A stretch of DNA of 64,000 nt. It comes from an uncultured Acidobacteriota bacterium. GTDB lineage: Bacteria > Acidobacteriota > Thermoanaerobaculia > Multivoradales > JAHEKO01. The position numbers and the translations under genes were made by a program. The stretch covers positions 96,001 through 160,000 of the forward strand of contig CAVQNG010000001.1 in the NCBI GenBank assembly GCA_963713825.1, given 5' to 3'. The notes beneath the pieces are model-generated. The model made no database searches and was not told the origin of the DNA. It worked only from the letters and a program-made list of their open reading frames with translations. Position 1 is the stretch's first letter. Every line of letters begins with the position of its first letter. Of this stretch, positions 1 through 64,000 are shown piece by piece.

Positions 1-223
1 GCGAATCATTGAAGCCTCCTTGGCGTTTTCGCGGAATCGCGACCGGATTCGAGCCGGCCGCATGACTCGGCACTGGTTTTCCGATCCCTCCAAGCTGTTG
101 AGCTTTCGGCTCGGCGCATCCTAGCATCAGTCGTCGGGATTCCCCGCTTCGATACGCGCAGCACCTGTGGGAGAGTAGTCTGACTGTGGTGAGCTACATC
201 AACCGGCCTGTGCGAGGTGCACC

Positions 224-412
224 ATGAACAAGATTCCGTTCAACGTCGTCGAACGCAATGATCTGTCGCCTCTTTGCCCTCACTGTGGCAAGGAGTTGAC
301 GGAGATCTATCGCAAGTCGAGAGGAGCAGGGTTGATTGTCGGGCGTAACAGCATCTTCTTCTGCCCGCACTGCAGAAAGGTCCTGGGATTCGGCCAGAGC
401 CGGATGGCTTGA
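224..412 (+). CDS. Small zinc-ribbon protein (62 aa)
   Basis: Two CPHC motifs; GAGGT RBS before the ATG. Confidence 0.75.
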   Translation: MNKIPFNVVERNDLSPLCPHCGKELTEIYRKSRGAGLIVGRNSIFFCPHCRKVLGFGQSRMA

Positions 413-440
413 GACAGTGGCCCGGCTCCCGGTTCCTGAA

Positions 441-878
441 CTACCTTCTTTTCGAATCGCTATTCCACATCCAGTGAGTTGCCAGCCACTGGCCATCGGG
501 CTGCTTGCGCAGCACTCCCAGGAATTTCCCGGCGTCGTTGATTGGCTCGGACTGCTCCTGCATGGTGTAGGACCATCGATAGTTGCAGCGCACGAAGGCC
601 AGGTCACCACAGCCATCGAATTCCTGAGGCGTGAGGCTGAGATCGTGGACTCGGAAGTTCATTTCCTCGATCCACTGGAGCCAGGCTTCGCGACCTTCCT
701 TGGTGGCGTGTCTGGGAGGCATGGTGACGCAACCCGGGGCCATCAGTTCTTTGACGCTCCGCCAATTATTGGCCTTCTCCAGATGCTCCATGCGTATCAG
801 GTAGGTGTCGATGGCAGTCCTATCCATTGGCGAGAGAACTGTTGCGTCTTCGGGTGGAGCGGTGGCGATAGGATTCAT
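441..878 (-). CDS. NTF2-like/DUF4440 (YybH-like) protein
   Basis: GDLAFVR...GKFLGVLRKQPDGQW...MWNSD pattern of SnoaL/DUF4440 folds; GGAAG RBS. Confidence 0.8.
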   Translation of the reverse strand: MNPIATAPPEDATVLSPMDRTAIDTYLIRMEHLEKANNWRSVKELMAPGCVTMPPRHATKEGREAWLQWIEEMNFRVHDLSLTPQEFDGCGDLAFVRCNYRWSYTMQEQSEPINDAGKFLGVLRKQPDGQWLATHWMWNSDSKRR

Positions 879-1100
879 GGCTTCCTCCGTTTCCAGGATC
901 GCTGCGGGAGTCGTAGCTCCGATTCAAACCTTCGGTAGCTCGGCGGTCGTTGGAATCTCCGCGGGCAACGGAGGTGCCGATGATCCGTAGCTTTGTGTCC
1001 CCGGTCCGGCCAGGGTTACCTTTATCGAGGTACCTACCAGCCTACTCCTGCCAGCAACGCGGTGCAAATGGGTCGCCCCAGGTGAGTGTTAGTAGGCGGC

Positions 1101-1934
1101 TCAGTCCGAGAGAATGGTGTCGGGACCGTGAGTCTCGATGTCTTGGGAGATCTTCTCGACAATTAGATCCCGACGGGCCAGGAGCGCCCGGATTTGAGCC
1201 CTGTCGATGAGGCCTTCGAGCAGGGTGGTCAGGCTGTCACCGTTCAGGTCTTGTAGCTTTGCATTGAGGTCGTGGGATAGGCGCGCCGGTCGCTTGACGA
1301 AGTTCTCGGGCAATTCAGTCTGGGTTCGGAATGCGCGAGAGTGATCGATCAGATACAACCTCAGATCGTCATGGCCGATGAGCCAATTCTCAGTCCTGCG
1401 ATCGGTGTTGTAGATCAGGGCATCGAAGAGGTGCATTGTGCTCTTCTGGCGCGCCAAATCGATGCGCTCCTGCGTTGTCAGCGACCGGCCGAGCTGCGCT
1501 TCCATGGAGGCGTTCTCGAGCCATTGGACAAGGGCGCCGTCTCGACCTTTGATCTTGCGAATCACAGCTACTGGAACTCGATGGATCCCCAATACTCGAT
1601 CGAGAAGGTACGCTGCTCGCTCGTACTTGTAGCTGTCGGTGAAGTTGAGCTCGCTTCTTCCGGAACCAAAGCGGGTCCTGCCGCGCTTCACCTTGTTCAC
1701 GTGTTTGAAGATCGCCTGAATCCTCTCGCCTTCGCATTCGACGACGAGACGCTTCGGCTTGGTTATGCCGATTGGTACCTCGAATTCTTCTACGACTACA
1801 CCTTGGGAGAGGCAGTCCTCGACTGCGAGATCTTCGGGTCCGCGTGTTTCAGCACCGAGAGAAGCTCCTTCGAGACTGAGGACTCTCAGCGCAACGACTG
1901 CGATCCCACCGAGAAATAGAGTTGGGGTCTTCAC
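1101..1934 (-). CDS. Secreted atypical kinase-like protein (PI3/4K / Fam20-like fold)
   Basis: N-terminal hydrophobic signal; AIFK, ERAAY, FDALIYNTDR...NWL and LIDHSRAF kinase-like motifs. Confidence 0.65.
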   Translation of the reverse strand: MKTPTLFLGGIAVVALRVLSLEGASLGAETRGPEDLAVEDCLSQGVVVEEFEVPIGITKPKRLVVECEGERIQAIFKHVNKVKRGRTRFGSGRSELNFTDSYKYERAAYLLDRVLGIHRVPVAVIRKIKGRDGALVQWLENASMEAQLGRSLTTQERIDLARQKSTMHLFDALIYNTDRRTENWLIGHDDLRLYLIDHSRAFRTQTELPENFVKRPARLSHDLNAKLQDLNGDSLTTLLEGLIDRAQIRALLARRDLIVEKISQDIETHGPDTILSD

Positions 1935-2098
1935 GTCTTCCGTTGGCTGTCGCCGACTCTCGACTTCGCCAATTCGATCGACAATCGGCTCCTACCACTC
2001 ATCTACTGATCGCGATCCGCTGTGGCAAACAATACCAGGTTCGAACTGCCCGCTTCGGTCCTGAAGTCTGCTAGGTTCTCCAACGGAGGGATGGAACG

Positions 2099-3763
2099 AT
2101 GCGAAGGCAAGGCTTCATTGGCTTGGTAGCTATTCTCGCGTGCGCAGGTGCGGTGGTTGCTGACTCCAACACCGAGTCCCTGACCGAGCTCGTCCAGCAG
2201 CTCGGTGAGGTGAAGATCGAGACTCGATCGGCGGAGGAGTACGAGGTGGCTGCCGCCACTTATCGAGGGTTGTTGGGGCGACTGGAGTCGGTCGATCGAG
2301 ACGCCTTGAACGTTGACGATGCGATCGACGCGGAGCTGCTCGAGGCTCGATTGGAGACCCGACTGTTCGAGATCGAAGAGTTGAGGTTGCACGAAGTGGT
2401 GCCGGTTTTCTACCTGGCTTTGTGGAAGACCAGCAGCTTGTTCATTCGCCCTTGTGCTCATCCCGACAAGGAGGTCGCCGAGTCCCGGGACGAGCTGCTG
2501 CGATTGCCAGAGATCCTGACCAATGCGCGGGCCAACCTGAAGCGACCGGCTCGCACCTGGACTGACAACGCCATCTATACGAGCCGGTACGCAGAGTTGA
2601 TGCTCGGTGAGATGCTGCCCTCCGTGTGCGTCGACGATGCCGATCTGAAAAAGGAGTTTCTGGCTGCGGGAACCGAGGCCCTGGCTGCCGTTCGAGAGTT
2701 CTCGAGTTGGATGGAAACCGACTTGCTGCCCAGGTCGGATCGCTCGCCAACCTGGAGTCCTGAAGAGGTGGAGTTTTACCAGTTCGTCCACGAAGGCCTC
2801 GAGGAGTACAGCGTTGACGAGATGCTGAGGATTGCCGAGGAGGACGAGGCTGCCACATGGGCTGCAATGGAGGCTCTCGCAGCCCGGATTCATCCAACCG
2901 GTGATGTCCTTACCGTCTGGGAGCTGATGAAGGAGGAGTCGCCTCCGTGGTCCGAGGTCCAGCCCATGGCAGAACGGTATGTGGCTCTTGCCGATGGCTG
3001 GCTTCGGGGGTCTGGGTCTCACATCGTGGATATTCCGGAAGAGTTCGACTATGGGGTGCAGACGACCTCTCCCATGGGGCGCAGGATCCTCTCTTTCGGG
3101 GGAGCCTCGTACGGACCCACGATCGCGGGGAGAATCTCGGGATACTACGTACTGACCCCACTGGAGGATGGACTCACCAACGAAGAGAGACGGAGTCGTC
3201 TGAAGTCCTACAACCCCTACTGGACGCACGTCATCTCGTACCACGAGTGGGTCGGGCACAACGTGCAGCGCGCTATCGCCGAGGAGCATCTCGAACGCCC
3301 GATGCGGCGGATGTACCCGTCGATCTACCTGAGTCAGGCCTGGTCGTTCTATCTCGAGAAGCTCTTTGAGGACGAGGGCTACTACGAAGCCGTTCTACCT
3401 CATATGGAGGCGCTCAAGACCCGAATGGCCCGATTGCAAATGAGGATGTGGCGGATCCAGCGGATCCTGACCAAGCTCCGCATGGCCAAGGGCGAGATGA
3501 GCTTCGACGAAGCGGTAACGGCGTACGTCGAGAAGATCGGCATGGAGCCGACGAATGCCTTCATCGAAGTGCAGCGGGATTCTCAGAACCCCTCACCCCC
3601 CGGGCGCGAGATCATCGGCGAGATCCTCATCCTGGAGATGCGAGAAGAGTATGAGCGCCGATTCGGCGAGCACTTTCAGCTGAAGAACTTCCACGAGGCA
3701 CTACTGAGCTATGGAGAGCTCCCCTTGCCGGTGATTCGGCGGTTGATGTTCGGGGACATCTAA
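2099..3763 (+). CDS. DUF885 family protein (putative metallopeptidase-like), secreted
   Basis: Signal peptide; YHEWVGHNVQ; C-terminal FQLKNFHEALLSYGELPLP typical of DUF885. Confidence 0.8.
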   Translation: MRRQGFIGLVAILACAGAVVADSNTESLTELVQQLGEVKIETRSAEEYEVAAATYRGLLGRLESVDRDALNVDDAIDAELLEARLETRLFEIEELRLHEVVPVFYLALWKTSSLFIRPCAHPDKEVAESRDELLRLPEILTNARANLKRPARTWTDNAIYTSRYAELMLGEMLPSVCVDDADLKKEFLAAGTEALAAVREFSSWMETDLLPRSDRSPTWSPEEVEFYQFVHEGLEEYSVDEMLRIAEEDEAATWAAMEALAARIHPTGDVLTVWELMKEESPPWSEVQPMAERYVALADGWLRGSGSHIVDIPEEFDYGVQTTSPMGRRILSFGGASYGPTIAGRISGYYVLTPLEDGLTNEERRSRLKSYNPYWTHVISYHEWVGHNVQRAIAEEHLERPMRRMYPSIYLSQAWSFYLEKLFEDEGYYEAVLPHMEALKTRMARLQMRMWRIQRILTKLRMAKGEMSFDEAVTAYVEKIGMEPTNAFIEVQRDSQNPSPPGREIIGEILILEMREEYERRFGEHFQLKNFHEALLSYGELPLPVIRRLMFGDI

Positions 3764-3898
3764 TCCGGTATTCGGTTCTTAGTCCTACTTATTGCTATAT
3801 CTGCATACCTACAGAGGCTTGCTTCCGTCTGTGGACGGGAGCATGCTTGTGAGCGAAGGCTGAACCGATAAAGCAGTCAAACGTGGGGGTGTCTGCTG

Positions 3899-5431
3899 AT
3901 GAAGACCCGATATCTGGTCCTAGTGTCGATTTTGGTTGCTTCGATTGCTGCTTCCATTCAGATTGGGTGTAGCAGCGAGAACAGCCCGACGGAGCCAACG
4001 AGTCCTTCGATCGAATCCTCGTCTCAGGTCGGCTCGGGGGGAGAAGTGGGTCTGCCCGAGCAGGTGACAGGCCCCGGAGTCGACCTCGAGAAGTTCACCA
4101 ATGGTATCGATGCCGATGATCCACCTGGACCGTCGATCCCGATCGGCGACTCGGTGGAGTGGACCTATCAGGTAACAAACATTGGCGATGTGGCCCTGTC
4201 CAGTGTCGTTGTCGACGACGATCAGTTGAGTTCAATCACCTGCCCCGCAGATGCTCTGCGGCCTGGTCAGTCCATGACCTGCACGGCAACCGGGAACGCG
4301 ATCGAGGGTCTCTATCGCAACGAAGGGCGTGTGCGGGCCAGCGACGGCACAAACCGTGTCTCCGATGTGGATCTGAGTCACTACACAGGGACCGACGATG
4401 CCGCCGCGGCGATCGAGGTCCAGAAGTCGACCAATGGAGAAGATGCGGATAGCGCTCCAGGTCCCATCGTCAATGTCGGAGATGCGGTCGACTGGACCTA
4501 CGTCGTGACGAACATCGGCAACGTCGAAATTGCGCAATTGACGGTGACCGACAGACCGGAAGGGCCTGTTCCGTGTCGGCTGGACAGTCTCGCTCCGGGT
4601 GAGTCGACCACTTGTGCCCTCAGCGGTGGGATCGCCGTGGCTGGGCAGTACTCGAATCAGGCCACGGCCACGGCTCAGTCGCGCCTCGGCGAGGTTTCCG
4701 ACACCGATCCGAGCCACTACTTCGGTTCCGATCCGGATGTCGAGCTCGACAAGTTGACGGACGGCGGAGATGGCCTGGAGCTCCCGGTCGGGTGCTCGTT
4801 GACCTGGACCTATGAAGTCACCAATACAGGCAATATCGACCTGACGGAGATCGTTGTTACCGATGACAAGCAAGGTACTGCCAGGTGCCCGAGCAGCTCT
4901 CTGGAGCCCAACGATTCCATGACCTGTCAGCTCAGTGGCACGGTAGCCGAAGGTCTCTACGAAAATGTCGGCGGCGTCAGGGCCAACGCCCAGGTGGACA
5001 ATGCGGTCGAAGCCACCGACGGCAGCAGCTACACGGGGGTGGTTGTGCCACCGACCTGCGATGATGCCTACCCTAGCGAGGACATCCTGTGGCCTCCGAA
5101 TCACAAGTTCGTCTCGGTGAGCATCATGGGGGTGGAGGATGCGTGCGGACAATCGACGACGATCACGGTCGATAGCATCTATCAGGACGAACCGGTGAAC
5201 GGCTTGGGTGACGGCGATTCCTCGCCGGACGGAACGGGTGTGGGATCGAGCTCGGCTCAGATCAGGGCAGAGCGTTCGGGCACCGCTGACGGTAGGGTCT
5301 ATCACATCGGCTTCACTGCGACAGACGATCGAGGAGTGACTTGCGAAGGCCTGGTCAAGGTGGGTGTCCCGCATGACAAGAAGGACACGCCCATCGACGG
5401 GGGGCCGCTTTTCGACTCGACGGGGAACTGA
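3899..5431 (+). CDS. Lipoprotein with three DUF11/DUF7507-like Ig repeats and an LWPPNHK domain
   Basis: Lipobox-like IGC; three K.T[ND]G...WTY.VTN.G repeats; C-terminal LWPPNHK...RAERSG..DGRVY module. Confidence 0.75.
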   Translation: MKTRYLVLVSILVASIAASIQIGCSSENSPTEPTSPSIESSSQVGSGGEVGLPEQVTGPGVDLEKFTNGIDADDPPGPSIPIGDSVEWTYQVTNIGDVALSSVVVDDDQLSSITCPADALRPGQSMTCTATGNAIEGLYRNEGRVRASDGTNRVSDVDLSHYTGTDDAAAAIEVQKSTNGEDADSAPGPIVNVGDAVDWTYVVTNIGNVEIAQLTVTDRPEGPVPCRLDSLAPGESTTCALSGGIAVAGQYSNQATATAQSRLGEVSDTDPSHYFGSDPDVELDKLTDGGDGLELPVGCSLTWTYEVTNTGNIDLTEIVVTDDKQGTARCPSSSLEPNDSMTCQLSGTVAEGLYENVGGVRANAQVDNAVEATDGSSYTGVVVPPTCDDAYPSEDILWPPNHKFVSVSIMGVEDACGQSTTITVDSIYQDEPVNGLGDGDSSPDGTGVGSSSAQIRAERSGTADGRVYHIGFTATDDRGVTCEGLVKVGVPHDKKDTPIDGGPLFDSTGN

Positions 5432-5599
5432 GCGCAAGGCAGCTTCGGACGGAGACTGCAGTCGGGTGTGAGACCCGACAGGGTGGGACTGTCGCTGATC
5501 GGGTATCTCCAGAATCCCTGCTCCAGCGCCTCAGCAAGCGCTACAATTCGGCATATCGAGAATAGGTCATCAAGACTCGACATCGAGTGGGAGATCTGA

Positions 5600-6085
5600 A
5601 TGCTGCAATCGAACGAGGCCTGGAATCGAACGCTCCTCCCTGGCATCCTGTTGCTGATGATTGCTGTCAGTGGCGTGGCGTCGGCGCAGGTCTATGGCGA
5701 TGGGGTTGAAGTGGAAGTGCCGACCCCGATTCACGAAATCCTCGCTGACCCGGACGCCTACCTCGGTCAGGTCGTACGGGTCGATGGACAGGTTCTGGAT
5801 GTCTGTCCGAGAAAGGGCTGTTGGATCGAGCTCGGCGACGATTCGGAGAGCATGCAGATCAAAGTCGACGACGATGTCATCGTCTTTCCGTCGAATGCCA
5901 AAGGCCGGGTTGCTGCAGCTCAGGGGAGGGTCGAGGCCGTTGAGATGGGCCGGGAGGAGTACCTCCGCTACCTGGCTCATTTGGCGGCGGAGCGCGGCGA
6001 TGATTTCGACGCCGAGACGGCTGAGATCGGGCCAGGCCCCTTCCGGCTGATCCGGATTCGCGGTACCGGGGCGCGGATCGAGTGA
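5600..6085 (+). CDS. DUF4920-like OB-fold secreted protein
   Basis: Signal peptide; V.G.VLDVCPRKGCWIEL motif. Confidence 0.75.
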   Translation: MLQSNEAWNRTLLPGILLLMIAVSGVASAQVYGDGVEVEVPTPIHEILADPDAYLGQVVRVDGQVLDVCPRKGCWIELGDDSESMQIKVDDDVIVFPSNAKGRVAAAQGRVEAVEMGREEYLRYLAHLAAERGDDFDAETAEIGPGPFRLIRIRGTGARIE

Positions 6086-6639
6086 TCCCCACACCTCGGG
6101 GAGTGGGCGACCTCACGATTCTCGGCTGGGTCGTCTTTCTGGCCTATTTTGCTGTTGCTGCCCTCTGCTACCGAGCCGCTACCCTTTGTTGGCGTGAAGG
6201 TGGGGGGTCGCGGCGAATGGGCCGGGTCTGGGTCGCCTTTGCTGGCGTTTTGGTGCTCTTGGGAGCCAACAAGCAACTCGACCTACACGTCTGGCTCAAC
6301 GCCTATGGCAGGAAGCTCGCCGAGTCGGAAGGGTGGTATCAGAATCGAGGCATCGCCCAGGTGACGTTCTTCTCGGGTTTTGCGGTCGCCGTGCTGGTAG
6401 TTTGTTTCTTTTTGATCTGGATGGGCTGGGGGCAGCTTCGGCCGCTGGCCGGAGCATTCATGGGCCTGGCGGGTTTGGCGGCATTCCTCTTGATCAGGGC
6501 GATCTCTTTCGACGTGGTGGACTTGCGAACCTACATCGGTGGCATCAAGCTACATGCGCTTCTGGAGGTTGCCGGGCTCCTCTTGATCGGAGTCTCGGCC
6601 CTCCACTTCGTCAAATCTTCAGACCAGGTTCTGCCCTAG
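6082..6639 (+). CDS. Conserved integral membrane protein
   Basis: About 5 hydrophobic segments; LGANKQLDL and GWYQNR motifs; GTGA overlap with the upstream stop. Confidence 0.7.
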   Translation: MIPTPRGVGDLTILGWVVFLAYFAVAALCYRAATLCWREGGGSRRMGRVWVAFAGVLVLLGANKQLDLHVWLNAYGRKLAESEGWYQNRGIAQVTFFSGFAVAVLVVCFFLIWMGWGQLRPLAGAFMGLAGLAAFLLIRAISFDVVDLRTYIGGIKLHALLEVAGLLLIGVSALHFVKSSDQVLP

Positions 6640-6697
6640 CGACCAGCGCCGGAGATATCAGAGCCAGCCTCGCCAGGCCAGTTTGTGAAGGAGGCCC

Positions 6698-7933
6698 ATG
6701 ATGTCGCTCGAAATCACCCCCCAGCTGAGAGAGGAGCTGCGCAGTCACTTTCCTGCGCTGGCAACCGGCAAGGTGTATCTGGAGAACGCCGGGGGCTCGC
6801 AGGTCCCTGTGCAGGTAGCCGATCGAATTCGTGACTATTTATTGGAGAGCTATGTCCAATTGGGCGCAGGCTATGGCCTCTCCAAGCACAGCACAGAACT
6901 GGTCCACCAGGCCCACTCGTCAGTCCGGCTTCTCATGGGAGGGAAGGAAGATGAGGGCGCGGTGATTCTCGGCTCCTCGGCCTCCTCGCTTCTGCAGATG
7001 CTCTCTGATTGCTACTCGCGAGTCCTGCAGGCGGGACAGGAGGTGATCGTGGCCGAGACGGGCCACGAAGCCAATGTCGGTCCCTGGACCCGGCTCGATC
7101 GTCATGGTATCGAAACTCGCTGGTGGAGGATGAATCCCGAGGATTTCTCCTGCTCGCTGGATCAACTCGAGGACCTTCTGTCGAATCGTACGGCCCTGGT
7201 TGCCTTCCCCCATGTCTCGAATCTCCTTGGGGAGATCGTAGACATTCGCCACATCACGAACTTGGTGCATGAAGCTGGAGCGCGAGTGGTGGCGGATGGG
7301 GTCGCTTTCGCTCCGCATCGAGCCATGAGGGTCTCCGAATGGGGCGTGGACTGGTATGTGTATTCGACCTACAAGGTCTATGGTCCCCACATGGCTGCTC
7401 TTTGGGGGCGTAGCGATGCCCTGGGGGAGTTGACCGGCCCGAATCACTACTTCATTCGCGACGTGCCCTATCAATTCGAGCTCGGAGGCCCCTCCCATGA
7501 AGGCTGCGCGGGTCTTCTGGGGTTGTCGGATTACCTGGAGAAGGTCGTCGGGGTGGAGGAGGGCAGTTTAGGCAGGTCGGATATCGACCAGGCCTTCGAG
7601 GTCATGGCTGCCTGCGAACAGCCGGTGCAGGCCAGGCTCCTGGAGTATCTACGATCGAGAGAAGACGTCCGGATCGTCGGCCCCGAGGTGGACGGGCCGG
7701 CAAGAGTCGGCACGATCAGCTTCGTTCATGCCGACAAGAGCTCGCAGGCCATCACCGAAGTAGTGGATCGAACCGAGATCGGAATTCGTCACGGTCATAT
7801 GTATGCCTATCGCCTCTGTGAGGCGCTCGATCTGGCACCCGATGACGGAGTCGTTCGGGTCAGTCTTGTGCACTACAACACACCGGACGAGATCGAAAGG
7901 CTCATCGAGGTCCTCGATCAGGCGCTCGCCTGA
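6698..7933 (+). CDS. Class V PLP aminotransferase / cysteine desulfurase-like protein
   Basis: YLENAGGSQVP, HEANVGPW, STYKVYGPH (PLP Lys), VRVSLVHYN. Confidence 0.9.
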   Translation: MMSLEITPQLREELRSHFPALATGKVYLENAGGSQVPVQVADRIRDYLLESYVQLGAGYGLSKHSTELVHQAHSSVRLLMGGKEDEGAVILGSSASSLLQMLSDCYSRVLQAGQEVIVAETGHEANVGPWTRLDRHGIETRWWRMNPEDFSCSLDQLEDLLSNRTALVAFPHVSNLLGEIVDIRHITNLVHEAGARVVADGVAFAPHRAMRVSEWGVDWYVYSTYKVYGPHMAALWGRSDALGELTGPNHYFIRDVPYQFELGGPSHEGCAGLLGLSDYLEKVVGVEEGSLGRSDIDQAFEVMAACEQPVQARLLEYLRSREDVRIVGPEVDGPARVGTISFVHADKSSQAITEVVDRTEIGIRHGHMYAYRLCEALDLAPDDGVVRVSLVHYNTPDEIERLIEVLDQALA

Positions 7934-8002
7934 ACGGCCAGAATCACCTGAGAATTGTTGACAATCCGCCTTCTCCAGTCGAGAAGAGAGGAGAGCCGTG
8001 TC

Positions 8003-8018
8003 TGTGACACATTTCACA
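8003..8018. promoter_or_regulatory. CRP/FNR-family box TGTGA-N6-TCACA upstream of DUF1800-DUF1501
   Basis: Exact TGTGAcacattTCACA; a GATAAT -10-like hexamer at 8041-8046 puts the box centre near -42. Confidence 0.65.
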
Positions 8019-8082
8019 ATTCGAATAGGTCTGCCTGCCGGATAATCGCCTTCCCCTTCGAGTAACCAGGAGAGGAGTTGTC

Positions 8083-9834
8083 ATGGCCGAACAGGCGGAT
8101 TCGCGACAGCACGAAGTAGATCGTCGAAACCTCATGAAGTCCTTGGGGCTGGGTGCCGCGGCAGCTGGCACGGGTGCTGTGGCCGTCCCAGAGGTGGCTG
8201 AATCAGCGGCCTTGGTGGGCCCAGCGATGCGGCGGGAGCGGGAGCCGGCTCGGCCGATGCCAGCGCTACCGGCCGCACCGCCGATATCGATCCTCGCCCT
8301 GAACCGGATGGGCTTCGGGCCGAGACCCGGTGACCGCGCCGCATTCAACGCGCTGGGTGGCACACCGGAAGACAGGCTGGCGGCTTACGTAGCTCAGCAG
8401 CTGGACCCTGACTCGATCGACGACAGCGATGTCGAAGCACGAATCGCCGCCGCCAACTACGACTCGGTGGATCTGAGCCCCGACCCCGACACTTACCTCC
8501 AGATCCTCTGGGCTTGGTACATCAACGACGACGGTGCGCCCGGCGGCCGCAACTCGACCGGCATCCCCCGGGATGAGCTGATCCGCGCGACCTTCATGCG
8601 CGCCATGTACTCCAAGCGGCAGCTGCTCGAGGTCATGACCGGCTTCTGGCACGACCATTTCAATGTCTATATCGACAGGTCGTCGTGGGTGCGGTCAACG
8701 ATGCCGCACCTGAATCTGCAACTCCGCACCAACGCCCTTGGCAATTTCAGGGCGATGTTGGAGAAAGTCGCCAAGAGCCCCTCCATGCTGCACTACCTGG
8801 ACAACTACACGAGCTCCAACGGTGGCCCCAACGAGAACTTCAGCCGCGAGCTGTTCGAGCTGCACACGCTCGGCTCCGAGAACTACTTGGGCGTGATGCC
8901 CCAGAACGAGGTGCCGAAAGACGGTGCCGGCCGGCCGGTGGGCTACGTTGACGCCGATGTCTTCGAGGCAACGCGGTGCTTTACGGGATGGTCTTTCTCC
9001 TTTGGAACGGAAGACGACGGCGACACGGGCCTGTTCTACTACCGGGCCGGTTGGCACGATCGGTTTCAGAAGTACGTACTCGGGAACTTCCTGCCGGCCG
9101 ACCAGCCGGACAAGAAGGACGGCCGTGACGTCTTGAACTTCCTCGCTTCGCATCCTGGCACGGGTCGGTACATCGCGCGCAAGCTCTGCCGCAGGTTCAT
9201 CGGCGACGATCCGCCGCAGAACGTTATCGATGCTGCTGCCGCAGTCTTCACCGCTCAATGGCAGGCAGCGGACCAGATCAAGCAGGTGCTGGAGGTCATT
9301 CTTCTGTCGGACGAGTTCAAGAACACCTGGGGCGAGAAGATCAAGCGGCCGTTCGAGATCGCGGTGAGCGCACTTCGGGCCGGCAACGCGAACATCACCC
9401 TGAAGATGGACCATTACGACACCAGCGACTTTCTCTGGCGCTACTACGGGACAGGCCAATGGCCCTACGGCTGGCCGGCTCCCGATGGCTACCCGGACGT
9501 TCGCGGTGCCTGGAAGAGCATGACGCCGCGCGTCATGAGCTGGCGGTTGTGTGGCTGGCTCGTCGACTGGGACAACGACTCCGGCAAGCACTACATCAAT
9601 GTCCTGGGTCAGACACCGACCTCATTGCGCTCGGCCACCGCACTGGCCGACTTCTGGATCGATCGAATCCTCGGCCGAGAGATGGAACCCGACGACCGTC
9701 AGGAAATCGTCGACTTCATGGCACAAGGCGTCAATCCGGACTTCGACCTCGATTTCAGCGACGAGGACACGACCGATCGATTGCGTTCGATGGTGGCGCT
9801 GATCTTCATGTCACCCGAGTTCCTGTGGCGGTAA
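8083..9834 (+). CDS. DUF1800 family protein, Tat-exported
   Basis: DRRNLMK twin-arginine signal; RMGFGPRPG, FWHDHFNV, MLHYLDN, PNENFSRELFELHTLG. Confidence 0.9.
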   Translation: MAEQADSRQHEVDRRNLMKSLGLGAAAAGTGAVAVPEVAESAALVGPAMRREREPARPMPALPAAPPISILALNRMGFGPRPGDRAAFNALGGTPEDRLAAYVAQQLDPDSIDDSDVEARIAAANYDSVDLSPDPDTYLQILWAWYINDDGAPGGRNSTGIPRDELIRATFMRAMYSKRQLLEVMTGFWHDHFNVYIDRSSWVRSTMPHLNLQLRTNALGNFRAMLEKVAKSPSMLHYLDNYTSSNGGPNENFSRELFELHTLGSENYLGVMPQNEVPKDGAGRPVGYVDADVFEATRCFTGWSFSFGTEDDGDTGLFYYRAGWHDRFQKYVLGNFLPADQPDKKDGRDVLNFLASHPGTGRYIARKLCRRFIGDDPPQNVIDAAAAVFTAQWQAADQIKQVLEVILLSDEFKNTWGEKIKRPFEIAVSALRAGNANITLKMDHYDTSDFLWRYYGTGQWPYGWPAPDGYPDVRGAWKSMTPRVMSWRLCGWLVDWDNDSGKHYINVLGQTPTSLRSATALADFWIDRILGREMEPDDRQEIVDFMAQGVNPDFDLDFSDEDTTDRLRSMVALIFMSPEFLWR

Positions 9835-9865
9835 CCAAGGCAGGCGGAGAGGAGCAAAAACCGGT

Positions 9866-11239
9866 ATGAGCACGACACGAAGAGGATTCATCACAGGCTG
9901 CTCCGCGGCTGTCGCGGCATACGCAGGCACTAGTTTCAACACCCTGGCATTCGGTGATCCCGGACACAACGAAGAGATCCTGGTAACGCTCTTTTTGCGC
10001 GGCGGGATCGATGGCCTCAACATGGTGATGCCGATAGCCGGCGCCGACCGCGGACACTATGTCTCGGCGCGGCCCAATATTGCGGTCCCCACCAGCGGTT
10101 CGAACGCGGCGCTGGCGCTCAACTCCCAGCTCGGTGTCCATCCGGCCGCCGGAACCGGACCGAGCGGCGCTCCCTCGACATTCTTCAATCTCTATCAGGA
10201 CGGCAAGGTGGTTTTCATCCCCGCCTGCGGCATGCACGAGGAGAACCGATCGCACTTCGACTCGATGAACTTCATGGAGCTTGGCACTCCGGGGACCTTG
10301 TCTACCGGCACGGGCTGGCTGACGCGACACCTGCAGTCCGCCAAGAACCTCCCTGGCGAGATCATCATGCCGGCCCTGGCCGCCGGTAATCTGCAGCAGA
10401 ACTCGCTGCGCGGCAGCATCGAAACGATCAACATGAGCGATCCGGACAGTTTCTCCCTAGAGGTGGGGCCCTGGGAGTGGAGGAGCGCTCAGAGAGTCGC
10501 ACTTCGACATCTCTACAACGGCACCAGCTGGTTGCATGAGTCGGGCATCGAGACGCTCGACGCCGTCGACATCATCGAGCTCAATGGTGGAAGTGGCGGC
10601 TACACCCCAGGGAACGGAGCTGTTTACCCAGGGGGCAATCTGGCGGAGCACCTCCAGACCGTGGCGCGCATGATCAAGCTCGATCTCGGGCTGCGAGTTG
10701 CGACCGTCGACTTCGGGGGTTGGGACACGCACAATGGACAGGGTGACGACGGCGGCGGTTACTTCTACGGCCATGCGGAGGAGCTGCTGAGCGCGTTGGC
10801 AGCCTTCTATACGGATCTGGACGGATCTGGCAGCTCGAACTACACGCAACGCTTGACCGTGGTTGTCATGAGTGAGTTCGGTCGCCGGCTGAGAGAGAAC
10901 GATGACCGGGGCACCGACCACGGGCATGGGAGCTTCGTTCTGGTGATGTCTGGCAACGCCCTCGGCGGGGTGAAGGGAACCTGGCCGGGTCTGGCCAACC
11001 ATCAGCTTTTCGACGGCGCCGATCTGGCGGTGACGACCGACTATCGACGCGTGTTGAGCGAGATCCTGATACGGCGATTGCAGAACACGAATCTTGGAGT
11101 AGTGTTCCCTGGCTATACCGACTACGAGCCCCTGGGAGTGGTGTCCGGTCCGGATCTCCCGCCGGTCTACGAGCCGCCGATCTTCGAGAGTGGGTTCGAG
11201 TCCGGTGACATGTCGGACTGGTCGACAGCGACCCCCTGA
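9866..11239 (+). CDS. DUF1501 family protein, Tat-exported, with GFESG tail
   Basis: TRRGFI signal; LRGGIDGL, RSHF, GGWDTH, SEFGRR, GTDHGHG; ends IFESGFESGDMSDWSTATP. Confidence 0.9.
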   Translation: MSTTRRGFITGCSAAVAAYAGTSFNTLAFGDPGHNEEILVTLFLRGGIDGLNMVMPIAGADRGHYVSARPNIAVPTSGSNAALALNSQLGVHPAAGTGPSGAPSTFFNLYQDGKVVFIPACGMHEENRSHFDSMNFMELGTPGTLSTGTGWLTRHLQSAKNLPGEIIMPALAAGNLQQNSLRGSIETINMSDPDSFSLEVGPWEWRSAQRVALRHLYNGTSWLHESGIETLDAVDIIELNGGSGGYTPGNGAVYPGGNLAEHLQTVARMIKLDLGLRVATVDFGGWDTHNGQGDDGGGYFYGHAEELLSALAAFYTDLDGSGSSNYTQRLTVVVMSEFGRRLRENDDRGTDHGHGSFVLVMSGNALGGVKGTWPGLANHQLFDGADLAVTTDYRRVLSEILIRRLQNTNLGVVFPGYTDYEPLGVVSGPDLPPVYEPPIFESGFESGDMSDWSTATP

Positions 11240-11268
11240 TTTGGCTCGCGCTCGGCTCCTTCCGGAGC

Positions 11269-13413
11269 CTATCCTGAGACCGTGACCGTGAGCATGCTGG
11301 AAGAGACTTCGCCAGACTCTGGGTCGGTTGCAGTGATCCTCAGTTCGTAGTCACCGGCCTCTAGAGGGCCGAGCCCGAGGGTGGCAGCCCATTGAGCCAT
11401 GGTCGGGTCTGCGGAGAGCCTGCGATCTCCGACGTTGAACGAAATTCCCTCGACCGGATCGCCATTGAGCGTCAGGAGCTCGGCGGTCATCTGCACCGAT
11501 TCTCCAAGACTGTACCCGGCGAGAATGAGAGGAGTGCTCTGGCCGGGCTCGAGAACCGGTCTGACCGCCGGAATGAAGGGCTCTCCTTGAATCATGAACG
11601 GGTAGTCGTGGGTCGTCTCCTCGGCGCGCTGTCCACGGACGATCAGCCATTTGCCGGCCGGTTCCGGAAACATGGGTGCCAAGAGAGCCGGTTCCTGCTG
11701 CCTGGCATCCGGGACGCGAAAAGGAAAGACCGAGACTCCAGAAAGACCGGTTGCTGCGTTGCGAACCAGGATCCTGGCCATGTAGCCTCCTGGTGGCAGC
11801 TCGAACTGGTTCCAGAACTTGAAGCCCGTGGTCTGAAGAGTCGGACCCGCCTTGGCGATATCGATACCGACGACCTGATTGAAGAAATCCCGTACCTGGC
11901 CGTCCTCAGCAACGGCGTAGGCGTAGATCTCGGTTGAAACCGTGCTACCTGGATTGCCCTTGAGAAGGTCATCGCCGCGAATCTCGATCAGGGTAGGCAC
12001 GTAGGCCAGCTCCTGAGCGATCTCGAACGGTGCTGCCAATGCCGCTGTCCCGACGAGTCCGCTGGAATCACCGTAGAGGAGGGATGCGGCCGAGAAGATC
12101 CGCTCCCGCTGAGAGACGTCAGAGTAGGGCTTGGGAGCGAAGTATCCAGGCCTGTAGTTCAGTCGGGCACCTTTGGGGTCGCCTTTGAGCTTGACCTTCA
12201 ATTTGTGAAACTCGCCATCGAGCTTCAGGTCATCGGCCTGGAAGGCCAGTACGTACGTGACGCTGGTGCGGTCCAGCATCTTCTCCATTGCTACTGTCAG
12301 ATTGTTGAAGTTCTCGAAGAACTCGCCACCGGTCCCATCGGCCATCATGAACAGACCTTGCTTGTTTTCGCGACGTGGTCGGACATCGGAACCCGCCCGC
12401 AGCCCGCCTATGTCTACGGCCTGAATCACGGTGTCGGCCCGTACGAACTCTTGCAGCATTCGTCCGAGATCGTTCTGAGTCGAGGTGTCGCCGAATCGCA
12501 GGTTACTGTCCACATCCTGATAGTCACCGTAGGCAGCCGCGTCATTCTGTCTTTGGATCGCCTGCTGTTCCTCGCGTGTGGAACCACCGCCCTGGCCGAG
12601 CACGATCGAGCTGTTGAAGCCCTCTGAGAGGTAGACGAGGTACTTTCGGCCGTCGACGCTTTGCAGCAGCTCGGCGACCTCCGTCATGGAACTGGCCAGG
12701 GCGAGGATGTCGTTCCTGTCACTGGCCCGACGAGAGGAGGTCTCCATCCGAGTGACCGCTTCGCGAACTTCCGCCTCGACATCGATGCCACCGCGGCCAG
12801 GACTCGGCGTTGCGGTGGTTCCCCAGGACTCGGGCATGTTGGCAAACGTCAGGCCCAGTGGGTCTCGACGAGATTCGACCAACTGAGGCAGCCCCAAGGT
12901 GTCGATCGCCACCTCGACCTGACGGCGATCCGAGGTGAAACCGAGAATGAGCTTGGAGCCGCTGGAAGCGGAGTAGGTGGCGACTCCCACCAAGTCCGTC
13001 GGATTCAGACCGGTCGACACGAGCTCCTTGGCCGCGTGCCGGGCGCGGACGATGGAGCCGGGGTCGGAAAAGGAAAGATCGAAAAACAACATGAAGTGGC
13101 GCTGGGCCGCAGCGGGGATGGGAGTTGCCATTCGGCTGGGATCGCTCTCGGAGATCGACAGGTCATAGACGTCGAAACCAATCAGATCCCGGCGTTTCCT
13201 ACCGTCAATGACCTCGAAGTTCTCTGCGGTAAGTCCACGTACAGGTCGACCATCCTTCGTTACTTGTACTGGCACCTCGACTACGATCACCTCGGCCACG
13301 TCCGCATATCGGGCTTCTTGTCCGACGATGGGAAGTGAGCTTGCGACCAGCAGGCAGGTCGAGAAGGCAAGGAGACTTCCAAGGCAGGTTGTCGGATTTG
13401 AATGTATTCGCAT
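11269..13413 (-). CDS. Acidobacterial VWFA-related (VWA) domain protein, secreted
   Basis: Start refined to ATG 13413 (CAGGAG RBS); V.V..KDGRPVRGLTAENFEV, FFDLSFS MIDAS-like motif, GRKYLVYLSEG, YVLAF. Confidence 0.85.
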   Translation of the reverse strand: MRIHSNPTTCLGSLLAFSTCLLVASSLPIVGQEARYADVAEVIVVEVPVQVTKDGRPVRGLTAENFEVIDGRKRRDLIGFDVYDLSISESDPSRMATPIPAAAQRHFMLFFDLSFSDPGSIVRARHAAKELVSTGLNPTDLVGVATYSASSGSKLILGFTSDRRQVEVAIDTLGLPQLVESRRDPLGLTFANMPESWGTTATPSPGRGGIDVEAEVREAVTRMETSSRRASDRNDILALASSMTEVAELLQSVDGRKYLVYLSEGFNSSIVLGQGGGSTREEQQAIQRQNDAAAYGDYQDVDSNLRFGDTSTQNDLGRMLQEFVRADTVIQAVDIGGLRAGSDVRPRRENKQGLFMMADGTGGEFFENFNNLTVAMEKMLDRTSVTYVLAFQADDLKLDGEFHKLKVKLKGDPKGARLNYRPGYFAPKPYSDVSQRERIFSAASLLYGDSSGLVGTAALAAPFEIAQELAYVPTLIEIRGDDLLKGNPGSTVSTEIYAYAVAEDGQVRDFFNQVVGIDIAKAGPTLQTTGFKFWNQFELPPGGYMARILVRNAATGLSGVSVFPFRVPDARQQEPALLAPMFPEPAGKWLIVRGQRAEETTHDYPFMIQGEPFIPAVRPVLEPGQSTPLILAGYSLGESVQMTAELLTLNGDPVEGISFNVGDRRLSADPTMAQWAATLGLGPLEAGDYELRITATDPESGEVSSSMLTVTVSG

Positions 13414-13614
13414 CGTTCTCTCCTGAAAGAGAGTAGGGATTCGGCGGTGGTGTAGCAGCAGTCGAAATCCGCGCCTCAGTTGGATGAGAGCCAGAAGACT
13501 CTCCAGTCGGAATAACCCTATCAGTAGTGACTCGTTCGGTTCGTGACCGCTGCGGGAACGCGTCAACCGAGGTGTTCGATCGGATTCTCGAAAGGCGCAG
13601 AGGGAAGATCTGTT

Positions 13615-13686
13615 TATCGCTGTATAGCATTATAGTGGTATAGTACTATTGACATATAAAAGTATAGTATTATAGTGTTATCCAAA
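13615..13686. repeat. Nine contiguous 8-bp units, each starting TAT (consensus TATAGnnn); putative operator array
   Basis: tatcgctg tatagcat tatagtgg tatagtac tattgaca tataaaag tatagtat tatagtgt tatccaaa; AT-rich island in GC-rich DNA. Confidence 0.8.
13649..13676 (+). promoter_or_regulatory. Sigma70-type promoter embedded in the 8-bp array
   Basis: TTGACA (13649-13654), 16-bp spacer, TATAGT (13671-13676). Confidence 0.7.
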
Positions 13687-13725
13687 CAGAGTGAACTGCA
13701 TCAGAACCGAGGAGGGCTGCGCCGG

Positions 13726-14205
13726 ATGACAGATCACCACCAGGAGCTCGAGAATGAGATTCGCAAGCAGAGTCACCTGCTGGCACTAGCGTGGAGAAAG
13801 GGGCATGCGGCCAAGGTTCTCGATGCATTGGCCGAAGTCGAGCCGATGGCCTGCTCGCTAATGGCCATCCTGATCCATGACCAGCTGACGCGATGGTCCC
13901 CGTATGACTGTCGCTGGCCGATGAGCTTCTGGAGAGCTGTGCTGGATCGATCGATGATGGGTATCGCCGGCCGGCAGCTGCAGGCACTGGGATCGGAGTA
14001 TCGAGAGCGGTTCGGCACCGAGCCCCCTCCGATCGAAGGGGAAGGCAGGAGTCAGCACGATCCCGAGGAGTCCACCCGCAGGGTGGCGTGTCAGGCGGAG
14101 ACGATTCGCCGCGCCCTGGAGACCGGTGCGCCGTTGATCCCTCCACGACCACCCGAACGGGCGCCGGATCAGTTCCTCAGGGGCAGTCAGGAGGGAGCAC
14201 GATGA
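13726..14205 (+). CDS. Hypothetical protein
   Basis: GGAGG RBS before ATG 13726; ATGA-coupled to the next gene; no recognisable family. Confidence 0.6.
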   Translation: MTDHHQELENEIRKQSHLLALAWRKGHAAKVLDALAEVEPMACSLMAILIHDQLTRWSPYDCRWPMSFWRAVLDRSMMGIAGRQLQALGSEYRERFGTEPPPIEGEGRSQHDPEESTRRVACQAETIRRALETGAPLIPPRPPERAPDQFLRGSQEGAR

Positions 14206-14501
14206 GCACGATGCAGCCTCAGTTCGACGGCATTGTGGCCGGAATCGAGAAGGACCCTGAGCACGGTGCGGTCCTTCACCGTGTCTTGGAGGACTACCCA
14301 GACGAGTTGGCGATGAAGATCCTCACGACTGCCATGCGTCGGGGTGTCATTACGGCGAGTGAGGCCTTCCATGTGGTTAGAGAAGGCGATCTGGATCTCA
14401 AGCAGACGGTCGAAGCGGTGGCGATGCTCGCAAAGCGTCGGGGATGCCTGACTGAAGAGGTCGTTCTGGAGGCGCTGGGCGCCCACGCGGAAGCGGTCTA
14501 A
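14202..14501 (+). CDS. Hypothetical helical protein (99 aa)
   Basis: GGAGGGAG RBS; ATG overlaps the upstream TGA. Confidence 0.65.
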   Translation: MSTMQPQFDGIVAGIEKDPEHGAVLHRVLEDYPDELAMKILTTAMRRGVITASEAFHVVREGDLDLKQTVEAVAMLAKRRGCLTEEVVLEALGAHAEAV

Positions 14502-14592
14502 TCAACACCTGCGGCGTCAAGAGGGAGGCCGAGGCGTCGGCCTTGTGCGTCTTCCGCGCCTGCTAGGTGAAGAACGCGAGGAGAAGTGATTC

Positions 14593-14841
14593 TTGAGCCC
14601 TGATGAGCAAGCCGGTAGGCCCGGTAAGGCCAGTAGCTCCAAGGCCGGTAGACCACCCAAGGGCTCGCGATTGGGTCCTCGCGGAGGAGAGACGACCGTA
14701 ACTCCTGGAGGATTGACGAGGATCAGTGCCTATCTCGACGGTGAAGAGCGCGACGCCGTACGCCGCAGGGCATTCGAGGACGATAGGAGCATCAGCGATG
14801 TCATTCGTTCGGCGCTGCGATCCTATCTCCGAATCGACTGA
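14593..14841 (+). CDS. Ribbon-helix-helix (CopG/Arc/MetJ-like) DNA-binding protein
   Basis: TRISAYL beta-strand followed by ERDAVRRRA...SISDVIRSALRSYL helices; GAGGAG RBS; N-terminal GRP motifs. Confidence 0.75.
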   Translation: MSPDEQAGRPGKASSSKAGRPPKGSRLGPRGGETTVTPGGLTRISAYLDGEERDAVRRRAFEDDRSISDVIRSALRSYLRID

Positions 14842-14901
14842 TCCGGCTGTCCAGACGCCGACAGGCGCCTAACAACGATCTGGCTCAAAAGATCGAGAAT
14901 C

Positions 14902-15726
<825 letters not shown>

Positions 15727-15798
15727 CGCTCGAACAGTATCGCACGGAGGATGTGGCGTACGAATTCAGGCTTGGTGCCTCGATCGACTCGAGGCAGT

Positions 15799-16935
15799 CT
15801 ACTGCTGCGAGCTCGACCACGAGCTCGAGTCGCCTGACTCGAATCCGTCACTGAAGATCGCCTCTGCCGCCACATTGAAGAGATTCGGGCGATAGTGCTC
15901 GAGAGAACACCGCGTTCGCCGGGTTTGCTCGACGGAGAACTCTTCCATGCACAGGTCGTCGGTGTAGTCCATGTAGTTGTGGAAGGGATCCGAGGTGCTG
16001 CAACTGCTTGCACTCGCGGGGCAGCCGAAATTGGGGGATGCTTGCGGCAGCGTGTCACAGACGAGATCGCCATCGCTGTAGCAGCCCGGGGCGGTCTGAC
16101 TACCGCAGGAGCCCTGCGGATTGAAGGTGTGTTCCAGGCCGAGGTAGTGTCCGACTTCGTGAGTGGCCGTCCGGCCCTGATCGTAGGGTACAGCGTCCGC
16201 ATCGCGGCCGAACGCCGACCAGAGAATGACCACACGGTCAAACAACTCACCCACCAAGGCTCCTCCAGAGTCAGCCGGCAGGAAAGGAACATAGCCGAGG
16301 GCACCGCTAGCAGTGTTCGTGTAGATGTTCATATACCGATTGGGATCCCATGCGAGGGTATTCCAGTAATTGCCGCCATCGTTGTAGTAGGTGGTGTTGC
16401 AGGTACGTGTAATGCCGTTGGTCGGCTGACCGGTCGGCGTCTCGTCGGCGAGCCTGAATTGAACCTGGGCATCGGTTCCTAAAGACCCATTGCTGCCGGC
16501 GAGGGCGAGGAAGTCTTCATTCAGGATGTCGATCTGACTCTGCACCATGGCATCGGAAATGACGCCGTTGGTGCAGGAGTTGTCCATCAAGATGTGCACG
16601 ACCACTGAGATCTCGAGCAAAGACCCCGGGGCGTAGTCAGTCGTGGGATTTGTCGAGCTCGAAGAACAATCTGAAGGCACCGGGGCACTGGTCGATCCGA
16701 AGAGCATTTCCCGCATTTCTCGGTCAGGGGTCCCACACCGGAGTCCATTGGCTCGGAAGTACTCGGACTGGACATAGGCCGACCAACTATCGAAGGTCAG
16801 GCCCTCGATCGTGATTGGCTGATCGCCTCTTGTGGAGCTTGCTGCGCCAGCAGCACTCGGCATTTGTAGAGCCAGGGCCAGAGCAAACATGGCAGCGGCT
16901 ACGGTCGGCGATGATTTGTGGTCTCTCATTCTCAA
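15799..16935 (-). CDS. M43 (pappalysin/ulilysin-like) zinc metalloprotease with GFESG tail
   Basis: Signal; RCGT cysteine switch; HEVGHYLGLEH; NYMDY Met-turn; ends IFSDGFESGDSSSWSSSQQ. Confidence 0.9.
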   Translation of the reverse strand: MRMRDHKSSPTVAAAMFALALALQMPSAAGAASSTRGDQPITIEGLTFDSWSAYVQSEYFRANGLRCGTPDREMREMLFGSTSAPVPSDCSSSSTNPTTDYAPGSLLEISVVVHILMDNSCTNGVISDAMVQSQIDILNEDFLALAGSNGSLGTDAQVQFRLADETPTGQPTNGITRTCNTTYYNDGGNYWNTLAWDPNRYMNIYTNTASGALGYVPFLPADSGGALVGELFDRVVILWSAFGRDADAVPYDQGRTATHEVGHYLGLEHTFNPQGSCGSQTAPGCYSDGDLVCDTLPQASPNFGCPASASSCSTSDPFHNYMDYTDDLCMEEFSVEQTRRTRCSLEHYRPNLFNVAAEAIFSDGFESGDSSSWSSSQQ

Positions 16936-17087
16936 TGTACAGGCTCCTGTTGCTCTAGTTTGTGTTCTTGCCAGGCGACAGATCCCTCACCTCTCGGCGA
17001 GCGCACAGCACTGCGGGCGCTGCGGGGCTGCACAGCCTACTATCCGAGAAACCGGCATGCAAGGGACTTGCGACAGCCCGTTCGGCG

Positions 17088-18083
17088 TCAGCCGAGAATC
17101 GATCGAAGTGTCTCGAGGCTGATCTTCGCTCCGCTGAGAACGAGAACGACACGCTTGCCCCGGAAGTGATCGATCTGTTTCAGGAATGCCGCCACCGAGA
17201 GGGCGGCCGCTCCCTCGATGAGCAGGTAGTGCTTCTCGAGAATATGGCAGATCGCCTGCCGGATCTCCTCTTCGCTGACGAGGATGAAGCGATCGACCTT
17301 CTCTTGACAGATGGGGAAGGTGATGGCGTCACGCTCGATTCCGCCGGCCGCGCCGTCTGCCAGTGTCGGTTCGGACGCCAGCTCGAGAAGCCGTCCTGCT
17401 TGGATCGAATGATGCATGACAGCGGAGTTGGTCGGCTGGCAGCCAAGAATCTCGACCTCGGGGCTCGCTGACTTGAGGGCGCCTGCGATACCCGCGATCA
17501 GACCGCCACCCCCAACGGGAACGACCACGGCATCGACAGCTCCCAGTTGGCGCTCGATCTCGAGGCCGACCGTGCCCTGACCGGCGACGATCTGTCGGTC
17601 GTTGTACGGGGACATGTAGAAGCGACCGCTCTGCTCAGCCACCTGGCGAGCCCGATTCTCGGCTTCAACGCCGTCCTCTCCATGCAGCTCGAGAGTGGCC
17701 TCGAGCCGTTCGAGCGCGCCGAGCTTTGCCGCTGAGATGGTGTGGGGAACGTATACCGTTCCGGGCCATCCGAGCTCGCGAAGGAGGTAGGCGACCGCGG
17801 ATCCATGATTTCCGGTCGAGGCCGTGACGATACCGGCTCGAGCCTCCTCCGAGCTCAGAGTCAGCAGCCTATTGGCGGCCCCCCGAAGCTTGAAGGAACC
17901 GGTTGTCTGGAGGTTTTCCAGCTTGAGGTACACCTCGGCGCCCGCGAGTTGGCTCAGCCAGGCTGACGGTTCCAGAGGAGTTTCGCGGATGTATCCTTGA
18001 ATTCGAGCCGCGGCTTCTTGGCTGTCCCGTCGGATCTGCTCGACCGTCAACTCTCCTTGTCCTGTCAACTCACCATTCTCCAA
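17088..18083 (-). CDS. Threonine/serine dehydratase family PLP enzyme (no ACT domain)
   Basis: KLENLQTTGSFKLRGA, ASTGNHG, VGGGGLIAG. Confidence 0.9.
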   Translation of the reverse strand: MENGELTGQGELTVEQIRRDSQEAAARIQGYIRETPLEPSAWLSQLAGAEVYLKLENLQTTGSFKLRGAANRLLTLSSEEARAGIVTASTGNHGSAVAYLLRELGWPGTVYVPHTISAAKLGALERLEATLELHGEDGVEAENRARQVAEQSGRFYMSPYNDRQIVAGQGTVGLEIERQLGAVDAVVVPVGGGGLIAGIAGALKSASPEVEILGCQPTNSAVMHHSIQAGRLLELASEPTLADGAAGGIERDAITFPICQEKVDRFILVSEEEIRQAICHILEKHYLLIEGAAALSVAAFLKQIDHFRGKRVVLVLSGAKISLETLRSILG

Positions 18084-18110
18084 ATCTAGATTTCTGATAC
18101 CGAGTGAGAT

Positions 18111-19424
18111 TCAGTCCTGACCGGCAAATTCAGCTCGGGTTGCTTTGGAAGTGAGCTCGATTCGATGCGGCAGATGACTGCCCTGGATCCAGACGGTGTG
18201 TTGGCGATCGAGACTCTTGCGCAGCTCCGTAACTGCTTGTTCAATGCGATTGAAGGAGGAGATGTCGATGGCCTTGCCCCAGGCCGTGTCGACCCGCACC
18301 GGGCGCCTGCCCTCCGACACCGTGACAGCCGAGGGCCGACCGGTCCACCAGATCCACAGAGGTACCCTGAGATCGCGCAAGAACTGACGAACCTCTTCGA
18401 CCTGATAGGCGCTGGTGTCGGTGGCATCGTGGCCGAGGACGAGAATGACCGCTCTTGGACGGCCACCCGTAGCGGCCTCGATCCCGGCGACGGCCAGGGC
18501 ATCGGTGACTCTCCTGTCGCCGGTCTCCTCCGGGACGCTCACCCTGGTGAGCAGCCACGCCAGATCACCCTGATCCGCGGTGAAGGGCTGCGAGAGGGTG
18601 AACAGTTTCGAGCCATTGTCTTCGGCAGGAGACTTCTTCGCATGAGGAAACAAGAATAGGACCTCTTCACCCTTGCGCAGCGGGGTCCTGCCAGCGCTGG
18701 CTCCTCCGGTGACGGTTGCGAGCTCTCGTAAGGAATCCTTGGCAGTTTCATCGATGACCATGACGATGCGGGCGGGGGAGCGCTCGACACCGACCACATC
18801 CATCGCGCTACCGTCCTTCTCGAACCAGCCCTCCAGGTCTTGAATCGACGATTGCGATCCGCGAGACAGTTCGAGTACCAGGCCTGTGAGGTCGATTTCG
18901 GCGCCAAACCCCAGTCGAGTTCCGAAGCTCAACTCTGCTGCGTAGTGCGCTCCGTCTGGAAACTTGAGATCCGCTTCGAGTACATGGAGCTCCTCTGGGT
19001 TGTAGTCGGGCAGGCGAATGGTCCCGATGCCGTCGTAGGGCACGTCACGGCCATCGAACCGAAGTCGGATCGAGTCGGCCTGATCGAACTCGATGTGCCG
19101 CCACAGCAATTGCGCGGTATCGGGGCGCTTCGGATCCTCACCCTCGAGCAGAAAGGCGACTTCTGCTCGGGATCGCGGTAGGTTGATCCATTGAACAGCT
19201 CTATCCTGGACCTCGCCACGGTCATTGACGAACAGGGCCTCCAACTTGTGAGGCTCGAGCTGCGGTCCAAGATTGCACTCGAAAGACCAGGGTGGCGCCG
19301 ATTTGCGAGCGATTTCCACCCCGTCCAGTTGGAGAACGACTGCAGTTGGGTTCCCTTCGACGATGAGATCGACCTGCTTCGGCCCGAGTACCAAGCCGAG
19401 AAACAGCGTCGCGAAAGCGATCAT
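18111..19424 (-). CDS. Conserved hypothetical protein (Ig-like + degenerate VWA-like)
   Basis: 437-aa ORF; hydrophobic N-terminus MIAFATLFLGLVLG; DALAVAG...RAVILVL resembles the VWA C-terminal part. Confidence 0.6.
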   Translation of the reverse strand: MIAFATLFLGLVLGPKQVDLIVEGNPTAVVLQLDGVEIARKSAPPWSFECNLGPQLEPHKLEALFVNDRGEVQDRAVQWINLPRSRAEVAFLLEGEDPKRPDTAQLLWRHIEFDQADSIRLRFDGRDVPYDGIGTIRLPDYNPEELHVLEADLKFPDGAHYAAELSFGTRLGFGAEIDLTGLVLELSRGSQSSIQDLEGWFEKDGSAMDVVGVERSPARIVMVIDETAKDSLRELATVTGGASAGRTPLRKGEEVLFLFPHAKKSPAEDNGSKLFTLSQPFTADQGDLAWLLTRVSVPEETGDRRVTDALAVAGIEAATGGRPRAVILVLGHDATDTSAYQVEEVRQFLRDLRVPLWIWWTGRPSAVTVSEGRRPVRVDTAWGKAIDISSFNRIEQAVTELRKSLDRQHTVWIQGSHLPHRIELTSKATRAEFAGQD

Positions 19425-19467
19425 GGCGGCCTATCTGTGAGACCAGAAGAGGGACACCGCCACGACT

Positions 19468-19563
19468 TCAGCCTCTCTTGATGCGGCTGCCAATGGCGAT
19501 GATGGCGGCGAAGAAGACACCGATGACCAGAATCAGGATGATCTCTTGGAATCCTACCGGCAA
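19468..19563 (-). CDS. Unannotated 31-aa single-TM small protein (TatA-like N-terminus)
   Basis: GAGGAGG RBS then TTG; MPVGFQEIILILVIGVFFAAIIAIGSRIKRG*; below the ORF-track cutoff. Confidence 0.65.
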   Translation of the reverse strand: MPVGFQEIILILVIGVFFAAIIAIGSRIKRG

Positions 19564-19596
19564 GTCTGACCTCCTCGTGAGCTCCCGACGGGCGAG

Positions 19597-19866
19597 TCAG
19601 AGGCGGATGAGAATTCGTTTGTACCAGGGGACGCCCATCTCCTTGAGCTCCTGCCGCCGATCGTGGAGCAGTCGCTTGTCCTCCTGCCGAGCCAGCTTCT
19701 GCAGGAAGGCGCTACCTTCAGACTGGTGACAGTCTTTGTACTTCTTGTTGCTACCGCAGGGACAGGGCTCGTTGCGTCCTATCTTGGCGACGTGGCGCGG
19801 GGCCGGCACGTTCGAAAAACCGGGCCACACCACTTTTGAATGGTGCTTGATTCCTCGCCTGGACAT
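19597..19866 (-). CDS. SEC-C metal-binding motif protein
   Basis: [20 protein letters not shown]. Confidence 0.85.
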
Positions 19867-20010
19867 AACGAGCTCCTCTTCTGGCTGGCGGCGAACGTCA
19901 GATTCACCGCGCTGGATCCCGTCAATGCTAACGCATTGCCGGTCCCTGCCGGCTCCGACTGGGGGAAATTCGAGGTAGGACCCCGGATTCCGGACCCGAG
20001 ATGGCTGGGG

Positions 20011-20436
20011 TCAGTCCGACTCGATGCTCAATCTGCGAGCGTAGTCGAGCAGCATCTGTTGCAGAACGGTGGGAGCTTGACTGTCGGGGTCTTCGATCCA
20101 ACGCGACGCAACGCGTACGTTGGCAGCGTAGGGTGCACGATACTCGAACAGGTCGATACGGCCGTGAGGAAGCCCGTTCGGGCTGACGAAGAGAGGCAAG
20201 CCGAAGCGGTCGGGGCTCTCGGAGATCCAGAGGCGTCCAGCAGCCTCTTCGGTCGAGTCCTCGCACACGAGGCCTGATTCGAGCAGAGCTTCCTTCATCG
20301 ATTCGTCCTCCGTCATCGATTCGACCTCACCAACTGCAGGGCAGAGTAGCTGGGAATCACCGGTCGAGTCAGTGATCGTGGGCGCCAGATTGGATGCAGG
20401 ATGCGCCAGGCGAGTAGGAGTCTTGGATTCCGTCAT
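20011..20436 (-). CDS. Hypothetical protein
   Basis: Fills the gap in a minus-strand gene run; no motif recognised. Confidence 0.45.
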   Translation of the reverse strand: MTESKTPTRLAHPASNLAPTITDSTGDSQLLCPAVGEVESMTEDESMKEALLESGLVCEDSTEEAAGRLWISESPDRFGLPLFVSPNGLPHGRIDLFEYRAPYAANVRVASRWIEDPDSQAPTVLQQMLLDYARRLSIESD

Positions 20437-20487
20437 CGTTTGGGACCCTCAGGATATCACCTGGCCAGCAAGTCGTCTCTGCGAGGG

Positions 20488-21744
20488 TCACTCGTTGGGC
20501 ATCGCAATGAAACTCCCGTCGTCGACTCGACCATCCCGGACCTCGTAGATGGTGACACCCGACTCGAAGGTAAGACCAGCCGCCTCGACGTCGCTGCGGA
20601 CAGAGGCGGCGTTGTGAAAACGGGTCTGAACGCCCTCGATCTCGTAGGACAGCGTTTCCCGCATGTGATCGTGGCCAGCCAGAGCCAGTGTCAGATCACG
20701 CTGCCTGAGGATCTCCAAGGTCTCTCCAGTGTTCGAGACCGTGTGCCGGAATGACGTGACACCATCCACTTCGATCAATGTCGGAGCCGGCGGCTCGTCG
20801 GTGTATCCATGCAGGATGTCGCCCGCCGTGACGAACGGTATGTGTTGGAAGAGCACGACAGGAGTGTCCTCGGAGATCGCCGCAAGGTCCTGTCGCAGCC
20901 ATTCGAGCTGTGTCGCGTCGACGTGCCCGTAGTACCAGAGATCGTCGAAATCGACGCTGTCCAGGCCGACGAAGTGGATGCCGCCGGCGTTGAAGGAGTA
21001 GTAGGTGGGGCCGAGGAAGTGGCGATACATCGCCTTGCCGTACAGCGGGTGCTCTGGGCTGACGAGCGATCGATGTCGCTCGATCCCGAATATCTCGTGA
21101 TTCCCGGCAACCGTCAGTACGGGAGCGGTGAAGGCAGCGATCTCCTGAAGGAAGAGCTCGTAGTAGCCTGTCGCCTCGGCTTCGTCGACTCGCAGCGCGT
21201 CGTGGATCAGGTCACCGGTGATCAATACGAACTCGGGTCGCTGTTCCTCGACGATAGCGCGCAGCTGTCGGATCCGTGGCAGGGTCTCTTCGCTCAGGTG
21301 GACATCGGAGGCGTGAACGAACCGAAAGGTGGTTCCCCTGTCGGATTTCACGAGTGGAAAGTCTGCTGTAGTGCTCTGGACGTCTCCACCAACGCTGTGC
21401 CAAAACGTTGCAACCGACTCGTACTCGTCGGGAGCAGTCACGAAGACGATGCCATCGCCGGGATCTGGGAGCTCGTACCGCCCTCCAGGTCCCGTTGTCA
21501 CGACAGCCTTCTGGTTGGAGACGGCCACTCCGGCCAGGCCGTTCTCATTCGTGTCAAGGGTGCCATTCTCGTTCGCGTCGAAGTAGACGACTCCGGTGAC
21601 CGTCGAAGGCAGCTCCTCGGCAACCAAGAGGGAGGAGGAGAGGCCTAGCAGAAGGCTCAGGCCGACGAGAAGGTGCGCTTCACTCCACCGTCCGGATAAT
21701 GGCTTCTGTGAAGTCCCGGGTCGATACATGGTTCTCACCCTCAC
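20488..21744 (-). CDS. Calcineurin-like metallophosphoesterase with N-terminal SdrD/MetallophosN domain
   Basis: [11 protein letters not shown]; SDVH, TGDL, GNHE, QHIP, GHDH motifs; true start uncertain. Confidence 0.85.
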
Positions 21745-21958
21745 GACAGAGGTCAGCGGTCCTGAGTCCAGCCGAAAGTGTACCTTCTACGGCCTGTTCG
21801 ATGGCAGTCGCCTCAGCCTCGAGGTCGAGACTGTGACGCATGAGCATTGCCGCGCTCAAGATGGCACCGATTGGATTGGCCGTGCCGTTGCCCGCGACAT
21901 CGGGCGCCGAGCCGTGCACCGGCTCGAAGAGGCCATTCTGGTTTCCCCCCTGTCTCAT
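21680..21958 (-). pseudogene. leuB: leuB (3-isopropylmalate dehydrogenase) remnant: start codon plus C-terminal ~90 aa
   Basis: [34 protein letters not shown] appears right after an ATG overlapping the ilvE stop; roughly three quarters of the protein is missing. Confidence 0.8.
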
Positions 21959-22630
21959 GCCGAAACGGACTGGAGCTGCGGCACCGGCTTCATCCATCCG
22001 TGACGGTCTTCGATCGCACCGCTGGTGATGCCGAAGAACTCCTCCTGCAGTCGCTGTGTAACGGGCCCTCGCACTGCATCACCGACCGGAATCCGATCGA
22101 CAGATCGCACCGGGGTGATCTCCGCTGCCGTGCCGGTCATGAAGAGCTCGTCACAGAGATAGAGCATGTCGCGGGTTACGATCTCCTCCCGCACGTCGAG
22201 TCCGAGGTCTGCAGCCAAACGGATGGTGGTGTTGCGTGTTATGCCGGCGAGGATCGAAGAGCCGAGGGGGGGAGTGATGATCGCGCCGTCGATGACCAGG
22301 AACAGATTCTCGCCTGCCCCCTCACTGACCACGCCGTTGTGATCCAACATGATTCCTTCCTGGAAACCGTTGCTCTGGGCTTCGACGGAGACCAGTTGGT
22401 TGCTGATGTACTGCCCCCCGATCTTGCCGCGCGGCATCGCTGAGCCTGGCGGTAGCCGTCGCCAGGAGCTGACCCCAGCGTCGATTCCCTTCTCGATAGC
22501 TTCGGCACCCAGGTATCGCCCCCACTCGAAAGACAAGATGGTCACGACGACATCACACTGCAGGGGATTCAGACCCATGGCCCCAACGTTCCTGAAGGCC
22601 AGAGGCCGTATGTAGCAGGAGGCTAAGCAA
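21955..22630 (-). pseudogene. ilvE: ilvE (branched-chain amino acid aminotransferase), 5'-truncated
   Basis: CYIRPL, KIGGQY (PLP Lys), SEGAGENLF, ILAGITR, ELFMTGTAAEITPV; the N-terminal ~90 aa are absent. Confidence 0.8.
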
Positions 22631-23181
22631 AGCGAGAAGCGTCGCGGGCACACTGACTAGGGACCTCGAGGCGAAGGTTGGCAGGACAGCGGCGTAGGCA
22701 GCCTTTCGGCTGGTCTTCAGCATGTTGGGCGGACTGCACGCAAGGTGAGCGATCGAAGTCAAGCGTCAGTCGGCCAGACGTGACTCGGCCCCAAGAGGCG
22801 ACCCGGGAGGATCGCCTCTTCGAGCTGATGCTGAAACTCTAGGCTAGAGGGTCTTCGACCTCACACTCCTATTTGGACCTGGATTTCATCCTGGGGGACT
22901 TCTCTACCGGAGCAGCGCCGAAGAGATTCAAGCACTTCCCTGCAGAGGACCAACCTGAATAAGTGGGAAGTGATCCAGTTTCATGGCAAGGCAACGCTCA
23001 TCCTTCGGGTCGATCCGAGCTCGAGGGATCTCGACCATGAGGCAGCTCTTGGAGAACTGGTGGGTGTCTGGCGGCGACCTTGGGTTCGTGATCCCCTTGG
23101 AGGCCCCGTGAACACAACACAACCCCAGGCGGCAGATAGTTGCTGCTGCCACCTGGGGCCGGAAGAAACGGTGAACTAGCG

Positions 23182-23214
23182 TTGTTGATCGTCACCCACG
23201 ATGACGATCAACAA
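23182..23214 (-). terminator. 13-bp perfect hairpin after the 23223-23768 gene
   Basis: TTGTTGATCGTCA-cccacga-TGACGATCAACAA. Confidence 0.6.
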
Positions 23215-23222
23215 GAGACTCA

Positions 23223-23768
23223 CTATTTGACCTTGGTCTTGAACCCGGTCGGTGCATTCGCTGGTCTGGCTACCCAGAAGTCAAAGCAGGTCGTGGTCAT
23301 CTGAATCATCGTCCAGCTGTCGTTCAGTCTGCCAAACTGCGTATACCGGTTGAAGGAGGTCATGCTGCAGGAGGCGTTGCCAAAGGGCTCGCCGATAAAG
23401 GTCCAAGAGGCTGTCCCCTGCGTTTCGCAGGTACCGTGGAAATCAGTTCTCGAGACCGGAAAGCCGCCGGGGAACCAGTTTCGGATGTTGCCTGCGTAGA
23501 TGCTGTCTCCAACGAAGTCTGCGAATCCTGTGGGCGGATCAGGGATCAGTGCATCGACAGGGGCGCCAAACCACTTTCCACTCGTGCCGCTGAGGAGGGC
23601 ATTGGCCTTGCCATTCTTGATGAAGTCAAAACAGTCGATCAGGTTTCCACCGAGGTCATACACCGTGTAAGACCTGGGGCCAGGTTGGACGGCGTTTGCC
23701 GGTGCCGCGGCCATGACGCCGACCAGGACGATCAGCAGGGAAACGACTACACTCGCTCTCATGCTCAT
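23223..23768 (-). CDS. Secreted hypothetical protein
   Basis: AAGGAG RBS; signal peptide ending ANA; four Cys; TTGACA-18-TATTTT promoter candidate upstream (23810-23839). Confidence 0.7.
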   Translation of the reverse strand: MSMRASVVVSLLIVLVGVMAAAPANAVQPGPRSYTVYDLGGNLIDCFDFIKNGKANALLSGTSGKWFGAPVDALIPDPPTGFADFVGDSIYAGNIRNWFPGGFPVSRTDFHGTCETQGTASWTFIGEPFGNASCSMTSFNRYTQFGRLNDSWTMIQMTTTCFDFWVARPANAPTGFKTKVK

Positions 23769-24051
23769 AAGCGTCTCCTTTTTAGAAGTGGCTGTAAATC
23801 TTCAACCCAAAAATACTGCTTCCCTCACTTCCCTGTCAAGGGGTTCGGCAGCGAATTCTTGGTGGCTATGGATTGCCTGGGTTGCATGGAAGATCGCCCC
23901 GAACTGCATCTTGCCGCCGGTCTCGCGACTACCGGCGGCACATCAATGCCAGTGGGCAGCGCCGGAGTTGCCAAAGTGCCAAAGTCGGACTAACCTAGGC
24001 GATCGGCAGATTCCACTGATATCTGCTCCGAGGAGACGAGGACTCGTTGGC

Positions 24052-24936
24052 ATGCTGAGATTCAGAGCTTTGGGATTGCTGTTGAGCGGCGTCCTGTTCG
24101 CGATTGCACCAGTCCCGGGATTTGCCCAGACGCGTGGCTTGGAAAGCGATGCGAAAGCACTTCGCATTCGGCAGGAGATCACCGACTCGAGAATCTCACC
24201 GCCGACCACAGAGGTGATGATCACGACTCTGGGGAGAGGTGCTTTTCGAGTCGATACCGAGCTCGACGCCGAGGGTGGGCCCGCGGTTAGCTCCATCTTC
24301 CGAGTGGATAAAGATAGCTTTCTCATTCTCTTCCACGACACCCAAGAGGCCGCGATTCAAGACAGGGAGCTGCTCAGAGTCGTTGCCGAGCGGCGACAGG
24401 CTCTCGAGGAGCGACTCGAGGAGCGTCTGGCTGAGGATCCCACCGGCGAGGCTGCCGCACACGCCAGGATGCTCGAACTGCGGAAGGAAACAGCGCGGCT
24501 CGAAGCCGAGCAGAACCATGAGGGCAAAAAAGTCGGCAGGCGATTCGAGAAGACCTCGGAAAGCGGTGAGCTCCTGGGATACCCGTGGAACAAGTATCGA
24601 CAAGTCCGGGACGGTTTGCTGGTGCAGGAGCTCTTGGTCACGCCGTGGGCGGACCTCGGCATTGGAGATGAAGTAGTGCTGGTTTTCGAGAGGTTGTCCC
24701 GTTTCGCCGAGGATTCCTTGGAGATTGCCGGCGGAGCCAGTCGAATGGAGAACCCCTACGAGCCGTACTTGGAGCTCGGAGGTTTTCCCCTCGTCATTCG
24801 CTATTTCAACCCTCAAGGCGAGTCGATTGCGGAGACTCGGGCGGTCTCTATCGAAACTGTTATGGGGAACGGCATCTTCGAGAACCCCGGATATCCCGAG
24901 AAGGGAATGGCCGAAGACCTGACCGAGCTCGAGTGA
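24052..24936 (+). CDS. Secreted hypothetical protein (DUF4412-like)
   Basis: Start refined to MLRFRALG; signal peptide ending GFA; layout resembles DUF4412. Confidence 0.55.
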   Translation: MLRFRALGLLLSGVLFAIAPVPGFAQTRGLESDAKALRIRQEITDSRISPPTTEVMITTLGRGAFRVDTELDAEGGPAVSSIFRVDKDSFLILFHDTQEAAIQDRELLRVVAERRQALEERLEERLAEDPTGEAAAHARMLELRKETARLEAEQNHEGKKVGRRFEKTSESGELLGYPWNKYRQVRDGLLVQELLVTPWADLGIGDEVVLVFERLSRFAEDSLEIAGGASRMENPYEPYLELGGFPLVIRYFNPQGESIAETRAVSIETVMGNGIFENPGYPEKGMAEDLTELE

Positions 24937-25017
24937 AGTCGGCCGCCGGCAATCGTTCTTTGAAGTCCAACCCTGTCGGATGCGTGTAGAGTCTTAACAG
25001 TCAGGAGTGTCGTCACC

Positions 25018-26247
25018 ATGAAGCTTGAAAGTCTTGTTGCCTTTGCCCTGGCCATCGGGATTTGCCTGCACGGAACGTCAGAGGCTCAAGTAGGACTATG
25101 TGATCATTTCTGGTGTGATGGGGTGGACTATGCAGTGGGCAGCTTTCCCTCCGGTGTCGCGGCAGCGGACTTCGATGGCGACCGTCGCGTCGATCTCGCT
25201 GTGACCAGCGAGTCGCCCGACAAGGTCGGCGTGCTTCGCAATGTCGGCAACGGAAGATTCGCCGCACCTGTGAACGTTTCACTGGCCGGTGGCAGCGGTC
25301 CGCACTCCGTTGCGGCAGCCGATTTCGACGACGACGGCGACGTCGATCTCGTGGTCACTCGTCACAACGAGAACGATGTGCAGTTGCTGATCAACACCGC
25401 CGGGGCCTTTTCCTTGGGTGCGATCACCAGTGTCGGTGGGACCGATCCGAGGCAGGTCGTGACGGGAGACCTCGATGGCAACGGCTTCATGGATGTCGTC
25501 ACGGTGAATCGAGGTTCGGACAGCATCTCGGTGCTGCTCAACTCGGGCGGTGTGCTAGTAGCGGCGGTGACCTATCCTGTCGGCGCCGACCCCAGGAGTC
25601 TGGCGATCGGCTATTTGGACAACGACGCCGACCTCGATCTGGCAGTCGCCAGTCATAGTGACCGAGAGGTCGAGCTGTACCTCAATGCTGGCTCGGGGGC
25701 CTTGGTAGCAGGCTCGAGTCTCTTCGTGGGCGCTAGCCTCCGACCAGAGGGAGTCGCGATCGGCGATCTGGACGCCGATGGCGACAGTGACATCGCCAGC
25801 AGCACCACGGCGTCGGTCGGTGGTTTTGTGAGCGTATTCCTGAATTCGGGCTTTGCAACATTCGGCGCGCCAGTCCACCACGATTCGGATGCAACCGATC
25901 CCTCGGCCATCGTGATTGCGGATTTCGACCTGGCGCTGGGCAACGACATCGCCGTCCTTAACGGAGAATCTCAGAACATATTCACCGGTGATCCCGAGTG
26001 GAAAGTGGCGGTTCTGAGCAATCTCGGTGCGGCAGACTTTGGCAGTCCGCGGCTCCCCGAAGTAGGAGCATCTCCGGCGGCTCTGGTGGCTGCCGACCTC
26101 TTCACAAACGGAGCCCCCGATCTGGTCAGCGCCAACCAAGACGAAGGCACCCTCTCGATCTTGAAGAACAGCAATGTGATCCTGGCGAGTGGTTTCGAGT
26201 GGGGAGACACCTTTCCCTGGTCGGGGACCGTTCCCGAGCTTCCCTAG
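25018..26247 (+). CDS. FG-GAP/VCBS repeat protein with GFE(W)G tail
   Basis: About seven AADFDGD..VDLAV repeats; signal peptide; ends ILASGFEWGDTFPWSGTVPELP. Confidence 0.9.
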   Translation: MKLESLVAFALAIGICLHGTSEAQVGLCDHFWCDGVDYAVGSFPSGVAAADFDGDRRVDLAVTSESPDKVGVLRNVGNGRFAAPVNVSLAGGSGPHSVAAADFDDDGDVDLVVTRHNENDVQLLINTAGAFSLGAITSVGGTDPRQVVTGDLDGNGFMDVVTVNRGSDSISVLLNSGGVLVAAVTYPVGADPRSLAIGYLDNDADLDLAVASHSDREVELYLNAGSGALVAGSSLFVGASLRPEGVAIGDLDADGDSDIASSTTASVGGFVSVFLNSGFATFGAPVHHDSDATDPSAIVIADFDLALGNDIAVLNGESQNIFTGDPEWKVAVLSNLGAADFGSPRLPEVGASPAALVAADLFTNGAPDLVSANQDEGTLSILKNSNVILASGFEWGDTFPWSGTVPELP

Positions 26248-26832
26248 CGGAGGCGGCCGAAAGAGGGTTCGAGCTCCTGCCTGGCCCAATGTTCCTTCGC
26301 TCCCAAAGACGGTAGGACTCCGACTAAGAGGGGCCTTTCACCAGCAGGCCGATGGCCTTCAACTGCTCAGTGTCTTGTTCCAGGGGGCAGGTTGAGCAGC
26401 AAGGCTGCCCCACTATTGGCAGGAGTCGAACGGGCCGACTCAGGTGTGCGATCTCAGTTTCCGATCTGTCCGTGGAGGTCCAGGGCAGAAGAGACCAGGT
26501 CGACATTTTCCACGGCGTTGTCCTTTGCGGCGCGGCCCCCAGGACCCTACTCCCAGATGACATAGGCGAAACTACTTTCGGGCGCTGCGGCCACCCTCAG
26601 AATCCTGGCTATCCCGAGAAATGGCTAGCCGACAAGGTGAGGGTGATCGAGAAGCGGAGCTTGACCTGTTTGCGGTCGGATCTGGAGAAAAAACGAGCGC
26701 CGAACGGCACAGAAAGGAGAAGAAGCCGCCCGGCGCTCATGACCTCTTATCGAGGTACGGACGTAGAGTAGCCGGGTTGCAAGAGCCCGAGAATTGCCTC
26801 TGGCGCCAGGATTCTGGCCCTCCGCGCCAGGA

Positions 26833-28323
26833 TCAGGGCACGGTGGCGGTCCAGGCAGACGTGCCGCCCGACTCGAACCCGTCGCTGAACATGCTCGTGC
26901 CGACCAGGATGCCGACCTGGAATCCTGTCGCCGTCTGGCTTTCGACCTCGATGGCGATCTCGGCGGCTGGATCTACGAACAGCTCTCCCACCCTCCACAT
27001 GACGCCTTCAGTGCTGGCATAGTCCGCTGGAGGATCATCTTCATCTACCACCCAGGCCGGCTCCGACCGCCCGGTGTTGACCTCGTGGATGATGACCATC
27101 CGGTCGCCAGCGCCCGAGCCCGGAATCTCGGCCTCGTAGTTGCCGACAGCTTCCCGCACCTCCACTGTGTAGTAGTGGCTGTTGCTGCCGTTGATGGGAA
27201 TCTTGGCCGTTCGATAGGTGGCTGTCGTGGCGCTACCCAGCGGATCGATGGTCACCCTGAAGAAGCCCTCGCCGGGCACCACGTACTTCTCGCTTTCCTC
27301 CAGCCAGCCGAGCCGGTCCTTGTGGTAAGAGGTCACGTGCTTGCCGAGGTTGCCGTAGACGGGGTCGTCCACGGCATAGCCGGTGGCCGAGCTCATGACG
27401 TCCCAGGGACTGTCGTAAGGGTTCGAGTCGCCATCCGAGTTGTTGGCGTGCGGCAAGCCGAAGCCGTGTCCCATCTCATGGGCGATGACGCCTTCCTGTG
27501 CGAACGCCCAGGGCGGATCCCAGGTCGTCCGCCAGCTCTTGCTGACGCCGTCCAGGGTGGCATAGCGGCCACCGCCCCAGGCACAGCAGTCGAGTCGGTC
27601 GTTGAACATGAGATTGATGCCCTCGAAGCCCCCACTGCCGCCCAGCGAGAAGTCGATGAACGGGTCTGCCGCGGCAGTGCAGTCGTTGAAGAGCTGGCTC
27701 AGGTTGGCGCCGGTGCCGCTTCCCGGGGTCGGAACATAGAAAGTGTGCGTGTTGGGTAGGTTCTTCCAGTTCACCGCCGTACTGCCGACGATATCGATGG
27801 CGTCGTAGGAGACTTCCCTCCAGTAGTGGTCGAGGCGTCCCGGCGCATTGGCATACATGCCCTGGAAGTAGCTCAGGTTTTCGGGCTCCGCCCCCTTGTC
27901 CGAGAACTTGCAGGCCAGAGTCACCCATGGCTTGGATCCCAGAACCGCTTCTGTGGAGCTCGACTCGAGGCCTCTTGGTGAAGGCAGAATGCGCAAATTC
28001 GTGGCGCGACGTCGGCCAGATCGAGGATTGCCGTCCTCGACAGTGACCTCTACAAACCGACGGTTGATGGCCATGACTCCTCCGGCCTCGGTCAGAGTGG
28101 TGCCGTCGATCACGACTTCGGAGACTTGGCCGCTCGCATCCGCAAGGAAGAACTTGAGGTGCGCAGGACCATGAATATCTGGCCCAGGATCGCCCCAGAC
28201 AACGTCGAGCCTGCCGGTCAGTGTCGCGGCCGAGAGTGGCACGGACACAACAGTAGCCAGCACGACGAAGCAGACCAGAAACGCCGCGTCGAAGGCTGTC
28301 GAAGAACGAGAGACTCTGGACAT
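26833..28323 (-). CDS. M6/M11-like zinc metalloprotease with GFESG tail
   Basis: YWREVSY; HEMGHGFGLPH; WDVMS; HKDRLGWL; ends MFSDGFESGGTSAWTATVP; GGAGG RBS before 28323. Confidence 0.85.
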   Translation of the reverse strand: MSRVSRSSTAFDAAFLVCFVVLATVVSVPLSAATLTGRLDVVWGDPGPDIHGPAHLKFFLADASGQVSEVVIDGTTLTEAGGVMAINRRFVEVTVEDGNPRSGRRRATNLRILPSPRGLESSSTEAVLGSKPWVTLACKFSDKGAEPENLSYFQGMYANAPGRLDHYWREVSYDAIDIVGSTAVNWKNLPNTHTFYVPTPGSGTGANLSQLFNDCTAAADPFIDFSLGGSGGFEGINLMFNDRLDCCAWGGGRYATLDGVSKSWRTTWDPPWAFAQEGVIAHEMGHGFGLPHANNSDGDSNPYDSPWDVMSSATGYAVDDPVYGNLGKHVTSYHKDRLGWLEESEKYVVPGEGFFRVTIDPLGSATTATYRTAKIPINGSNSHYYTVEVREAVGNYEAEIPGSGAGDRMVIIHEVNTGRSEPAWVVDEDDPPADYASTEGVMWRVGELFVDPAAEIAIEVESQTATGFQVGILVGTSMFSDGFESGGTSAWTATVP

Positions 28324-28422
28324 AGGTACCTCCCTGTGGCTTCCTGCTGGAGATTGAGTTGGCCTCTCCAGTCGGAGATCACTGGACCTCGATCCAGAAT
28401 AGCGAGGCAAGTGAAACGCCAC

Positions 28423-28438
28423 TGTGACAGGCTTCACT
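28423..28438. promoter_or_regulatory. Second CRP/FNR-like box TGTGA-N6-TCACT
   Basis: One mismatch to consensus; a minus-strand TATTCT at 28396-28401 places it near -41.5 for the M6-like gene. Confidence 0.5.
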
Positions 28439-28532
28439 CTCGTCGTGGTCGGTATTCAAGCGTTTCGGGTGGTTGGTTTTCTCGAGGGGCGGCAATTGGT
28501 ATTGTGTCCCTCTCAATCTGGGGGACACAAAC

Positions 28533-29765
28533 ATGAAATACGGGAACTACTTCTTCGCTTTGCTCTTGATTTCGGCCCTGGGCCTACTGTCTTGCTCGGG
28601 TTCGACCGATGACGCGTCTTCGGAGGGTGGCGGGTCTGTGGCAGCATCGGGCCACCATCCCGTCGTCGTGCTGCTGTTCGATGGTGTCCGAGTCGATCAC
28701 CTCGGGAGCTACGGCGCGGCAAGTAGCTCGACGCCGAGTCTGGACTCCTTCGCAGGCGACGCGATCCGATTCGACTGGGCCTTCGCGCAAGCCTCGGACG
28801 CGACAGCCTCGATGGCGTCATTGCTGACGGGCCTCTATCCCACCACCCATGGGCTGGTCGAATCCGGCGATCGACTGGTCGATGAGGCCGGTACCCTGTC
28901 GGAAGCCCTGGCTGCGACGGGACTGACGACGGCTGCCTTCTTGAGCAGCGGAGAGCTCTTTGAGGGTCTCGGATTGGACCAGGGATTCGAGGTCTTCGAG
29001 ACGGGTCCCCAGGCTCTCGATGGGGCGCTGGCCTGGGTCGGCCAGAATGCCGGCTCGGACTTCTTCCTGGTCGTCGAGGTGGGCTCAGTGTCTGCCGCTG
29101 CGGTGAATGCTGACGATGCCGCCGCGACCTACTCGGCGCAGGTCGAAGCCCTCGACGGGGCGGTAGGTCGGGTCCTCGAGGCCCTCGATGCTGCTGGACT
29201 GGGTGACAAGGCGACCGTCGCGGCGGTCTCTCTGTCCGGTTTCGAGCTGGGCGAGCACGGGGCTGTCGGGCAGCCATCCATGTACTCTCCTGAGACGCAT
29301 GTTCCGATGTTCCTGAAAAGCGCCCAACTCCCCAAAGGTCGGTCGATCGACAAGATCGTGGAGGTGATCGATCTCGGACCGACGCTGATTGCGTTGCAGG
29401 GTGAGGAGCCGCCGGTGGACTTCCAAGGTCGAAGCCTCGTTTCCTTGATCGAGGGAGCCGGAACGCCGCCCTACGTGGCCTTCGGAGAGTCGGCCGATGA
29501 GGCAGAGTACTTTGCTGCCCTTGGAGGGTACCGGTTGGTCCAGCCCGGGGCAGAGGCCCCCAGCGAGCTCTACGACTTGACGAGCGACCCTGCAGAGCAA
29601 ACGGACATCGCCGCCAATGAAGAAAACCGGGTCACCGTTCTGGAGGATCACCTCGGTGCGTGGAAGAAGATGGTCTCAGCCGCTTCTCTCGACCCCGATC
29701 GGCGAACCGAAGAGCTCGACGACGAGGCGCTCGAGCAGCTCAAGAGCCTCGGCTATATCCAGTAG
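28533..29765 (+). CDS. Sulfatase-like lipoprotein (degenerate active site)
   Basis: LLSC lipobox; DGVRVDHLGSYG; ASLLTGLYP; ELYDL.SDPAE; terminal LKSLGYIQ. Confidence 0.8.
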   Translation: MKYGNYFFALLLISALGLLSCSGSTDDASSEGGGSVAASGHHPVVVLLFDGVRVDHLGSYGAASSSTPSLDSFAGDAIRFDWAFAQASDATASMASLLTGLYPTTHGLVESGDRLVDEAGTLSEALAATGLTTAAFLSSGELFEGLGLDQGFEVFETGPQALDGALAWVGQNAGSDFFLVVEVGSVSAAAVNADDAAATYSAQVEALDGAVGRVLEALDAAGLGDKATVAAVSLSGFELGEHGAVGQPSMYSPETHVPMFLKSAQLPKGRSIDKIVEVIDLGPTLIALQGEEPPVDFQGRSLVSLIEGAGTPPYVAFGESADEAEYFAALGGYRLVQPGAEAPSELYDLTSDPAEQTDIAANEENRVTVLEDHLGAWKKMVSAASLDPDRRTEELDDEALEQLKSLGYIQ

Positions 29766-29824
29766 CCCAGCACCGCTTCTGGGCTGAGCTCTGGATGGTT
29801 TGGGCTGTCCCCGGGGCCTGAGGA

Positions 29825-31843
29825 TCAGCTCCGATAGATCGAGCTTCCAACCATTTGCTCGGGCTTCTCGATACCAAAGAACTCGAGAATGCTCACCGGT
29901 AGGTCGAGGATCGAAGGAGTGGCTTTGCTGACCCTGTGGCTCGAGAACAGGCTGCCAGGAACCAGATCGCGGGCCATCGAATGGTCACCACTCCAGGCCC
30001 AGGGGTTGAGGTCGATCGTCGTGGGACCCGTAGCGCCCAGCACCGAGGGTGACGAGTTGCGGTAACCGGGCGTGTATCCAACCAGCAGCTCCGGCATCAT
30101 CGGAGTGGCCTCTCCAACGTACATACCGTCTCGTGGGTAGACCTTGGCGACAGGCCGCTCTCCCGTCTCGGGGTCGGTTATGGACTGCAGCTCGCGGCTG
30201 ATACGGGCCGTGATCTCTCCCGCCTTGGCAGCCTCGACAATGCCCTGTCCCTCACGGTTCTTCAAGTTGAGGTAGAGACCGTTGAAGCCGACGCCGTAGG
30301 CCACGGTCTGCGCCCAGTCGATGTCGGTGATGGCCGTCTCCACCTTCTTGGCAGCTTCGGACTTGAGGGTCAGATAGCCGTTATCGCGCAGCCAGGTGTT
30401 GAGATGGAACTGGCGACCGAATTGGGCGAACCCGTGGTCGGAGCAGATGAGTACGAGGGTCTGGTCGTCGATGGCGGGGAGGACCTCGCCGACGATCTCG
30501 TCCATCCGTTCATAGAGATAGGGAATCCAGGAGCCGAATCGGGCGTCGGATTCGGCGTGCTTGGGATGGGAGGCGTCCATGTTGCGCCACAGCATGTGGG
30601 CGTCCTGGTCGGTAGACGAGACGTAGAAGTAGAAGAGTCCGTCCGAGAACCGGGACCACTGGTGATGAAACAGGGCGAGGCGCTCCTCCAGGATGAGCTC
30701 GGCCTGCTTGACGTATTCCTCGTCATTCAGGATCCGGTAGTCGAAGGCCTTGGTGTCGCAGGGCAGACCCTTGGTCCAGAACGAACCGATGTCCCGGGCG
30801 ATCTCGGCGCCAAATTCCTGGGGATAGGTCACCGGCGCAGCCTGATTTGCGGGGTCGATGTTGATCGGCGTGGCGTAGAGCTGGAAGTGGGGCCGCAGCT
30901 GCTTGACGAGGAAGCGGACGATCCCGCTCGCCGACCCGAGCACGGGAAGGAGATCGAACTGCACCGGGACCCAGGGTGAGTATTCGCCCACATTGAGAAC
31001 CAGCGTCTCGCCCTGGAGGTCGATCCGAACGGCATCCTCTTTGGGGTCCAGGTAGACCTCGAACGGGGCCTTGACGTTGTCTGCGAAGGGTTCGTTCGAG
31101 CCGGATGGAGAGACGAGAGAGTTGACGGGGCCCAGCAGGTTGGCCCGGACGACGTTCTGGTTGACATCGACGTACTGCACCGTGCCACCGGAGATATCCG
31201 GGTAGTGTTCGAACGGATCGGAGGTCCAATAGCTGAAAGAGCCATAGGAATCGATCAGATCGGGCGTGCCCATCCCCGCGATTCCCTTGGTCGCCGTCTC
31301 GTCGATCGGGAAGTTGGTCGGGATCTTCGAGATCCAGGCTGGGATGCCCTGTTCCGTGAGGTACGCCCAGAAGGGCTTGCCATTGCGCAGATTGACCGGA
31401 CCACCCCCTTTGATCGGCAGATGAACATCGCCGAAGCTGATGGTCAGGTCTGGGGCGGTGTTCTCGTAGATGGAGAAGATGGGCATATAGGTCTTGGGAT
31501 CACGGGCAATGAAATCGGCGATACCGTGACCTCCAGGAGTCATGCCGGTGATGAAGCTCGACCAGGCCACCGGGCTCAGAGCCGGCATGGTCGTGGCCAA
31601 AGGCAGAAATGAGCCCATCTCGGCCAGTTTCTTGAAGTTCGGAGCCCGGCCGGTGTCCATCAACCCCTTGATGATGGTCGGATCCAGTCCGTCGAAACCG
31701 AGAACGATCGCCTTGCGACCGTTGGCGCTGCTGCGGCCGCAAGAGGTGAGGAGAGGGAAACTGGCGCCGGCAGCTCCACCAGCCATGAGCTGTAGGAACC
31801 GGCGGCGGTCGATAGCTGAAAGAAGGCGTGGGTCGTCGGACAT
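29825..31843 (-). CDS. Alkaline phosphatase / nucleotide pyrophosphatase-phosphodiesterase family protein, Tat lipoprotein
   Basis: DRRRFLQL...LTSC; LGFDGLD; PALSPVAWSSF.TG; SDHGF; WSGDH. Confidence 0.88.
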   Translation of the reverse strand: MSDDPRLLSAIDRRRFLQLMAGGAAGASFPLLTSCGRSSANGRKAIVLGFDGLDPTIIKGLMDTGRAPNFKKLAEMGSFLPLATTMPALSPVAWSSFITGMTPGGHGIADFIARDPKTYMPIFSIYENTAPDLTISFGDVHLPIKGGGPVNLRNGKPFWAYLTEQGIPAWISKIPTNFPIDETATKGIAGMGTPDLIDSYGSFSYWTSDPFEHYPDISGGTVQYVDVNQNVVRANLLGPVNSLVSPSGSNEPFADNVKAPFEVYLDPKEDAVRIDLQGETLVLNVGEYSPWVPVQFDLLPVLGSASGIVRFLVKQLRPHFQLYATPINIDPANQAAPVTYPQEFGAEIARDIGSFWTKGLPCDTKAFDYRILNDEEYVKQAELILEERLALFHHQWSRFSDGLFYFYVSSTDQDAHMLWRNMDASHPKHAESDARFGSWIPYLYERMDEIVGEVLPAIDDQTLVLICSDHGFAQFGRQFHLNTWLRDNGYLTLKSEAAKKVETAITDIDWAQTVAYGVGFNGLYLNLKNREGQGIVEAAKAGEITARISRELQSITDPETGERPVAKVYPRDGMYVGEATPMMPELLVGYTPGYRNSSPSVLGATGPTTIDLNPWAWSGDHSMARDLVPGSLFSSHRVSKATPSILDLPVSILEFFGIEKPEQMVGSSIYRS

Positions 31844-32109
31844 GCTGGCTCCTCTGACTCTGAAACAGCGTCGAGTCTCTTCTTCTGGAAGTCTAGCTCT
31901 GCTCGAGATGATTGAACAGACCACCGTTGACCTGATCTGCGGCCTGGCAGGCTGGTGGTTGTGACAGCCTCGGGAGACAGGCCAACGGCAATTCCGTGAC
32001 CCTCACCCTTCATGCCGAGTTTCCAGTCTCCAGTCAGAGGTAAAGAGCAGTTGGTGCTACTCTCATTCGCGATGAGTCGTCAGGATTTCGTTGTCGAATA
32101 GGGGGCGTC

Positions 32110-34239
32110 GTGAGAACTGAAATCACTACCTTCGTGCTCTTGTCGTGTTGCTCATTGATTCTGCAGACCACTCCTTCGAGGGCGGAGGAGGGCGAAGCGC
32201 CAAAGGAGAGCTCGGTGTCCTTTGTCGGACCCGACTTCAAAGATGTGATCAGCCTCCGAACCGCCGGTTCTCCCAGGGTCTCTCCGGATGGAACTGCGGT
32301 TCTGTACACAGTCAGGGAGGCAGATTGGGAAGGCAATCGATTCGACACGGAAATCTGGCTTGCCAGGGAGGGTGAGGAGCCGTTCCCACTGACGCGTACC
32401 AAGGACAACAGCAGCTCGGACGCGCGGTGGTCTCCCGACGGCAAGAAGGTGGCATTTCTCGCCGACAGAGGCGACGGCTCACAGATCTGGCTGATCTCAC
32501 CATGGGGAGGGGAGGCCCGGGCGCTGACAGCGGTCGAGGACGGAGTCGCGGGGTTCGAGTGGTCCCCGCACGGGACCCGATTGGCTGTTGCGGTCACCGA
32601 TCCACAAGACTCCGACCGCAAGAAGCTGGAAGAAGCTCTTGGCAGTTTCTCGTTGGAGGACCAGGATTTCCAGAACACGCACTTGTGGCTGCTGGACGTG
32701 GAGGGTGCGCTTGCCACTGCGGCCGGTGCCGAGCTCCCCGATGAAGAGGACGCGAGCGACGAGGTGGCCGCAGGAGAAGAACAGGAGGACCCCGAAGAAG
32801 ACATCCCCTCGCCATTTTCGCGGCTGACCGGTGGCAGCGAGTTCACGGTGGACACCTATCGGTGGTCTCCTGATGGCAATTGGATTGCGTTCGACCACAT
32901 GCCGGATCCCCGCATCGAGTCCTCCAGTCGTGCCGATATCTCGATCCTCGAGGTCGAGACGGGGGAGATTCGACCTCTGGTGACGCAGCCAGGGCCCGAT
33001 AGTGACCCATGGTGGTCACCTGACGGTGAGTGGGTTGTATTTTCTACCGGTGACGGTGATCCTGCGTACTATCTGAATACGGAGGTCGCCAAGGTACCTG
33101 CGGCCGGGGGCGATATCGATGTACTGACGGAGGCTTTCGATGAGAATGCGAGAGCCGTGGCCTGGCTGGACGACGGTATCCGTTTTCTCGCTCTCGATAG
33201 GACGACCCGGAACCTGTACAGGCTCGATCCGGGTACTGGAGCTGTCGAGAAGGTGAGCATCGAAGGCGCCCCACTCATCCTGTGGTCGGTGGACTTTTCG
33301 AAGAACGGACAGACGATGGCTTTTCAGGCCGAAGGCGTGGACACCCTCGATGAGGTGTACCGTGTCGAGGCCGGCAGCACCAGAGCGCTGCGGGTCAGCA
33401 GCACCACCGAGCAGACGAACGGCTGGTCGGTCGGCAACCGTGATGTGATCGAGTGGGAGAGCCAGGACGGAGCCATGGTCGAAGGCGTCTTGCTGACACC
33501 CGACGACTTCGATTCGGGCGTCGAGCACCCTCTACTGGTCATCATTCATGGGGGCCCTGCGTGGCTCTCGTTCCCGGCCCTCGCCTACACCTACGTTTAC
33601 CCTGTCCAGCAGTGGCTCGAAAAGGGAGCGGTGATCCTGATGCCCAACTATCGCGGTTCGGCGGGCTACGGTGAGACCTTTCGTTCGCTGAACGTTCGCA
33701 ATCTGGGTGTCGGGGACGCATGGGACGTGTTGTCCGGAGTCGATCACCTTGTGGCCCAGGGATTCGTGGATACCGATCGCATGGCTGCGATGGGTTGGAG
33801 CCAGGGGGGATACATCTCGGCTTTCCTGACCACCTCCAGCGACCGCTTTGCGGCGATCTCGGTCGGGGCCGGTATCTCGAACTGGATGACCTACTACGTC
33901 AACACCGACATCCACCCCTTCACCCGCCATTACCTCGAAAGCACGCCCTGGAGCGACCCCGAGATCTACGCCAAGACCTCGCCCATGACGTATATCAACT
34001 CCGCCTCGACACCGACCCTGATCCAACACGGTGAGCTCGACCGCCGTGTGCCCACGCCCAACGCCTACGAGCTCTATCAGGGGCTCCAGGATGTCGGCGT
34101 GCCGGTGGACCTGGTGATCTACAAGGGCTTCGGACACGGCATCCGCAAGCCCAAAGAGCTGCTCGCGGCCGTGTGGCACAACTGGCAGTTCTTCGCCAGA
34201 TGGATCTGGGACGAGGACGTGGTCATCCCAACGGAGTAG
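32110..34239 (+). CDS. S9 family (prolyl oligopeptidase / acylaminoacyl) peptidase
   Basis: PD40-type WSPDG repeats; IHGGP; NYRGSAGYG; GWSQGG; HGELDRRVP; GHG. Confidence 0.93.
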   Translation: MRTEITTFVLLSCCSLILQTTPSRAEEGEAPKESSVSFVGPDFKDVISLRTAGSPRVSPDGTAVLYTVREADWEGNRFDTEIWLAREGEEPFPLTRTKDNSSSDARWSPDGKKVAFLADRGDGSQIWLISPWGGEARALTAVEDGVAGFEWSPHGTRLAVAVTDPQDSDRKKLEEALGSFSLEDQDFQNTHLWLLDVEGALATAAGAELPDEEDASDEVAAGEEQEDPEEDIPSPFSRLTGGSEFTVDTYRWSPDGNWIAFDHMPDPRIESSSRADISILEVETGEIRPLVTQPGPDSDPWWSPDGEWVVFSTGDGDPAYYLNTEVAKVPAAGGDIDVLTEAFDENARAVAWLDDGIRFLALDRTTRNLYRLDPGTGAVEKVSIEGAPLILWSVDFSKNGQTMAFQAEGVDTLDEVYRVEAGSTRALRVSSTTEQTNGWSVGNRDVIEWESQDGAMVEGVLLTPDDFDSGVEHPLLVIIHGGPAWLSFPALAYTYVYPVQQWLEKGAVILMPNYRGSAGYGETFRSLNVRNLGVGDAWDVLSGVDHLVAQGFVDTDRMAAMGWSQGGYISAFLTTSSDRFAAISVGAGISNWMTYYVNTDIHPFTRHYLESTPWSDPEIYAKTSPMTYINSASTPTLIQHGELDRRVPTPNAYELYQGLQDVGVPVDLVIYKGFGHGIRKPKELLAAVWHNWQFFARWIWDEDVVIPTE

Positions 34240-34367
34240 GTCTTCGAACGGCGCCCTACATCGCTTCCAGGCGGTCTCCTCGAGTCGATGTGAGCCCTTG
34301 CTTGATCAGCTTCTCGTCGTCGTGTTCGCTAGTGGGTACCTGGACCTGGGTCCCTCGTGGCACGGCA

Positions 34368-35096
34368 TCAGACCAAGCTCCGGATGACAAGTGCGGCGTA
34401 ACTGTGAGTTCCCTCGATCAGGTGGGCGCTGAACCGCTGCGGTCCGCCATGGTCAGGGGGCGCATCCACGACACGCAGAGTCGGGTCCAACGCGAATTCG
34501 AAGGCGTCGAGGCCATAGGGTAATCCCTCCCCGATGGATTTCAACGCCGCTTCCTTCAGGCTCCAGAATTGGAGGAAGGTCCGCCGGCTCGCCAGGCCGC
34601 CTGGTCCTTCAACGACCTTGGCCTCGGCCACCGAAAAGAACTGCTGAGCGAGCTCTGTAGCCTCCAGGTTTCTCGATCGATCTTCGATGTCGACACCGAC
34701 CCCATGCGTCGACGACCATGCCCCGAGAAGACCGAAGCGGCAAGAGGAAAAACTAAACCAACATCTCGGCAAGTCGGACAGGTGCGGACGGCCGTTTTCT
34801 GTCTCGTCGAAAGCGATCTGCGACAGGGGCTGTGACGATTCGAGCGCACGAGCGCCGCAGAAACGGCGAAACGCCCGGCGTTGTTGGAACCGGGCCTTGT
34901 CACCTTGTGTGACGAAGCGATCGGCCCTGTGCGACTCGGAATCTGACAGGACTGATGCGCAACGCCTCGTTACCTCTGGATCGCGCGACACCGGCGCATA
35001 CAACACGTGAGCGGCGTGACGCGCCGGCGCCGGTGTCAGATCGCGAGAACAAGCGGCGAAATAGTCCTTGATCGGATCGCTACCGTTTCTGGTCAT
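34368..35096 (-). CDS. Sfp-type 4'-phosphopantetheinyl transferase
   Basis: GRP.L, FSFS, VGVDIE, FWSLKEAALKSIGEGL. Confidence 0.9.
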   Translation of the reverse strand: MTRNGSDPIKDYFAACSRDLTPAPARHAAHVLYAPVSRDPEVTRRCASVLSDSESHRADRFVTQGDKARFQQRRAFRRFCGARALESSQPLSQIAFDETENGRPHLSDLPRCWFSFSSCRFGLLGAWSSTHGVGVDIEDRSRNLEATELAQQFFSVAEAKVVEGPGGLASRRTFLQFWSLKEAALKSIGEGLPYGLDAFEFALDPTLRVVDAPPDHGGPQRFSAHLIEGTHSYAALVIRSLV

Positions 35097-35145
35097 CTGA
35101 ATCGAAGAGCCTTTGGACTGGCTGAGAGACTAGGGGAGGCGAGAG

Positions 35146-38100
35146 TCAATCCTCTCCCACCGGCTCCGCGGGGCTGCCTTCGTATGTGGCAGTGGACAGG
35201 TGCATCTCCTTGAGGACCATGCTCAACGGTAAGAGCGTTGTCTCAGGCTCGATGACCGCACCGCCCATTACCGTGGCGCCGAAGCTGATGGTGCTGCCGT
35301 CCTGGATTTCGGTCAGCTTCACTTTCAGCATCATGTTCTCGAAGGTGTGAAACTGCAGCAAACCGTTGACCACGCAATCGTCGCCAAATCTCACCGCGTT
35401 CCAATCGTAGGCCTGCAGAGGCGAGGCAAGGATGGTCCGTTTGCCGATCTGACACCCCATCCATCGCAGAACAATATTCGAGAGTGTTGTCCCGGTGAGA
35501 ATCCGCAAGGGTCTTATACACCAGGCGAAGAAGCAATCCTGGGTGAAAAAGTAGGTGTAGTGCCGCCAGGACCAGAACGGTGTCGAGTGCGCAGAGCCCC
35601 ATTCACTGCCGACAAGGACCTTCTTGATCACGGCGCAGAACGCAATCAGGATGACCTCCGCGAGAATCAAAGCAATGAACGCGCTGAGGATCAGGGGCCC
35701 GCCCAACCGCAGCAGGCTGGTGTACAGAATCACATAGACGAGTATGTCGGCGATGCGCAGAATCCCGATGCTGAGAACATCATTCAGGAAGACCCGCGCC
35801 GCGAAGAGGGACAGACTAGGCAGTTTCTGGGCTCTGTTCTCCGCCTCGAAGTCCGCGCTCGCAAACCTGACAGGCGGGTTCCCCGCCACCGTGATCGGCT
35901 CGCCGAGCCGCGATCGCATCTGGCGCCGGAACTGTATGTCATTGCCCAGGGTAGAGGTGCCCAGTAGGAAGTTGGACGGGAATTGCCCGTACTCCGCGAC
36001 GCAGTTGTTACCGCTGAAGAAATTCTCGGGCATGTCGAGCTGGCGGAGCTTGATGTGCTCGGCACCATAGTCGAGCATGTTCGTGAAACAACCATTGGAC
36101 CAGAACACCTGCGAGTCGGCGCTGGCAAGCTCCGGGACGAGGTTGAACATGACGTCGCACTCCGAGGCGCCCAACCGCGGGAAGCGCATGCCAGCGAGTG
36201 CCCGCAGGTATTGCCCAGTGATGGTCCAGGTCCACTGTCTCTGGATCTGGTTCATCTTCTTCAGTCTGTACAAGAGGAGAGAGCCCTTGAGTCCACGCGA
36301 GGAATACAGGCCGGGGGAGGCGGGCGTGCAGCGAAGAAAGAGGCAAACCAGCACTGAGATGAGAACGATGGCGACCCAGGTGGTGATGAAGGCGTAGAGG
36401 CCCATTTGCCAGACGATCTCGTGCAGCGGCGTCACTTTGAAGTATTTGCTGGCGATTTCTGTTTCTTTGACGGGGATGAAGTTGACGGCAATCCAGCTGA
36501 CCACGGCGGTGGGGACTACCATGAGCCAGAAGTCCAGGAAGACATTCATCAGAATGTTGAGCGTCTCCATGACCCAGAACGGGTGCCTGACTTCGCAAGT
36601 CTCGGCGGTGCGCTGCAGTTGGGTGCAACGGCCGCTGAAGCGCGCCGGGGCACCCTCCCACATCTCCTCCGCACCCACATCGCTGAGGATGGGAGTCAAC
36701 GGAGCGATCCAGGTGCCGCGGCCTACCGTCACGTCGTTGGCGATGGCTGCCCGCATGCCGATCTTGCAGCCGCTCTCGAGGTGAACAGGGCCGATGTGCA
36801 GCTCCTGCCCCAACCACCTCGACATGTGCAGGTAGGCTCCGGTCTGGATCGCGACATCGTCCCCGATGGAGAGTAGGTCCAGCGGCCCATTGAACTCCAC
36901 GTCGTGCGCGCACTGCAGGTTGTCACCCACGGTCGTCCCGAGTCGCCGCAACACGTATGCCATAAGGGGGGCGCTGCGGAACATTGTGCGCAGGGGGAAG
37001 AGCACCGAACGTTCCAGCCGCCCGATACACCAGGTTCTCAAGTGCATCCTGCTCCACTTGGGGTAGACACCCGGCGTCACCTTGTTCTTGTACAGGTGAC
37101 CGCCCATGAAGAGCTTGATCCCCATGACCCAGAGCAGGCTGGCGAAGGGCAGGGCAAGGGCAATCAAGTACATCAAGAAGCCGACGCCAATGAACTCCCA
37201 GGGGCCGGCGGTCATGAAGAACTCGCCGATCTCCGAGAAGGCGATGAGCCCCAGGAAGCCGATCAAGGGGGGGGAGTACAACAAGGACAGGAAGAGGACC
37301 TGCAGAGTCGTGAAATATCCCGTGGAGAGCACCCTTGCCGCAGCTTCATCGCGCTCCGTGCTGTTCCGGTCGGTCTTCACCGCAGCCACGGGGGTCTGGG
37401 AGGCCTCCTGGAGTTGCCGTGGGCGACTGGCCACCTTCCGTGCCGTGTCGCAGTCGCTGAGCAGAGCCCGGACCGGGACCGCCCATCCTGCGGTTTGCAG
37501 GCGTTGCGCCAGTCGCGCAATGACGATCGAGTGCCCGCCATGGTCAGCGAACACATCATCCCATTCCAACGAGGTCTCGAACACGGCTCTGCAAATCGTC
37601 AGTACTTCCTCACAGCCCGGTTCCAAGTCCGGATCGGTGTCGGGAGGCGGGGCTATCCCTGAATCTGTGTCGAGCGCTCCCTCTGCTTCCGGCTTGGCGT
37701 TGGTCAGTAGATGAGACAGGTTGGGTAGGCTCCCCCGGTCGATCTTCCCGGACACCGGCTTCATGACGAATTGCTCCACCAGGAAGATCCTCGTCGGGAC
37801 CGCTGGCTCCGGAAGCTGTCTGGCCAGGGTCGCTGTCACCCGGGCAGCCCACTCCGCTGGCGCAGGAGCGACCACCGAGATATCAGCCTTGGAGATCGAC
37901 GGAGCACTTACGAAGGCAACCAGCTCCTCATTCTGATAGTCCAACACAGCTGCTTCGATTTCCCCGAACTGCGTTTGGAGTATGTCCTCAACCGCTTGCG
38001 TCTCGACTCGGTGCCCGCGCACCTTGAGCTGTGAGTCGACTCGGCCGAGGAAGTGCACTTGTTGCGTGCGGATATCTATCCTGCATTTATCCCCGGTGCG

Positions 38101-39399
38101 GTAGAGGCGGCCGAACCGAGGGTGCGTGATGAATTTCTGGGCCGTTTGCTCCGGCAAGTTGCGGTAACCGCGCGCTATGTGCACTCCACCAATGCAGAGC
38201 TCGCCGACTTGCCCGTGGGGCAGTGGGCGGAGCTCGTTGACCTCGAGGATGACGTAGGTGACGTTGGCGAAGGGCGAGCCTATGGTAACGGGCTCTCCCG
38301 CTCGCAAGCTCTGGCGGCTCGTGTCGGTGCTCGCCTCGGTGGGACCGTAGGTGTTGATGATCTGTCGTCTGCCACGCGTCCACGGCTCCACGAGCGCGGT
38401 GGGGAAGGCTTCGCCCGCCGGGACGATATAGCGGCACAGCGGGTACGGCAGATCCAGCTCCGGGTCTGGTGTGAGGGTGGTCAGCAGCACTGGGGGACAA
38501 AACAGCACAGTGACCTCGGCTTCACGGAGGACGGGGATGAGGTCCGGACCGGACCGGAACTGCTCCTTGGTCAGCATGACCACGGCACAACCCGACACCC
38601 AGGCGCTGTACATCTCGGAGATGCTGCCGTCGTAACCCAGCGACGAAGTGAGCGAGGTCGCATCCATTCCAGGAATGAGATCGAAGTAGTCGGCATAGGT
38701 CAGTGCCAGGTTCACATAGCCTGCGTGTGGGCACTCGACGCCCTTGGGCATCCCGGTCGTTCCACTGGTGTAGAAGATCGTTGCCAGGCGCTGGGCGGGG
38801 TCGTCCAACCATGACGGCGGCTTTCTTCGGGGGATCCTTTCGGGCAACGCCAGCAAGTCGAGCGTCGGCAGGTCGCGGAACTTGTCTTGCCCCCGCGTGA
38901 GAATGACCACCGGCTGTGCGTCGTCGAGCATGTGGGCTATCAGGGCTTCCGGCAAGGTGGTGTCGAGGAACATCACCGCACCGCCAGCCTTGAGAATGCC
39001 GAGGTGAGAGGCGACGATTTGCCAGTTGTCCTGCGACATGGCCACGGCCACGACCTGGTCCGGACCTGTAAGGAAGGGAGAAAGGGCCGCCGCGACGCTC
39101 TCAGCTCGGACGTCGAGCTCAGCGAAGGTCAGGGACTCCCCGGTGTGGGGAATCTGCAAAGCCGTGAGATTTGGGAACTTCCTGGCGGAGCGGCTGAAGA
39201 TCTCTGTAAGCCACCGGACGCCTTTCTGATGCGGAACGTTCAGGAGATGTCGGTCGCCAAAGACATCCGTCAAGCTGTATGGGCAAACGTCCGCCCGCCC
39301 GTCCGGCACTATCTCCGCCGCCCAGAGGTATCGCCTCCAGGCCACATACGTTAGTAAAAGGAAGACCAGGAAGACGGCTGTAAAGATAATTGCTGCCAA
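35146..39399 (-). CDS. Pls/PosA-like single-module membrane NRPS (A-T-[TM/C-like]x3)
   Basis: A domain YTSGTTGMPKG, NTYGPTE, LYRTGD, QLKVRGHRVE, SGKIDR; T domain GGHS; TM pairs alternating with hexapeptide-like domains ending WEGAPA, AGNPP and YEGSPA; TTG start with GAGG RBS. Confidence 0.88.
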   Translation of the reverse strand: MAAIIFTAVFLVFLLLTYVAWRRYLWAAEIVPDGRADVCPYSLTDVFGDRHLLNVPHQKGVRWLTEIFSRSARKFPNLTALQIPHTGESLTFAELDVRAESVAAALSPFLTGPDQVVAVAMSQDNWQIVASHLGILKAGGAVMFLDTTLPEALIAHMLDDAQPVVILTRGQDKFRDLPTLDLLALPERIPRRKPPSWLDDPAQRLATIFYTSGTTGMPKGVECPHAGYVNLALTYADYFDLIPGMDATSLTSSLGYDGSISEMYSAWVSGCAVVMLTKEQFRSGPDLIPVLREAEVTVLFCPPVLLTTLTPDPELDLPYPLCRYIVPAGEAFPTALVEPWTRGRRQIINTYGPTEASTDTSRQSLRAGEPVTIGSPFANVTYVILEVNELRPLPHGQVGELCIGGVHIARGYRNLPEQTAQKFITHPRFGRLYRTGDKCRIDIRTQQVHFLGRVDSQLKVRGHRVETQAVEDILQTQFGEIEAAVLDYQNEELVAFVSAPSISKADISVVAPAPAEWAARVTATLARQLPEPAVPTRIFLVEQFVMKPVSGKIDRGSLPNLSHLLTNAKPEAEGALDTDSGIAPPPDTDPDLEPGCEEVLTICRAVFETSLEWDDVFADHGGHSIVIARLAQRLQTAGWAVPVRALLSDCDTARKVASRPRQLQEASQTPVAAVKTDRNSTERDEAAARVLSTGYFTTLQVLFLSLLYSPPLIGFLGLIAFSEIGEFFMTAGPWEFIGVGFLMYLIALALPFASLLWVMGIKLFMGGHLYKNKVTPGVYPKWSRMHLRTWCIGRLERSVLFPLRTMFRSAPLMAYVLRRLGTTVGDNLQCAHDVEFNGPLDLLSIGDDVAIQTGAYLHMSRWLGQELHIGPVHLESGCKIGMRAAIANDVTVGRGTWIAPLTPILSDVGAEEMWEGAPARFSGRCTQLQRTAETCEVRHPFWVMETLNILMNVFLDFWLMVVPTAVVSWIAVNFIPVKETEIASKYFKVTPLHEIVWQMGLYAFITTWVAIVLISVLVCLFLRCTPASPGLYSSRGLKGSLLLYRLKKMNQIQRQWTWTITGQYLRALAGMRFPRLGASECDVMFNLVPELASADSQVFWSNGCFTNMLDYGAEHIKLRQLDMPENFFSGNNCVAEYGQFPSNFLLGTSTLGNDIQFRRQMRSRLGEPITVAGNPPVRFASADFEAENRAQKLPSLSLFAARVFLNDVLSIGILRIADILVYVILYTSLLRLGGPLILSAFIALILAEVILIAFCAVIKKVLVGSEWGSAHSTPFWSWRHYTYFFTQDCFFAWCIRPLRILTGTTLSNIVLRWMGCQIGKRTILASPLQAYDWNAVRFGDDCVVNGLLQFHTFENMMLKVKLTEIQDGSTISFGATVMGGAVIEPETTLLPLSMVLKEMHLSTATYEGSPAEPVGED

Positions 39400-39493
39400 G
39401 TGCTGTCCTCACATGGCCGTGAAGCCAAGACCCTTGGTAGCCTGGCTCCAACCGCTGAATCTGCCCCTCGTTGCTTTTGGCGACGGGGTGTGG

Positions 39494-40543
39494 TCAATCA
39501 AAGTACCGCTGGAGCGTTCCGTTGCGACGAATGTCCAAGGTTATGCAATGAAATCCACCACCCAGCATCTTAGAGTGCCGCAACTTCAGGCGGATTACAT
39601 CCAGACCGTGCTTCTCCAAGAGCTTGATCAGAGCTGTCTGGTCTTCATCGACTACGACCAGTTTCGGATTGATGCTCAAGACATTCATGTCGATCCAGTT
39701 GCTACCGATGCTCTTGGCTAGATAGTCGGCATCATATCTATCGGTGTTTTCCATCGGTGGACTGTAGATGACTTCCCATTGTCGAAAGATCTCAGGCAGG
39801 GTCTCGTCGTTGATCCGCCCCGGATTGCAGAGGACCAAGCCAGGGCGCAAAGCTGCAAAGGTCGAGTCGATATGGCTGCCATAATAGACATCTTTGAAGA
39901 AGTGAACCCGAAAAGCATCGCCCAGAATTGTCTGCAGCCATTGCCCACCCAGTTCATTGCCCGTGCCGCTGACCAGATAGAGCAAATCCTGGCCGAGACG
40001 CAGGACGTTCGCTGCATCGAAAGCTGGTTCATCGTTCCGTGGTGTGGGCTTGTTCAGATCCACCTCGAACAGCGAGTCCAACAGCATGGGTTTGGGGGCG
40101 CTGAACCACTTGGCTCCCGACCTTAGATAGTCGACCATCATCGAGCGATAGCTGAACGACTCCAAGGCGCGGCTGCGGATGACATTGGGCGTCTCGATAA
40201 TCTGATCGCCGATGACCAGAATGATGTCGCGGGGACAATAGTTGTAGTACCCCTCGGACTCCCAATGGATGGTGGAAAACTTGGCCTCGTGTGGCCATGT
40301 CTCTGGGCGTCTGACGGTGATGCCCAAACCCTCCAGGACGGCAGCAAAGGTATTCAGATCCTCTTCCGTCTCCTCGATGATCCGCTCTGGGAAAGGGCCC
40401 TGCGGAATCTCTTCCAGTGGACGGCCGGGAAATTCTGCCAGTTGGGTACTTCGGTCTGCTGTAGGAAATCTCGCACGCAGCGGATTGCCGACAATCACTT
40501 CTTCCAGTGGATCCCACTCGTTGCAACTCCAAACGACTGACAT
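39494..40543 (-). CDS. L-arginine-dependent amidinotransferase (StrB1/AmtA/AGAT family)
   Basis: NEWDPLEEVIVG, CPRD, FDAAN, HIDST, GGGFHC (catalytic Asp/His/Cys); AAAGGA RBS. Confidence 0.92.
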   Translation of the reverse strand: MSVVWSCNEWDPLEEVIVGNPLRARFPTADRSTQLAEFPGRPLEEIPQGPFPERIIEETEEDLNTFAAVLEGLGITVRRPETWPHEAKFSTIHWESEGYYNYCPRDIILVIGDQIIETPNVIRSRALESFSYRSMMVDYLRSGAKWFSAPKPMLLDSLFEVDLNKPTPRNDEPAFDAANVLRLGQDLLYLVSGTGNELGGQWLQTILGDAFRVHFFKDVYYGSHIDSTFAALRPGLVLCNPGRINDETLPEIFRQWEVIYSPPMENTDRYDADYLAKSIGSNWIDMNVLSINPKLVVVDEDQTALIKLLEKHGLDVIRLKLRHSKMLGGGFHCITLDIRRNGTLQRYFD

Positions 40544-40724
40544 ATGAATCAAATCCTTTTTTGTCCGGGGCTAATGAACGCGGCTCATCCGCCGAGTCCA
40601 CGAAGTGGATCCCCACCTTTGCCCCTGATTCCCTGCAGATCCGAGACGCGCCGACACAGCCAAGGCTCCTTCTTTGCCCCGAAGGACCTTGGCTGGCCGA
40701 ACGGATTACTTTAGCCCTTGCAGC

Positions 40725-41129
40725 CTATTCGACGGGTATTGATTCCCACAATGCGCTGTTTGGACAGACAACAAGCTCTCGATTCTCTTGGTCAATTTTC
40801 GAGGCCGGAGAACCCTCGTAGTTGTCCCAGAACAAACCCCACTCCTCAAAACTAGGCGCTACCACAATAAACAACAGGTCAGTTTCACCCATATTGGTGA
40901 CGGCGACCGGGTGATAGACCCAGGCCTCCAGGTTTTCTCCACCCTTCATTCCCTTTGCAGCCTCGAGCCACTTGGCAGCACCTGCTTCCACCTGCTTCTC
41001 AGTTGCATCATCGTCCAGCTCACAGTGGAAGACCTGCGAGACTCTGACCGCATAGGCCGGAGCGGCTGCAACCATCACCACGGCAAAGAGCATCGCGGAA
41101 ACAAGCATCAATCGAATAGCTTTGTTCAT
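40725..41129 (-). CDS. Secreted hypothetical protein (134 aa)
   Basis: GAGGAG RBS; signal ending AYA; two Cys. Confidence 0.7.
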   Translation of the reverse strand: MNKAIRLMLVSAMLFAVVMVAAAPAYAVRVSQVFHCELDDDATEKQVEAGAAKWLEAAKGMKGGENLEAWVYHPVAVTNMGETDLLFIVVAPSFEEWGLFWDNYEGSPASKIDQENRELVVCPNSALWESIPVE

Positions 41130-41266
41130 AACCTAATCTCCTCTCGAGTTAGTGTTTCGAAGCAGTATTCCGCACAGCGAAGGGGCCTGCCCCCGAACAA
41201 TTGTGCAAGGTCAGTCTGAACAATAACACCTGACCTGATCCACTGAAGGACACATCTACTTCCGAC

Positions 41267-41415
41267 TTACTTCTCCAGTTCCATCTCTCCGAGCCGCCAG
41301 GTCTTGTCGTACCAGAGCTCGAGCGGACCATAGAGGCGGAAGATTGTGTTCCAGCCCTTGCCGGGAACCGTCTGAACCCAGTTGTTACCCTGGCCCTCAG
41401 GCGCTTCGGGTTGAA
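41267..41415 (-). pseudogene. C-terminal fragment of a DUF1254/DUF1214 protein
   Basis: PEAPEG..NNWVQTVPGKGWNTIFRLYGPLE.WYDKTWR with no matching upstream body. Confidence 0.7.
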
Positions 41416-41469
41416 TGAAGCCACACTGCGCTGCCGCATGAAGAAGCTCGGAATCCAACGACCCGGACG

Positions 41470-42705
41470 CTAGGTGGAGCTCGCTTCATGCTGACGGCGC
41501 AGAGGCTGGAACTTCAAATAGGTCAGGCTGCGCCACAACCATTCAGCTGGCCCGAACCTGAATCTGCCCAACCACCAGGTGCAGAACATCAGCAGTGTCA
41601 CAAAGAAAAGAACGGCATAGAAGGTGGTGGCGGCCGGCCCCAACAGGAAAAGCTGACCAAAACCCCATCCGTAGAACAGCGTGGTGAACATCACCGTGCT
41701 GAACAGATAAACCGTCAGGGCCATTCTCCCCAGGTTCTCGAAGGGCCGAAGAGCGGTTTGCCAGCCCGGCCTTTGCGCCAGTAAGACGATCCCCGCGCCA
41801 TAACCCAGCGCCAGCGCCGTCGAGCCATAGGCAAAGAGCATGTCGCCAAGAAACCGGACCCCGCTCGATGCCGTGGTCTCGGTAAAGACTGCGTAGCCAA
41901 ATTTCTGGATCAGCCACCACTCAGCGAGTGCGCTGGCTACCCCGATGCCAATACCCCAGCCAAACACTCTGCGGATCAACGGGAGATGGGGCGCGACGTC
42001 GTAGAGAATCCTGGTCCGGCCCACGAACAGGCCAAGCAGGAACATCGAGAAGATTGCAAGACTCGATTCGGGGTCGTGCAGGTTTGACCAGATCCGTGGC
42101 GGAATGGCGAAAGCATTTTCCCGGAAGACATCCATAGGGGAACCCAGGAAAGGATGATCCACCCTCAGTTCGGCCAACGGAAGCGAATCTTCCCACTGGG
42201 CATCCAGGTCATCGCTGCTTTCTGTGTGAACCAGATTACCCACCGGGAAAGCTGCGAGGAGAAGACAGGCCAGAATCAGGAGCGTACGGGGCCGGACATT
42301 GCGGAACGCCACGAGTATCAGCCCCAGCATGGCGTATTCCATCAAGATGTCGCCGTCGAAAAACAGGGCGTGCACCATCCCAAAGACGAACAGGATGGTC
42401 AGTCGTCTGAAGTAGAACCACAAAGACCCGCCCTCGTGTGACATCGCCTTGGCCAACTGCAGTGCGAAGCCCAAACCAAACAACAGGGAGAACAGGCGCC
42501 AGGATTTGGTTTCGAAGAACGCATGCATCCATGTACTGAAGGCGCGATCGAGAGTGCCAGTCCACTCGGGAGCATCAGCCCCGAAGTTGTACATATTGAC
42601 GAGCAACACCCCGAAAAGAGCAAATCCACGGACTGCGTCAACGGAACGGATGCGAGCCCCCGGATCGGTTGGGCCGACTCGTTCTGAACCTGGCATGCGA
42701 GCCAT
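41470..42705 (-). CDS. DUF418 (YeiB-like) membrane protein
   Basis: RIRSVDAVRGFALFGVLLVN; GDILMEYA; GRMALTVYL; GPAEWLWRSLTY. Confidence 0.9.
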   Translation of the reverse strand: MARMPGSERVGPTDPGARIRSVDAVRGFALFGVLLVNMYNFGADAPEWTGTLDRAFSTWMHAFFETKSWRLFSLLFGLGFALQLAKAMSHEGGSLWFYFRRLTILFVFGMVHALFFDGDILMEYAMLGLILVAFRNVRPRTLLILACLLLAAFPVGNLVHTESSDDLDAQWEDSLPLAELRVDHPFLGSPMDVFRENAFAIPPRIWSNLHDPESSLAIFSMFLLGLFVGRTRILYDVAPHLPLIRRVFGWGIGIGVASALAEWWLIQKFGYAVFTETTASSGVRFLGDMLFAYGSTALALGYGAGIVLLAQRPGWQTALRPFENLGRMALTVYLFSTVMFTTLFYGWGFGQLFLLGPAATTFYAVLFFVTLLMFCTWWLGRFRFGPAEWLWRSLTYLKFQPLRRQHEASST

Positions 42706-42784
42706 TCTCTGCTTCTATGACCGGCAGATCAATCCTGGCAGGCGGGAAGACCAACACTCCAGGTGGATCAGTTTTTGAGGCTCG

Positions 42785-43160
42785 ACCACCGGCCGGGTAG
42801 ACCGCGAATTGATCCAGAGCTCTTGAGACTCATCCGTCGGATGGCCACTACAAACCCACTTTGGGGAGCGCCGCGGATCCACGGCGAGTTGCTCAAGCTT
42901 GGGATCGAAGTCTCTGAGCGCACTGTCTCTCGCTGGATGCCGAAGCGACCGAAGCCACCGTCCCAGACCTGGCGAGCCTTTCTGGAGAACCACCTCAAGG
43001 ACTTGGTCTCGATCGATTTCTTCACCGTTGCCTCGGCGACCTTCCAGATCCTCTTCGTCTTCGTCGTCCTCACCCACGACCGGCGGCGCGTGGCAGGCCT
43101 CCAGATCACCGAAGTGCTCATCGCTCCCCGGTCGCCTTGGCAGAATCCGTACGTCGCGCG
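42785..43160 (+). mobile_element. Internally deleted IS transposase/integrase-core fragment
   Basis: GRPRI...MATTNPLWGAPRIHGELLKLGIEVSERTV, QTWRAFL.NH, IDFFTV, then a jump to APRSPWQNPY. Confidence 0.8.
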
Positions 43161-43200
43161 GCGTCAAATGGAAAACCGTACTCCTTGTTATGATGCCGCC

Positions 43201-43857
43201 ATGAAAAAACTCGTCGTGTTAGTAAGTTTGTTCGGAGCCATTAGTCTTCCTCTCGCGGCCCAGGACTCTGAGCCAACCCAGGTTCCTGAACCGACGCAGA
43301 CTCCTGATGTGATCACGGTCCCTGAGCAGACCGATGCTCCAGAACCTGCCCAAGCTCCTGGGCCCTTGAGCCCCCTGGAGAAGGCTCTCATTCAGAGTGC
43401 CTACGATGGGAAACTGGCTGAGGTCCAGGTACTGGTTGCCAAAGGCGCCTCTGTAGATTTAGCCGATAAGAAGAAACGCACGCCGCTTATTCTGGCTGCA
43501 TATAACGGTCACACATCTGTTGTCGAATTTCTCTACGGCAAGGGCGCGGATATCAACGCGAAAGACAGCGGGGGCCAAACCGCGCTGATGCACACGTGCA
43601 AACGTTCCTTTAACGAGACAGCAGCGTTCCTGCTGAAGAACGGCGCGGAGGTAAATGTCCAGAGTAGGAAAAAGGGTGTCACCGCCTTGATGATCACGGC
43701 GGTGGCGGGCAATGTGGAATTGGTGCGCATGCTGCTTGATCGCGGGGCGGATGCAAATCTCACTGATGTCTTTGGTAACACTGCCAAGATTCTGGCCGAG
43801 AAAAAGGGGAATTCGGCCGTGGTTGATTTGCTGTCTGAGCCGCCAGCAAGTGGTTGA
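43201..43857 (+). CDS. Secreted ankyrin-repeat protein
   Basis: Signal MKKLVVLVSLF..LAA; P/Q/T-rich linker; about five ankyrin repeats (TPLILAA..GH, GQTALM, GVTALM, GNTA). Confidence 0.88.
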   Translation: MKKLVVLVSLFGAISLPLAAQDSEPTQVPEPTQTPDVITVPEQTDAPEPAQAPGPLSPLEKALIQSAYDGKLAEVQVLVAKGASVDLADKKKRTPLILAAYNGHTSVVEFLYGKGADINAKDSGGQTALMHTCKRSFNETAAFLLKNGAEVNVQSRKKGVTALMITAVAGNVELVRMLLDRGADANLTDVFGNTAKILAEKKGNSAVVDLLSEPPASG

Positions 43858-44058
43858 CCGGGCGCTGGAGAACGTCACGCCCGCGGACGTCTACTACGGT
43901 CGCCACCGAACAGTGCTCCCCGAGAGGGCCAGGATCAAGCGGCTGACAACGCAGCGCAGAAAGAGTGAGTACGGGGCTGCGAAATCAGCCTAGCTCCGAA
44001 CCATGAACCGTCTCTTGGAAATCGACTCCGACTGTCCGAAATATTCGGACGACGTGCA
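43858..44058 (+). mobile_element. IS3-family transposase 3' end with right terminal inverted repeat
   Basis: ALENVTPADVYYGR...RARIKR followed by the IS3-like end TGTCCGAAATATTCGGACGACGTGCA. Confidence 0.7.
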
Positions 44059-44327
44059 CACTTCGGGGTTGGTTTCACATAGCCATCCTTCTATAAATGT
44101 GTACTTCTCTCAGCACTGTCGATACGATTGCCGTATCGGTAGTGCCTAGAAGATCGTTGACCGTCGGGATTCATGCCTAAGGCTTGTACCACCGACGAAA
44201 AGTAGCGAGTACTTTCTTGGTTTTAAGAGGATCTATAGACGCAAAGAGATACTTCCTCTCTTCAAGGAATCGAATGAAGGTTTCGTTAAACCCCTCAACT
44301 CAAATTGCGAGGTAACAACCATGTGCG

Positions 44328-46454
44328 ATGACCGTGCGAAACGATGCGTGCTGGCAGTCCCTCCTCTGGAAAATTTCGGGTGCCTTGTTGATCACGCTGC
44401 TTTGCAGCCCCGTCTATGCTCAGCCGGCGAATGACGACTGTGAGAGTGCCGCCGTCCTGCCAGGCTCAGCTCCATTCCCCCCCTATACAGTCCGTGTTGA
44501 CGCTACCAATGCCACACTCGACCCCGCCGATCCCCTGCTCAGCTGCAACGCCGGCGGGGATGATGACGGCAACCAAACCGTTTGGTATGTCTACACACCA
44601 GATGCCAGCGGATGGGTCGACTTCAATACCTTTGGCAGCACGACAGCTGGGGGCGGTGAACTGGACACTGCGCACGGCGCATTTGCCGGAACCTGCGATG
44701 CCCTAACTCAAGTCGCCTGCGTAGACCAGGGTCTCAATGACAGCCTGGATGTCGAAGTGGAAGCAGGGACCACCTACTACATCAAGGTTGGTCAATTTGC
44801 TGGTGGCAACGATGCCGGAACTGTCGTGATGAATGTTGAAGAGGGTGTCCCGCCGATTGAGCCGGCTAGACTGGTTATCGAATCCTCGAACAATGGCACC
44901 TCCGCCCCGGTGAGAGATATTGTTGGTGGGTCTGCACCTATTTCAATTTCCGCGGCTCAAGCGGAGAACATGATCGAAAAACTTGTCGAGATTCCGAATT
45001 ACGTGCTTGCTGACGGCGAGTCTTCGAAACCCGATGCGGGACCTGTCGGGTCACAGGTCGCAGGCAATGGTGAAGTCAGATGGAACGGTCCGGCAGATCT
45101 TCTGCAAGTTTTCGAAGGCGGAGAAAACGATGACAACGCCTTTACCTTTGGTTTTCTCATAGCTCCGCCCGACACGGTAGGCGACGTCGGTAGAGACCAT
45201 TACGTACAGATGTACAATCTGCTGACGGAGATCTTCGACAAGGAGGGCAATAGCGTTCTCGGACCGTTTCCGACCTCCACCTTCTTTACCGGAATGTCTG
45301 GAAATTGCGCAATCAGTGACGATGGAGACCCGATCGTCCTCTATGACGAGGAAACGGACCGTTGGCTGGTGTCACAGTTCCTGGCTTCCTTCCAGGATGG
45401 CCTCTGCATAGCCATTTCGACCAGCGGCGACCCGACCGGCAGTTACAACCAGTATGAGTTTGACTTCACCGGTATCGGGTTTCCCGATTATCCGAAGTTT
45501 GGCTTCGCAACCGGTGCCATCAACGTGATGGTCAACCTGTTCTCCCCCTTCCAGGGCTCTGCGCTGGGCGCGATCGACAAGTCCGAGATGTTGGCTGGAG
45601 AACCGGCAACGATGGTGCTCTTCACCGGAGGCGAAGACGCTAATTATGCATTTGGCTGGGTTCCTGGTGACAACGATGGTCCGGTTTTCGACAACACGCT
45701 GCCGACTTTCTTCACCACTCTCGGAGGTTCCGGCGATACCATCTTCGTCGCGGAAATTACGCCTGACTGGGCCACTCCGGAGAATACTGGGCTCGGCTTT
45801 GACTTTATCCCGGTTACGCCATGGGACAGCACGCTCTGTGGTGCTTCGCGCGGTGCTTGTATTGATCAGCCGGGTTCGGGTACGGAGAACATTCCCTTCC
45901 TGGAAGGTATTACCGACCGCCTGATGCACCGCGGGCAGACCCGTGATTTCGGTAGGCGCAAGAAAGCCATCCTCAGCCATACGGTGGATGTGGACGGCAC
46001 GGGCAAAGCGGGTGTGCGCTGGTATGAGCTCTGGAACCACAAGGACCGAGGCTGGACGCTGAAGAAGGAAAACACCTTCTCACCCGACGGTGACCACCGC
46101 TGGATGGGTAGTATTGCGATGACCGCCTCTGGTAGTACTTGCCTGGGATATAGCATCTCAAGTCAAACTACCTACCCGAGTATTGGCATTACCGGCCGCA
46201 AAGGCACGTCGAACCACATGAATATTTTTGAATTGGTGGCTTTCGATGGCAACGTTGCTGGGAACGTGCAGCGGTCAACGGCGAGATGGGGTGATTACAG
46301 CGCCATGTCCATCGACCCGGTAGACGACAGCTGCTGGTACACCCAGGAACATGCCAAGCCAGGTTCCTTTATTGACGAGATATTCGGCTGGGGTACCCAG
46401 GTGATGCAATTCTCAGTCAGCGGTCGCGGTCGCGGTCAAGGACGCGGACGATGA
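44328..46454 (+). CDS. Large secreted protein (ANDDC/PPC-like N-domain + beta-rich C-domain)
   Basis: Signal; PANDDC; GTTYYIKVG; PPDTVGDVG..HYVQMYN, GDPIVLYD, FPDYPK, RWGDYSAM motifs. Confidence 0.75.
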   Translation: MTVRNDACWQSLLWKISGALLITLLCSPVYAQPANDDCESAAVLPGSAPFPPYTVRVDATNATLDPADPLLSCNAGGDDDGNQTVWYVYTPDASGWVDFNTFGSTTAGGGELDTAHGAFAGTCDALTQVACVDQGLNDSLDVEVEAGTTYYIKVGQFAGGNDAGTVVMNVEEGVPPIEPARLVIESSNNGTSAPVRDIVGGSAPISISAAQAENMIEKLVEIPNYVLADGESSKPDAGPVGSQVAGNGEVRWNGPADLLQVFEGGENDDNAFTFGFLIAPPDTVGDVGRDHYVQMYNLLTEIFDKEGNSVLGPFPTSTFFTGMSGNCAISDDGDPIVLYDEETDRWLVSQFLASFQDGLCIAISTSGDPTGSYNQYEFDFTGIGFPDYPKFGFATGAINVMVNLFSPFQGSALGAIDKSEMLAGEPATMVLFTGGEDANYAFGWVPGDNDGPVFDNTLPTFFTTLGGSGDTIFVAEITPDWATPENTGLGFDFIPVTPWDSTLCGASRGACIDQPGSGTENIPFLEGITDRLMHRGQTRDFGRRKKAILSHTVDVDGTGKAGVRWYELWNHKDRGWTLKKENTFSPDGDHRWMGSIAMTASGSTCLGYSISSQTTYPSIGITGRKGTSNHMNIFELVAFDGNVAGNVQRSTARWGDYSAMSIDPVDDSCWYTQEHAKPGSFIDEIFGWGTQVMQFSVSGRGRGQGRGR

Positions 46455-46524
46455 CTAGCGGGACTGTGCCGTGGGTTGCAAGGCCTGAACAGGTCTAGCC
46501 CCATGGGGCAAGAGAAGTACAATG

Positions 46525-46554
46525 GGAGGGTCTCGTTGAGGCCCTCCTTTTTTT
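46525..46554 (+). terminator. Rho-independent terminator
   Basis: GGAGGGTCTC-gtt-GAGGCCCTCC followed by a T7 tract. Confidence 0.85.
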
Positions 46555-46569
46555 GAGACGAGGTAAGCA

Positions 46570-46995
46570 GTGCATGGTTCAAGGCGGGCCCGTCTGCGTC
46601 AATGCTGTAAGGACTGCAACCCCATTCCGTTCCTGTTGGCGGCGATCTGCCTGGTGGGTTGTCTGCACACCGAGATGCCAGTGAATCCCCCTGATACCGG
46701 TATCAGAGGGACTGTGCTTTGGGGCCCGGTCGAGCCCGGACCGTCCAGGCTTGGACAAAGCGACGAAGCGCCGCTTCGAGCTACCTTTCTGGTACAGAGT
46801 GCCGGCCGCGAGGTGGCGCGATTCAAGTCCGACGCCAAGGGTAGCTTCGAGGTCTTGCTGCCTGCAGGCGACTACGTGATCGTCCCGGACCAATCAACGC
46901 CCATGCCCGCCCCACAGAACCAGAAGAAGTCAGTAACCGTGCCGGCGGACGGCTTTGCCGTCGTCACGCTCAGGTTCGACACCGGCATGAGGTGA
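46570..46995 (+). CDS. Putative lipoprotein, carboxypeptidase-regulatory-like beta-sandwich
   Basis: LVGC lipobox; TGIRGTVLWGP; SDAKGSFEVLLPAGDY; DTGMR. Confidence 0.7.
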   Translation: MHGSRRARLRQCCKDCNPIPFLLAAICLVGCLHTEMPVNPPDTGIRGTVLWGPVEPGPSRLGQSDEAPLRATFLVQSAGREVARFKSDAKGSFEVLLPAGDYVIVPDQSTPMPAPQNQKKSVTVPADGFAVVTLRFDTGMR

Positions 46996-47149
46996 TTGAG
47001 GCATCCCCCGACAGCTGGACCGGGTATCTGCGAGAATTCTCATAATCCGTAAGGAGGCAGAGAATGAGGGGCAGCTCACCCCTTTTCTGATCCACCCGAT
47101 GTGCGAGTTTCGGGGGATGCCTCATGTCTGGTCCCATCGACTGCGGACT

Positions 47150-48214
47150 CTATGGTACGAACGACACAGCCGTCGGTGGATACCAGATTCGGCGCTCACG
47201 CTTACGCTGTTCATCGATTGCAGCGACCGAAGTGGAATAGGCTGTGCCCGAGACAAGCTCGGGCAGCCGAGCCTGCGTCCCGTCGATCATCGGGCTCTTC
47301 CAAGCTGCACCGTCTCGAAGTCTGTTGAGAGTGACCTCGTACATGATCTGCACCGACGAGAGACTGCGCGACGGTTGCCACGTCAAGACGTATCTACCGC
47401 GGTCGATCTGCCGAATCTCCAAGCCGGTCGGGCGCGACGGCGGAAACCACTCGGGCTCGCCCAGATAGTACGAGTAGCGACTCTCCGAGCCCCACGTATC
47501 TTCGGCGTCAACGAAAGGCACTGCGAACTGGCCCTTGACGAGGACGTGCGCAGCGTTCGTCAGATACTCCCTTGGAAAGATCCAACCGCCTGGCAAGCAG
47601 TCGGGATACTGCGGGTTTTGCCGCAGCCAGTCGAGGGTTGGTAACGCCCCGTCCGGCGTGCGCAGAATGACGCCACCCTTGAAGTAGTTGGCGTCGGCGA
47701 CTCGCCAAGTGCCGTCGAGCGACACCTCCGTTACGACGTGAACCGATGGACTGTAGGCCGATGGCAAGAAGGTGATTCTGGCATCCCATCCCGCGGCAAG
47801 ACAGAGCTGCCGGACGATCTCAGCTGTATGCCAGCAGCGTGCGTCATGCAGCTCCAGCAACTCGTGCGCTGCCGTGACAATGGTCTGCTGATCGGTTTCG
47901 AAAGGGCACTCCAGGGGATTGTGCCACGTGGCATCTTGCACGAACCGAACGATCGCTTCCAGCATTGCCTGCTTGCTGGAGCGCGTCTGCAACACGTTCG
48001 ACAGCACCTCGCGTAGGTACTCCCTCTTGGAAGTGCCCTCGAGACGGGCACGCACGAATTCAAGCTTCGTCTGGTTGTATCCGTTTGTCTCAGCCGTGAC
48101 CTGAGTAGCCGGCAGAATGAACCACGGTATCCCGTCTCTGACCCAGTCGCGCTTGAACCGCCACCCGAACTCGTACCCGCATTGTCCAGCGCTATCACTT
48201 GGCACTGTGCGCAC
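47150..48214 (-). CDS. Transglutaminase-like (Cys-His-Asp) protein with C-terminal FN3 domain
   Basis: ARCWH, HVVTEV, WRVADA triad; PPSRPTGL...LTW..S...Y..SVAAID FN3 pattern. Confidence 0.75.
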   Translation of the reverse strand: MRTVPSDSAGQCGYEFGWRFKRDWVRDGIPWFILPATQVTAETNGYNQTKLEFVRARLEGTSKREYLREVLSNVLQTRSSKQAMLEAIVRFVQDATWHNPLECPFETDQQTIVTAAHELLELHDARCWHTAEIVRQLCLAAGWDARITFLPSAYSPSVHVVTEVSLDGTWRVADANYFKGGVILRTPDGALPTLDWLRQNPQYPDCLPGGWIFPREYLTNAAHVLVKGQFAVPFVDAEDTWGSESRYSYYLGEPEWFPPSRPTGLEIRQIDRGRYVLTWQPSRSLSSVQIMYEVTLNRLRDGAAWKSPMIDGTQARLPELVSGTAYSTSVAAIDEQRKRERRIWYPPTAVSFVP

Positions 48215-48247
48215 CCTCGAAAGCCAACCGCTCTCGGAGCCGATCTT

Positions 48248-48451
48248 CTAGTCGGCCTTCGCTTTCCCTTCCCCCTGCCCCATGCTGCCCCCCTTCATTT
48301 TCTCCAACTCACCGCGAATCACCGTGATCGCCTGCCTCATCAGCTCGCTGTCATTCGACTGGCCGCTCGCGTTGAGATACTCCGCAAACTCCGACAGATC
48401 AGCGACTGTGCTCTCCATCAGTTCCACTTTCTTTGGATTGAATCCACCCAT
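48248..48451 (-). CDS. 67-aa small protein, possible precursor peptide or partner
   Basis: Strong AAAGGAG RBS; packed between the rSAM and transglutaminase genes. Confidence 0.7.
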   Translation of the reverse strand: MGGFNPKKVELMESTVADLSEFAEYLNASGQSNDSELMRQAITVIRGELEKMKGGSMGQGEGKAKAD

Positions 48452-48466
48452 GGCAACTCCTTTCCG

Positions 48467-50125
48467 TTAAGTGATGTTCTCCGCATACCGATAGCTCGGC
48501 ACGAGGTTCCTGATCTCGTTCATGTCCTCCTCGGCGATCGGATTCACTAACTGCTCGAAGCCCATGTTGACGCCCGGTGAGAGCCGGCTGATCGCTTCGT
48601 CCACGCTTGGAAGCTCCGATGCGCTCTTCACGAGGTCGGTCAGCTCCGTGAAGACTTCAAGTGCATATTGGAACATCTTTTGTCTTCGCGCCCTTCTGAA
48701 GGGCGCCGGAAGACTGCCCGCGCCCCACTTGAAGCCGCGAGTCCAATCCGACACAACTCCCATCCATCTCTCCATGAGACCGCTGGACACGGCATGGAGC
48801 CACGCGATCTTCGGATCCGCAAACTCGTAGTCGGGATTGAGGTAGTCGCCCTTGAGCTGTCCCTGAGCTTCAAGTTCTTCGTAGATCGGGGTCCCGGTAT
48901 AGACCGAGAGGCGACTCAGCAACTCGAAGATGAGATAGGACGCGTGGCGCTTGAGGAACGCGATGTTGGCCTCGATATCCTCCAGTGTGGTTTCGGGATC
49001 GAACATGATGAACCCAGCGTTGATCTCGATCCCATGCCGATGAAGCACCTGGATAGCACGTTCGTTGATCTCTGGTGTGGCGCCTTTTTGGAACCGGCGA
49101 AGAACAGCAGCAGAGGCGGACTCGATTCCTATAAGGGCGCTCTTGAGGCCCACCTCACGCAACTGATGGATGACCTCATCATTCACCTGTGCTGCAGTAA
49201 GCAAAGCAATGAGAGTCAGGTCCTGTAGGCCGCTGCCTTTAATCGCGGCGCAGAGTTGACGAATGCGTTCCGATCCCTCCTGTCCAACTGGAATAAAGCT
49301 GTCATCGGCGAAATCGAACCCATCGCATCCTTCTCGTTGGTGGAGCTCGACCATTTCAGCGACGATGTTGTCGGCGCTTCTGGCTCTCCACCCGCAACCA
49401 TAGAACGCTTGGACGCTGCAAAACGAGCAGCGATACTGGCACCCGCGACTGGAGACCATGGTGGCATAGCGAATGCCGCCATACTCCGGGGGCATGAACT
49501 GCCGCTTGGGAAAGGGTAGGGTATCCAGGTCCTGGATGAGATCGGCGCGAGGCCCGACCACGACCTCATCTTGGTGCCGGTACGTGACACCGTGCAGGCC
49601 CGCGAGCTCTTTGCCGCCGAGGACTCGAGTGGCCAGATCATGGAGGGGCTCCTCTCCTTCGCCCCGGGCGACGGAGTCGAAGCAGTCGAAATCTCGCAGC
49701 AACTTGTCGTGAGCGACGGTTGGGAAGTGGCCACCGATACAGATGTGCGTCGATGGGCTGTCGCGCCTGATGGCTCGGGCAACTTCCACGACCTCTGGAA
49801 AGCCGAGTTGGGAGGTGGCGCTGATCCCGACGAGCCGATAGGCGCTTTCTGACACTCGGCGAGCGACGTCGGCCGTCGTCGACTCTGTGCCGAGTACCAT
49901 GTCACTGACGTCGGCGCGGATGCCTCGTGATTCCAAATAGGAAGACAGGTAACCGATACCGAGATGATCGTAAGTCTTGTCCTCGGCGCGAACACCATCG
50001 AATGGCCTTACGAGCAAGACGGCCTGTCCATTGCCAGCCTGGTCGATTGGCACCGATCCTCCAGGGGTCCTCCGCTGTGACTGCACTGTGGCTCGATTCT
50101 TTAGGAGACATGGCGTCCACGTCAA
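48467..50125 (-). CDS. B12-binding radical SAM enzyme (class B methylase-like)
   Basis: HLGIGYLSSYL, GGHFPT, RGEGE, SRGCQYRCSFC, FADDSF, IGIES; likely start GTG at 50053. Confidence 0.9.
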   Translation of the reverse strand: MTWTPCLLKNRATVQSQRRTPGGSVPIDQAGNGQAVLLVRPFDGVRAEDKTYDHLGIGYLSSYLESRGIRADVSDMVLGTESTTADVARRVSESAYRLVGISATSQLGFPEVVEVARAIRRDSPSTHICIGGHFPTVAHDKLLRDFDCFDSVARGEGEEPLHDLATRVLGGKELAGLHGVTYRHQDEVVVGPRADLIQDLDTLPFPKRQFMPPEYGGIRYATMVSSRGCQYRCSFCSVQAFYGCGWRARSADNIVAEMVELHQREGCDGFDFADDSFIPVGQEGSERIRQLCAAIKGSGLQDLTLIALLTAAQVNDEVIHQLREVGLKSALIGIESASAAVLRRFQKGATPEINERAIQVLHRHGIEINAGFIMFDPETTLEDIEANIAFLKRHASYLIFELLSRLSVYTGTPIYEELEAQGQLKGDYLNPDYEFADPKIAWLHAVSSGLMERWMGVVSDWTRGFKWGAGSLPAPFRRARRQKMFQYALEVFTELTDLVKSASELPSVDEAISRLSPGVNMGFEQLVNPIAEEDMNEIRNLVPSYRYAENIT

Positions 50126-50161
50126 GCCCGTCGAGTCGGGCCCTACTCAACTAGGAGAAAG

Positions 50162-50232
50162 TGGCGGAGGGGAAGGGATTCGACCACGGAGGGCTAATGT
50201 GCGTGAACGGTCGCCGGTTTTCAAGACCGGTG
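50162..50232 (-). pseudogene. Degenerate tRNA-Ser(TGA) fragment (possible att remnant)
   Basis: Reverse strand CCGGTC-TTGAAA-ACCGG anticodon arm and TCGAATCCCTTCCCCTCCGCCA 3' end; D-arm and 5' acceptor strand absent, T-stem broken. Confidence 0.7.
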
Positions 50233-50503
50233 TCTGGCTTGGGTCGACCTTTAGTGGAACTGCAGCAATTCTGACCACAGCCCTATCGTGGTCCACTCAG
50301 GGATCACCTGCACCGGTCCAACGTCCTGGCTTGGAAGAGGATGAACTCTGAGTCCGGTGGGGGAGAGAGTCGTCCCTAAAGTCTCTCGGACTACGACAGA
50401 CCACGCTCCAGAGTGTTTGCTCTATGTTTTCTCGGGCCGTTTTGGAACTTAAAGTAATACTTTAAGTGTGGCCTTTAAACTCTTTGTTCCCAGAGGGATA
50501 AAG

Positions 50504-50579
50504 TGGAGCCGACGAGCGGACTCGAACCGCTGACCTGCTCATTACGAGTGAGCTGCTCTACCAGCTGAGCTACGTCGGC
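50504..50579 (-). tRNA. tRNA-Thr(CGT)
   Basis: GCCGACGTAGCTCAGCTGGTAGAGCAGCTCACTCGTAATGAGCAGGTCAGCGGTTCGAGTCCGCTCGTCGGCTCCA, 76 nt with CCA. Confidence 0.97.
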
Positions 50580-50719
50580 TCTGGGTGGGCTTCGATCCAG
50601 CCCGGAGGCACAAGATACTAGGCGATTCGACGGCGCGGAGCAAGATCCGTGTCTGACACTTTCGCTGGTTCGCGTCAGGCGCGGCTGGACCTCGTTCCGG
50701 TATGCTCTGGGACCACGGT

Positions 50720-51595
50720 ATGAGCCAGGACCCCGCCATTACCAAGCGTGACCAGTCTGTGCGCAAGACTCTGGTCTGGGTCCTCGTCCTGAATCTGGTC
50801 GTCGCCACGGCGAAGCTGGCTGTCGGCTGGCTCAGCTCCAGCATCAGCATGGTGGCGGACGGCTTTCATTCCCTGACGGACAGTGCCTCCAACATCGTCG
50901 GACTGATCGGCATATCACTGGCTGGCAGACCCCCAGATGAAGATCATCCCTACGGGCATCGGAAGTTCGAAACCCTGGCGGCCCTGATGATTGGAGCCCT
51001 CCTCGCGTTGACGGCATGGGAGGTGCTCAAGAGCTGTCTGGAACGATTACGAGAGGGCGGAACGCCTGAAGCGACGCCGCTGACGTTCTGGGTCATGGGC
51101 ACGACCCTCCTGATCAATCTCGGTGTATCCACTTGGGAGCGGCGTGAAGGGGCCCGATTGAAGAGCGACCTGCTCAAGGCAGATGCTGCCCACACGCAAA
51201 GCGACGTCTACGCCTCGCTGGCGGTGATTGCGAGCCTGATCGCCGCCCGGATGGGCTTCCCTCAACTGGATCTAGTAGCGGCAGTCGTCATCACACTGGT
51301 GATTGCGCGAGCCGCCTTCCAGATTCTGAAGGAGAACGGCATGCTGTTGGCTGACACGGCCATGCTCCCAGCCGAAGAGGTGGCGTCGGTGGCGACTGAG
51401 GTGCCAGGTGTGCGTTCTGTCCACAAGATTCGCACCAGGGCGACGTCACGGGGAGGGAATGCGGATTTACACGTCCAGGTCGACGGTGGTCTGCCGCTCG
51501 AAGAGGCACACCGAATCGGTCACGCTGTCGCGGACAGACTCAAGGAGACGCTTCATTTCGAAGACGTACTCGTTCACGTCGAGCCCCCCGACTAG
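50720..51595 (+). CDS. Cation diffusion facilitator transporter (FieF-like)
   Basis: ADGFHSLTD, HPYGHRKFE, ADAAHTQSD, AHRIGH, LVHVEP. Confidence 0.92.
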   Translation: MSQDPAITKRDQSVRKTLVWVLVLNLVVATAKLAVGWLSSSISMVADGFHSLTDSASNIVGLIGISLAGRPPDEDHPYGHRKFETLAALMIGALLALTAWEVLKSCLERLREGGTPEATPLTFWVMGTTLLINLGVSTWERREGARLKSDLLKADAAHTQSDVYASLAVIASLIAARMGFPQLDLVAAVVITLVIARAAFQILKENGMLLADTAMLPAEEVASVATEVPGVRSVHKIRTRATSRGGNADLHVQVDGGLPLEEAHRIGHAVADRLKETLHFEDVLVHVEPPD

Positions 51596-51621
51596 GGACT
51601 CCGGATTAGAGCTCGAGGAAT

Positions 51622-52248
51622 CTACTTTTTGCGACGGGTGACCGAGCCTTCGAGGGACTTGAATTGGCGACCCTCTTCATTCGTGGTGTAGCCGACGACG
51701 ACAATCCGGCCATCCTGCGATAGATCCATCTCGACACGGCGGTCGATAACGAAGCCCGTAGCGGGGTCGCGGAAGGAGCCAAGGATTACGAGCTTCTTGC
51801 TATCCGGGTCGAACTTGCCGGTTTCGAGCAACATCGCCGTCGAGGCGGAATCGATATTGAGCAGCTCGTACTGGGCGGCCTCGTTGTTGTAACCGATAAA
51901 GCCGAGGGCCTCTAATACCACACCATCATCCGAGCGCACGTAGATCTCCTCACGCAGGTAGCGACCTCCGAGAACCCAACGTCTTTCGACGCTGGCGGTG
52001 ATCGAAACAGGGGCGGAGTCAGGAGCGTCCCAGATCGTTCCCTTGCCTTCCCAGGTGCCCACGATGGCTTCGAGGACCTGGTGGCCGTCGCCCGGCTCTC
52101 CGAGGCTGGCGATCCAGGAGTCCAGATCTTCGTCGGGTTGAATCTCCGTCGGCGTCGCCGGCTGTGCCTCGGCGACTCCACCCAAGGTCAGCACAGCGAT
52201 AATCAGAGTGGAGAGGAGAATCGACAGCGGTCGAGGTCGGTAGGTCAT
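51622..52248 (-). CDS. DUF1579 family secreted protein
   Basis: Signal; PGDGHQVL...VGTW, VLGGRYL, GFIGYNN, IDSAST. Confidence 0.8.
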   Translation of the reverse strand: MTYRPRPLSILLSTLIIAVLTLGGVAEAQPATPTEIQPDEDLDSWIASLGEPGDGHQVLEAIVGTWEGKGTIWDAPDSAPVSITASVERRWVLGGRYLREEIYVRSDDGVVLEALGFIGYNNEAAQYELLNIDSASTAMLLETGKFDPDSKKLVILGSFRDPATGFVIDRRVEMDLSQDGRIVVVGYTTNEEGRQFKSLEGSVTRRKK

Positions 52249-52281
52249 GACGGTCTCCTTGCCCGGTCGAGCAGGGGGTGA

Positions 52282-52494
52282 TTAGCGATAGGAACGCCTT
52301 TTCGGGCGAGCGGCCTTCTTGCGGGACTTTTGGCGGTGCTGACTCCTCGGCACGCTGCGCTGCGAACCGTGCTTTCGATGTCTGGTCGATTGTCGTTGTG
52401 CCCAAAGTGCAGCTGGTAGGCCGAAGAGGACCAGGGTGCCTGTCGCTTCGAGGAGAGAGAGGAGATACTGCCGGCGTGTCACTTGCTCGGTCAT
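52282..52494 (-). CDS. Possible small Tat-signal protein with a highly basic mature peptide
   Basis: VTRRQYLL, a hydrophobic stretch and ALWA, then an R/K-rich 38 aa; TACAAT 9 nt upstream of the ATG. Confidence 0.45.
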   Translation of the reverse strand: MTEQVTRRQYLLSLLEATGTLVLFGLPAALWAQRQSTRHRKHGSQRSVPRSQHRQKSRKKAARPKRRSYR

Positions 52495-52586
52495 CGGGAG
52501 TCGATTGTACTGCAGGCAATCTCGCTGGAGGGGTTGTCAGGCACACGCCCTCGAGCGGCGGGACAGGCTGAGTCGGATTGGCTTGA

Positions 52587-55500
52587 TCAGCCGGCCGCCG
52601 CAGCGGGCTCGACTTCGACCTCGGGCTCGGGCTGCACCGCATCGAGCTCGACAGAAACCAGGTTCGAGACCCCGCGCTCTTGCATGGTCACTCCATAAAG
52701 CAAGCTGGCTGCTTCCATGGTGAGCTTGTTGTGGGTGATGACCACGAACTGCGTGTCGCCCGACATCGTCCTGAGAAGCTCCACGAAGCGCAGTGTATTG
52801 ATGTCGTCCAGTGGAGCGTCGACCTCGTCGAGGATACAAAACGGCGATGGCTTCGCTTTGAAAAGGGAGAAGAGCAGAGCGATCGCCGTCAGCGCCTTCT
52901 CACCACCGGAAAGCAACATCAGATTCTGCAGTCGCTTGCCTGGGGGCCGGGCGACGATCTCGATGACCGTTTCCAGCACATCGTCCGGGTCGAGCAGTCG
53001 CATCTCTGCTTCGCCGCCGCGAAACAGCTCGACAAACGTCTTGCGGAAGTGCTCATTGACCGTTTCGAAGGTCTCTTTGAAGCGCTGGCTCGAAGTCTCG
53101 TTGATCTCTCGAATGGTCTCTGTGAGGCGCTTGACGGAGGCGCGGACGTCTGCCCGCTGCTCGGTGAGGAAGATGTGTCTCTCCGACTGCTCCTCGTACT
53201 CCTTGGCGGCCAGGAGATTGACCGGTCCGAGCCGTTCCATTGCCTGCCGGCGGCGGTCCAGGTCGACCTCGAGCTCGTCGAGGTTCTCCGGTGGGGCGCC
53301 GACTTCCGCGGGCGGCGCTTCGTTGAACTCCTCCTGGAAGAGGCCCACCAGGTGTTCTGATTCCTGTTTGAGACCCGCTTCCTTTACCCTGACTTCACTG
53401 GTCTCAGAGCGTAGCTCGTCCCTCTGATTTCGCGTCACCTCGATCTGTTCTTCCAGCTCCCGGACCTTGGCCCGGTGCTCGTCGAGTCGTTCCTGGACCG
53501 CCAGAACCTCTTTTTGCGAGATGTCGCGATTCTCGAGTGCCTGCTGCAGCTCCTGCTCCGAGCTCTTCATGGCCTCTCGGATCTCTCGGTCGCGGTTCTC
53601 GAGGTTCGATTCCAGCTCCGTCCACTGCTCGATCTGGTGTCGGTGCTGTTCGATCTCGCCCAGATAGCGAGTGATCTCGTCTTCGCTCGCCTCGAAGCGT
53701 TGCGCCAGCAATTCGAGGTGGCCCCGCCGGCTGACTCCAGAAGTGCGGGTCGCCTCGCGTTCCTGACGAACTTGATCGACCTCCTTCTGGGCGGCATCGA
53801 ATGCGGTCTCCAGCTCCCCGTGACTGACTTCGCTGCGGTGCAGCCTCTCGGCCAGGAAGGCGGCATCGTCGGCAACCTTGCCGATCTCCTTGTCGATGTC
53901 CTCGACTTCCTGCTGCAGCGTCCTGTGCTCTTCCTCCAAACGGTGCTTTCTCGCCGCAGCATCTCTCAGGCGTGCCTCGGCAACTGCGAGGGTCTGTCGA
54001 GCTTCGGAGATCTCGGCGTCGAGGCGGGCGATCGAACCCTCTTGTTCTCTGTGCTCGGCGGCCAGGGTCTCGATCTCCTGCGTCACCGCGGCGAGTTCCT
54101 TTTCGAGGGGCGGCAAGCGGTCCGCGATCGCGGCCAGCTCGTTCTCGCGCTCGAGCTGTCCCGGCCGAGCGCCGTGCCCCTGGACGTGGAGGACTCCGGC
54201 CTGAGCCCAGAGTCGGTCGCGGCTGATAAAGGCGATACCCGGATGCGAGCTGGCTAGGCGCCGAGCATCCCCAGCGCTTTCGACAAGGTAGGCCGGCGGT
54301 AGAGCATTGACCACGTCCTCTGGCAAGGAGAGCGCATCGCCCAAAGATGACCGGATCGCCGGGTCGTCTGGAGTTGCGGCGTCGGAAGGGAGCCCTCTCG
54401 GCTGCAGCAGGCTGCCGGTGGTTTGGCTGTCCTCCAGTGCCCGAGCCAGATCCAGAGCATTCACTCCGGCCTGCAAGACGACGGCATTCTCGAGCTCACC
54501 AAGATAGAGGTCGAGACTTGCCGTCCATTCCTCGGGCACCTTCAGGCTGTCACCGAGGAACGCAGCGTTCTCCAGGCCGGCTTTGGAGAGAGACTCTCGA
54601 ATCGCAGCGCGACGCCTTTCTTGCTCTTCGGAGAGCTGGGAGAGCAGACGCTGCCGCTGGCTGAGGTCGGTGAGCTCTTGTTCGAGCTCGTCCTGCGTGC
54701 CGGCCAACTCGGACTGCCGCCCCTTGAGCGCATCCAGCCGAGTCCTGTGCTCGGTGATGAGAGCCTCCTGTTCACCGACCATCGAGTGCAGCTCGCTCGT
54801 CGTCCCGTCAGTCTCATGGAGGTGTTTGTCGGCGAGAGCTACCTCGCGAGACTTCTTCTCCAGTTCTTGCTCGACGTGCCGACTCCTCAACTTGCCCTTC
54901 TCCCGCTCGACCTGCTCCTGATGGAGTCGATTGCGCAGCCCTGAGAGTTCGTTGATGGAGGAGAGAAGCCGCTCGCGGAGTGAAACCAGGCGCTCTTCCG
55001 CTTCGTTGGTCAAGGCCTCGACCTGCGCGATCCGGGCTTCGTCCTCGTTGACCTCGTTCTGAGCGCGGTCCCGATCCTCGCGGAGCCGGGTCACACGTTC
55101 CTGGCGTTCTGCGAGACCGCTCTCCAGCTGTACCAGACGGGCCTGGCGCTCTTCTGCGGTAGCGCGGCCGCCGGACACTCTCTCCGAGAGCTCCTGCAAC
55201 CGCTCTCTGGAGCCTTTCAGGAACTCCTGCTTGCCTTCGATGCTCGCGGCGAGATCGGCGACCTGGCTGTGCCGGTCGGCCAACTCGCGGGAGAGTCTGT
55301 CGAGCTCCTCCCGACTTTCGGCGTGGGTCGCCTCATGCCGATGCAGGCTGGCGGTTTGTTCGCTGTCGCGATTGACCAGCTCCTCGACCTGAGTGCGAAA
55401 ATCACCCAGTCTGATCTGAAGGTTGGTCCATCGGCCCTCCAACACTTGCCGTAGCAGGCTGTTGTAAGCCTCCTGCCGCTCGCCGAATCGCCGTGCCGCA

Positions 55501-56132
55501 TTGGATTGGCGCTTGAGGGACCGTAGCGATCGTTCTACCTCGGAGACAATGTCGTCGAGCCGGGCGAGGTTGGCCTTGGCTTCTTCCAGCTTCATTTCCG
55601 CCAGGCGTCGGCGCTCCCGGTAGCGAGTGATGCCAGCGGCCTCCTCGAGCAACCGGCGGCGCTCTTGGGGCTTGCCGGACAGGATCATGCCAATCTTGCC
55701 CTGCTCGATCATCGAGTAGGCCCGGATCCCCAGGCCGGTATCCATCAGGAGATCCCGAACGTCTTTGAGTCGGACGACCTTGCCATTGAGCAGATACTGG
55801 CTCTCGCCGGTTCTGAAGATTCGACGCCCGATGCGGATCCGCCCATCCTCGGCCTGGGCGAAGCCATTGTCGGTGAGCAGCTCGAGATTGACCTCGGCCA
55901 TGCCGAGGGGGCGGCGCGTCTTGGCGCCGGCGAAGATCACATCTTCCATCTTCTCGCCCCGCAGGCTCTTCGCACTGCGCTCTCCCAGCACCCAGACGAA
56001 GGCGTCGGCGATGTTGCTCTTGCCGCATCCGTTGGGTCCGACAATCGCGGTCAGGCGACCGGAGACTTCCAGGTTGACCGGATCGACGAACGATTTGAAG
56101 CCCGAGAGCTCGAGGCGGTTGAGCTTGAACAT
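52587..56132 (-). CDS. smc: Chromosome segregation protein SMC
   Basis: GFKSF, GPNGCGKS, long coiled coils, LSGGEK, LDEVDAPLD, ITHN. Confidence 0.96.
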   Translation of the reverse strand: MFKLNRLELSGFKSFVDPVNLEVSGRLTAIVGPNGCGKSNIADAFVWVLGERSAKSLRGEKMEDVIFAGAKTRRPLGMAEVNLELLTDNGFAQAEDGRIRIGRRIFRTGESQYLLNGKVVRLKDVRDLLMDTGLGIRAYSMIEQGKIGMILSGKPQERRRLLEEAAGITRYRERRRLAEMKLEEAKANLARLDDIVSEVERSLRSLKRQSNAARRFGERQEAYNSLLRQVLEGRWTNLQIRLGDFRTQVEELVNRDSEQTASLHRHEATHAESREELDRLSRELADRHSQVADLAASIEGKQEFLKGSRERLQELSERVSGGRATAEERQARLVQLESGLAERQERVTRLREDRDRAQNEVNEDEARIAQVEALTNEAEERLVSLRERLLSSINELSGLRNRLHQEQVEREKGKLRSRHVEQELEKKSREVALADKHLHETDGTTSELHSMVGEQEALITEHRTRLDALKGRQSELAGTQDELEQELTDLSQRQRLLSQLSEEQERRRAAIRESLSKAGLENAAFLGDSLKVPEEWTASLDLYLGELENAVVLQAGVNALDLARALEDSQTTGSLLQPRGLPSDAATPDDPAIRSSLGDALSLPEDVVNALPPAYLVESAGDARRLASSHPGIAFISRDRLWAQAGVLHVQGHGARPGQLERENELAAIADRLPPLEKELAAVTQEIETLAAEHREQEGSIARLDAEISEARQTLAVAEARLRDAAARKHRLEEEHRTLQQEVEDIDKEIGKVADDAAFLAERLHRSEVSHGELETAFDAAQKEVDQVRQEREATRTSGVSRRGHLELLAQRFEASEDEITRYLGEIEQHRHQIEQWTELESNLENRDREIREAMKSSEQELQQALENRDISQKEVLAVQERLDEHRAKVRELEEQIEVTRNQRDELRSETSEVRVKEAGLKQESEHLVGLFQEEFNEAPPAEVGAPPENLDELEVDLDRRRQAMERLGPVNLLAAKEYEEQSERHIFLTEQRADVRASVKRLTETIREINETSSQRFKETFETVNEHFRKTFVELFRGGEAEMRLLDPDDVLETVIEIVARPPGKRLQNLMLLSGGEKALTAIALLFSLFKAKPSPFCILDEVDAPLDDINTLRFVELLRTMSGDTQFVVITHNKLTMEAASLLYGVTMQERGVSNLVSVELDAVQPEPEVEVEPAAAAG

Positions 56133-56299
56133 GGCGTACAGATTCCCTTGGCGGCGGAGGATACCAGAGCCGATTGGCCCACCACAAGACCTTGTGGTGC
56201 TTGCAACGGCAGGGCGCGAGATCTAGTAGTGGTCGATCCGGCTCCTCTTGCGGCGGCGCACCTCTGGCACTTCGACTGGTCAGGGGGGCGAGAGAGTTG

Positions 56300-56329
56300 T
56301 TGACACTCGAGACGTGGGCGGCATACCAT
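56300..56329 (+). promoter_or_regulatory. Putative sigma70 promoter of the pyr operon
   Basis: TTGACA-18 bp-TACCAT upstream of pyrR. Confidence 0.5.
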
Positions 56330-56364
56330 GCCAGCGATCTGGAGGGCTCGCCTTGTCAGGCGAA

Positions 56365-56904
56365 TTGAAGCTCAAAAAGAACGTTCTCAGCGAACAGCAG
56401 ATGTCGCGAATTCTTCGCCGCATGGCGGGGGAGATTCTCGAGCACAATGGGGGCGTCGAAGGCCTCACGCTGGTCGGCATCCGAACCCGGGGAGTTCCCC
56501 TGGCCGAGGCGCTGGCCGCCGAGATCGAACGATCCGAGGGGCAGAAAGTGCCTATCGGCGTGCTCGATATCACCCTCTATCGCGACGATCTGTCGGTCAT
56601 CGCACCTCAGCCGGTGGTGAAAGAGACGCGGCTCCCGGGTCCAGTGGAGGGTCAGACGCTGGTGCTGTGTGACGATGTGCTCTACACCGGCCGAACGATT
56701 CGGGCGGCCTTGGACGCTCTGACAGACTACGGACGTCCGAATGCAGTGCAACTGGCGGTCCTGATCGACCGTGGACACCGCGAATTGCCGATTCAGGCCG
56801 ACTTTGTAGGCCGCAAGATCGCCTCCGATAGGGACGAGCTCGTCGAGGTCCGCTTCGTCGCCACCGACGGAGAGGACAAAGTCATGATCATGGAACCCGA
56901 GTAG
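56365..56904 (+). CDS. pyrR: PyrR regulator / uracil phosphoribosyltransferase
   Basis: GIRTRGVPLA, LDITLYRDD, DDVLYTGRTIRAAL, DRGHRELPI; start refined to TTG 56365. Confidence 0.95.
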   Translation: MKLKKNVLSEQQMSRILRRMAGEILEHNGGVEGLTLVGIRTRGVPLAEALAAEIERSEGQKVPIGVLDITLYRDDLSVIAPQPVVKETRLPGPVEGQTLVLCDDVLYTGRTIRAALDALTDYGRPNAVQLAVLIDRGHRELPIQADFVGRKIASDRDELVEVRFVATDGEDKVMIMEPE

Positions 56905-56910
56905 ACATCG

Positions 56911-57848
<938 letters not shown>

Positions 57849-57852
<4 letters not shown>

Positions 57853-59138
57853 AGCTGGTCGTACGAGGCGGAAGGGTAGTCGATCCCAGTCAGGATCTGG
57901 ATGGCGTCTTCGAGATTCTCATCGAGGATGGGCTTGTCGCCCAGGTCGACGAAAAGGTCAAGGGCATCCGTGGTGCCGAGGTCTACGAGGCCAACGGCAT
58001 GGTGGTGTCGCCGGGGCTCATCGACATGCACGTGCATCTGCGGGAGCCCGGCCAGGAGTACAAGGAAACGGTTCGGACGGGCACCCTCGCTGCTGCTGCG
58101 GCGGGCTTCACATCGGTTGCCTGTATGCCCAACACGGCGCCTGTGATCGACAATCGGTCGGTGACGGAGCATGTGATGAAAGAGGCCAGGGAGGCGGGTT
58201 TCGCCAGGGTCTTTCCCATCGGGGCGGTCAGCAAGGGACAGCAGGGTGAGGAGCTGGCGGAGATCGGAGAGATGGTGACAGCCGGAGCCGTGGCCATCTC
58301 GGATGACGGATTCCCGGTCTCGAATGCCGAGCTGATGCGCCGCGCCCTGCTCTACGCCCAGCACTACGACATACCGGTCATCCAGCACGCCCAGGACCTC
58401 GATCTGAGTGCCGGTGGAGTCATGAACGAAGGGGAATGGTCGACGCGCCTTGGACTGCCGGGCGTGCCTGGCAGTGCCGAAGATGTGATGGTGGCGCGCG
58501 ATGTGTTGCTGTCTGAAGACACGGGCGGCCGCTACCACGTAGCCCACCTGTCGACAGCTCGCAGCCTGGATATGATTCGTCGGGCCAAGGGGCAAGGCCT
58601 GGCTGTGACGTGCGAAGTCACCCCTCACCACCTTGTGCTGACGGACGAAGCTGTCAGCGAAACAGGGTTCTCCACCAACACCAAGATGAACCCGCCACTG
58701 CGCTCCGAGCGGGATCGAGAGGCGCTGCTCAACGGCCTGGCGGACGGAACGATCGATGCGATCGCCAGCGACCATGCTCCGCACCATGCCGATGAGAAGG
58801 ACGTCGAATTCAGTGCAGCACCTTTCGGCGTCATCGGGTTGGAGACGAATCTCAGTATCTGTCTCGATCGCCTAGTCAGGCCCGGGATCATCTCCCTGAA
58901 CCGACTCGTAGAGCTCTTCACGGTTGGCCCTGCCCGGGTTTTGAACCTCCCTGTTGGCACCCTGAGGCCGGGAGCTCCGGGAGACCTGACGGTCTTCCAC
59001 CCCAAACGGCCCGTCACAGTCAGGGCGAAGCGATTTCGTAGCAAGGCTCGCAACACCCCGTTCGAAGGTTGGCGGCTCCGAGGTCGGCCGATCGCCACGA
59101 TCCTCGGCGGACGGGTTCTCAGTCGTCCCAAGCAGTAA
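57849..59138 (+). CDS. pyrC: Dihydroorotase
   Basis: [24 protein letters not shown]. Confidence 0.96.
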
Positions 59139-59194
59139 CACGAATCCCGCTCGGGACTCCGCTCGAGCTGCAGCGCCTCTGCGATAATGCGGCC

Positions 59195-60025
59195 ATGAAC
59201 GATGAGCTACTTGCAGGCGCCGTGGCGGCGGCCCAGGCTGGCGGCGAGGTGCTTCGTCGCCGGTTTGGAGACAGCTCGCTCGACGTCCAGACCAAGTCCG
59301 AGAACGACTTCGTGACGATCGCTGATCGCGAGAGCGAAGAGGCCGTACTGAAGTGTCTCGAGGATCGGTTCCCTGGGCACCGTGTGCTGAGCGAAGAGGC
59401 GGGCTATCGAGGCGGTGACGCCAGCGAATTCGAGTGGATCGTAGATCCTCTGGACGGGACAACCAACTTTTTGCAGGGGCTGCCGACCTATGCGGTTTCG
59501 GTTGCGTGCCGCAAGGGAGACGAGATGCTCGCCGCCGCCGTTCTGGCCCCGGACCGTGGTGACCTGTTCACGGCCTGTCTCGGCGGTGGCGCCTTCTGGA
59601 ATGATCGTCCGATCTCGGTGTCCAGCCGCGAGGGCCTGAAGGGGGCTTTCCTGGCCACGGGATACCCGTTCAAGGCCAAAGCGGCTCTCGGCCTCTATCT
59701 CGATGTGTTTCGAGACGTCTTCCTCGAAGCGCGGGCCATTCGGCGCTGCGGTGCGGCGGCTCTGGACCTGGCCTATACGGCTGCCGGAATCTTCGACGGG
59801 TTCTTCGAGTTTCGGCTGTCTGCCTGGGATGTGGCTGCCGGCGGGCTGTTGATCGAGGAGGCTGGAGGAGCCGTCAGCGACCTGAATGGGGGGCGGGATT
59901 TCTTGAGGACCGGAAATCTGCTTGCCGGCTCGCAAGCAGTGCAGGCGGACTTGCTCGAAGTCCTCGGTCGGCACGCTGGCGAAGCTGAGCTGGACGGGCT
60001 TGTGGAAAGGCCCTCAGTCGGTTGA
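59195..60025 (+). CDS. suhB: Inositol monophosphatase family protein
   Basis: DFVTIAD, SEE, WIVDPLDGTTNF, WDVAAG; start refined to ATG 59195. Confidence 0.9.
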   Translation: MNDELLAGAVAAAQAGGEVLRRRFGDSSLDVQTKSENDFVTIADRESEEAVLKCLEDRFPGHRVLSEEAGYRGGDASEFEWIVDPLDGTTNFLQGLPTYAVSVACRKGDEMLAAAVLAPDRGDLFTACLGGGAFWNDRPISVSSREGLKGAFLATGYPFKAKAALGLYLDVFRDVFLEARAIRRCGAAALDLAYTAAGIFDGFFEFRLSAWDVAAGGLLIEEAGGAVSDLNGGRDFLRTGNLLAGSQAVQADLLEVLGRHAGEAELDGLVERPSVG

Positions 60026-60058
60026 GACGACTCGTGCTAGGGTCTTTTCGGAGCCCTT

Positions 60059-61117
60059 ATGGCTGACGAAATTCCCGATCGGGAACCTGTTCTCGAGATC
60101 CAATTCCATCCCGCAGGAATCCGGCGGGGCGTCGGCTATCTCTTCTTGAGGCGGCGTCACCTACGACTCCTGGCGGTCTCTGGAGTCGGGCTGGCGCTCT
60201 TGGTCTTGTTTGGTTTGATCGTCACTCCGAGCGTCGTGGCGAATCGATTCCGACTTGCCCGGTATCGTCAGTTAGCAGAGGAGCGCAGCCAGCAAGGCCG
60301 TCGTCTCGACCAACTCACCTCCGAGCTCGAAGAACTGGCCACTCGTAGCGAGGAGATGCACCTCAGGACGGGGCGCATTCTCTTGACCTACGGGTTGGAC
60401 AGCGAGGATTCGATCGGTCAAGGCGGGTTCCCCTACAGCTCTCCGGAGCCGATCACCACGATCTACTCGGACGCCGTTCAGCATGGGCAGGACATGAAGG
60501 CGCAGGTGAGCGAGCAGGTCGCCGTTCTGGATACATTTCTCGAGGAACTGGAGACCTTCGAGTCGGCACACAATGAGCAGGTGCGAGTGACACCTTCGGT
60601 CTGCCCCCTGCCCGAGCGGCAGTTTGTGCTCACCAGCCCGTTCGGTCGGCGGCGGAGCCCATTCACCAAGCAGATCGACAACCACCCCGGGTTGGATCTG
60701 GCGGCGACGTCCGGCACCGAGATTCGTGCACCAGCCGATGCCGTGGTGGTCTTTGCTGGGCGCTATCCGAGTCGGCAGAGCGTCTCGTGGTGGAGATATG
60801 GGAACCTCGTGGCGCTGGCTCACGGCGACCGCTTCATTACGCTGTTCGGACATTGCGACGAGATCGGTGTGAAAAGCGGACAGCAGGTGGAACAGGGTGA
60901 GGTCATCGCCACGGTGGGCAACAGCGGATGGAGCACCAGTCCACACCTACATTACGAGGTGCGGCGAAGAGAGGAAGACGGTAGATTCGCGCCGGTCGAT
61001 CCGAGAATCTACATTCTGGATCACCAATGGCGCGACGAAGAACAGATCCTGATACGGGCCCGGCAGGCGCCCGACCTGTCCGACTTCGAGCCCTTGCCGC
61101 GCCTGATCGCGCGGTAG
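60059..61117 (+). CDS. M23 family peptidase with TM anchor and coiled coil
   Basis: TM segment, coiled coil, HPGLD and PHLHYEV LytM motifs. Confidence 0.9.
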   Translation: MADEIPDREPVLEIQFHPAGIRRGVGYLFLRRRHLRLLAVSGVGLALLVLFGLIVTPSVVANRFRLARYRQLAEERSQQGRRLDQLTSELEELATRSEEMHLRTGRILLTYGLDSEDSIGQGGFPYSSPEPITTIYSDAVQHGQDMKAQVSEQVAVLDTFLEELETFESAHNEQVRVTPSVCPLPERQFVLTSPFGRRRSPFTKQIDNHPGLDLAATSGTEIRAPADAVVVFAGRYPSRQSVSWWRYGNLVALAHGDRFITLFGHCDEIGVKSGQQVEQGEVIATVGNSGWSTSPHLHYEVRRREEDGRFAPVDPRIYILDHQWRDEEQILIRARQAPDLSDFEPLPRLIAR

Positions 61118-61155
61118 TCGGAGCGTTGGCGCGATCGAACTGGGAGCTCACAGCG

Positions 61156-61950
61156 ATGTCCAAGCAAATCATCAGCAGCAAGACACCGACCATGATCATC
61201 CCGCAAGGTACCGAGATTCACTCGGATGCCCACGGTCAGCTCAATATCAGGACCCCGGGGAATCTGGTGATCGAGACCTCGGGACATTACGGGATTCTCG
61301 AATCGCTGCATGGCTCGATTCGTATCGAACCCGAGGCTGACGTGGAAGCCGTCCAGGTCCGCTGCTCGGAAGCCTGCTACGTGCAGGGAAATTTGACGGC
61401 CTGGAAGGTGTCTGCGCACTCCTTGCAGCTGGAGAGTCAGGCCAGGGCAAGTATCGTCTTGCAGGACACCAAGGAGCTCTCGATCGGCAAGGGAGCGCAA
61501 TTGGTCGGTAACTTCTCCTCTGAGAAAGAGCTCTTCGTCCTTTTCTCCCGATTTGCCGAGCAACTGAAGACACTACCCCTATTCGCCAGACGGAGCTCCG
61601 AAACCCAGGAGCTGAGCGAAGGCGACGATTCCGGGACCCTGGTCATACCCATGACCCGAGAGCCCGAGGAGATCGCGGCCGAACCCGATCACTCTGTCAG
61701 CTTGCATTCCGAGCTTCCTGATCCGCTCTTTTTCGCCCTCATACTCCTCGAGCGCGAGTTTGCTCGCTCGGCCTACGGACCGACATCCCAACGAGTTATC
61801 GAGGAGCTCATCAAGCTGCTCCAGGAAAAGGACCTGGAGGCTCTCAGTCTGACCTACAGGACGTTGTGCGGCAGGATCGTCGAGCCCGGTGGTGATATTC
61901 GCCGCGCCTTCGACCTGATGGAAACGTACTTCAGCGCGCTGTCGCCATGA
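61156..61950 (+). CDS. Bactofilin-like beta-helix protein with helical C-terminal extension
   Basis: IIPQGTEI...GNL.I...I...A.V...V.GNL.A...LSIGKGAQLVGN repeats; directly after the M23 gene. Confidence 0.55.
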   Translation: MSKQIISSKTPTMIIPQGTEIHSDAHGQLNIRTPGNLVIETSGHYGILESLHGSIRIEPEADVEAVQVRCSEACYVQGNLTAWKVSAHSLQLESQARASIVLQDTKELSIGKGAQLVGNFSSEKELFVLFSRFAEQLKTLPLFARRSSETQELSEGDDSGTLVIPMTREPEEIAAEPDHSVSLHSELPDPLFFALILLEREFARSAYGPTSQRVIEELIKLLQEKDLEALSLTYRTLCGRIVEPGGDIRRAFDLMETYFSALSP

Positions 61951-62411
61951 GCACACTCGAGCGGGCGCAGAAGGTGGCCTTCTGGATTGCCGCGGTCTGC
62001 GCTGCGCTTGGATTCGTCACCAGTGCAGGGTGTGGACCGATCTCCGATCTGCCAGGTGGGCTGGCTGGATGGCTTCATCCAGTGCTCCTGATCGGTGGGA
62101 TCGCGGCAGGGTTGACGGCCGCAGCCCGCAACGACGAGATCGATCGCATTCGCTGGAGAGTCGTCGAAGACTCGATGCTGACGAGCGATGAGCGCGACTA
62201 TGCTCACCGCAATGCCGAACGGGAGAGGCGGTGGGCCTCCACGGCTTTCCTCTCGGCTCCCCTGATGCTGGGATACTGGATGGCCTACCAGATCGAGGGC
62301 GGTGGCCGTCGCCTCGATGCCCAGCTGCTGCCGCTGACTGCTGTAGTGGGCTCTGTAATCGGCTATCTGCTGGCCAGGATGCGAGCGCGGCGCCGCGAAC
62401 CCCGAGCCTGA
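61947..62411 (+). CDS. Membrane protein (about 4 TM)
   Basis: ATGA overlap with the upstream stop; hydrophobic segments. Confidence 0.65.
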   Translation: MSTLERAQKVAFWIAAVCAALGFVTSAGCGPISDLPGGLAGWLHPVLLIGGIAAGLTAAARNDEIDRIRWRVVEDSMLTSDERDYAHRNAERERRWASTAFLSAPLMLGYWMAYQIEGGGRRLDAQLLPLTAVVGSVIGYLLARMRARRREPRA

Positions 62412-62415
62412 AGTC

Positions 62416-64000
62416 TCAGAGCGATGTGGCTCGCATGACCTCTTCGTAGGTGGTGACGCCTTCCGCCAGCTTGCGCAGTGCCGACTGACGCAGGGTCCTC
62501 ATGCCGTGGGTGACGGCCTCCCGCTTGATCTTCGGTGCATCGGCGCCTTCGAGGATGAGCTGCTTGACGAGATCGTTGATCGCCAGGACTTCGAAGATCC
62601 CGGTGCGCCCGAAGTAGCCGGTGCCACGGCACTCGAAGCAGCCGGCGCCGCTCTTGACCTTGATCCGCTTGCCAGGTGCCACCGACAGCATCAAGGTCTT
62701 GATCTCATCGCCGCTCAGGTAGCGGTCTTCAGCGCAGTGTGGACAGACCTTTCGCACGAGACGCTGAGCCATGGCCCCAGCCAGCGTCGAGGTGACCAGG
62801 TAGCGCTCCAGGCCGAGGTCGATCAGGCGAGTGATCGAAGAGGCTGCATCGTTGGTGTGCAAGGTGGAGAACACGAGGTGGCCGGTCAGAGCGGCTTGAA
62901 TGGAGTACTGGGCCGTCTCGGGATCGCGGATCTCACCGACCATGATGATGTCCGGATCCTGCCGCAAGATGTGCCGCAAGGCAGCAGCGAAAGTGACGCC
63001 CGCCTTGATATTCACCGCCGTTTGGTTGAAGGCGGGAGACACCATCTCGATCGGATCTTCGATGGTCGTGATGTTGAGCTCCGGAGTGGAGATGGCGGTG
63101 AGTGCAGAGTAGAGGGTCGTCGTCTTACCTGATCCAGTTGGGCCGGTGACAAGAATGATGCCGTGTGGCCGGGTGATGAAGTTGTTGAACAGATCGAGCT
63201 CGTCGGGGTAGAAGCCGAGCGAGGGGAGATCCTGGATGAGAACCTCTGGATCGAAGATGCGTAGCACGAGCTTCTCGCCGAATGCCACTGGCAGCGTCGA
63301 GACCCGAAGCTCGATTTCCTTGCCGCCACGTTGGGTCTTGACCCTGCCGTCCTGGGGACGACGTTTCTCGGCGATATCCAATCGAGACATGGTCTTGATG
63401 CGACTGACCACTGCCTTGTGGACGATCTTCGGCACCGTCTGGATATCGTGTAGCACCCCATCGATGCGAAAGCGAATCAGGCAATCCTCGCGCTTGGGCT
63501 CGATGTGGATGTCGCTCGCCCTGGTGTCGTATCCGTGCTGCAGCATGAACTCGACGGCATTGACGATGTGCTGGTCGCTGGACTCGATCTCCGCCTCGTC
63601 CTTCATCCGCACCAGGGCTTCGAGGTTGCCGAGATCGATGCCCTGAGAGAGGTCCTTCTCGGCTCTCTTCACCGAGTGGCGCAGACCGTAGAACTCATTG
63701 ATGCCTTTGAGGATGTCGGGCTCGGAAGCCACCAGCAGATCGATGTCCCTCTCGACGATGCGGCGAAACGAGTCGATGCTCTCCAGGTCATAGGGATTGG
63801 CGCAGGCCACCTGCAGTCGGCCATCCCGCATTCCCAGAGGCAGCATGCGGTGCCGCTTGGCGAAGGGCCTCGACATCCTGCTCTCGATGAGGTCCGCATC
63901 GAGGTCGAGAGGATCGATGCGGACGAACTCGAGATCGGCGTCCGCTGCGACCGCCTTTGCAATCTCGACTTCCCCCAGGACGCCGGATGGATCGCCAGGA
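62416..64000 (-). CDS. GspE/PulE/PilB family secretion ATPase (5' end beyond window)
   Basis: ASDIHIEP, RRPQDG, GPTGSGKT, TIEDPIE, LRQDPD, STLHTN, CPHC/CFEC. Confidence 0.93.
   Translation of the reverse strand, partial: PGDPSGVLGEVEIAKAVAADADLEFVRIDPLDLDADLIESRMSRPFAKRHRMLPLGMRDGRLQVACANPYDLESIDSFRRIVERDIDLLVASEPDILKGINEFYGLRHSVKRAEKDLSQGIDLGNLEALVRMKDEAEIESSDQHIVNAVEFMLQHGYDTRASDIHIEPKREDCLIRFRIDGVLHDIQTVPKIVHKAVVSRIKTMSRLDIAEKRRPQDGRVKTQRGGKEIELRVSTLPVAFGEKLVLRIFDPEVLIQDLPSLGFYPDELDLFNNFITRPHGIILVTGPTGSGKTTTLYSALTAISTPELNITTIEDPIEMVSPAFNQTAVNIKAGVTFAAALRHILRQDPDIIMVGEIRDPETAQYSIQAALTGHLVFSTLHTNDAASSITRLIDLGLERYLVTSTLAGAMAQRLVRKVCPHCAEDRYLSGDEIKTLMLSVAPGKRIKVKSGAGCFECRGTGYFGRTGIFEVLAINDLVKQLILEGADAPKIKREAVTHGMRTLRQSALRKLAEGVTTYEEVMRATSL

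Follow-up and report, generated by a model that had tools for sequence, protein, structure and literature searches.

Organization of the locus

In the window, i.e. the whole 64,000-nucleotide stretch of DNA analysed here, the ORF coordinates agreed with the initial annotation of three co-oriented genes, coding on the minus strand for an amidinotransferase (AT), a synthetase and a 4'-phosphopantetheinyl transferase (PPTase), with gaps of 94 bp between the first two and 49 bp between the last two. The AT frame was open from a TTG at 40552 (39494-40552, 352 aa), and an ATG at 40543, preceded by an AAGGA ribosome-binding site, is the more likely start, giving a StrB1-like, L-arginine-type amidinotransferase of 349 aa (39494..40543). 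Residues 6-350 aligned nearly full length with StrB1 (PDB 1bwd, E 2.4e-114), and matches to HsvA, AGAT and SxtG were obtained at E 1e-61 to 1e-66, with HsvA as the second-best solved relative (E 2.4e-66). The Asp/His/Cys residues described earlier as intact were indeed so, since D109, D179, H227 and C336 were invariant in 107/107 aligned homologues; at position 229, an Asp in the window, 98 of them had Asp and 9 had Asn. Neither a signal peptide nor a membrane segment was found in AT.

The synthetase (P0002, 1417 aa, 35146..39399, minus strand) contained, as located by profile searches, an AMP-binding match at residues 68-412 (adenylation domain, about 37720-39198), a PP-binding match at residues 599-657 (carrier domain, 37429-37605) and hexapeptide-repeat matches, and the TIGR02353 Pls/PosA terminal domain aligned over residues 742-1411 with 163.7 bits, i.e. 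below the cut-off of 423.1. Hydropathy revealed three membrane-helix pairs (residues 699-766, 949-1031 and 1196-1267) in this Pls/PosA-type domain (35149-37332), which also has three beta-helices, as well as an additional N-terminal helix at residues 1-23 (39331-39399); the three pairs had been annotated before, the N-terminal helix had not. This membrane anchor was clade-specific, being present in 64/67 rows of lineage A (see below) and in 0/5 other Pls-like proteins. An AlphaFold2 model of residues 690-1417 (pLDDT 86.7, pTM 0.88) displayed a helical hairpin plus beta-helix unit repeated three times, and a fold search returned hexapeptide-repeat acetyltransferases as its top PDB matches. A Q-x-H-x-x-E motif in the third unit was invariant in 32 superfamily members, this synthetase included, its His lying at residue 1351 of P0002, or 662 when counted within the C-terminal part. 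With a C-terminal domain 21-29% identical to those of other Pls-like proteins, the synthetase is, on sequence grounds, a divergent subfamily of this group. The earlier designation as Pls-like thus holds for the A-T and three-pair membrane architecture, but has to be qualified for the TIGR02353 score and for the missing Glu at position 3 of the adenylation code. Since the C-terminal domain falls below the TIGR02353 cut-off, polymerisation by the synthetase is an extrapolation.

The PPTase (P0003, 242 aa, 34368..35096, minus strand) was of the Sfp/HetI type, scoring 55.5 bits on PF01648 (cut-off 25) and E 1.4e-17 on the HetI model. Upstream of AT, a small secreted protein, X134 (P0274, 134 aa, 40725..41129, minus strand), possessed a GAGG ribosome-binding site and, at its N-terminus, a hydrophobic signal that ends in AYA, and had no match to any Pfam or NCBIfam family. 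Among 18 homologues, one Cys of a conserved pair was invariant (C36) and the other nearly so (C122). Its AlphaFold2 model (pLDDT 88.6) adopted a ferredoxin-like dimeric alpha+beta-barrel fold, for which Foldseek listed methylmuconolactone isomerase, olivetolic acid cyclase and other dimeric ferredoxin-like proteins (E about 2e-4). Further upstream lay a DUF418/YeiB-family polytopic membrane protein (P0275, 411 aa, 41470..42705, minus strand), with 126.2 bits on PF04235 (cut-off 23.6) and E 1.3e-28 on the YeiB model, in which the TMH1 motif D23-x-x-R26 was invariant in 8/8 homologues. PMC12423673 gives the D-x-x-R motif of TMH1 as a signature of the transmembrane acyltransferase (TmAT) superfamily, whose members are described there as acylating extracytosolic acceptors, mostly carbohydrates; judged by its sequence, P0275 is a member of this superfamily.

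Co-occurrence with neighbouring genes

Homologues of AT with 75-88% identity were used to fetch 80 loci (lineage A), labelled in their records as Pseudomonadota (59), Acidobacteriota (9), Verrucomicrobiota (5), unknown (3), and one each of Thermodesulfobacteriota, Cyanobacteriota, Nitrospirota and Gemmatimonadota, i.e. at least seven phyla. The synthetase directly followed AT in 77/80 of these. In lineage B, a deep sister that has the same adenylation code but shares only about 34% identity in the C-terminal domain, AT lay beside the synthetase in 26/31 loci, the 5 misses beginning at a contig end, and the layout was X134-AT-synthetase with a convergent DUF418 gene. AT, DUF418, X134 and sbnAB were all absent within 10 kb of 85/85 control loci, 78 of which have a recognisable C-terminal domain of the Pls type. 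In a set of 61 genomes related to that of the window, a full-length synthetase was found in 5, which were also the 5 with a close AT; the two genes shared a contig in each, and their linkage was kept through three different gene orders. The co-occurrence of AT and synthetase is therefore strict and clade-specific, in favour of the initial annotation, which would have been refuted by a lack of conservation of AT beside homologous synthetases, and the counts place the arrangement far beyond chance. That the two genes are adjacent merely by accident and serve unrelated pathways is contradicted by these comparative data, including the survival of the linkage through gene rearrangement, and has a negligible probability. 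The distribution was patchy and horizontally transferred.

X134 was found in 18/80 lineage-A, 22/31 lineage-B and 0/85 control loci, and DUF418 near the synthetase in 12/80, 25/31 and 0/85, respectively. When TraX-like proteins were included, a TmAT-type membrane protein (DUF418 or TraX-like, never both) was located within 10 kb in 52/80 lineage-A loci. A PPTase gene followed the synthetase in about 33/80 lineage-A loci and 1/31 lineage-B loci. Of the three-gene unit proposed initially, the AT-synthetase linkage stood; the unit exceeds three genes, in that X134 and the DUF418 transmembrane acyltransferase upstream belong to it, and the PPTase is a dispensable member. It was also noticed that S41 peptidase genes were nearby in 45/80 lineage-A loci.

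Directly upstream of AT, 51/80 lineage-A loci carried sbnA-sbnB, the gene pair for synthesis of L-2,3-diaminopropionate (Dap); the examples scanned scored above or just below the NCBIfam equivalog cut-offs. In 10/31 lineage-B loci another sbnAB pair occurred, which had about 33% identity to the first and was placed and oriented differently. The window's genome (96% complete) had neither SbnA nor SbnB above cut-off, its best matches being of the generic cyclodeaminase/alanine-dehydrogenase and cystathionine-beta-synthase types, and the same absence above cut-off was observed in G003, G004, G005 and G024 and in 5 further genomes whose loci are without sbnAB. The pair was lacking in 19 of the lineage-A loci that extend 2.5 kb or more upstream of AT, and at least 7 changes between its presence and absence were counted along the tree of the synthetase.

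Adenylation code and probable product

The specificity code of the adenylation domain, DGSFVATTDK, was exact in 56/68 sequences, the others differing by 1-2 letters or being cut. It keeps Asp235 (for the alpha-amino group), has small residues at positions 2-3, no Glu at position 3, and its sole acidic pocket residue at position 9. The same mapping of code positions reproduced the published DSECYGGVTK and DAESIGTVxK of other family members (PMC10522769). According to PMC12042044, every characterised enzyme that polymerises Dap, Dab, Orn or Lys binds the amine of the side chain through a Glu at position 3. The absence of this Glu argues against a plain diamino-acid polymer, either poly-Dap or a poly-ornithine made from the ornithine of AT, with AT guanidinylating free amino groups afterwards or merely feeding ornithine. 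Such a product would agree with the established family reaction, in which ornithine is released, and with the position of sbnAB beside a Pls-type synthetase, a layout described for poly-Dap of Streptomyces albulus PD-1 (PMC4668381). It is nevertheless very unlikely, for ornithine is a primary metabolite for which no dedicated AT is required, AT has no signal peptide or membrane segment while the polymer is presumably exported, and no control locus (0/85) contained AT. The poly-ornithine alternative raised in the initial annotation is disfavoured also in that most relatives carry diaminopropionate genes and the code is unlike the ornithine type.

Dap, one candidate acceptor among several considered earlier, is singled out by the sbnAB genes of the relatives as the likely amidino acceptor of AT. 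No letter of the adenylation code and, in the alignment of homologues, no AT residue separated loci with and without sbnAB, suggesting that Dap comes from another source or is not an obligatory precursor. A literature search returned no paper in which SbnA or SbnB is mentioned alongside an amidinotransferase, and none coupling an amidinotransferase with a Pls-type synthetase, in keeping with the initial statement that no characterised cluster of this kind was known.

We propose, with about even confidence, that AT and the synthetase belong to a common pathway, in which a guanidino amino acid made by AT, probably amidino-Dap, is activated, condensed and exported by the synthetase. AT would move the amidino group from L-arginine onto a small amine, most probably Dap, yielding amidino-Dap and ornithine; the adenylation domain would activate the cationic guanidino amino acid and load it on the PPTase-primed carrier domain; and the C-terminal domain, predicted to sit in the membrane as a pseudo-trimer of acyltransferase folds of the hexapeptide-repeat type, would form amide bonds and export an oligomer or polymer carrying guanidino groups, which the DUF418 acyltransferase and secreted X134 may further handle outside the cell, e.g. 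by N-acylation. It counts against this proposal that the guanidino group is a poor nucleophile, so that a homopolymer of N-beta-amidino-Dap would need alpha-peptide bonds, and to our knowledge no Pls-type enzyme makes these. The pairing of the two genes, common to many bacteria, points to an undescribed guanidino-bearing cationic product.

By analogy with the hsvABC/phevamine pathway, in which HsvA reportedly amidinates spermidine before amino acids are ligated, AT may instead make the amine acceptor, an amidinated diamine or diamino acid onto which the synthetase would condense another cationic amino acid, e.g. arginine, once or a few times to give a small guanidino amide or capped oligomer. 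We regard both this role of AT and such a product as rather unlikely, although the rank of HsvA among the solved relatives of AT favours them, a lone Asp at position 9 of the code would be expected for arginine too, and the loss of sbnAB would be explained without a change of the code. Since no AT residue separates loci with sbnAB from those without, the sequences lend no support to a switch of acceptor between hosts; in addition, neighbouring enzymes provide the monomer in characterised Pls-type clusters, and neither a ligase nor a second carrier is present here. In the nearest other Pls-like group, an uncharacterised one with the code DSECYGGVTK, the adenylation domain of the tested Bdellovibrionales homologue 'Bdello_A' weakly prefers L-Arg over diamino acids (Patel and Gulick 2023, PMC10522769), which agrees with arginine as the condensed unit and hints at guanidino-type substrates in that part of the family.

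The extracytoplasmic partners, namely X134 with its signal peptide and the TmATs, which act on extracytosolic acceptors according to PMC12423673, would also suit decoration of the envelope in place of a secreted polymer. As in DltABCD or MprF, the A-T part would load a cationic (guanidino) amino acid, to be passed by the membrane domain to an acceptor in the periplasm or on the outer surface; the TmAT, X134 and periplasmic peptidases would be part of the same envelope-modifying set. The S41 genes, the clade-specific N-terminal anchor and a conservation across phyla unusually high for a secondary-metabolite gene (75-88% identity for AT, 70-87% for the adenylation domain) are in line with this. 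However, all characterised proteins with this C-terminal domain make a free homopolymer (PMC10522769), acceptor-synthesis genes were not conserved in the loci, and the patchy distribution is as compatible with an accessory trait as with an antibiotic; both the transfer and the common envelope-modifying set are therefore distinctly unlikely.

Comparison with known systems

Like Pls (epsilon-poly-L-lysine, Streptomyces albulus), PosA (delta-poly-L-ornithine, Acinetobacter baumannii) and the poly-Dap, poly-Dab and poly-beta-lysine synthetases, the window's synthetase has a single A-T module with neither a condensation nor a thioesterase domain and keeps invariant residues of the superfamily, e.g. 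those of Q-x-H-x-x-E. Its C-terminal domain resembles the PosA model (PMC10522769) in length (about 730 aa), three membrane-helix pairs and three beta-helix units. It differs from these enzymes in the low identity and TIGR02353 score of that domain, in the code without position-3 Glu, in the extra N-terminal helix, and in having AT as an obligatory and DUF418/TraX and X134 as frequent neighbours, none of which occurred in the 85 control loci. The DSECYGGVTK group, with a C-terminal domain 25-29% identical, keeps the position-3 Glu, and the loci fetched for it had no amidinotransferase within 10 kb. SbnA and SbnB, known from staphyloferrin B and the poly-Dap cluster, are encoded in the clusters of relatives, whereas the window's own genome is without the pair.

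StrB1 (L-arginine:inosamine-phosphate amidinotransferase of Streptomyces griseus, PDB 1BWD), the best solved relative of AT, aligned with no long gaps and shares the catalytic Cys, His and Asp positions; we take AT to be a short form like StrB1, without the extra module of glycine amidinotransferase. In contrast to StrB1, AT has no aminocyclitol genes in its context, its partner is an NRPS-like synthetase, and its acceptor is probably an amino acid. In the HsvA pathway, the amidinotransferase product is likewise joined to amino acids by amide bonds; there, ligation is by ATP-grasp enzymes and the amidino group goes to a polyamine, whereas the cluster in the window has a carrier-dependent membrane synthetase.

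Linkage of the amidinotransferase and synthetase genes

The three co-oriented ORFs of the initial annotation, separated by gaps of 94 bp and 49 bp, were confirmed on the minus strand: a StrB1-like amidinotransferase (AT; 39494-40552, 352 aa counted from a TTG codon, with a likelier start at the ATG at 40543, which is preceded by an AAGGA site), a synthetase (P0002; 35146-39399, 1417 aa) and an Sfp/HetI-type PPTase (P0003; 34368-35096, 242 aa). Among 61 genomes related to that of the window, a full-length synthetase was present in 5 (G000, G003, G004, G005 and G024), and a close AT (77-100% identical) was found in exactly these 5 genomes, on the same contigs as the synthetase; one of the 61 genomes (G006) is unpublished and was counted only as a negative. 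Gene order varied among the five carriers: an opposite-strand sulfatase gene was located between AT and the synthetase in G004, and in G024 AT and the PPTase gene were on opposite strands, with AT 3.4 kb past the PPTase gene.

When AT was used as the query with one genome per species, 229 relatives were obtained, of which the best 80 (75-88% identity; lineage A) were examined. Their records, mostly metagenome bins whose single phylum labels may be wrong, were labelled Pseudomonadota (59), Acidobacteriota (9), Verrucomicrobiota (5), Thermodesulfobacteriota, Cyanobacteriota, Nitrospirota and Gemmatimonadota (1 each) and unknown (3). The synthetase gene followed AT in 77 of these best 80 loci, the others being L063, L074 and L087, the last a contig of 1062 bases. 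L063 and L074 each had a close AT homologue and no synthetase in the available 4-10 kb downstream, and were the only real exceptions to the pairing; L074 also carried sbnA and sbnB (sbnAB), the genes for synthesis of L-2,3-diaminopropionate (Dap). In a deep sister lineage of 31 loci (lineage B; relatives of the synthetase P0130 from Luminiphilus, Halieaceae, Arenicellales and Thioglobus), an AT (64-68% identical) was directly upstream of the synthetase in 26 loci, and all 5 loci without it begin at a contig end. As controls, 85 loci were collected among the matches listed for queries from other Pls-like synthetases, 78 of them with a detectable Pls-type C-terminal domain; the single-protein query P0207 had given only 2 useful loci, and an alignment query was used instead. 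No AT was found within 10 kb in any of these 85 listed control loci. Conservation of AT beside homologous synthetases had been set beforehand as the test of a functional link, and the outcome (77/80 and 26/31, versus 0/85 in the controls) spoke for it. These results favour a functional link between AT and the synthetase, because the two genes co-occur in both lineages and AT is missing from the control loci. The cluster is a real, conserved pathway.

In a synthetase tree (FastTree), rows labelled Thermoanaerobaculia, Gammaproteobacteria, Desulfobacteraceae, Verrucomicrobiota and Alphaproteobacteria interleave, which indicates that the cluster has often moved horizontally or that contigs were mis-binned. 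Carriers include marine gammaproteobacteria (Halieaceae, Luminiphilus, Arenicellales and SUP05-type), soil Alphaproteobacteria, Acidobacteriota and Verrucomicrobiota, and among them are records whose titles give a complete chromosome and no MAG label (a Halioglobus sp. and two Arenicellales) as well as one titled Delta proteobacterium NaphS2. Two single loci were also noted. In the alphaproteobacterial L099, the halves of the synthetase were found at 1655-3733 and 8317-10485, about 4.6 kb apart, which suggests an insertion in the gene. One Filomicrobium bin had two AT-synthetase loci on two contigs (L067 and L106), each with sbnAB, representing either two copies or a binning artefact.

Catalytic residues, adenylation code and diaminopropionate genes

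The best solved relative of AT was StrB1 (1bwd; E 2.4e-114, residues 6-350), followed by HsvA (E 2.4e-66), the glycine amidinotransferases (about E 1e-63) and SxtG (E 1.2e-61); similarity to solved AGAT/StrB1 members extended over the full length (5wpi, 1jdw and 6u1r, E 1e-61 to 1e-66). Pfam gave only a weak PF02274 match at the C-terminal part (18.3 bits versus a cut-off of 22.8). The intact Asp/His/Cys set claimed for this enzyme was borne out, as C336, H227, D229, D109 and D179 align with the active-site positions of StrB1. We take these five to be the catalytic Cys-His-Asp and the two substrate-binding Asp residues, as in StrB1 and AGAT. Among 107 aligned homologues, D109, D179, H227 and C336 were retained in all, and position 229 was Asp in 98 and Asn in 9.

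The synthetase contains an adenylation domain (PF00501, E 9.9e-61) and a carrier domain (PF00550); a Pfam search (E up to 0.01) found no Condensation or Thioesterase domain, the only matches being of AMP-binding, PP-binding and hexapeptide type. This single-A, single-T layout without canonical condensation or thioesterase domains is that expected of the Pls/PosA type. The C-terminal half aligned with the Pls/PosA terminal domain model TIGR02353 over model positions 37-695 of 695 (E 5.9e-48), with a score of 163.7 bits that is well below the curated cut-off of 423.1. Hydropathy revealed three pairs of membrane helices (residues 699-766, 949-1031 and 1196-1267) and one extra N-terminal helix; the latter was present in 64 of 67 lineage-A rows and missing from all 5 other Pls-like proteins compared. 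Residues 690-1417 were modelled with AlphaFold2 from 32 sequences (mean pLDDT 86.7, pTM 0.88). In the model, a unit in which a helical hairpin is joined by two helices and a beta-helix occurs three times, and the best PDB matches of the model in Foldseek were hexapeptide-repeat acetyltransferases (E 5e-6 to 8e-4). The features by which the Pls/PosA C-terminal domain is recognised, a length of about 700 aa, six membrane helices arranged as three pairs, and three soluble units in tandem, are thus all present, and the A-T-(TM/C-like)x3 architecture first assigned to this protein holds on the domain alignments, the hydropathy and the model alike. The same C-terminal arrangement has been modelled for PosA, according to the available sections of PMC10522769. 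Among the three repeat units, BLASTP found only one significant pair (E 1e-4); the threefold repeat is supported by the predicted structure, not by sequence. No solved Pls-type domain emerged when the PDB was searched with the C-terminal sequence, the sole match being a hexapeptide transferase (E 7e-4). An exhaustive profile search placed the synthetase in a tight group. One distant full-length relative, P0130, was 34% identical in the C-terminal domain, and all other Pls-like proteins were 21-29% identical.

The ten specificity positions of the adenylation domain, for which we presumed GrsA numbering, were mapped via the A4, A5 and A10 core motifs. The code obtained was DGSFVATTDK, in which the alpha-amino-binding Asp is kept, positions 2 and 3 (the latter Ser) are small, and the sole acidic pocket residue is at position 9. 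It was exact in 56 of 68 lineage-A sequences, the others being one or two letters off or cut; it is shared by P0124 and the distant P0130, and is identical between loci with and without sbnAB. The same mapping reproduced the codes DSECYGGVTK and DAESIGTVxK of other family members, as published in the sections available of PMC10522769. All characterised polymer synthetases of the family, as described in the accessible portions of PMC12042044 and PMC10522769, have Glu at position 3 (Glu-3; 'binding mode 1'), which anchors the side-chain amine. Since Glu-3 is missing from the synthetase of the window, a plain diamino acid held in the usual mode is an unlikely substrate, and a longer cationic side chain, such as one with a guanidino group, would fit the code. 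A rival explanation is that a plain poly-Dap or poly-Orn is made and guanidinylated later; poly-ornithine was set aside as a product, because the code lacks the Glu-3 of characterised polymer synthetases. The string DGSFVATTDK was not found in the literature outside subscription journals; Supplementary Table 2 of PMC10522769, with the codes of many homologues, may include the group.

Directly in front of AT, both sbnA and sbnB were present in 51 of the 80 lineage-A loci, and one of the two genes in 2 more. The SbnB proteins of L035 and L062 scored 388 and 392 bits (cut-off 326.9), and the SbnA proteins of L035, L062 and L049 scored 375-379 bits (cut-off 349.95), with three more SbnA examples at 323-345 bits. 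In lineage B, 10 of 31 loci have a different sbnAB pair (about 33% identical), which lies past the DUF418 gene and on the opposite strand; the SbnB of this pair scored 329.4 bits, over the cut-off, and the SbnA-like gene 272 bits, below the cut-off with SbnA still the best match. These two unrelated gene arrangements point to Dap as a precursor, and from the position of sbnAB in the operon Dap is likely to be the amidino acceptor of AT. An objection to this reading is that a quarter of the loci, and the genome of the window itself, have no Dap genes. Where the sequence upstream of AT extended for 2.5 kb or more, sbnAB was absent from 19 loci, and no SbnA or SbnB over the cut-off was found anywhere in the window's genome (96% complete), where the best scores were 261.2 bits against TIGR03945 (cut-off 349.95) and 165.9 bits against TIGR03944 (cut-off 326.9), from proteins of the cystathionine-beta-synthase type and the alanine-dehydrogenase/cyclodeaminase type. 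The same was true of four relatives of this genome and 5 other genomes, one of them a closed chromosome. On the synthetase tree (FastTree), presence of sbnAB changed at least 7 times (37 rows with and 13 without, 5 short-flank rows being set aside). Outside subscription journals, the literature contained no amidinotransferase together with SbnA or SbnB, and names for amidino-Dap were met only in synthetic-peptide and analytical uses.

Partner genes and surroundings of the cluster

The initial annotation had treated the three genes as the unit; they are linked as it described, but the unit is larger, with two further genes upstream, and the PPTase is optional. The PPTase scored 55.5 bits with PF01648 (cut-off 25), which places it in the ACPS superfamily, and matched the HetI model at E 1.4e-17, below the equivalog cut-off; about 33 of the 80 lineage-A loci have a PPTase gene after that of the synthetase, compared with 1 of 31 in lineage B. 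Upstream of AT on the minus strand is X134 (40725-41129), a protein of 134 aa with a signal peptide that matched no Pfam or NCBIfam family. It recurred in 18 of 80 lineage-A and 22 of 31 lineage-B loci and has a conserved Cys pair, C36 being invariant and C122 nearly so. Its model (pLDDT 88.6) is a ferredoxin-like alpha+beta barrel resembling methylmuconolactone isomerase and olivetolic acid cyclase; in the ESM Atlas it fell into unnamed clusters only, with weak leads to DUF1330, ABM and NIPSNAP (0.81-0.82), which have the same fold as the structural matches.

The next gene beyond X134 (41470-42705, minus) encodes a DUF418/YeiB protein (P0275; PF04235, 126.2 bits versus a cut-off of 23.6), in whose first membrane helix a D-x-x-R motif was found, with D23 and R26 invariant in 8 of 8 homologues. 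DUF418/YeiB proteins and, marginally, TraX were assigned to the transmembrane acyltransferase (TmAT) superfamily in a 2025 study, the available sections of which (PMC12423673) describe its members as acylating an acceptor outside the membrane with acyl-CoA from the cytosol. With its DUF418 score over the cut-off and the D-x-x-R motif, P0275 has the features of a TmAT member, and acyl transfer is predicted from its sequence. The gene recurred in 12 of 80 lineage-A and 25 of 31 lineage-B loci, and a TraX-like membrane protein took its place in 40 further lineage-A loci, no locus having both. In these TraX-like proteins D-x-x-K, the variant described for TraX in the same sections of PMC12423673, was invariant. 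No similarity between the two protein types was detected with hhalign on our own shallow profiles (probability 0.14%), and for their common superfamily we rely on what is available of PMC12423673 only.

Of the 80 lineage-A loci, 45 have S41 peptidase genes close to the cluster, and 9 have genes of the putative metallopeptidase family DUF4344 there. The S9 gene converging on the PPTase gene (32110-34239, plus; prolyl-oligopeptidase family with PD40 propeller repeats) was considered as a polymer-degrading partner and rejected, as it had no counterpart in 118 related loci; its position is probably incidental. In G024, AT is directly preceded by a tandem pair of DUF3604 genes (L029, 7358-11225; 639 and 638 aa, each scoring about 800 bits).

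Between the DUF418 gene and X134, a 50-codon remnant (41270-41419, minus) matched the C-terminal 50 residues of a 520-residue DUF1254/DUF1214 protein (60% identity, E 2e-14) that is encoded just upstream of the synthetase in G024 (L031, 491-2053); judged from this match, the remnant was left behind when the locus was rearranged. Farther out, 42763-43857 (plus) encodes an unusual fusion of N-terminal transposase-type HTH_32 and HTH_21 motifs to ankyrin repeats, and the proteins of 44328-46454 (plus, 708 aa) and 26833-28437 (minus, 534 aa) matched no Pfam family at E up to 0.001. An Rfam search of 33500-43500 (E up to 1) found no riboswitch or leader, and a promoter and terminator scan of 34000-43300 gave 1 and 5 sites, respectively, fewer than in shuffles. 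For 34368-42705 no RNA dataset was listed, and the matching DNA datasets were sediment metagenomes (shares 0.22-0.38).

Proposed pathway and comparison with the Pls/PosA family

The anatomy of the cluster, its conserved catalytic residues and the co-occurrence statistics are matters of observation, from which we infer every chemical step of the following, best-supported reading. AT would amidinate Dap at the expense of arginine, the A domain would activate the resulting guanidino amino acid, the membrane domain would form amide bonds and release a cationic oligomer or polymer outside, and the TmAT and X134 would act on the product. Two further objections bear on this reading. [quoted passage not shown] One rival explanation is a phevamine-like amide, for which the AT product would be the acceptor; another is a decoration of the envelope similar to those by Dlt or MprF. 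A bolder version of the proposal is that the product is a natural poly(guanidino amino acid), an arginine-like polycation of amidino-diaminopropionate units, whose pathway is widespread and passed between hosts by horizontal exchange. A new Pls-type branch would form bonds made by no characterised member, and the product would be exported and then acylated outside by a dedicated TmAT. We put this forward tentatively, as a possibility that is, taken whole, rather unlikely.

Epsilon-poly-lysine is a commercial preservative, and to our knowledge every one of the few polycationic poly(amino acid)s described from bacteria carries amino groups. A natural relative that bears guanidino groups, if real, would be a new biopolymer class made by a compact pathway of three to five genes. 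In its properties it would be like oligo-arginine, entering cells, acting strongly on membranes and resisting common proteases. It would also provide the first example in which a Pls-type synthetase is fed by an amidinotransferase; in agreement with the initial annotation, no characterised Pls cluster with an amidinotransferase was found in the literature outside subscription journals and supplementary files. Since the cluster is common in marine and soil bacteria, its product may matter ecologically.

The synthetase system works like the Pls/PosA family, yet it departs from that family in two respects, the curated TIGR02353 score and Glu-3. Compared with the Pls/PosA family, the system of the window has as clade-specific extras an obligatory AT, the N-terminal membrane helix of the synthetase, and the TmAT and X134 as partners.
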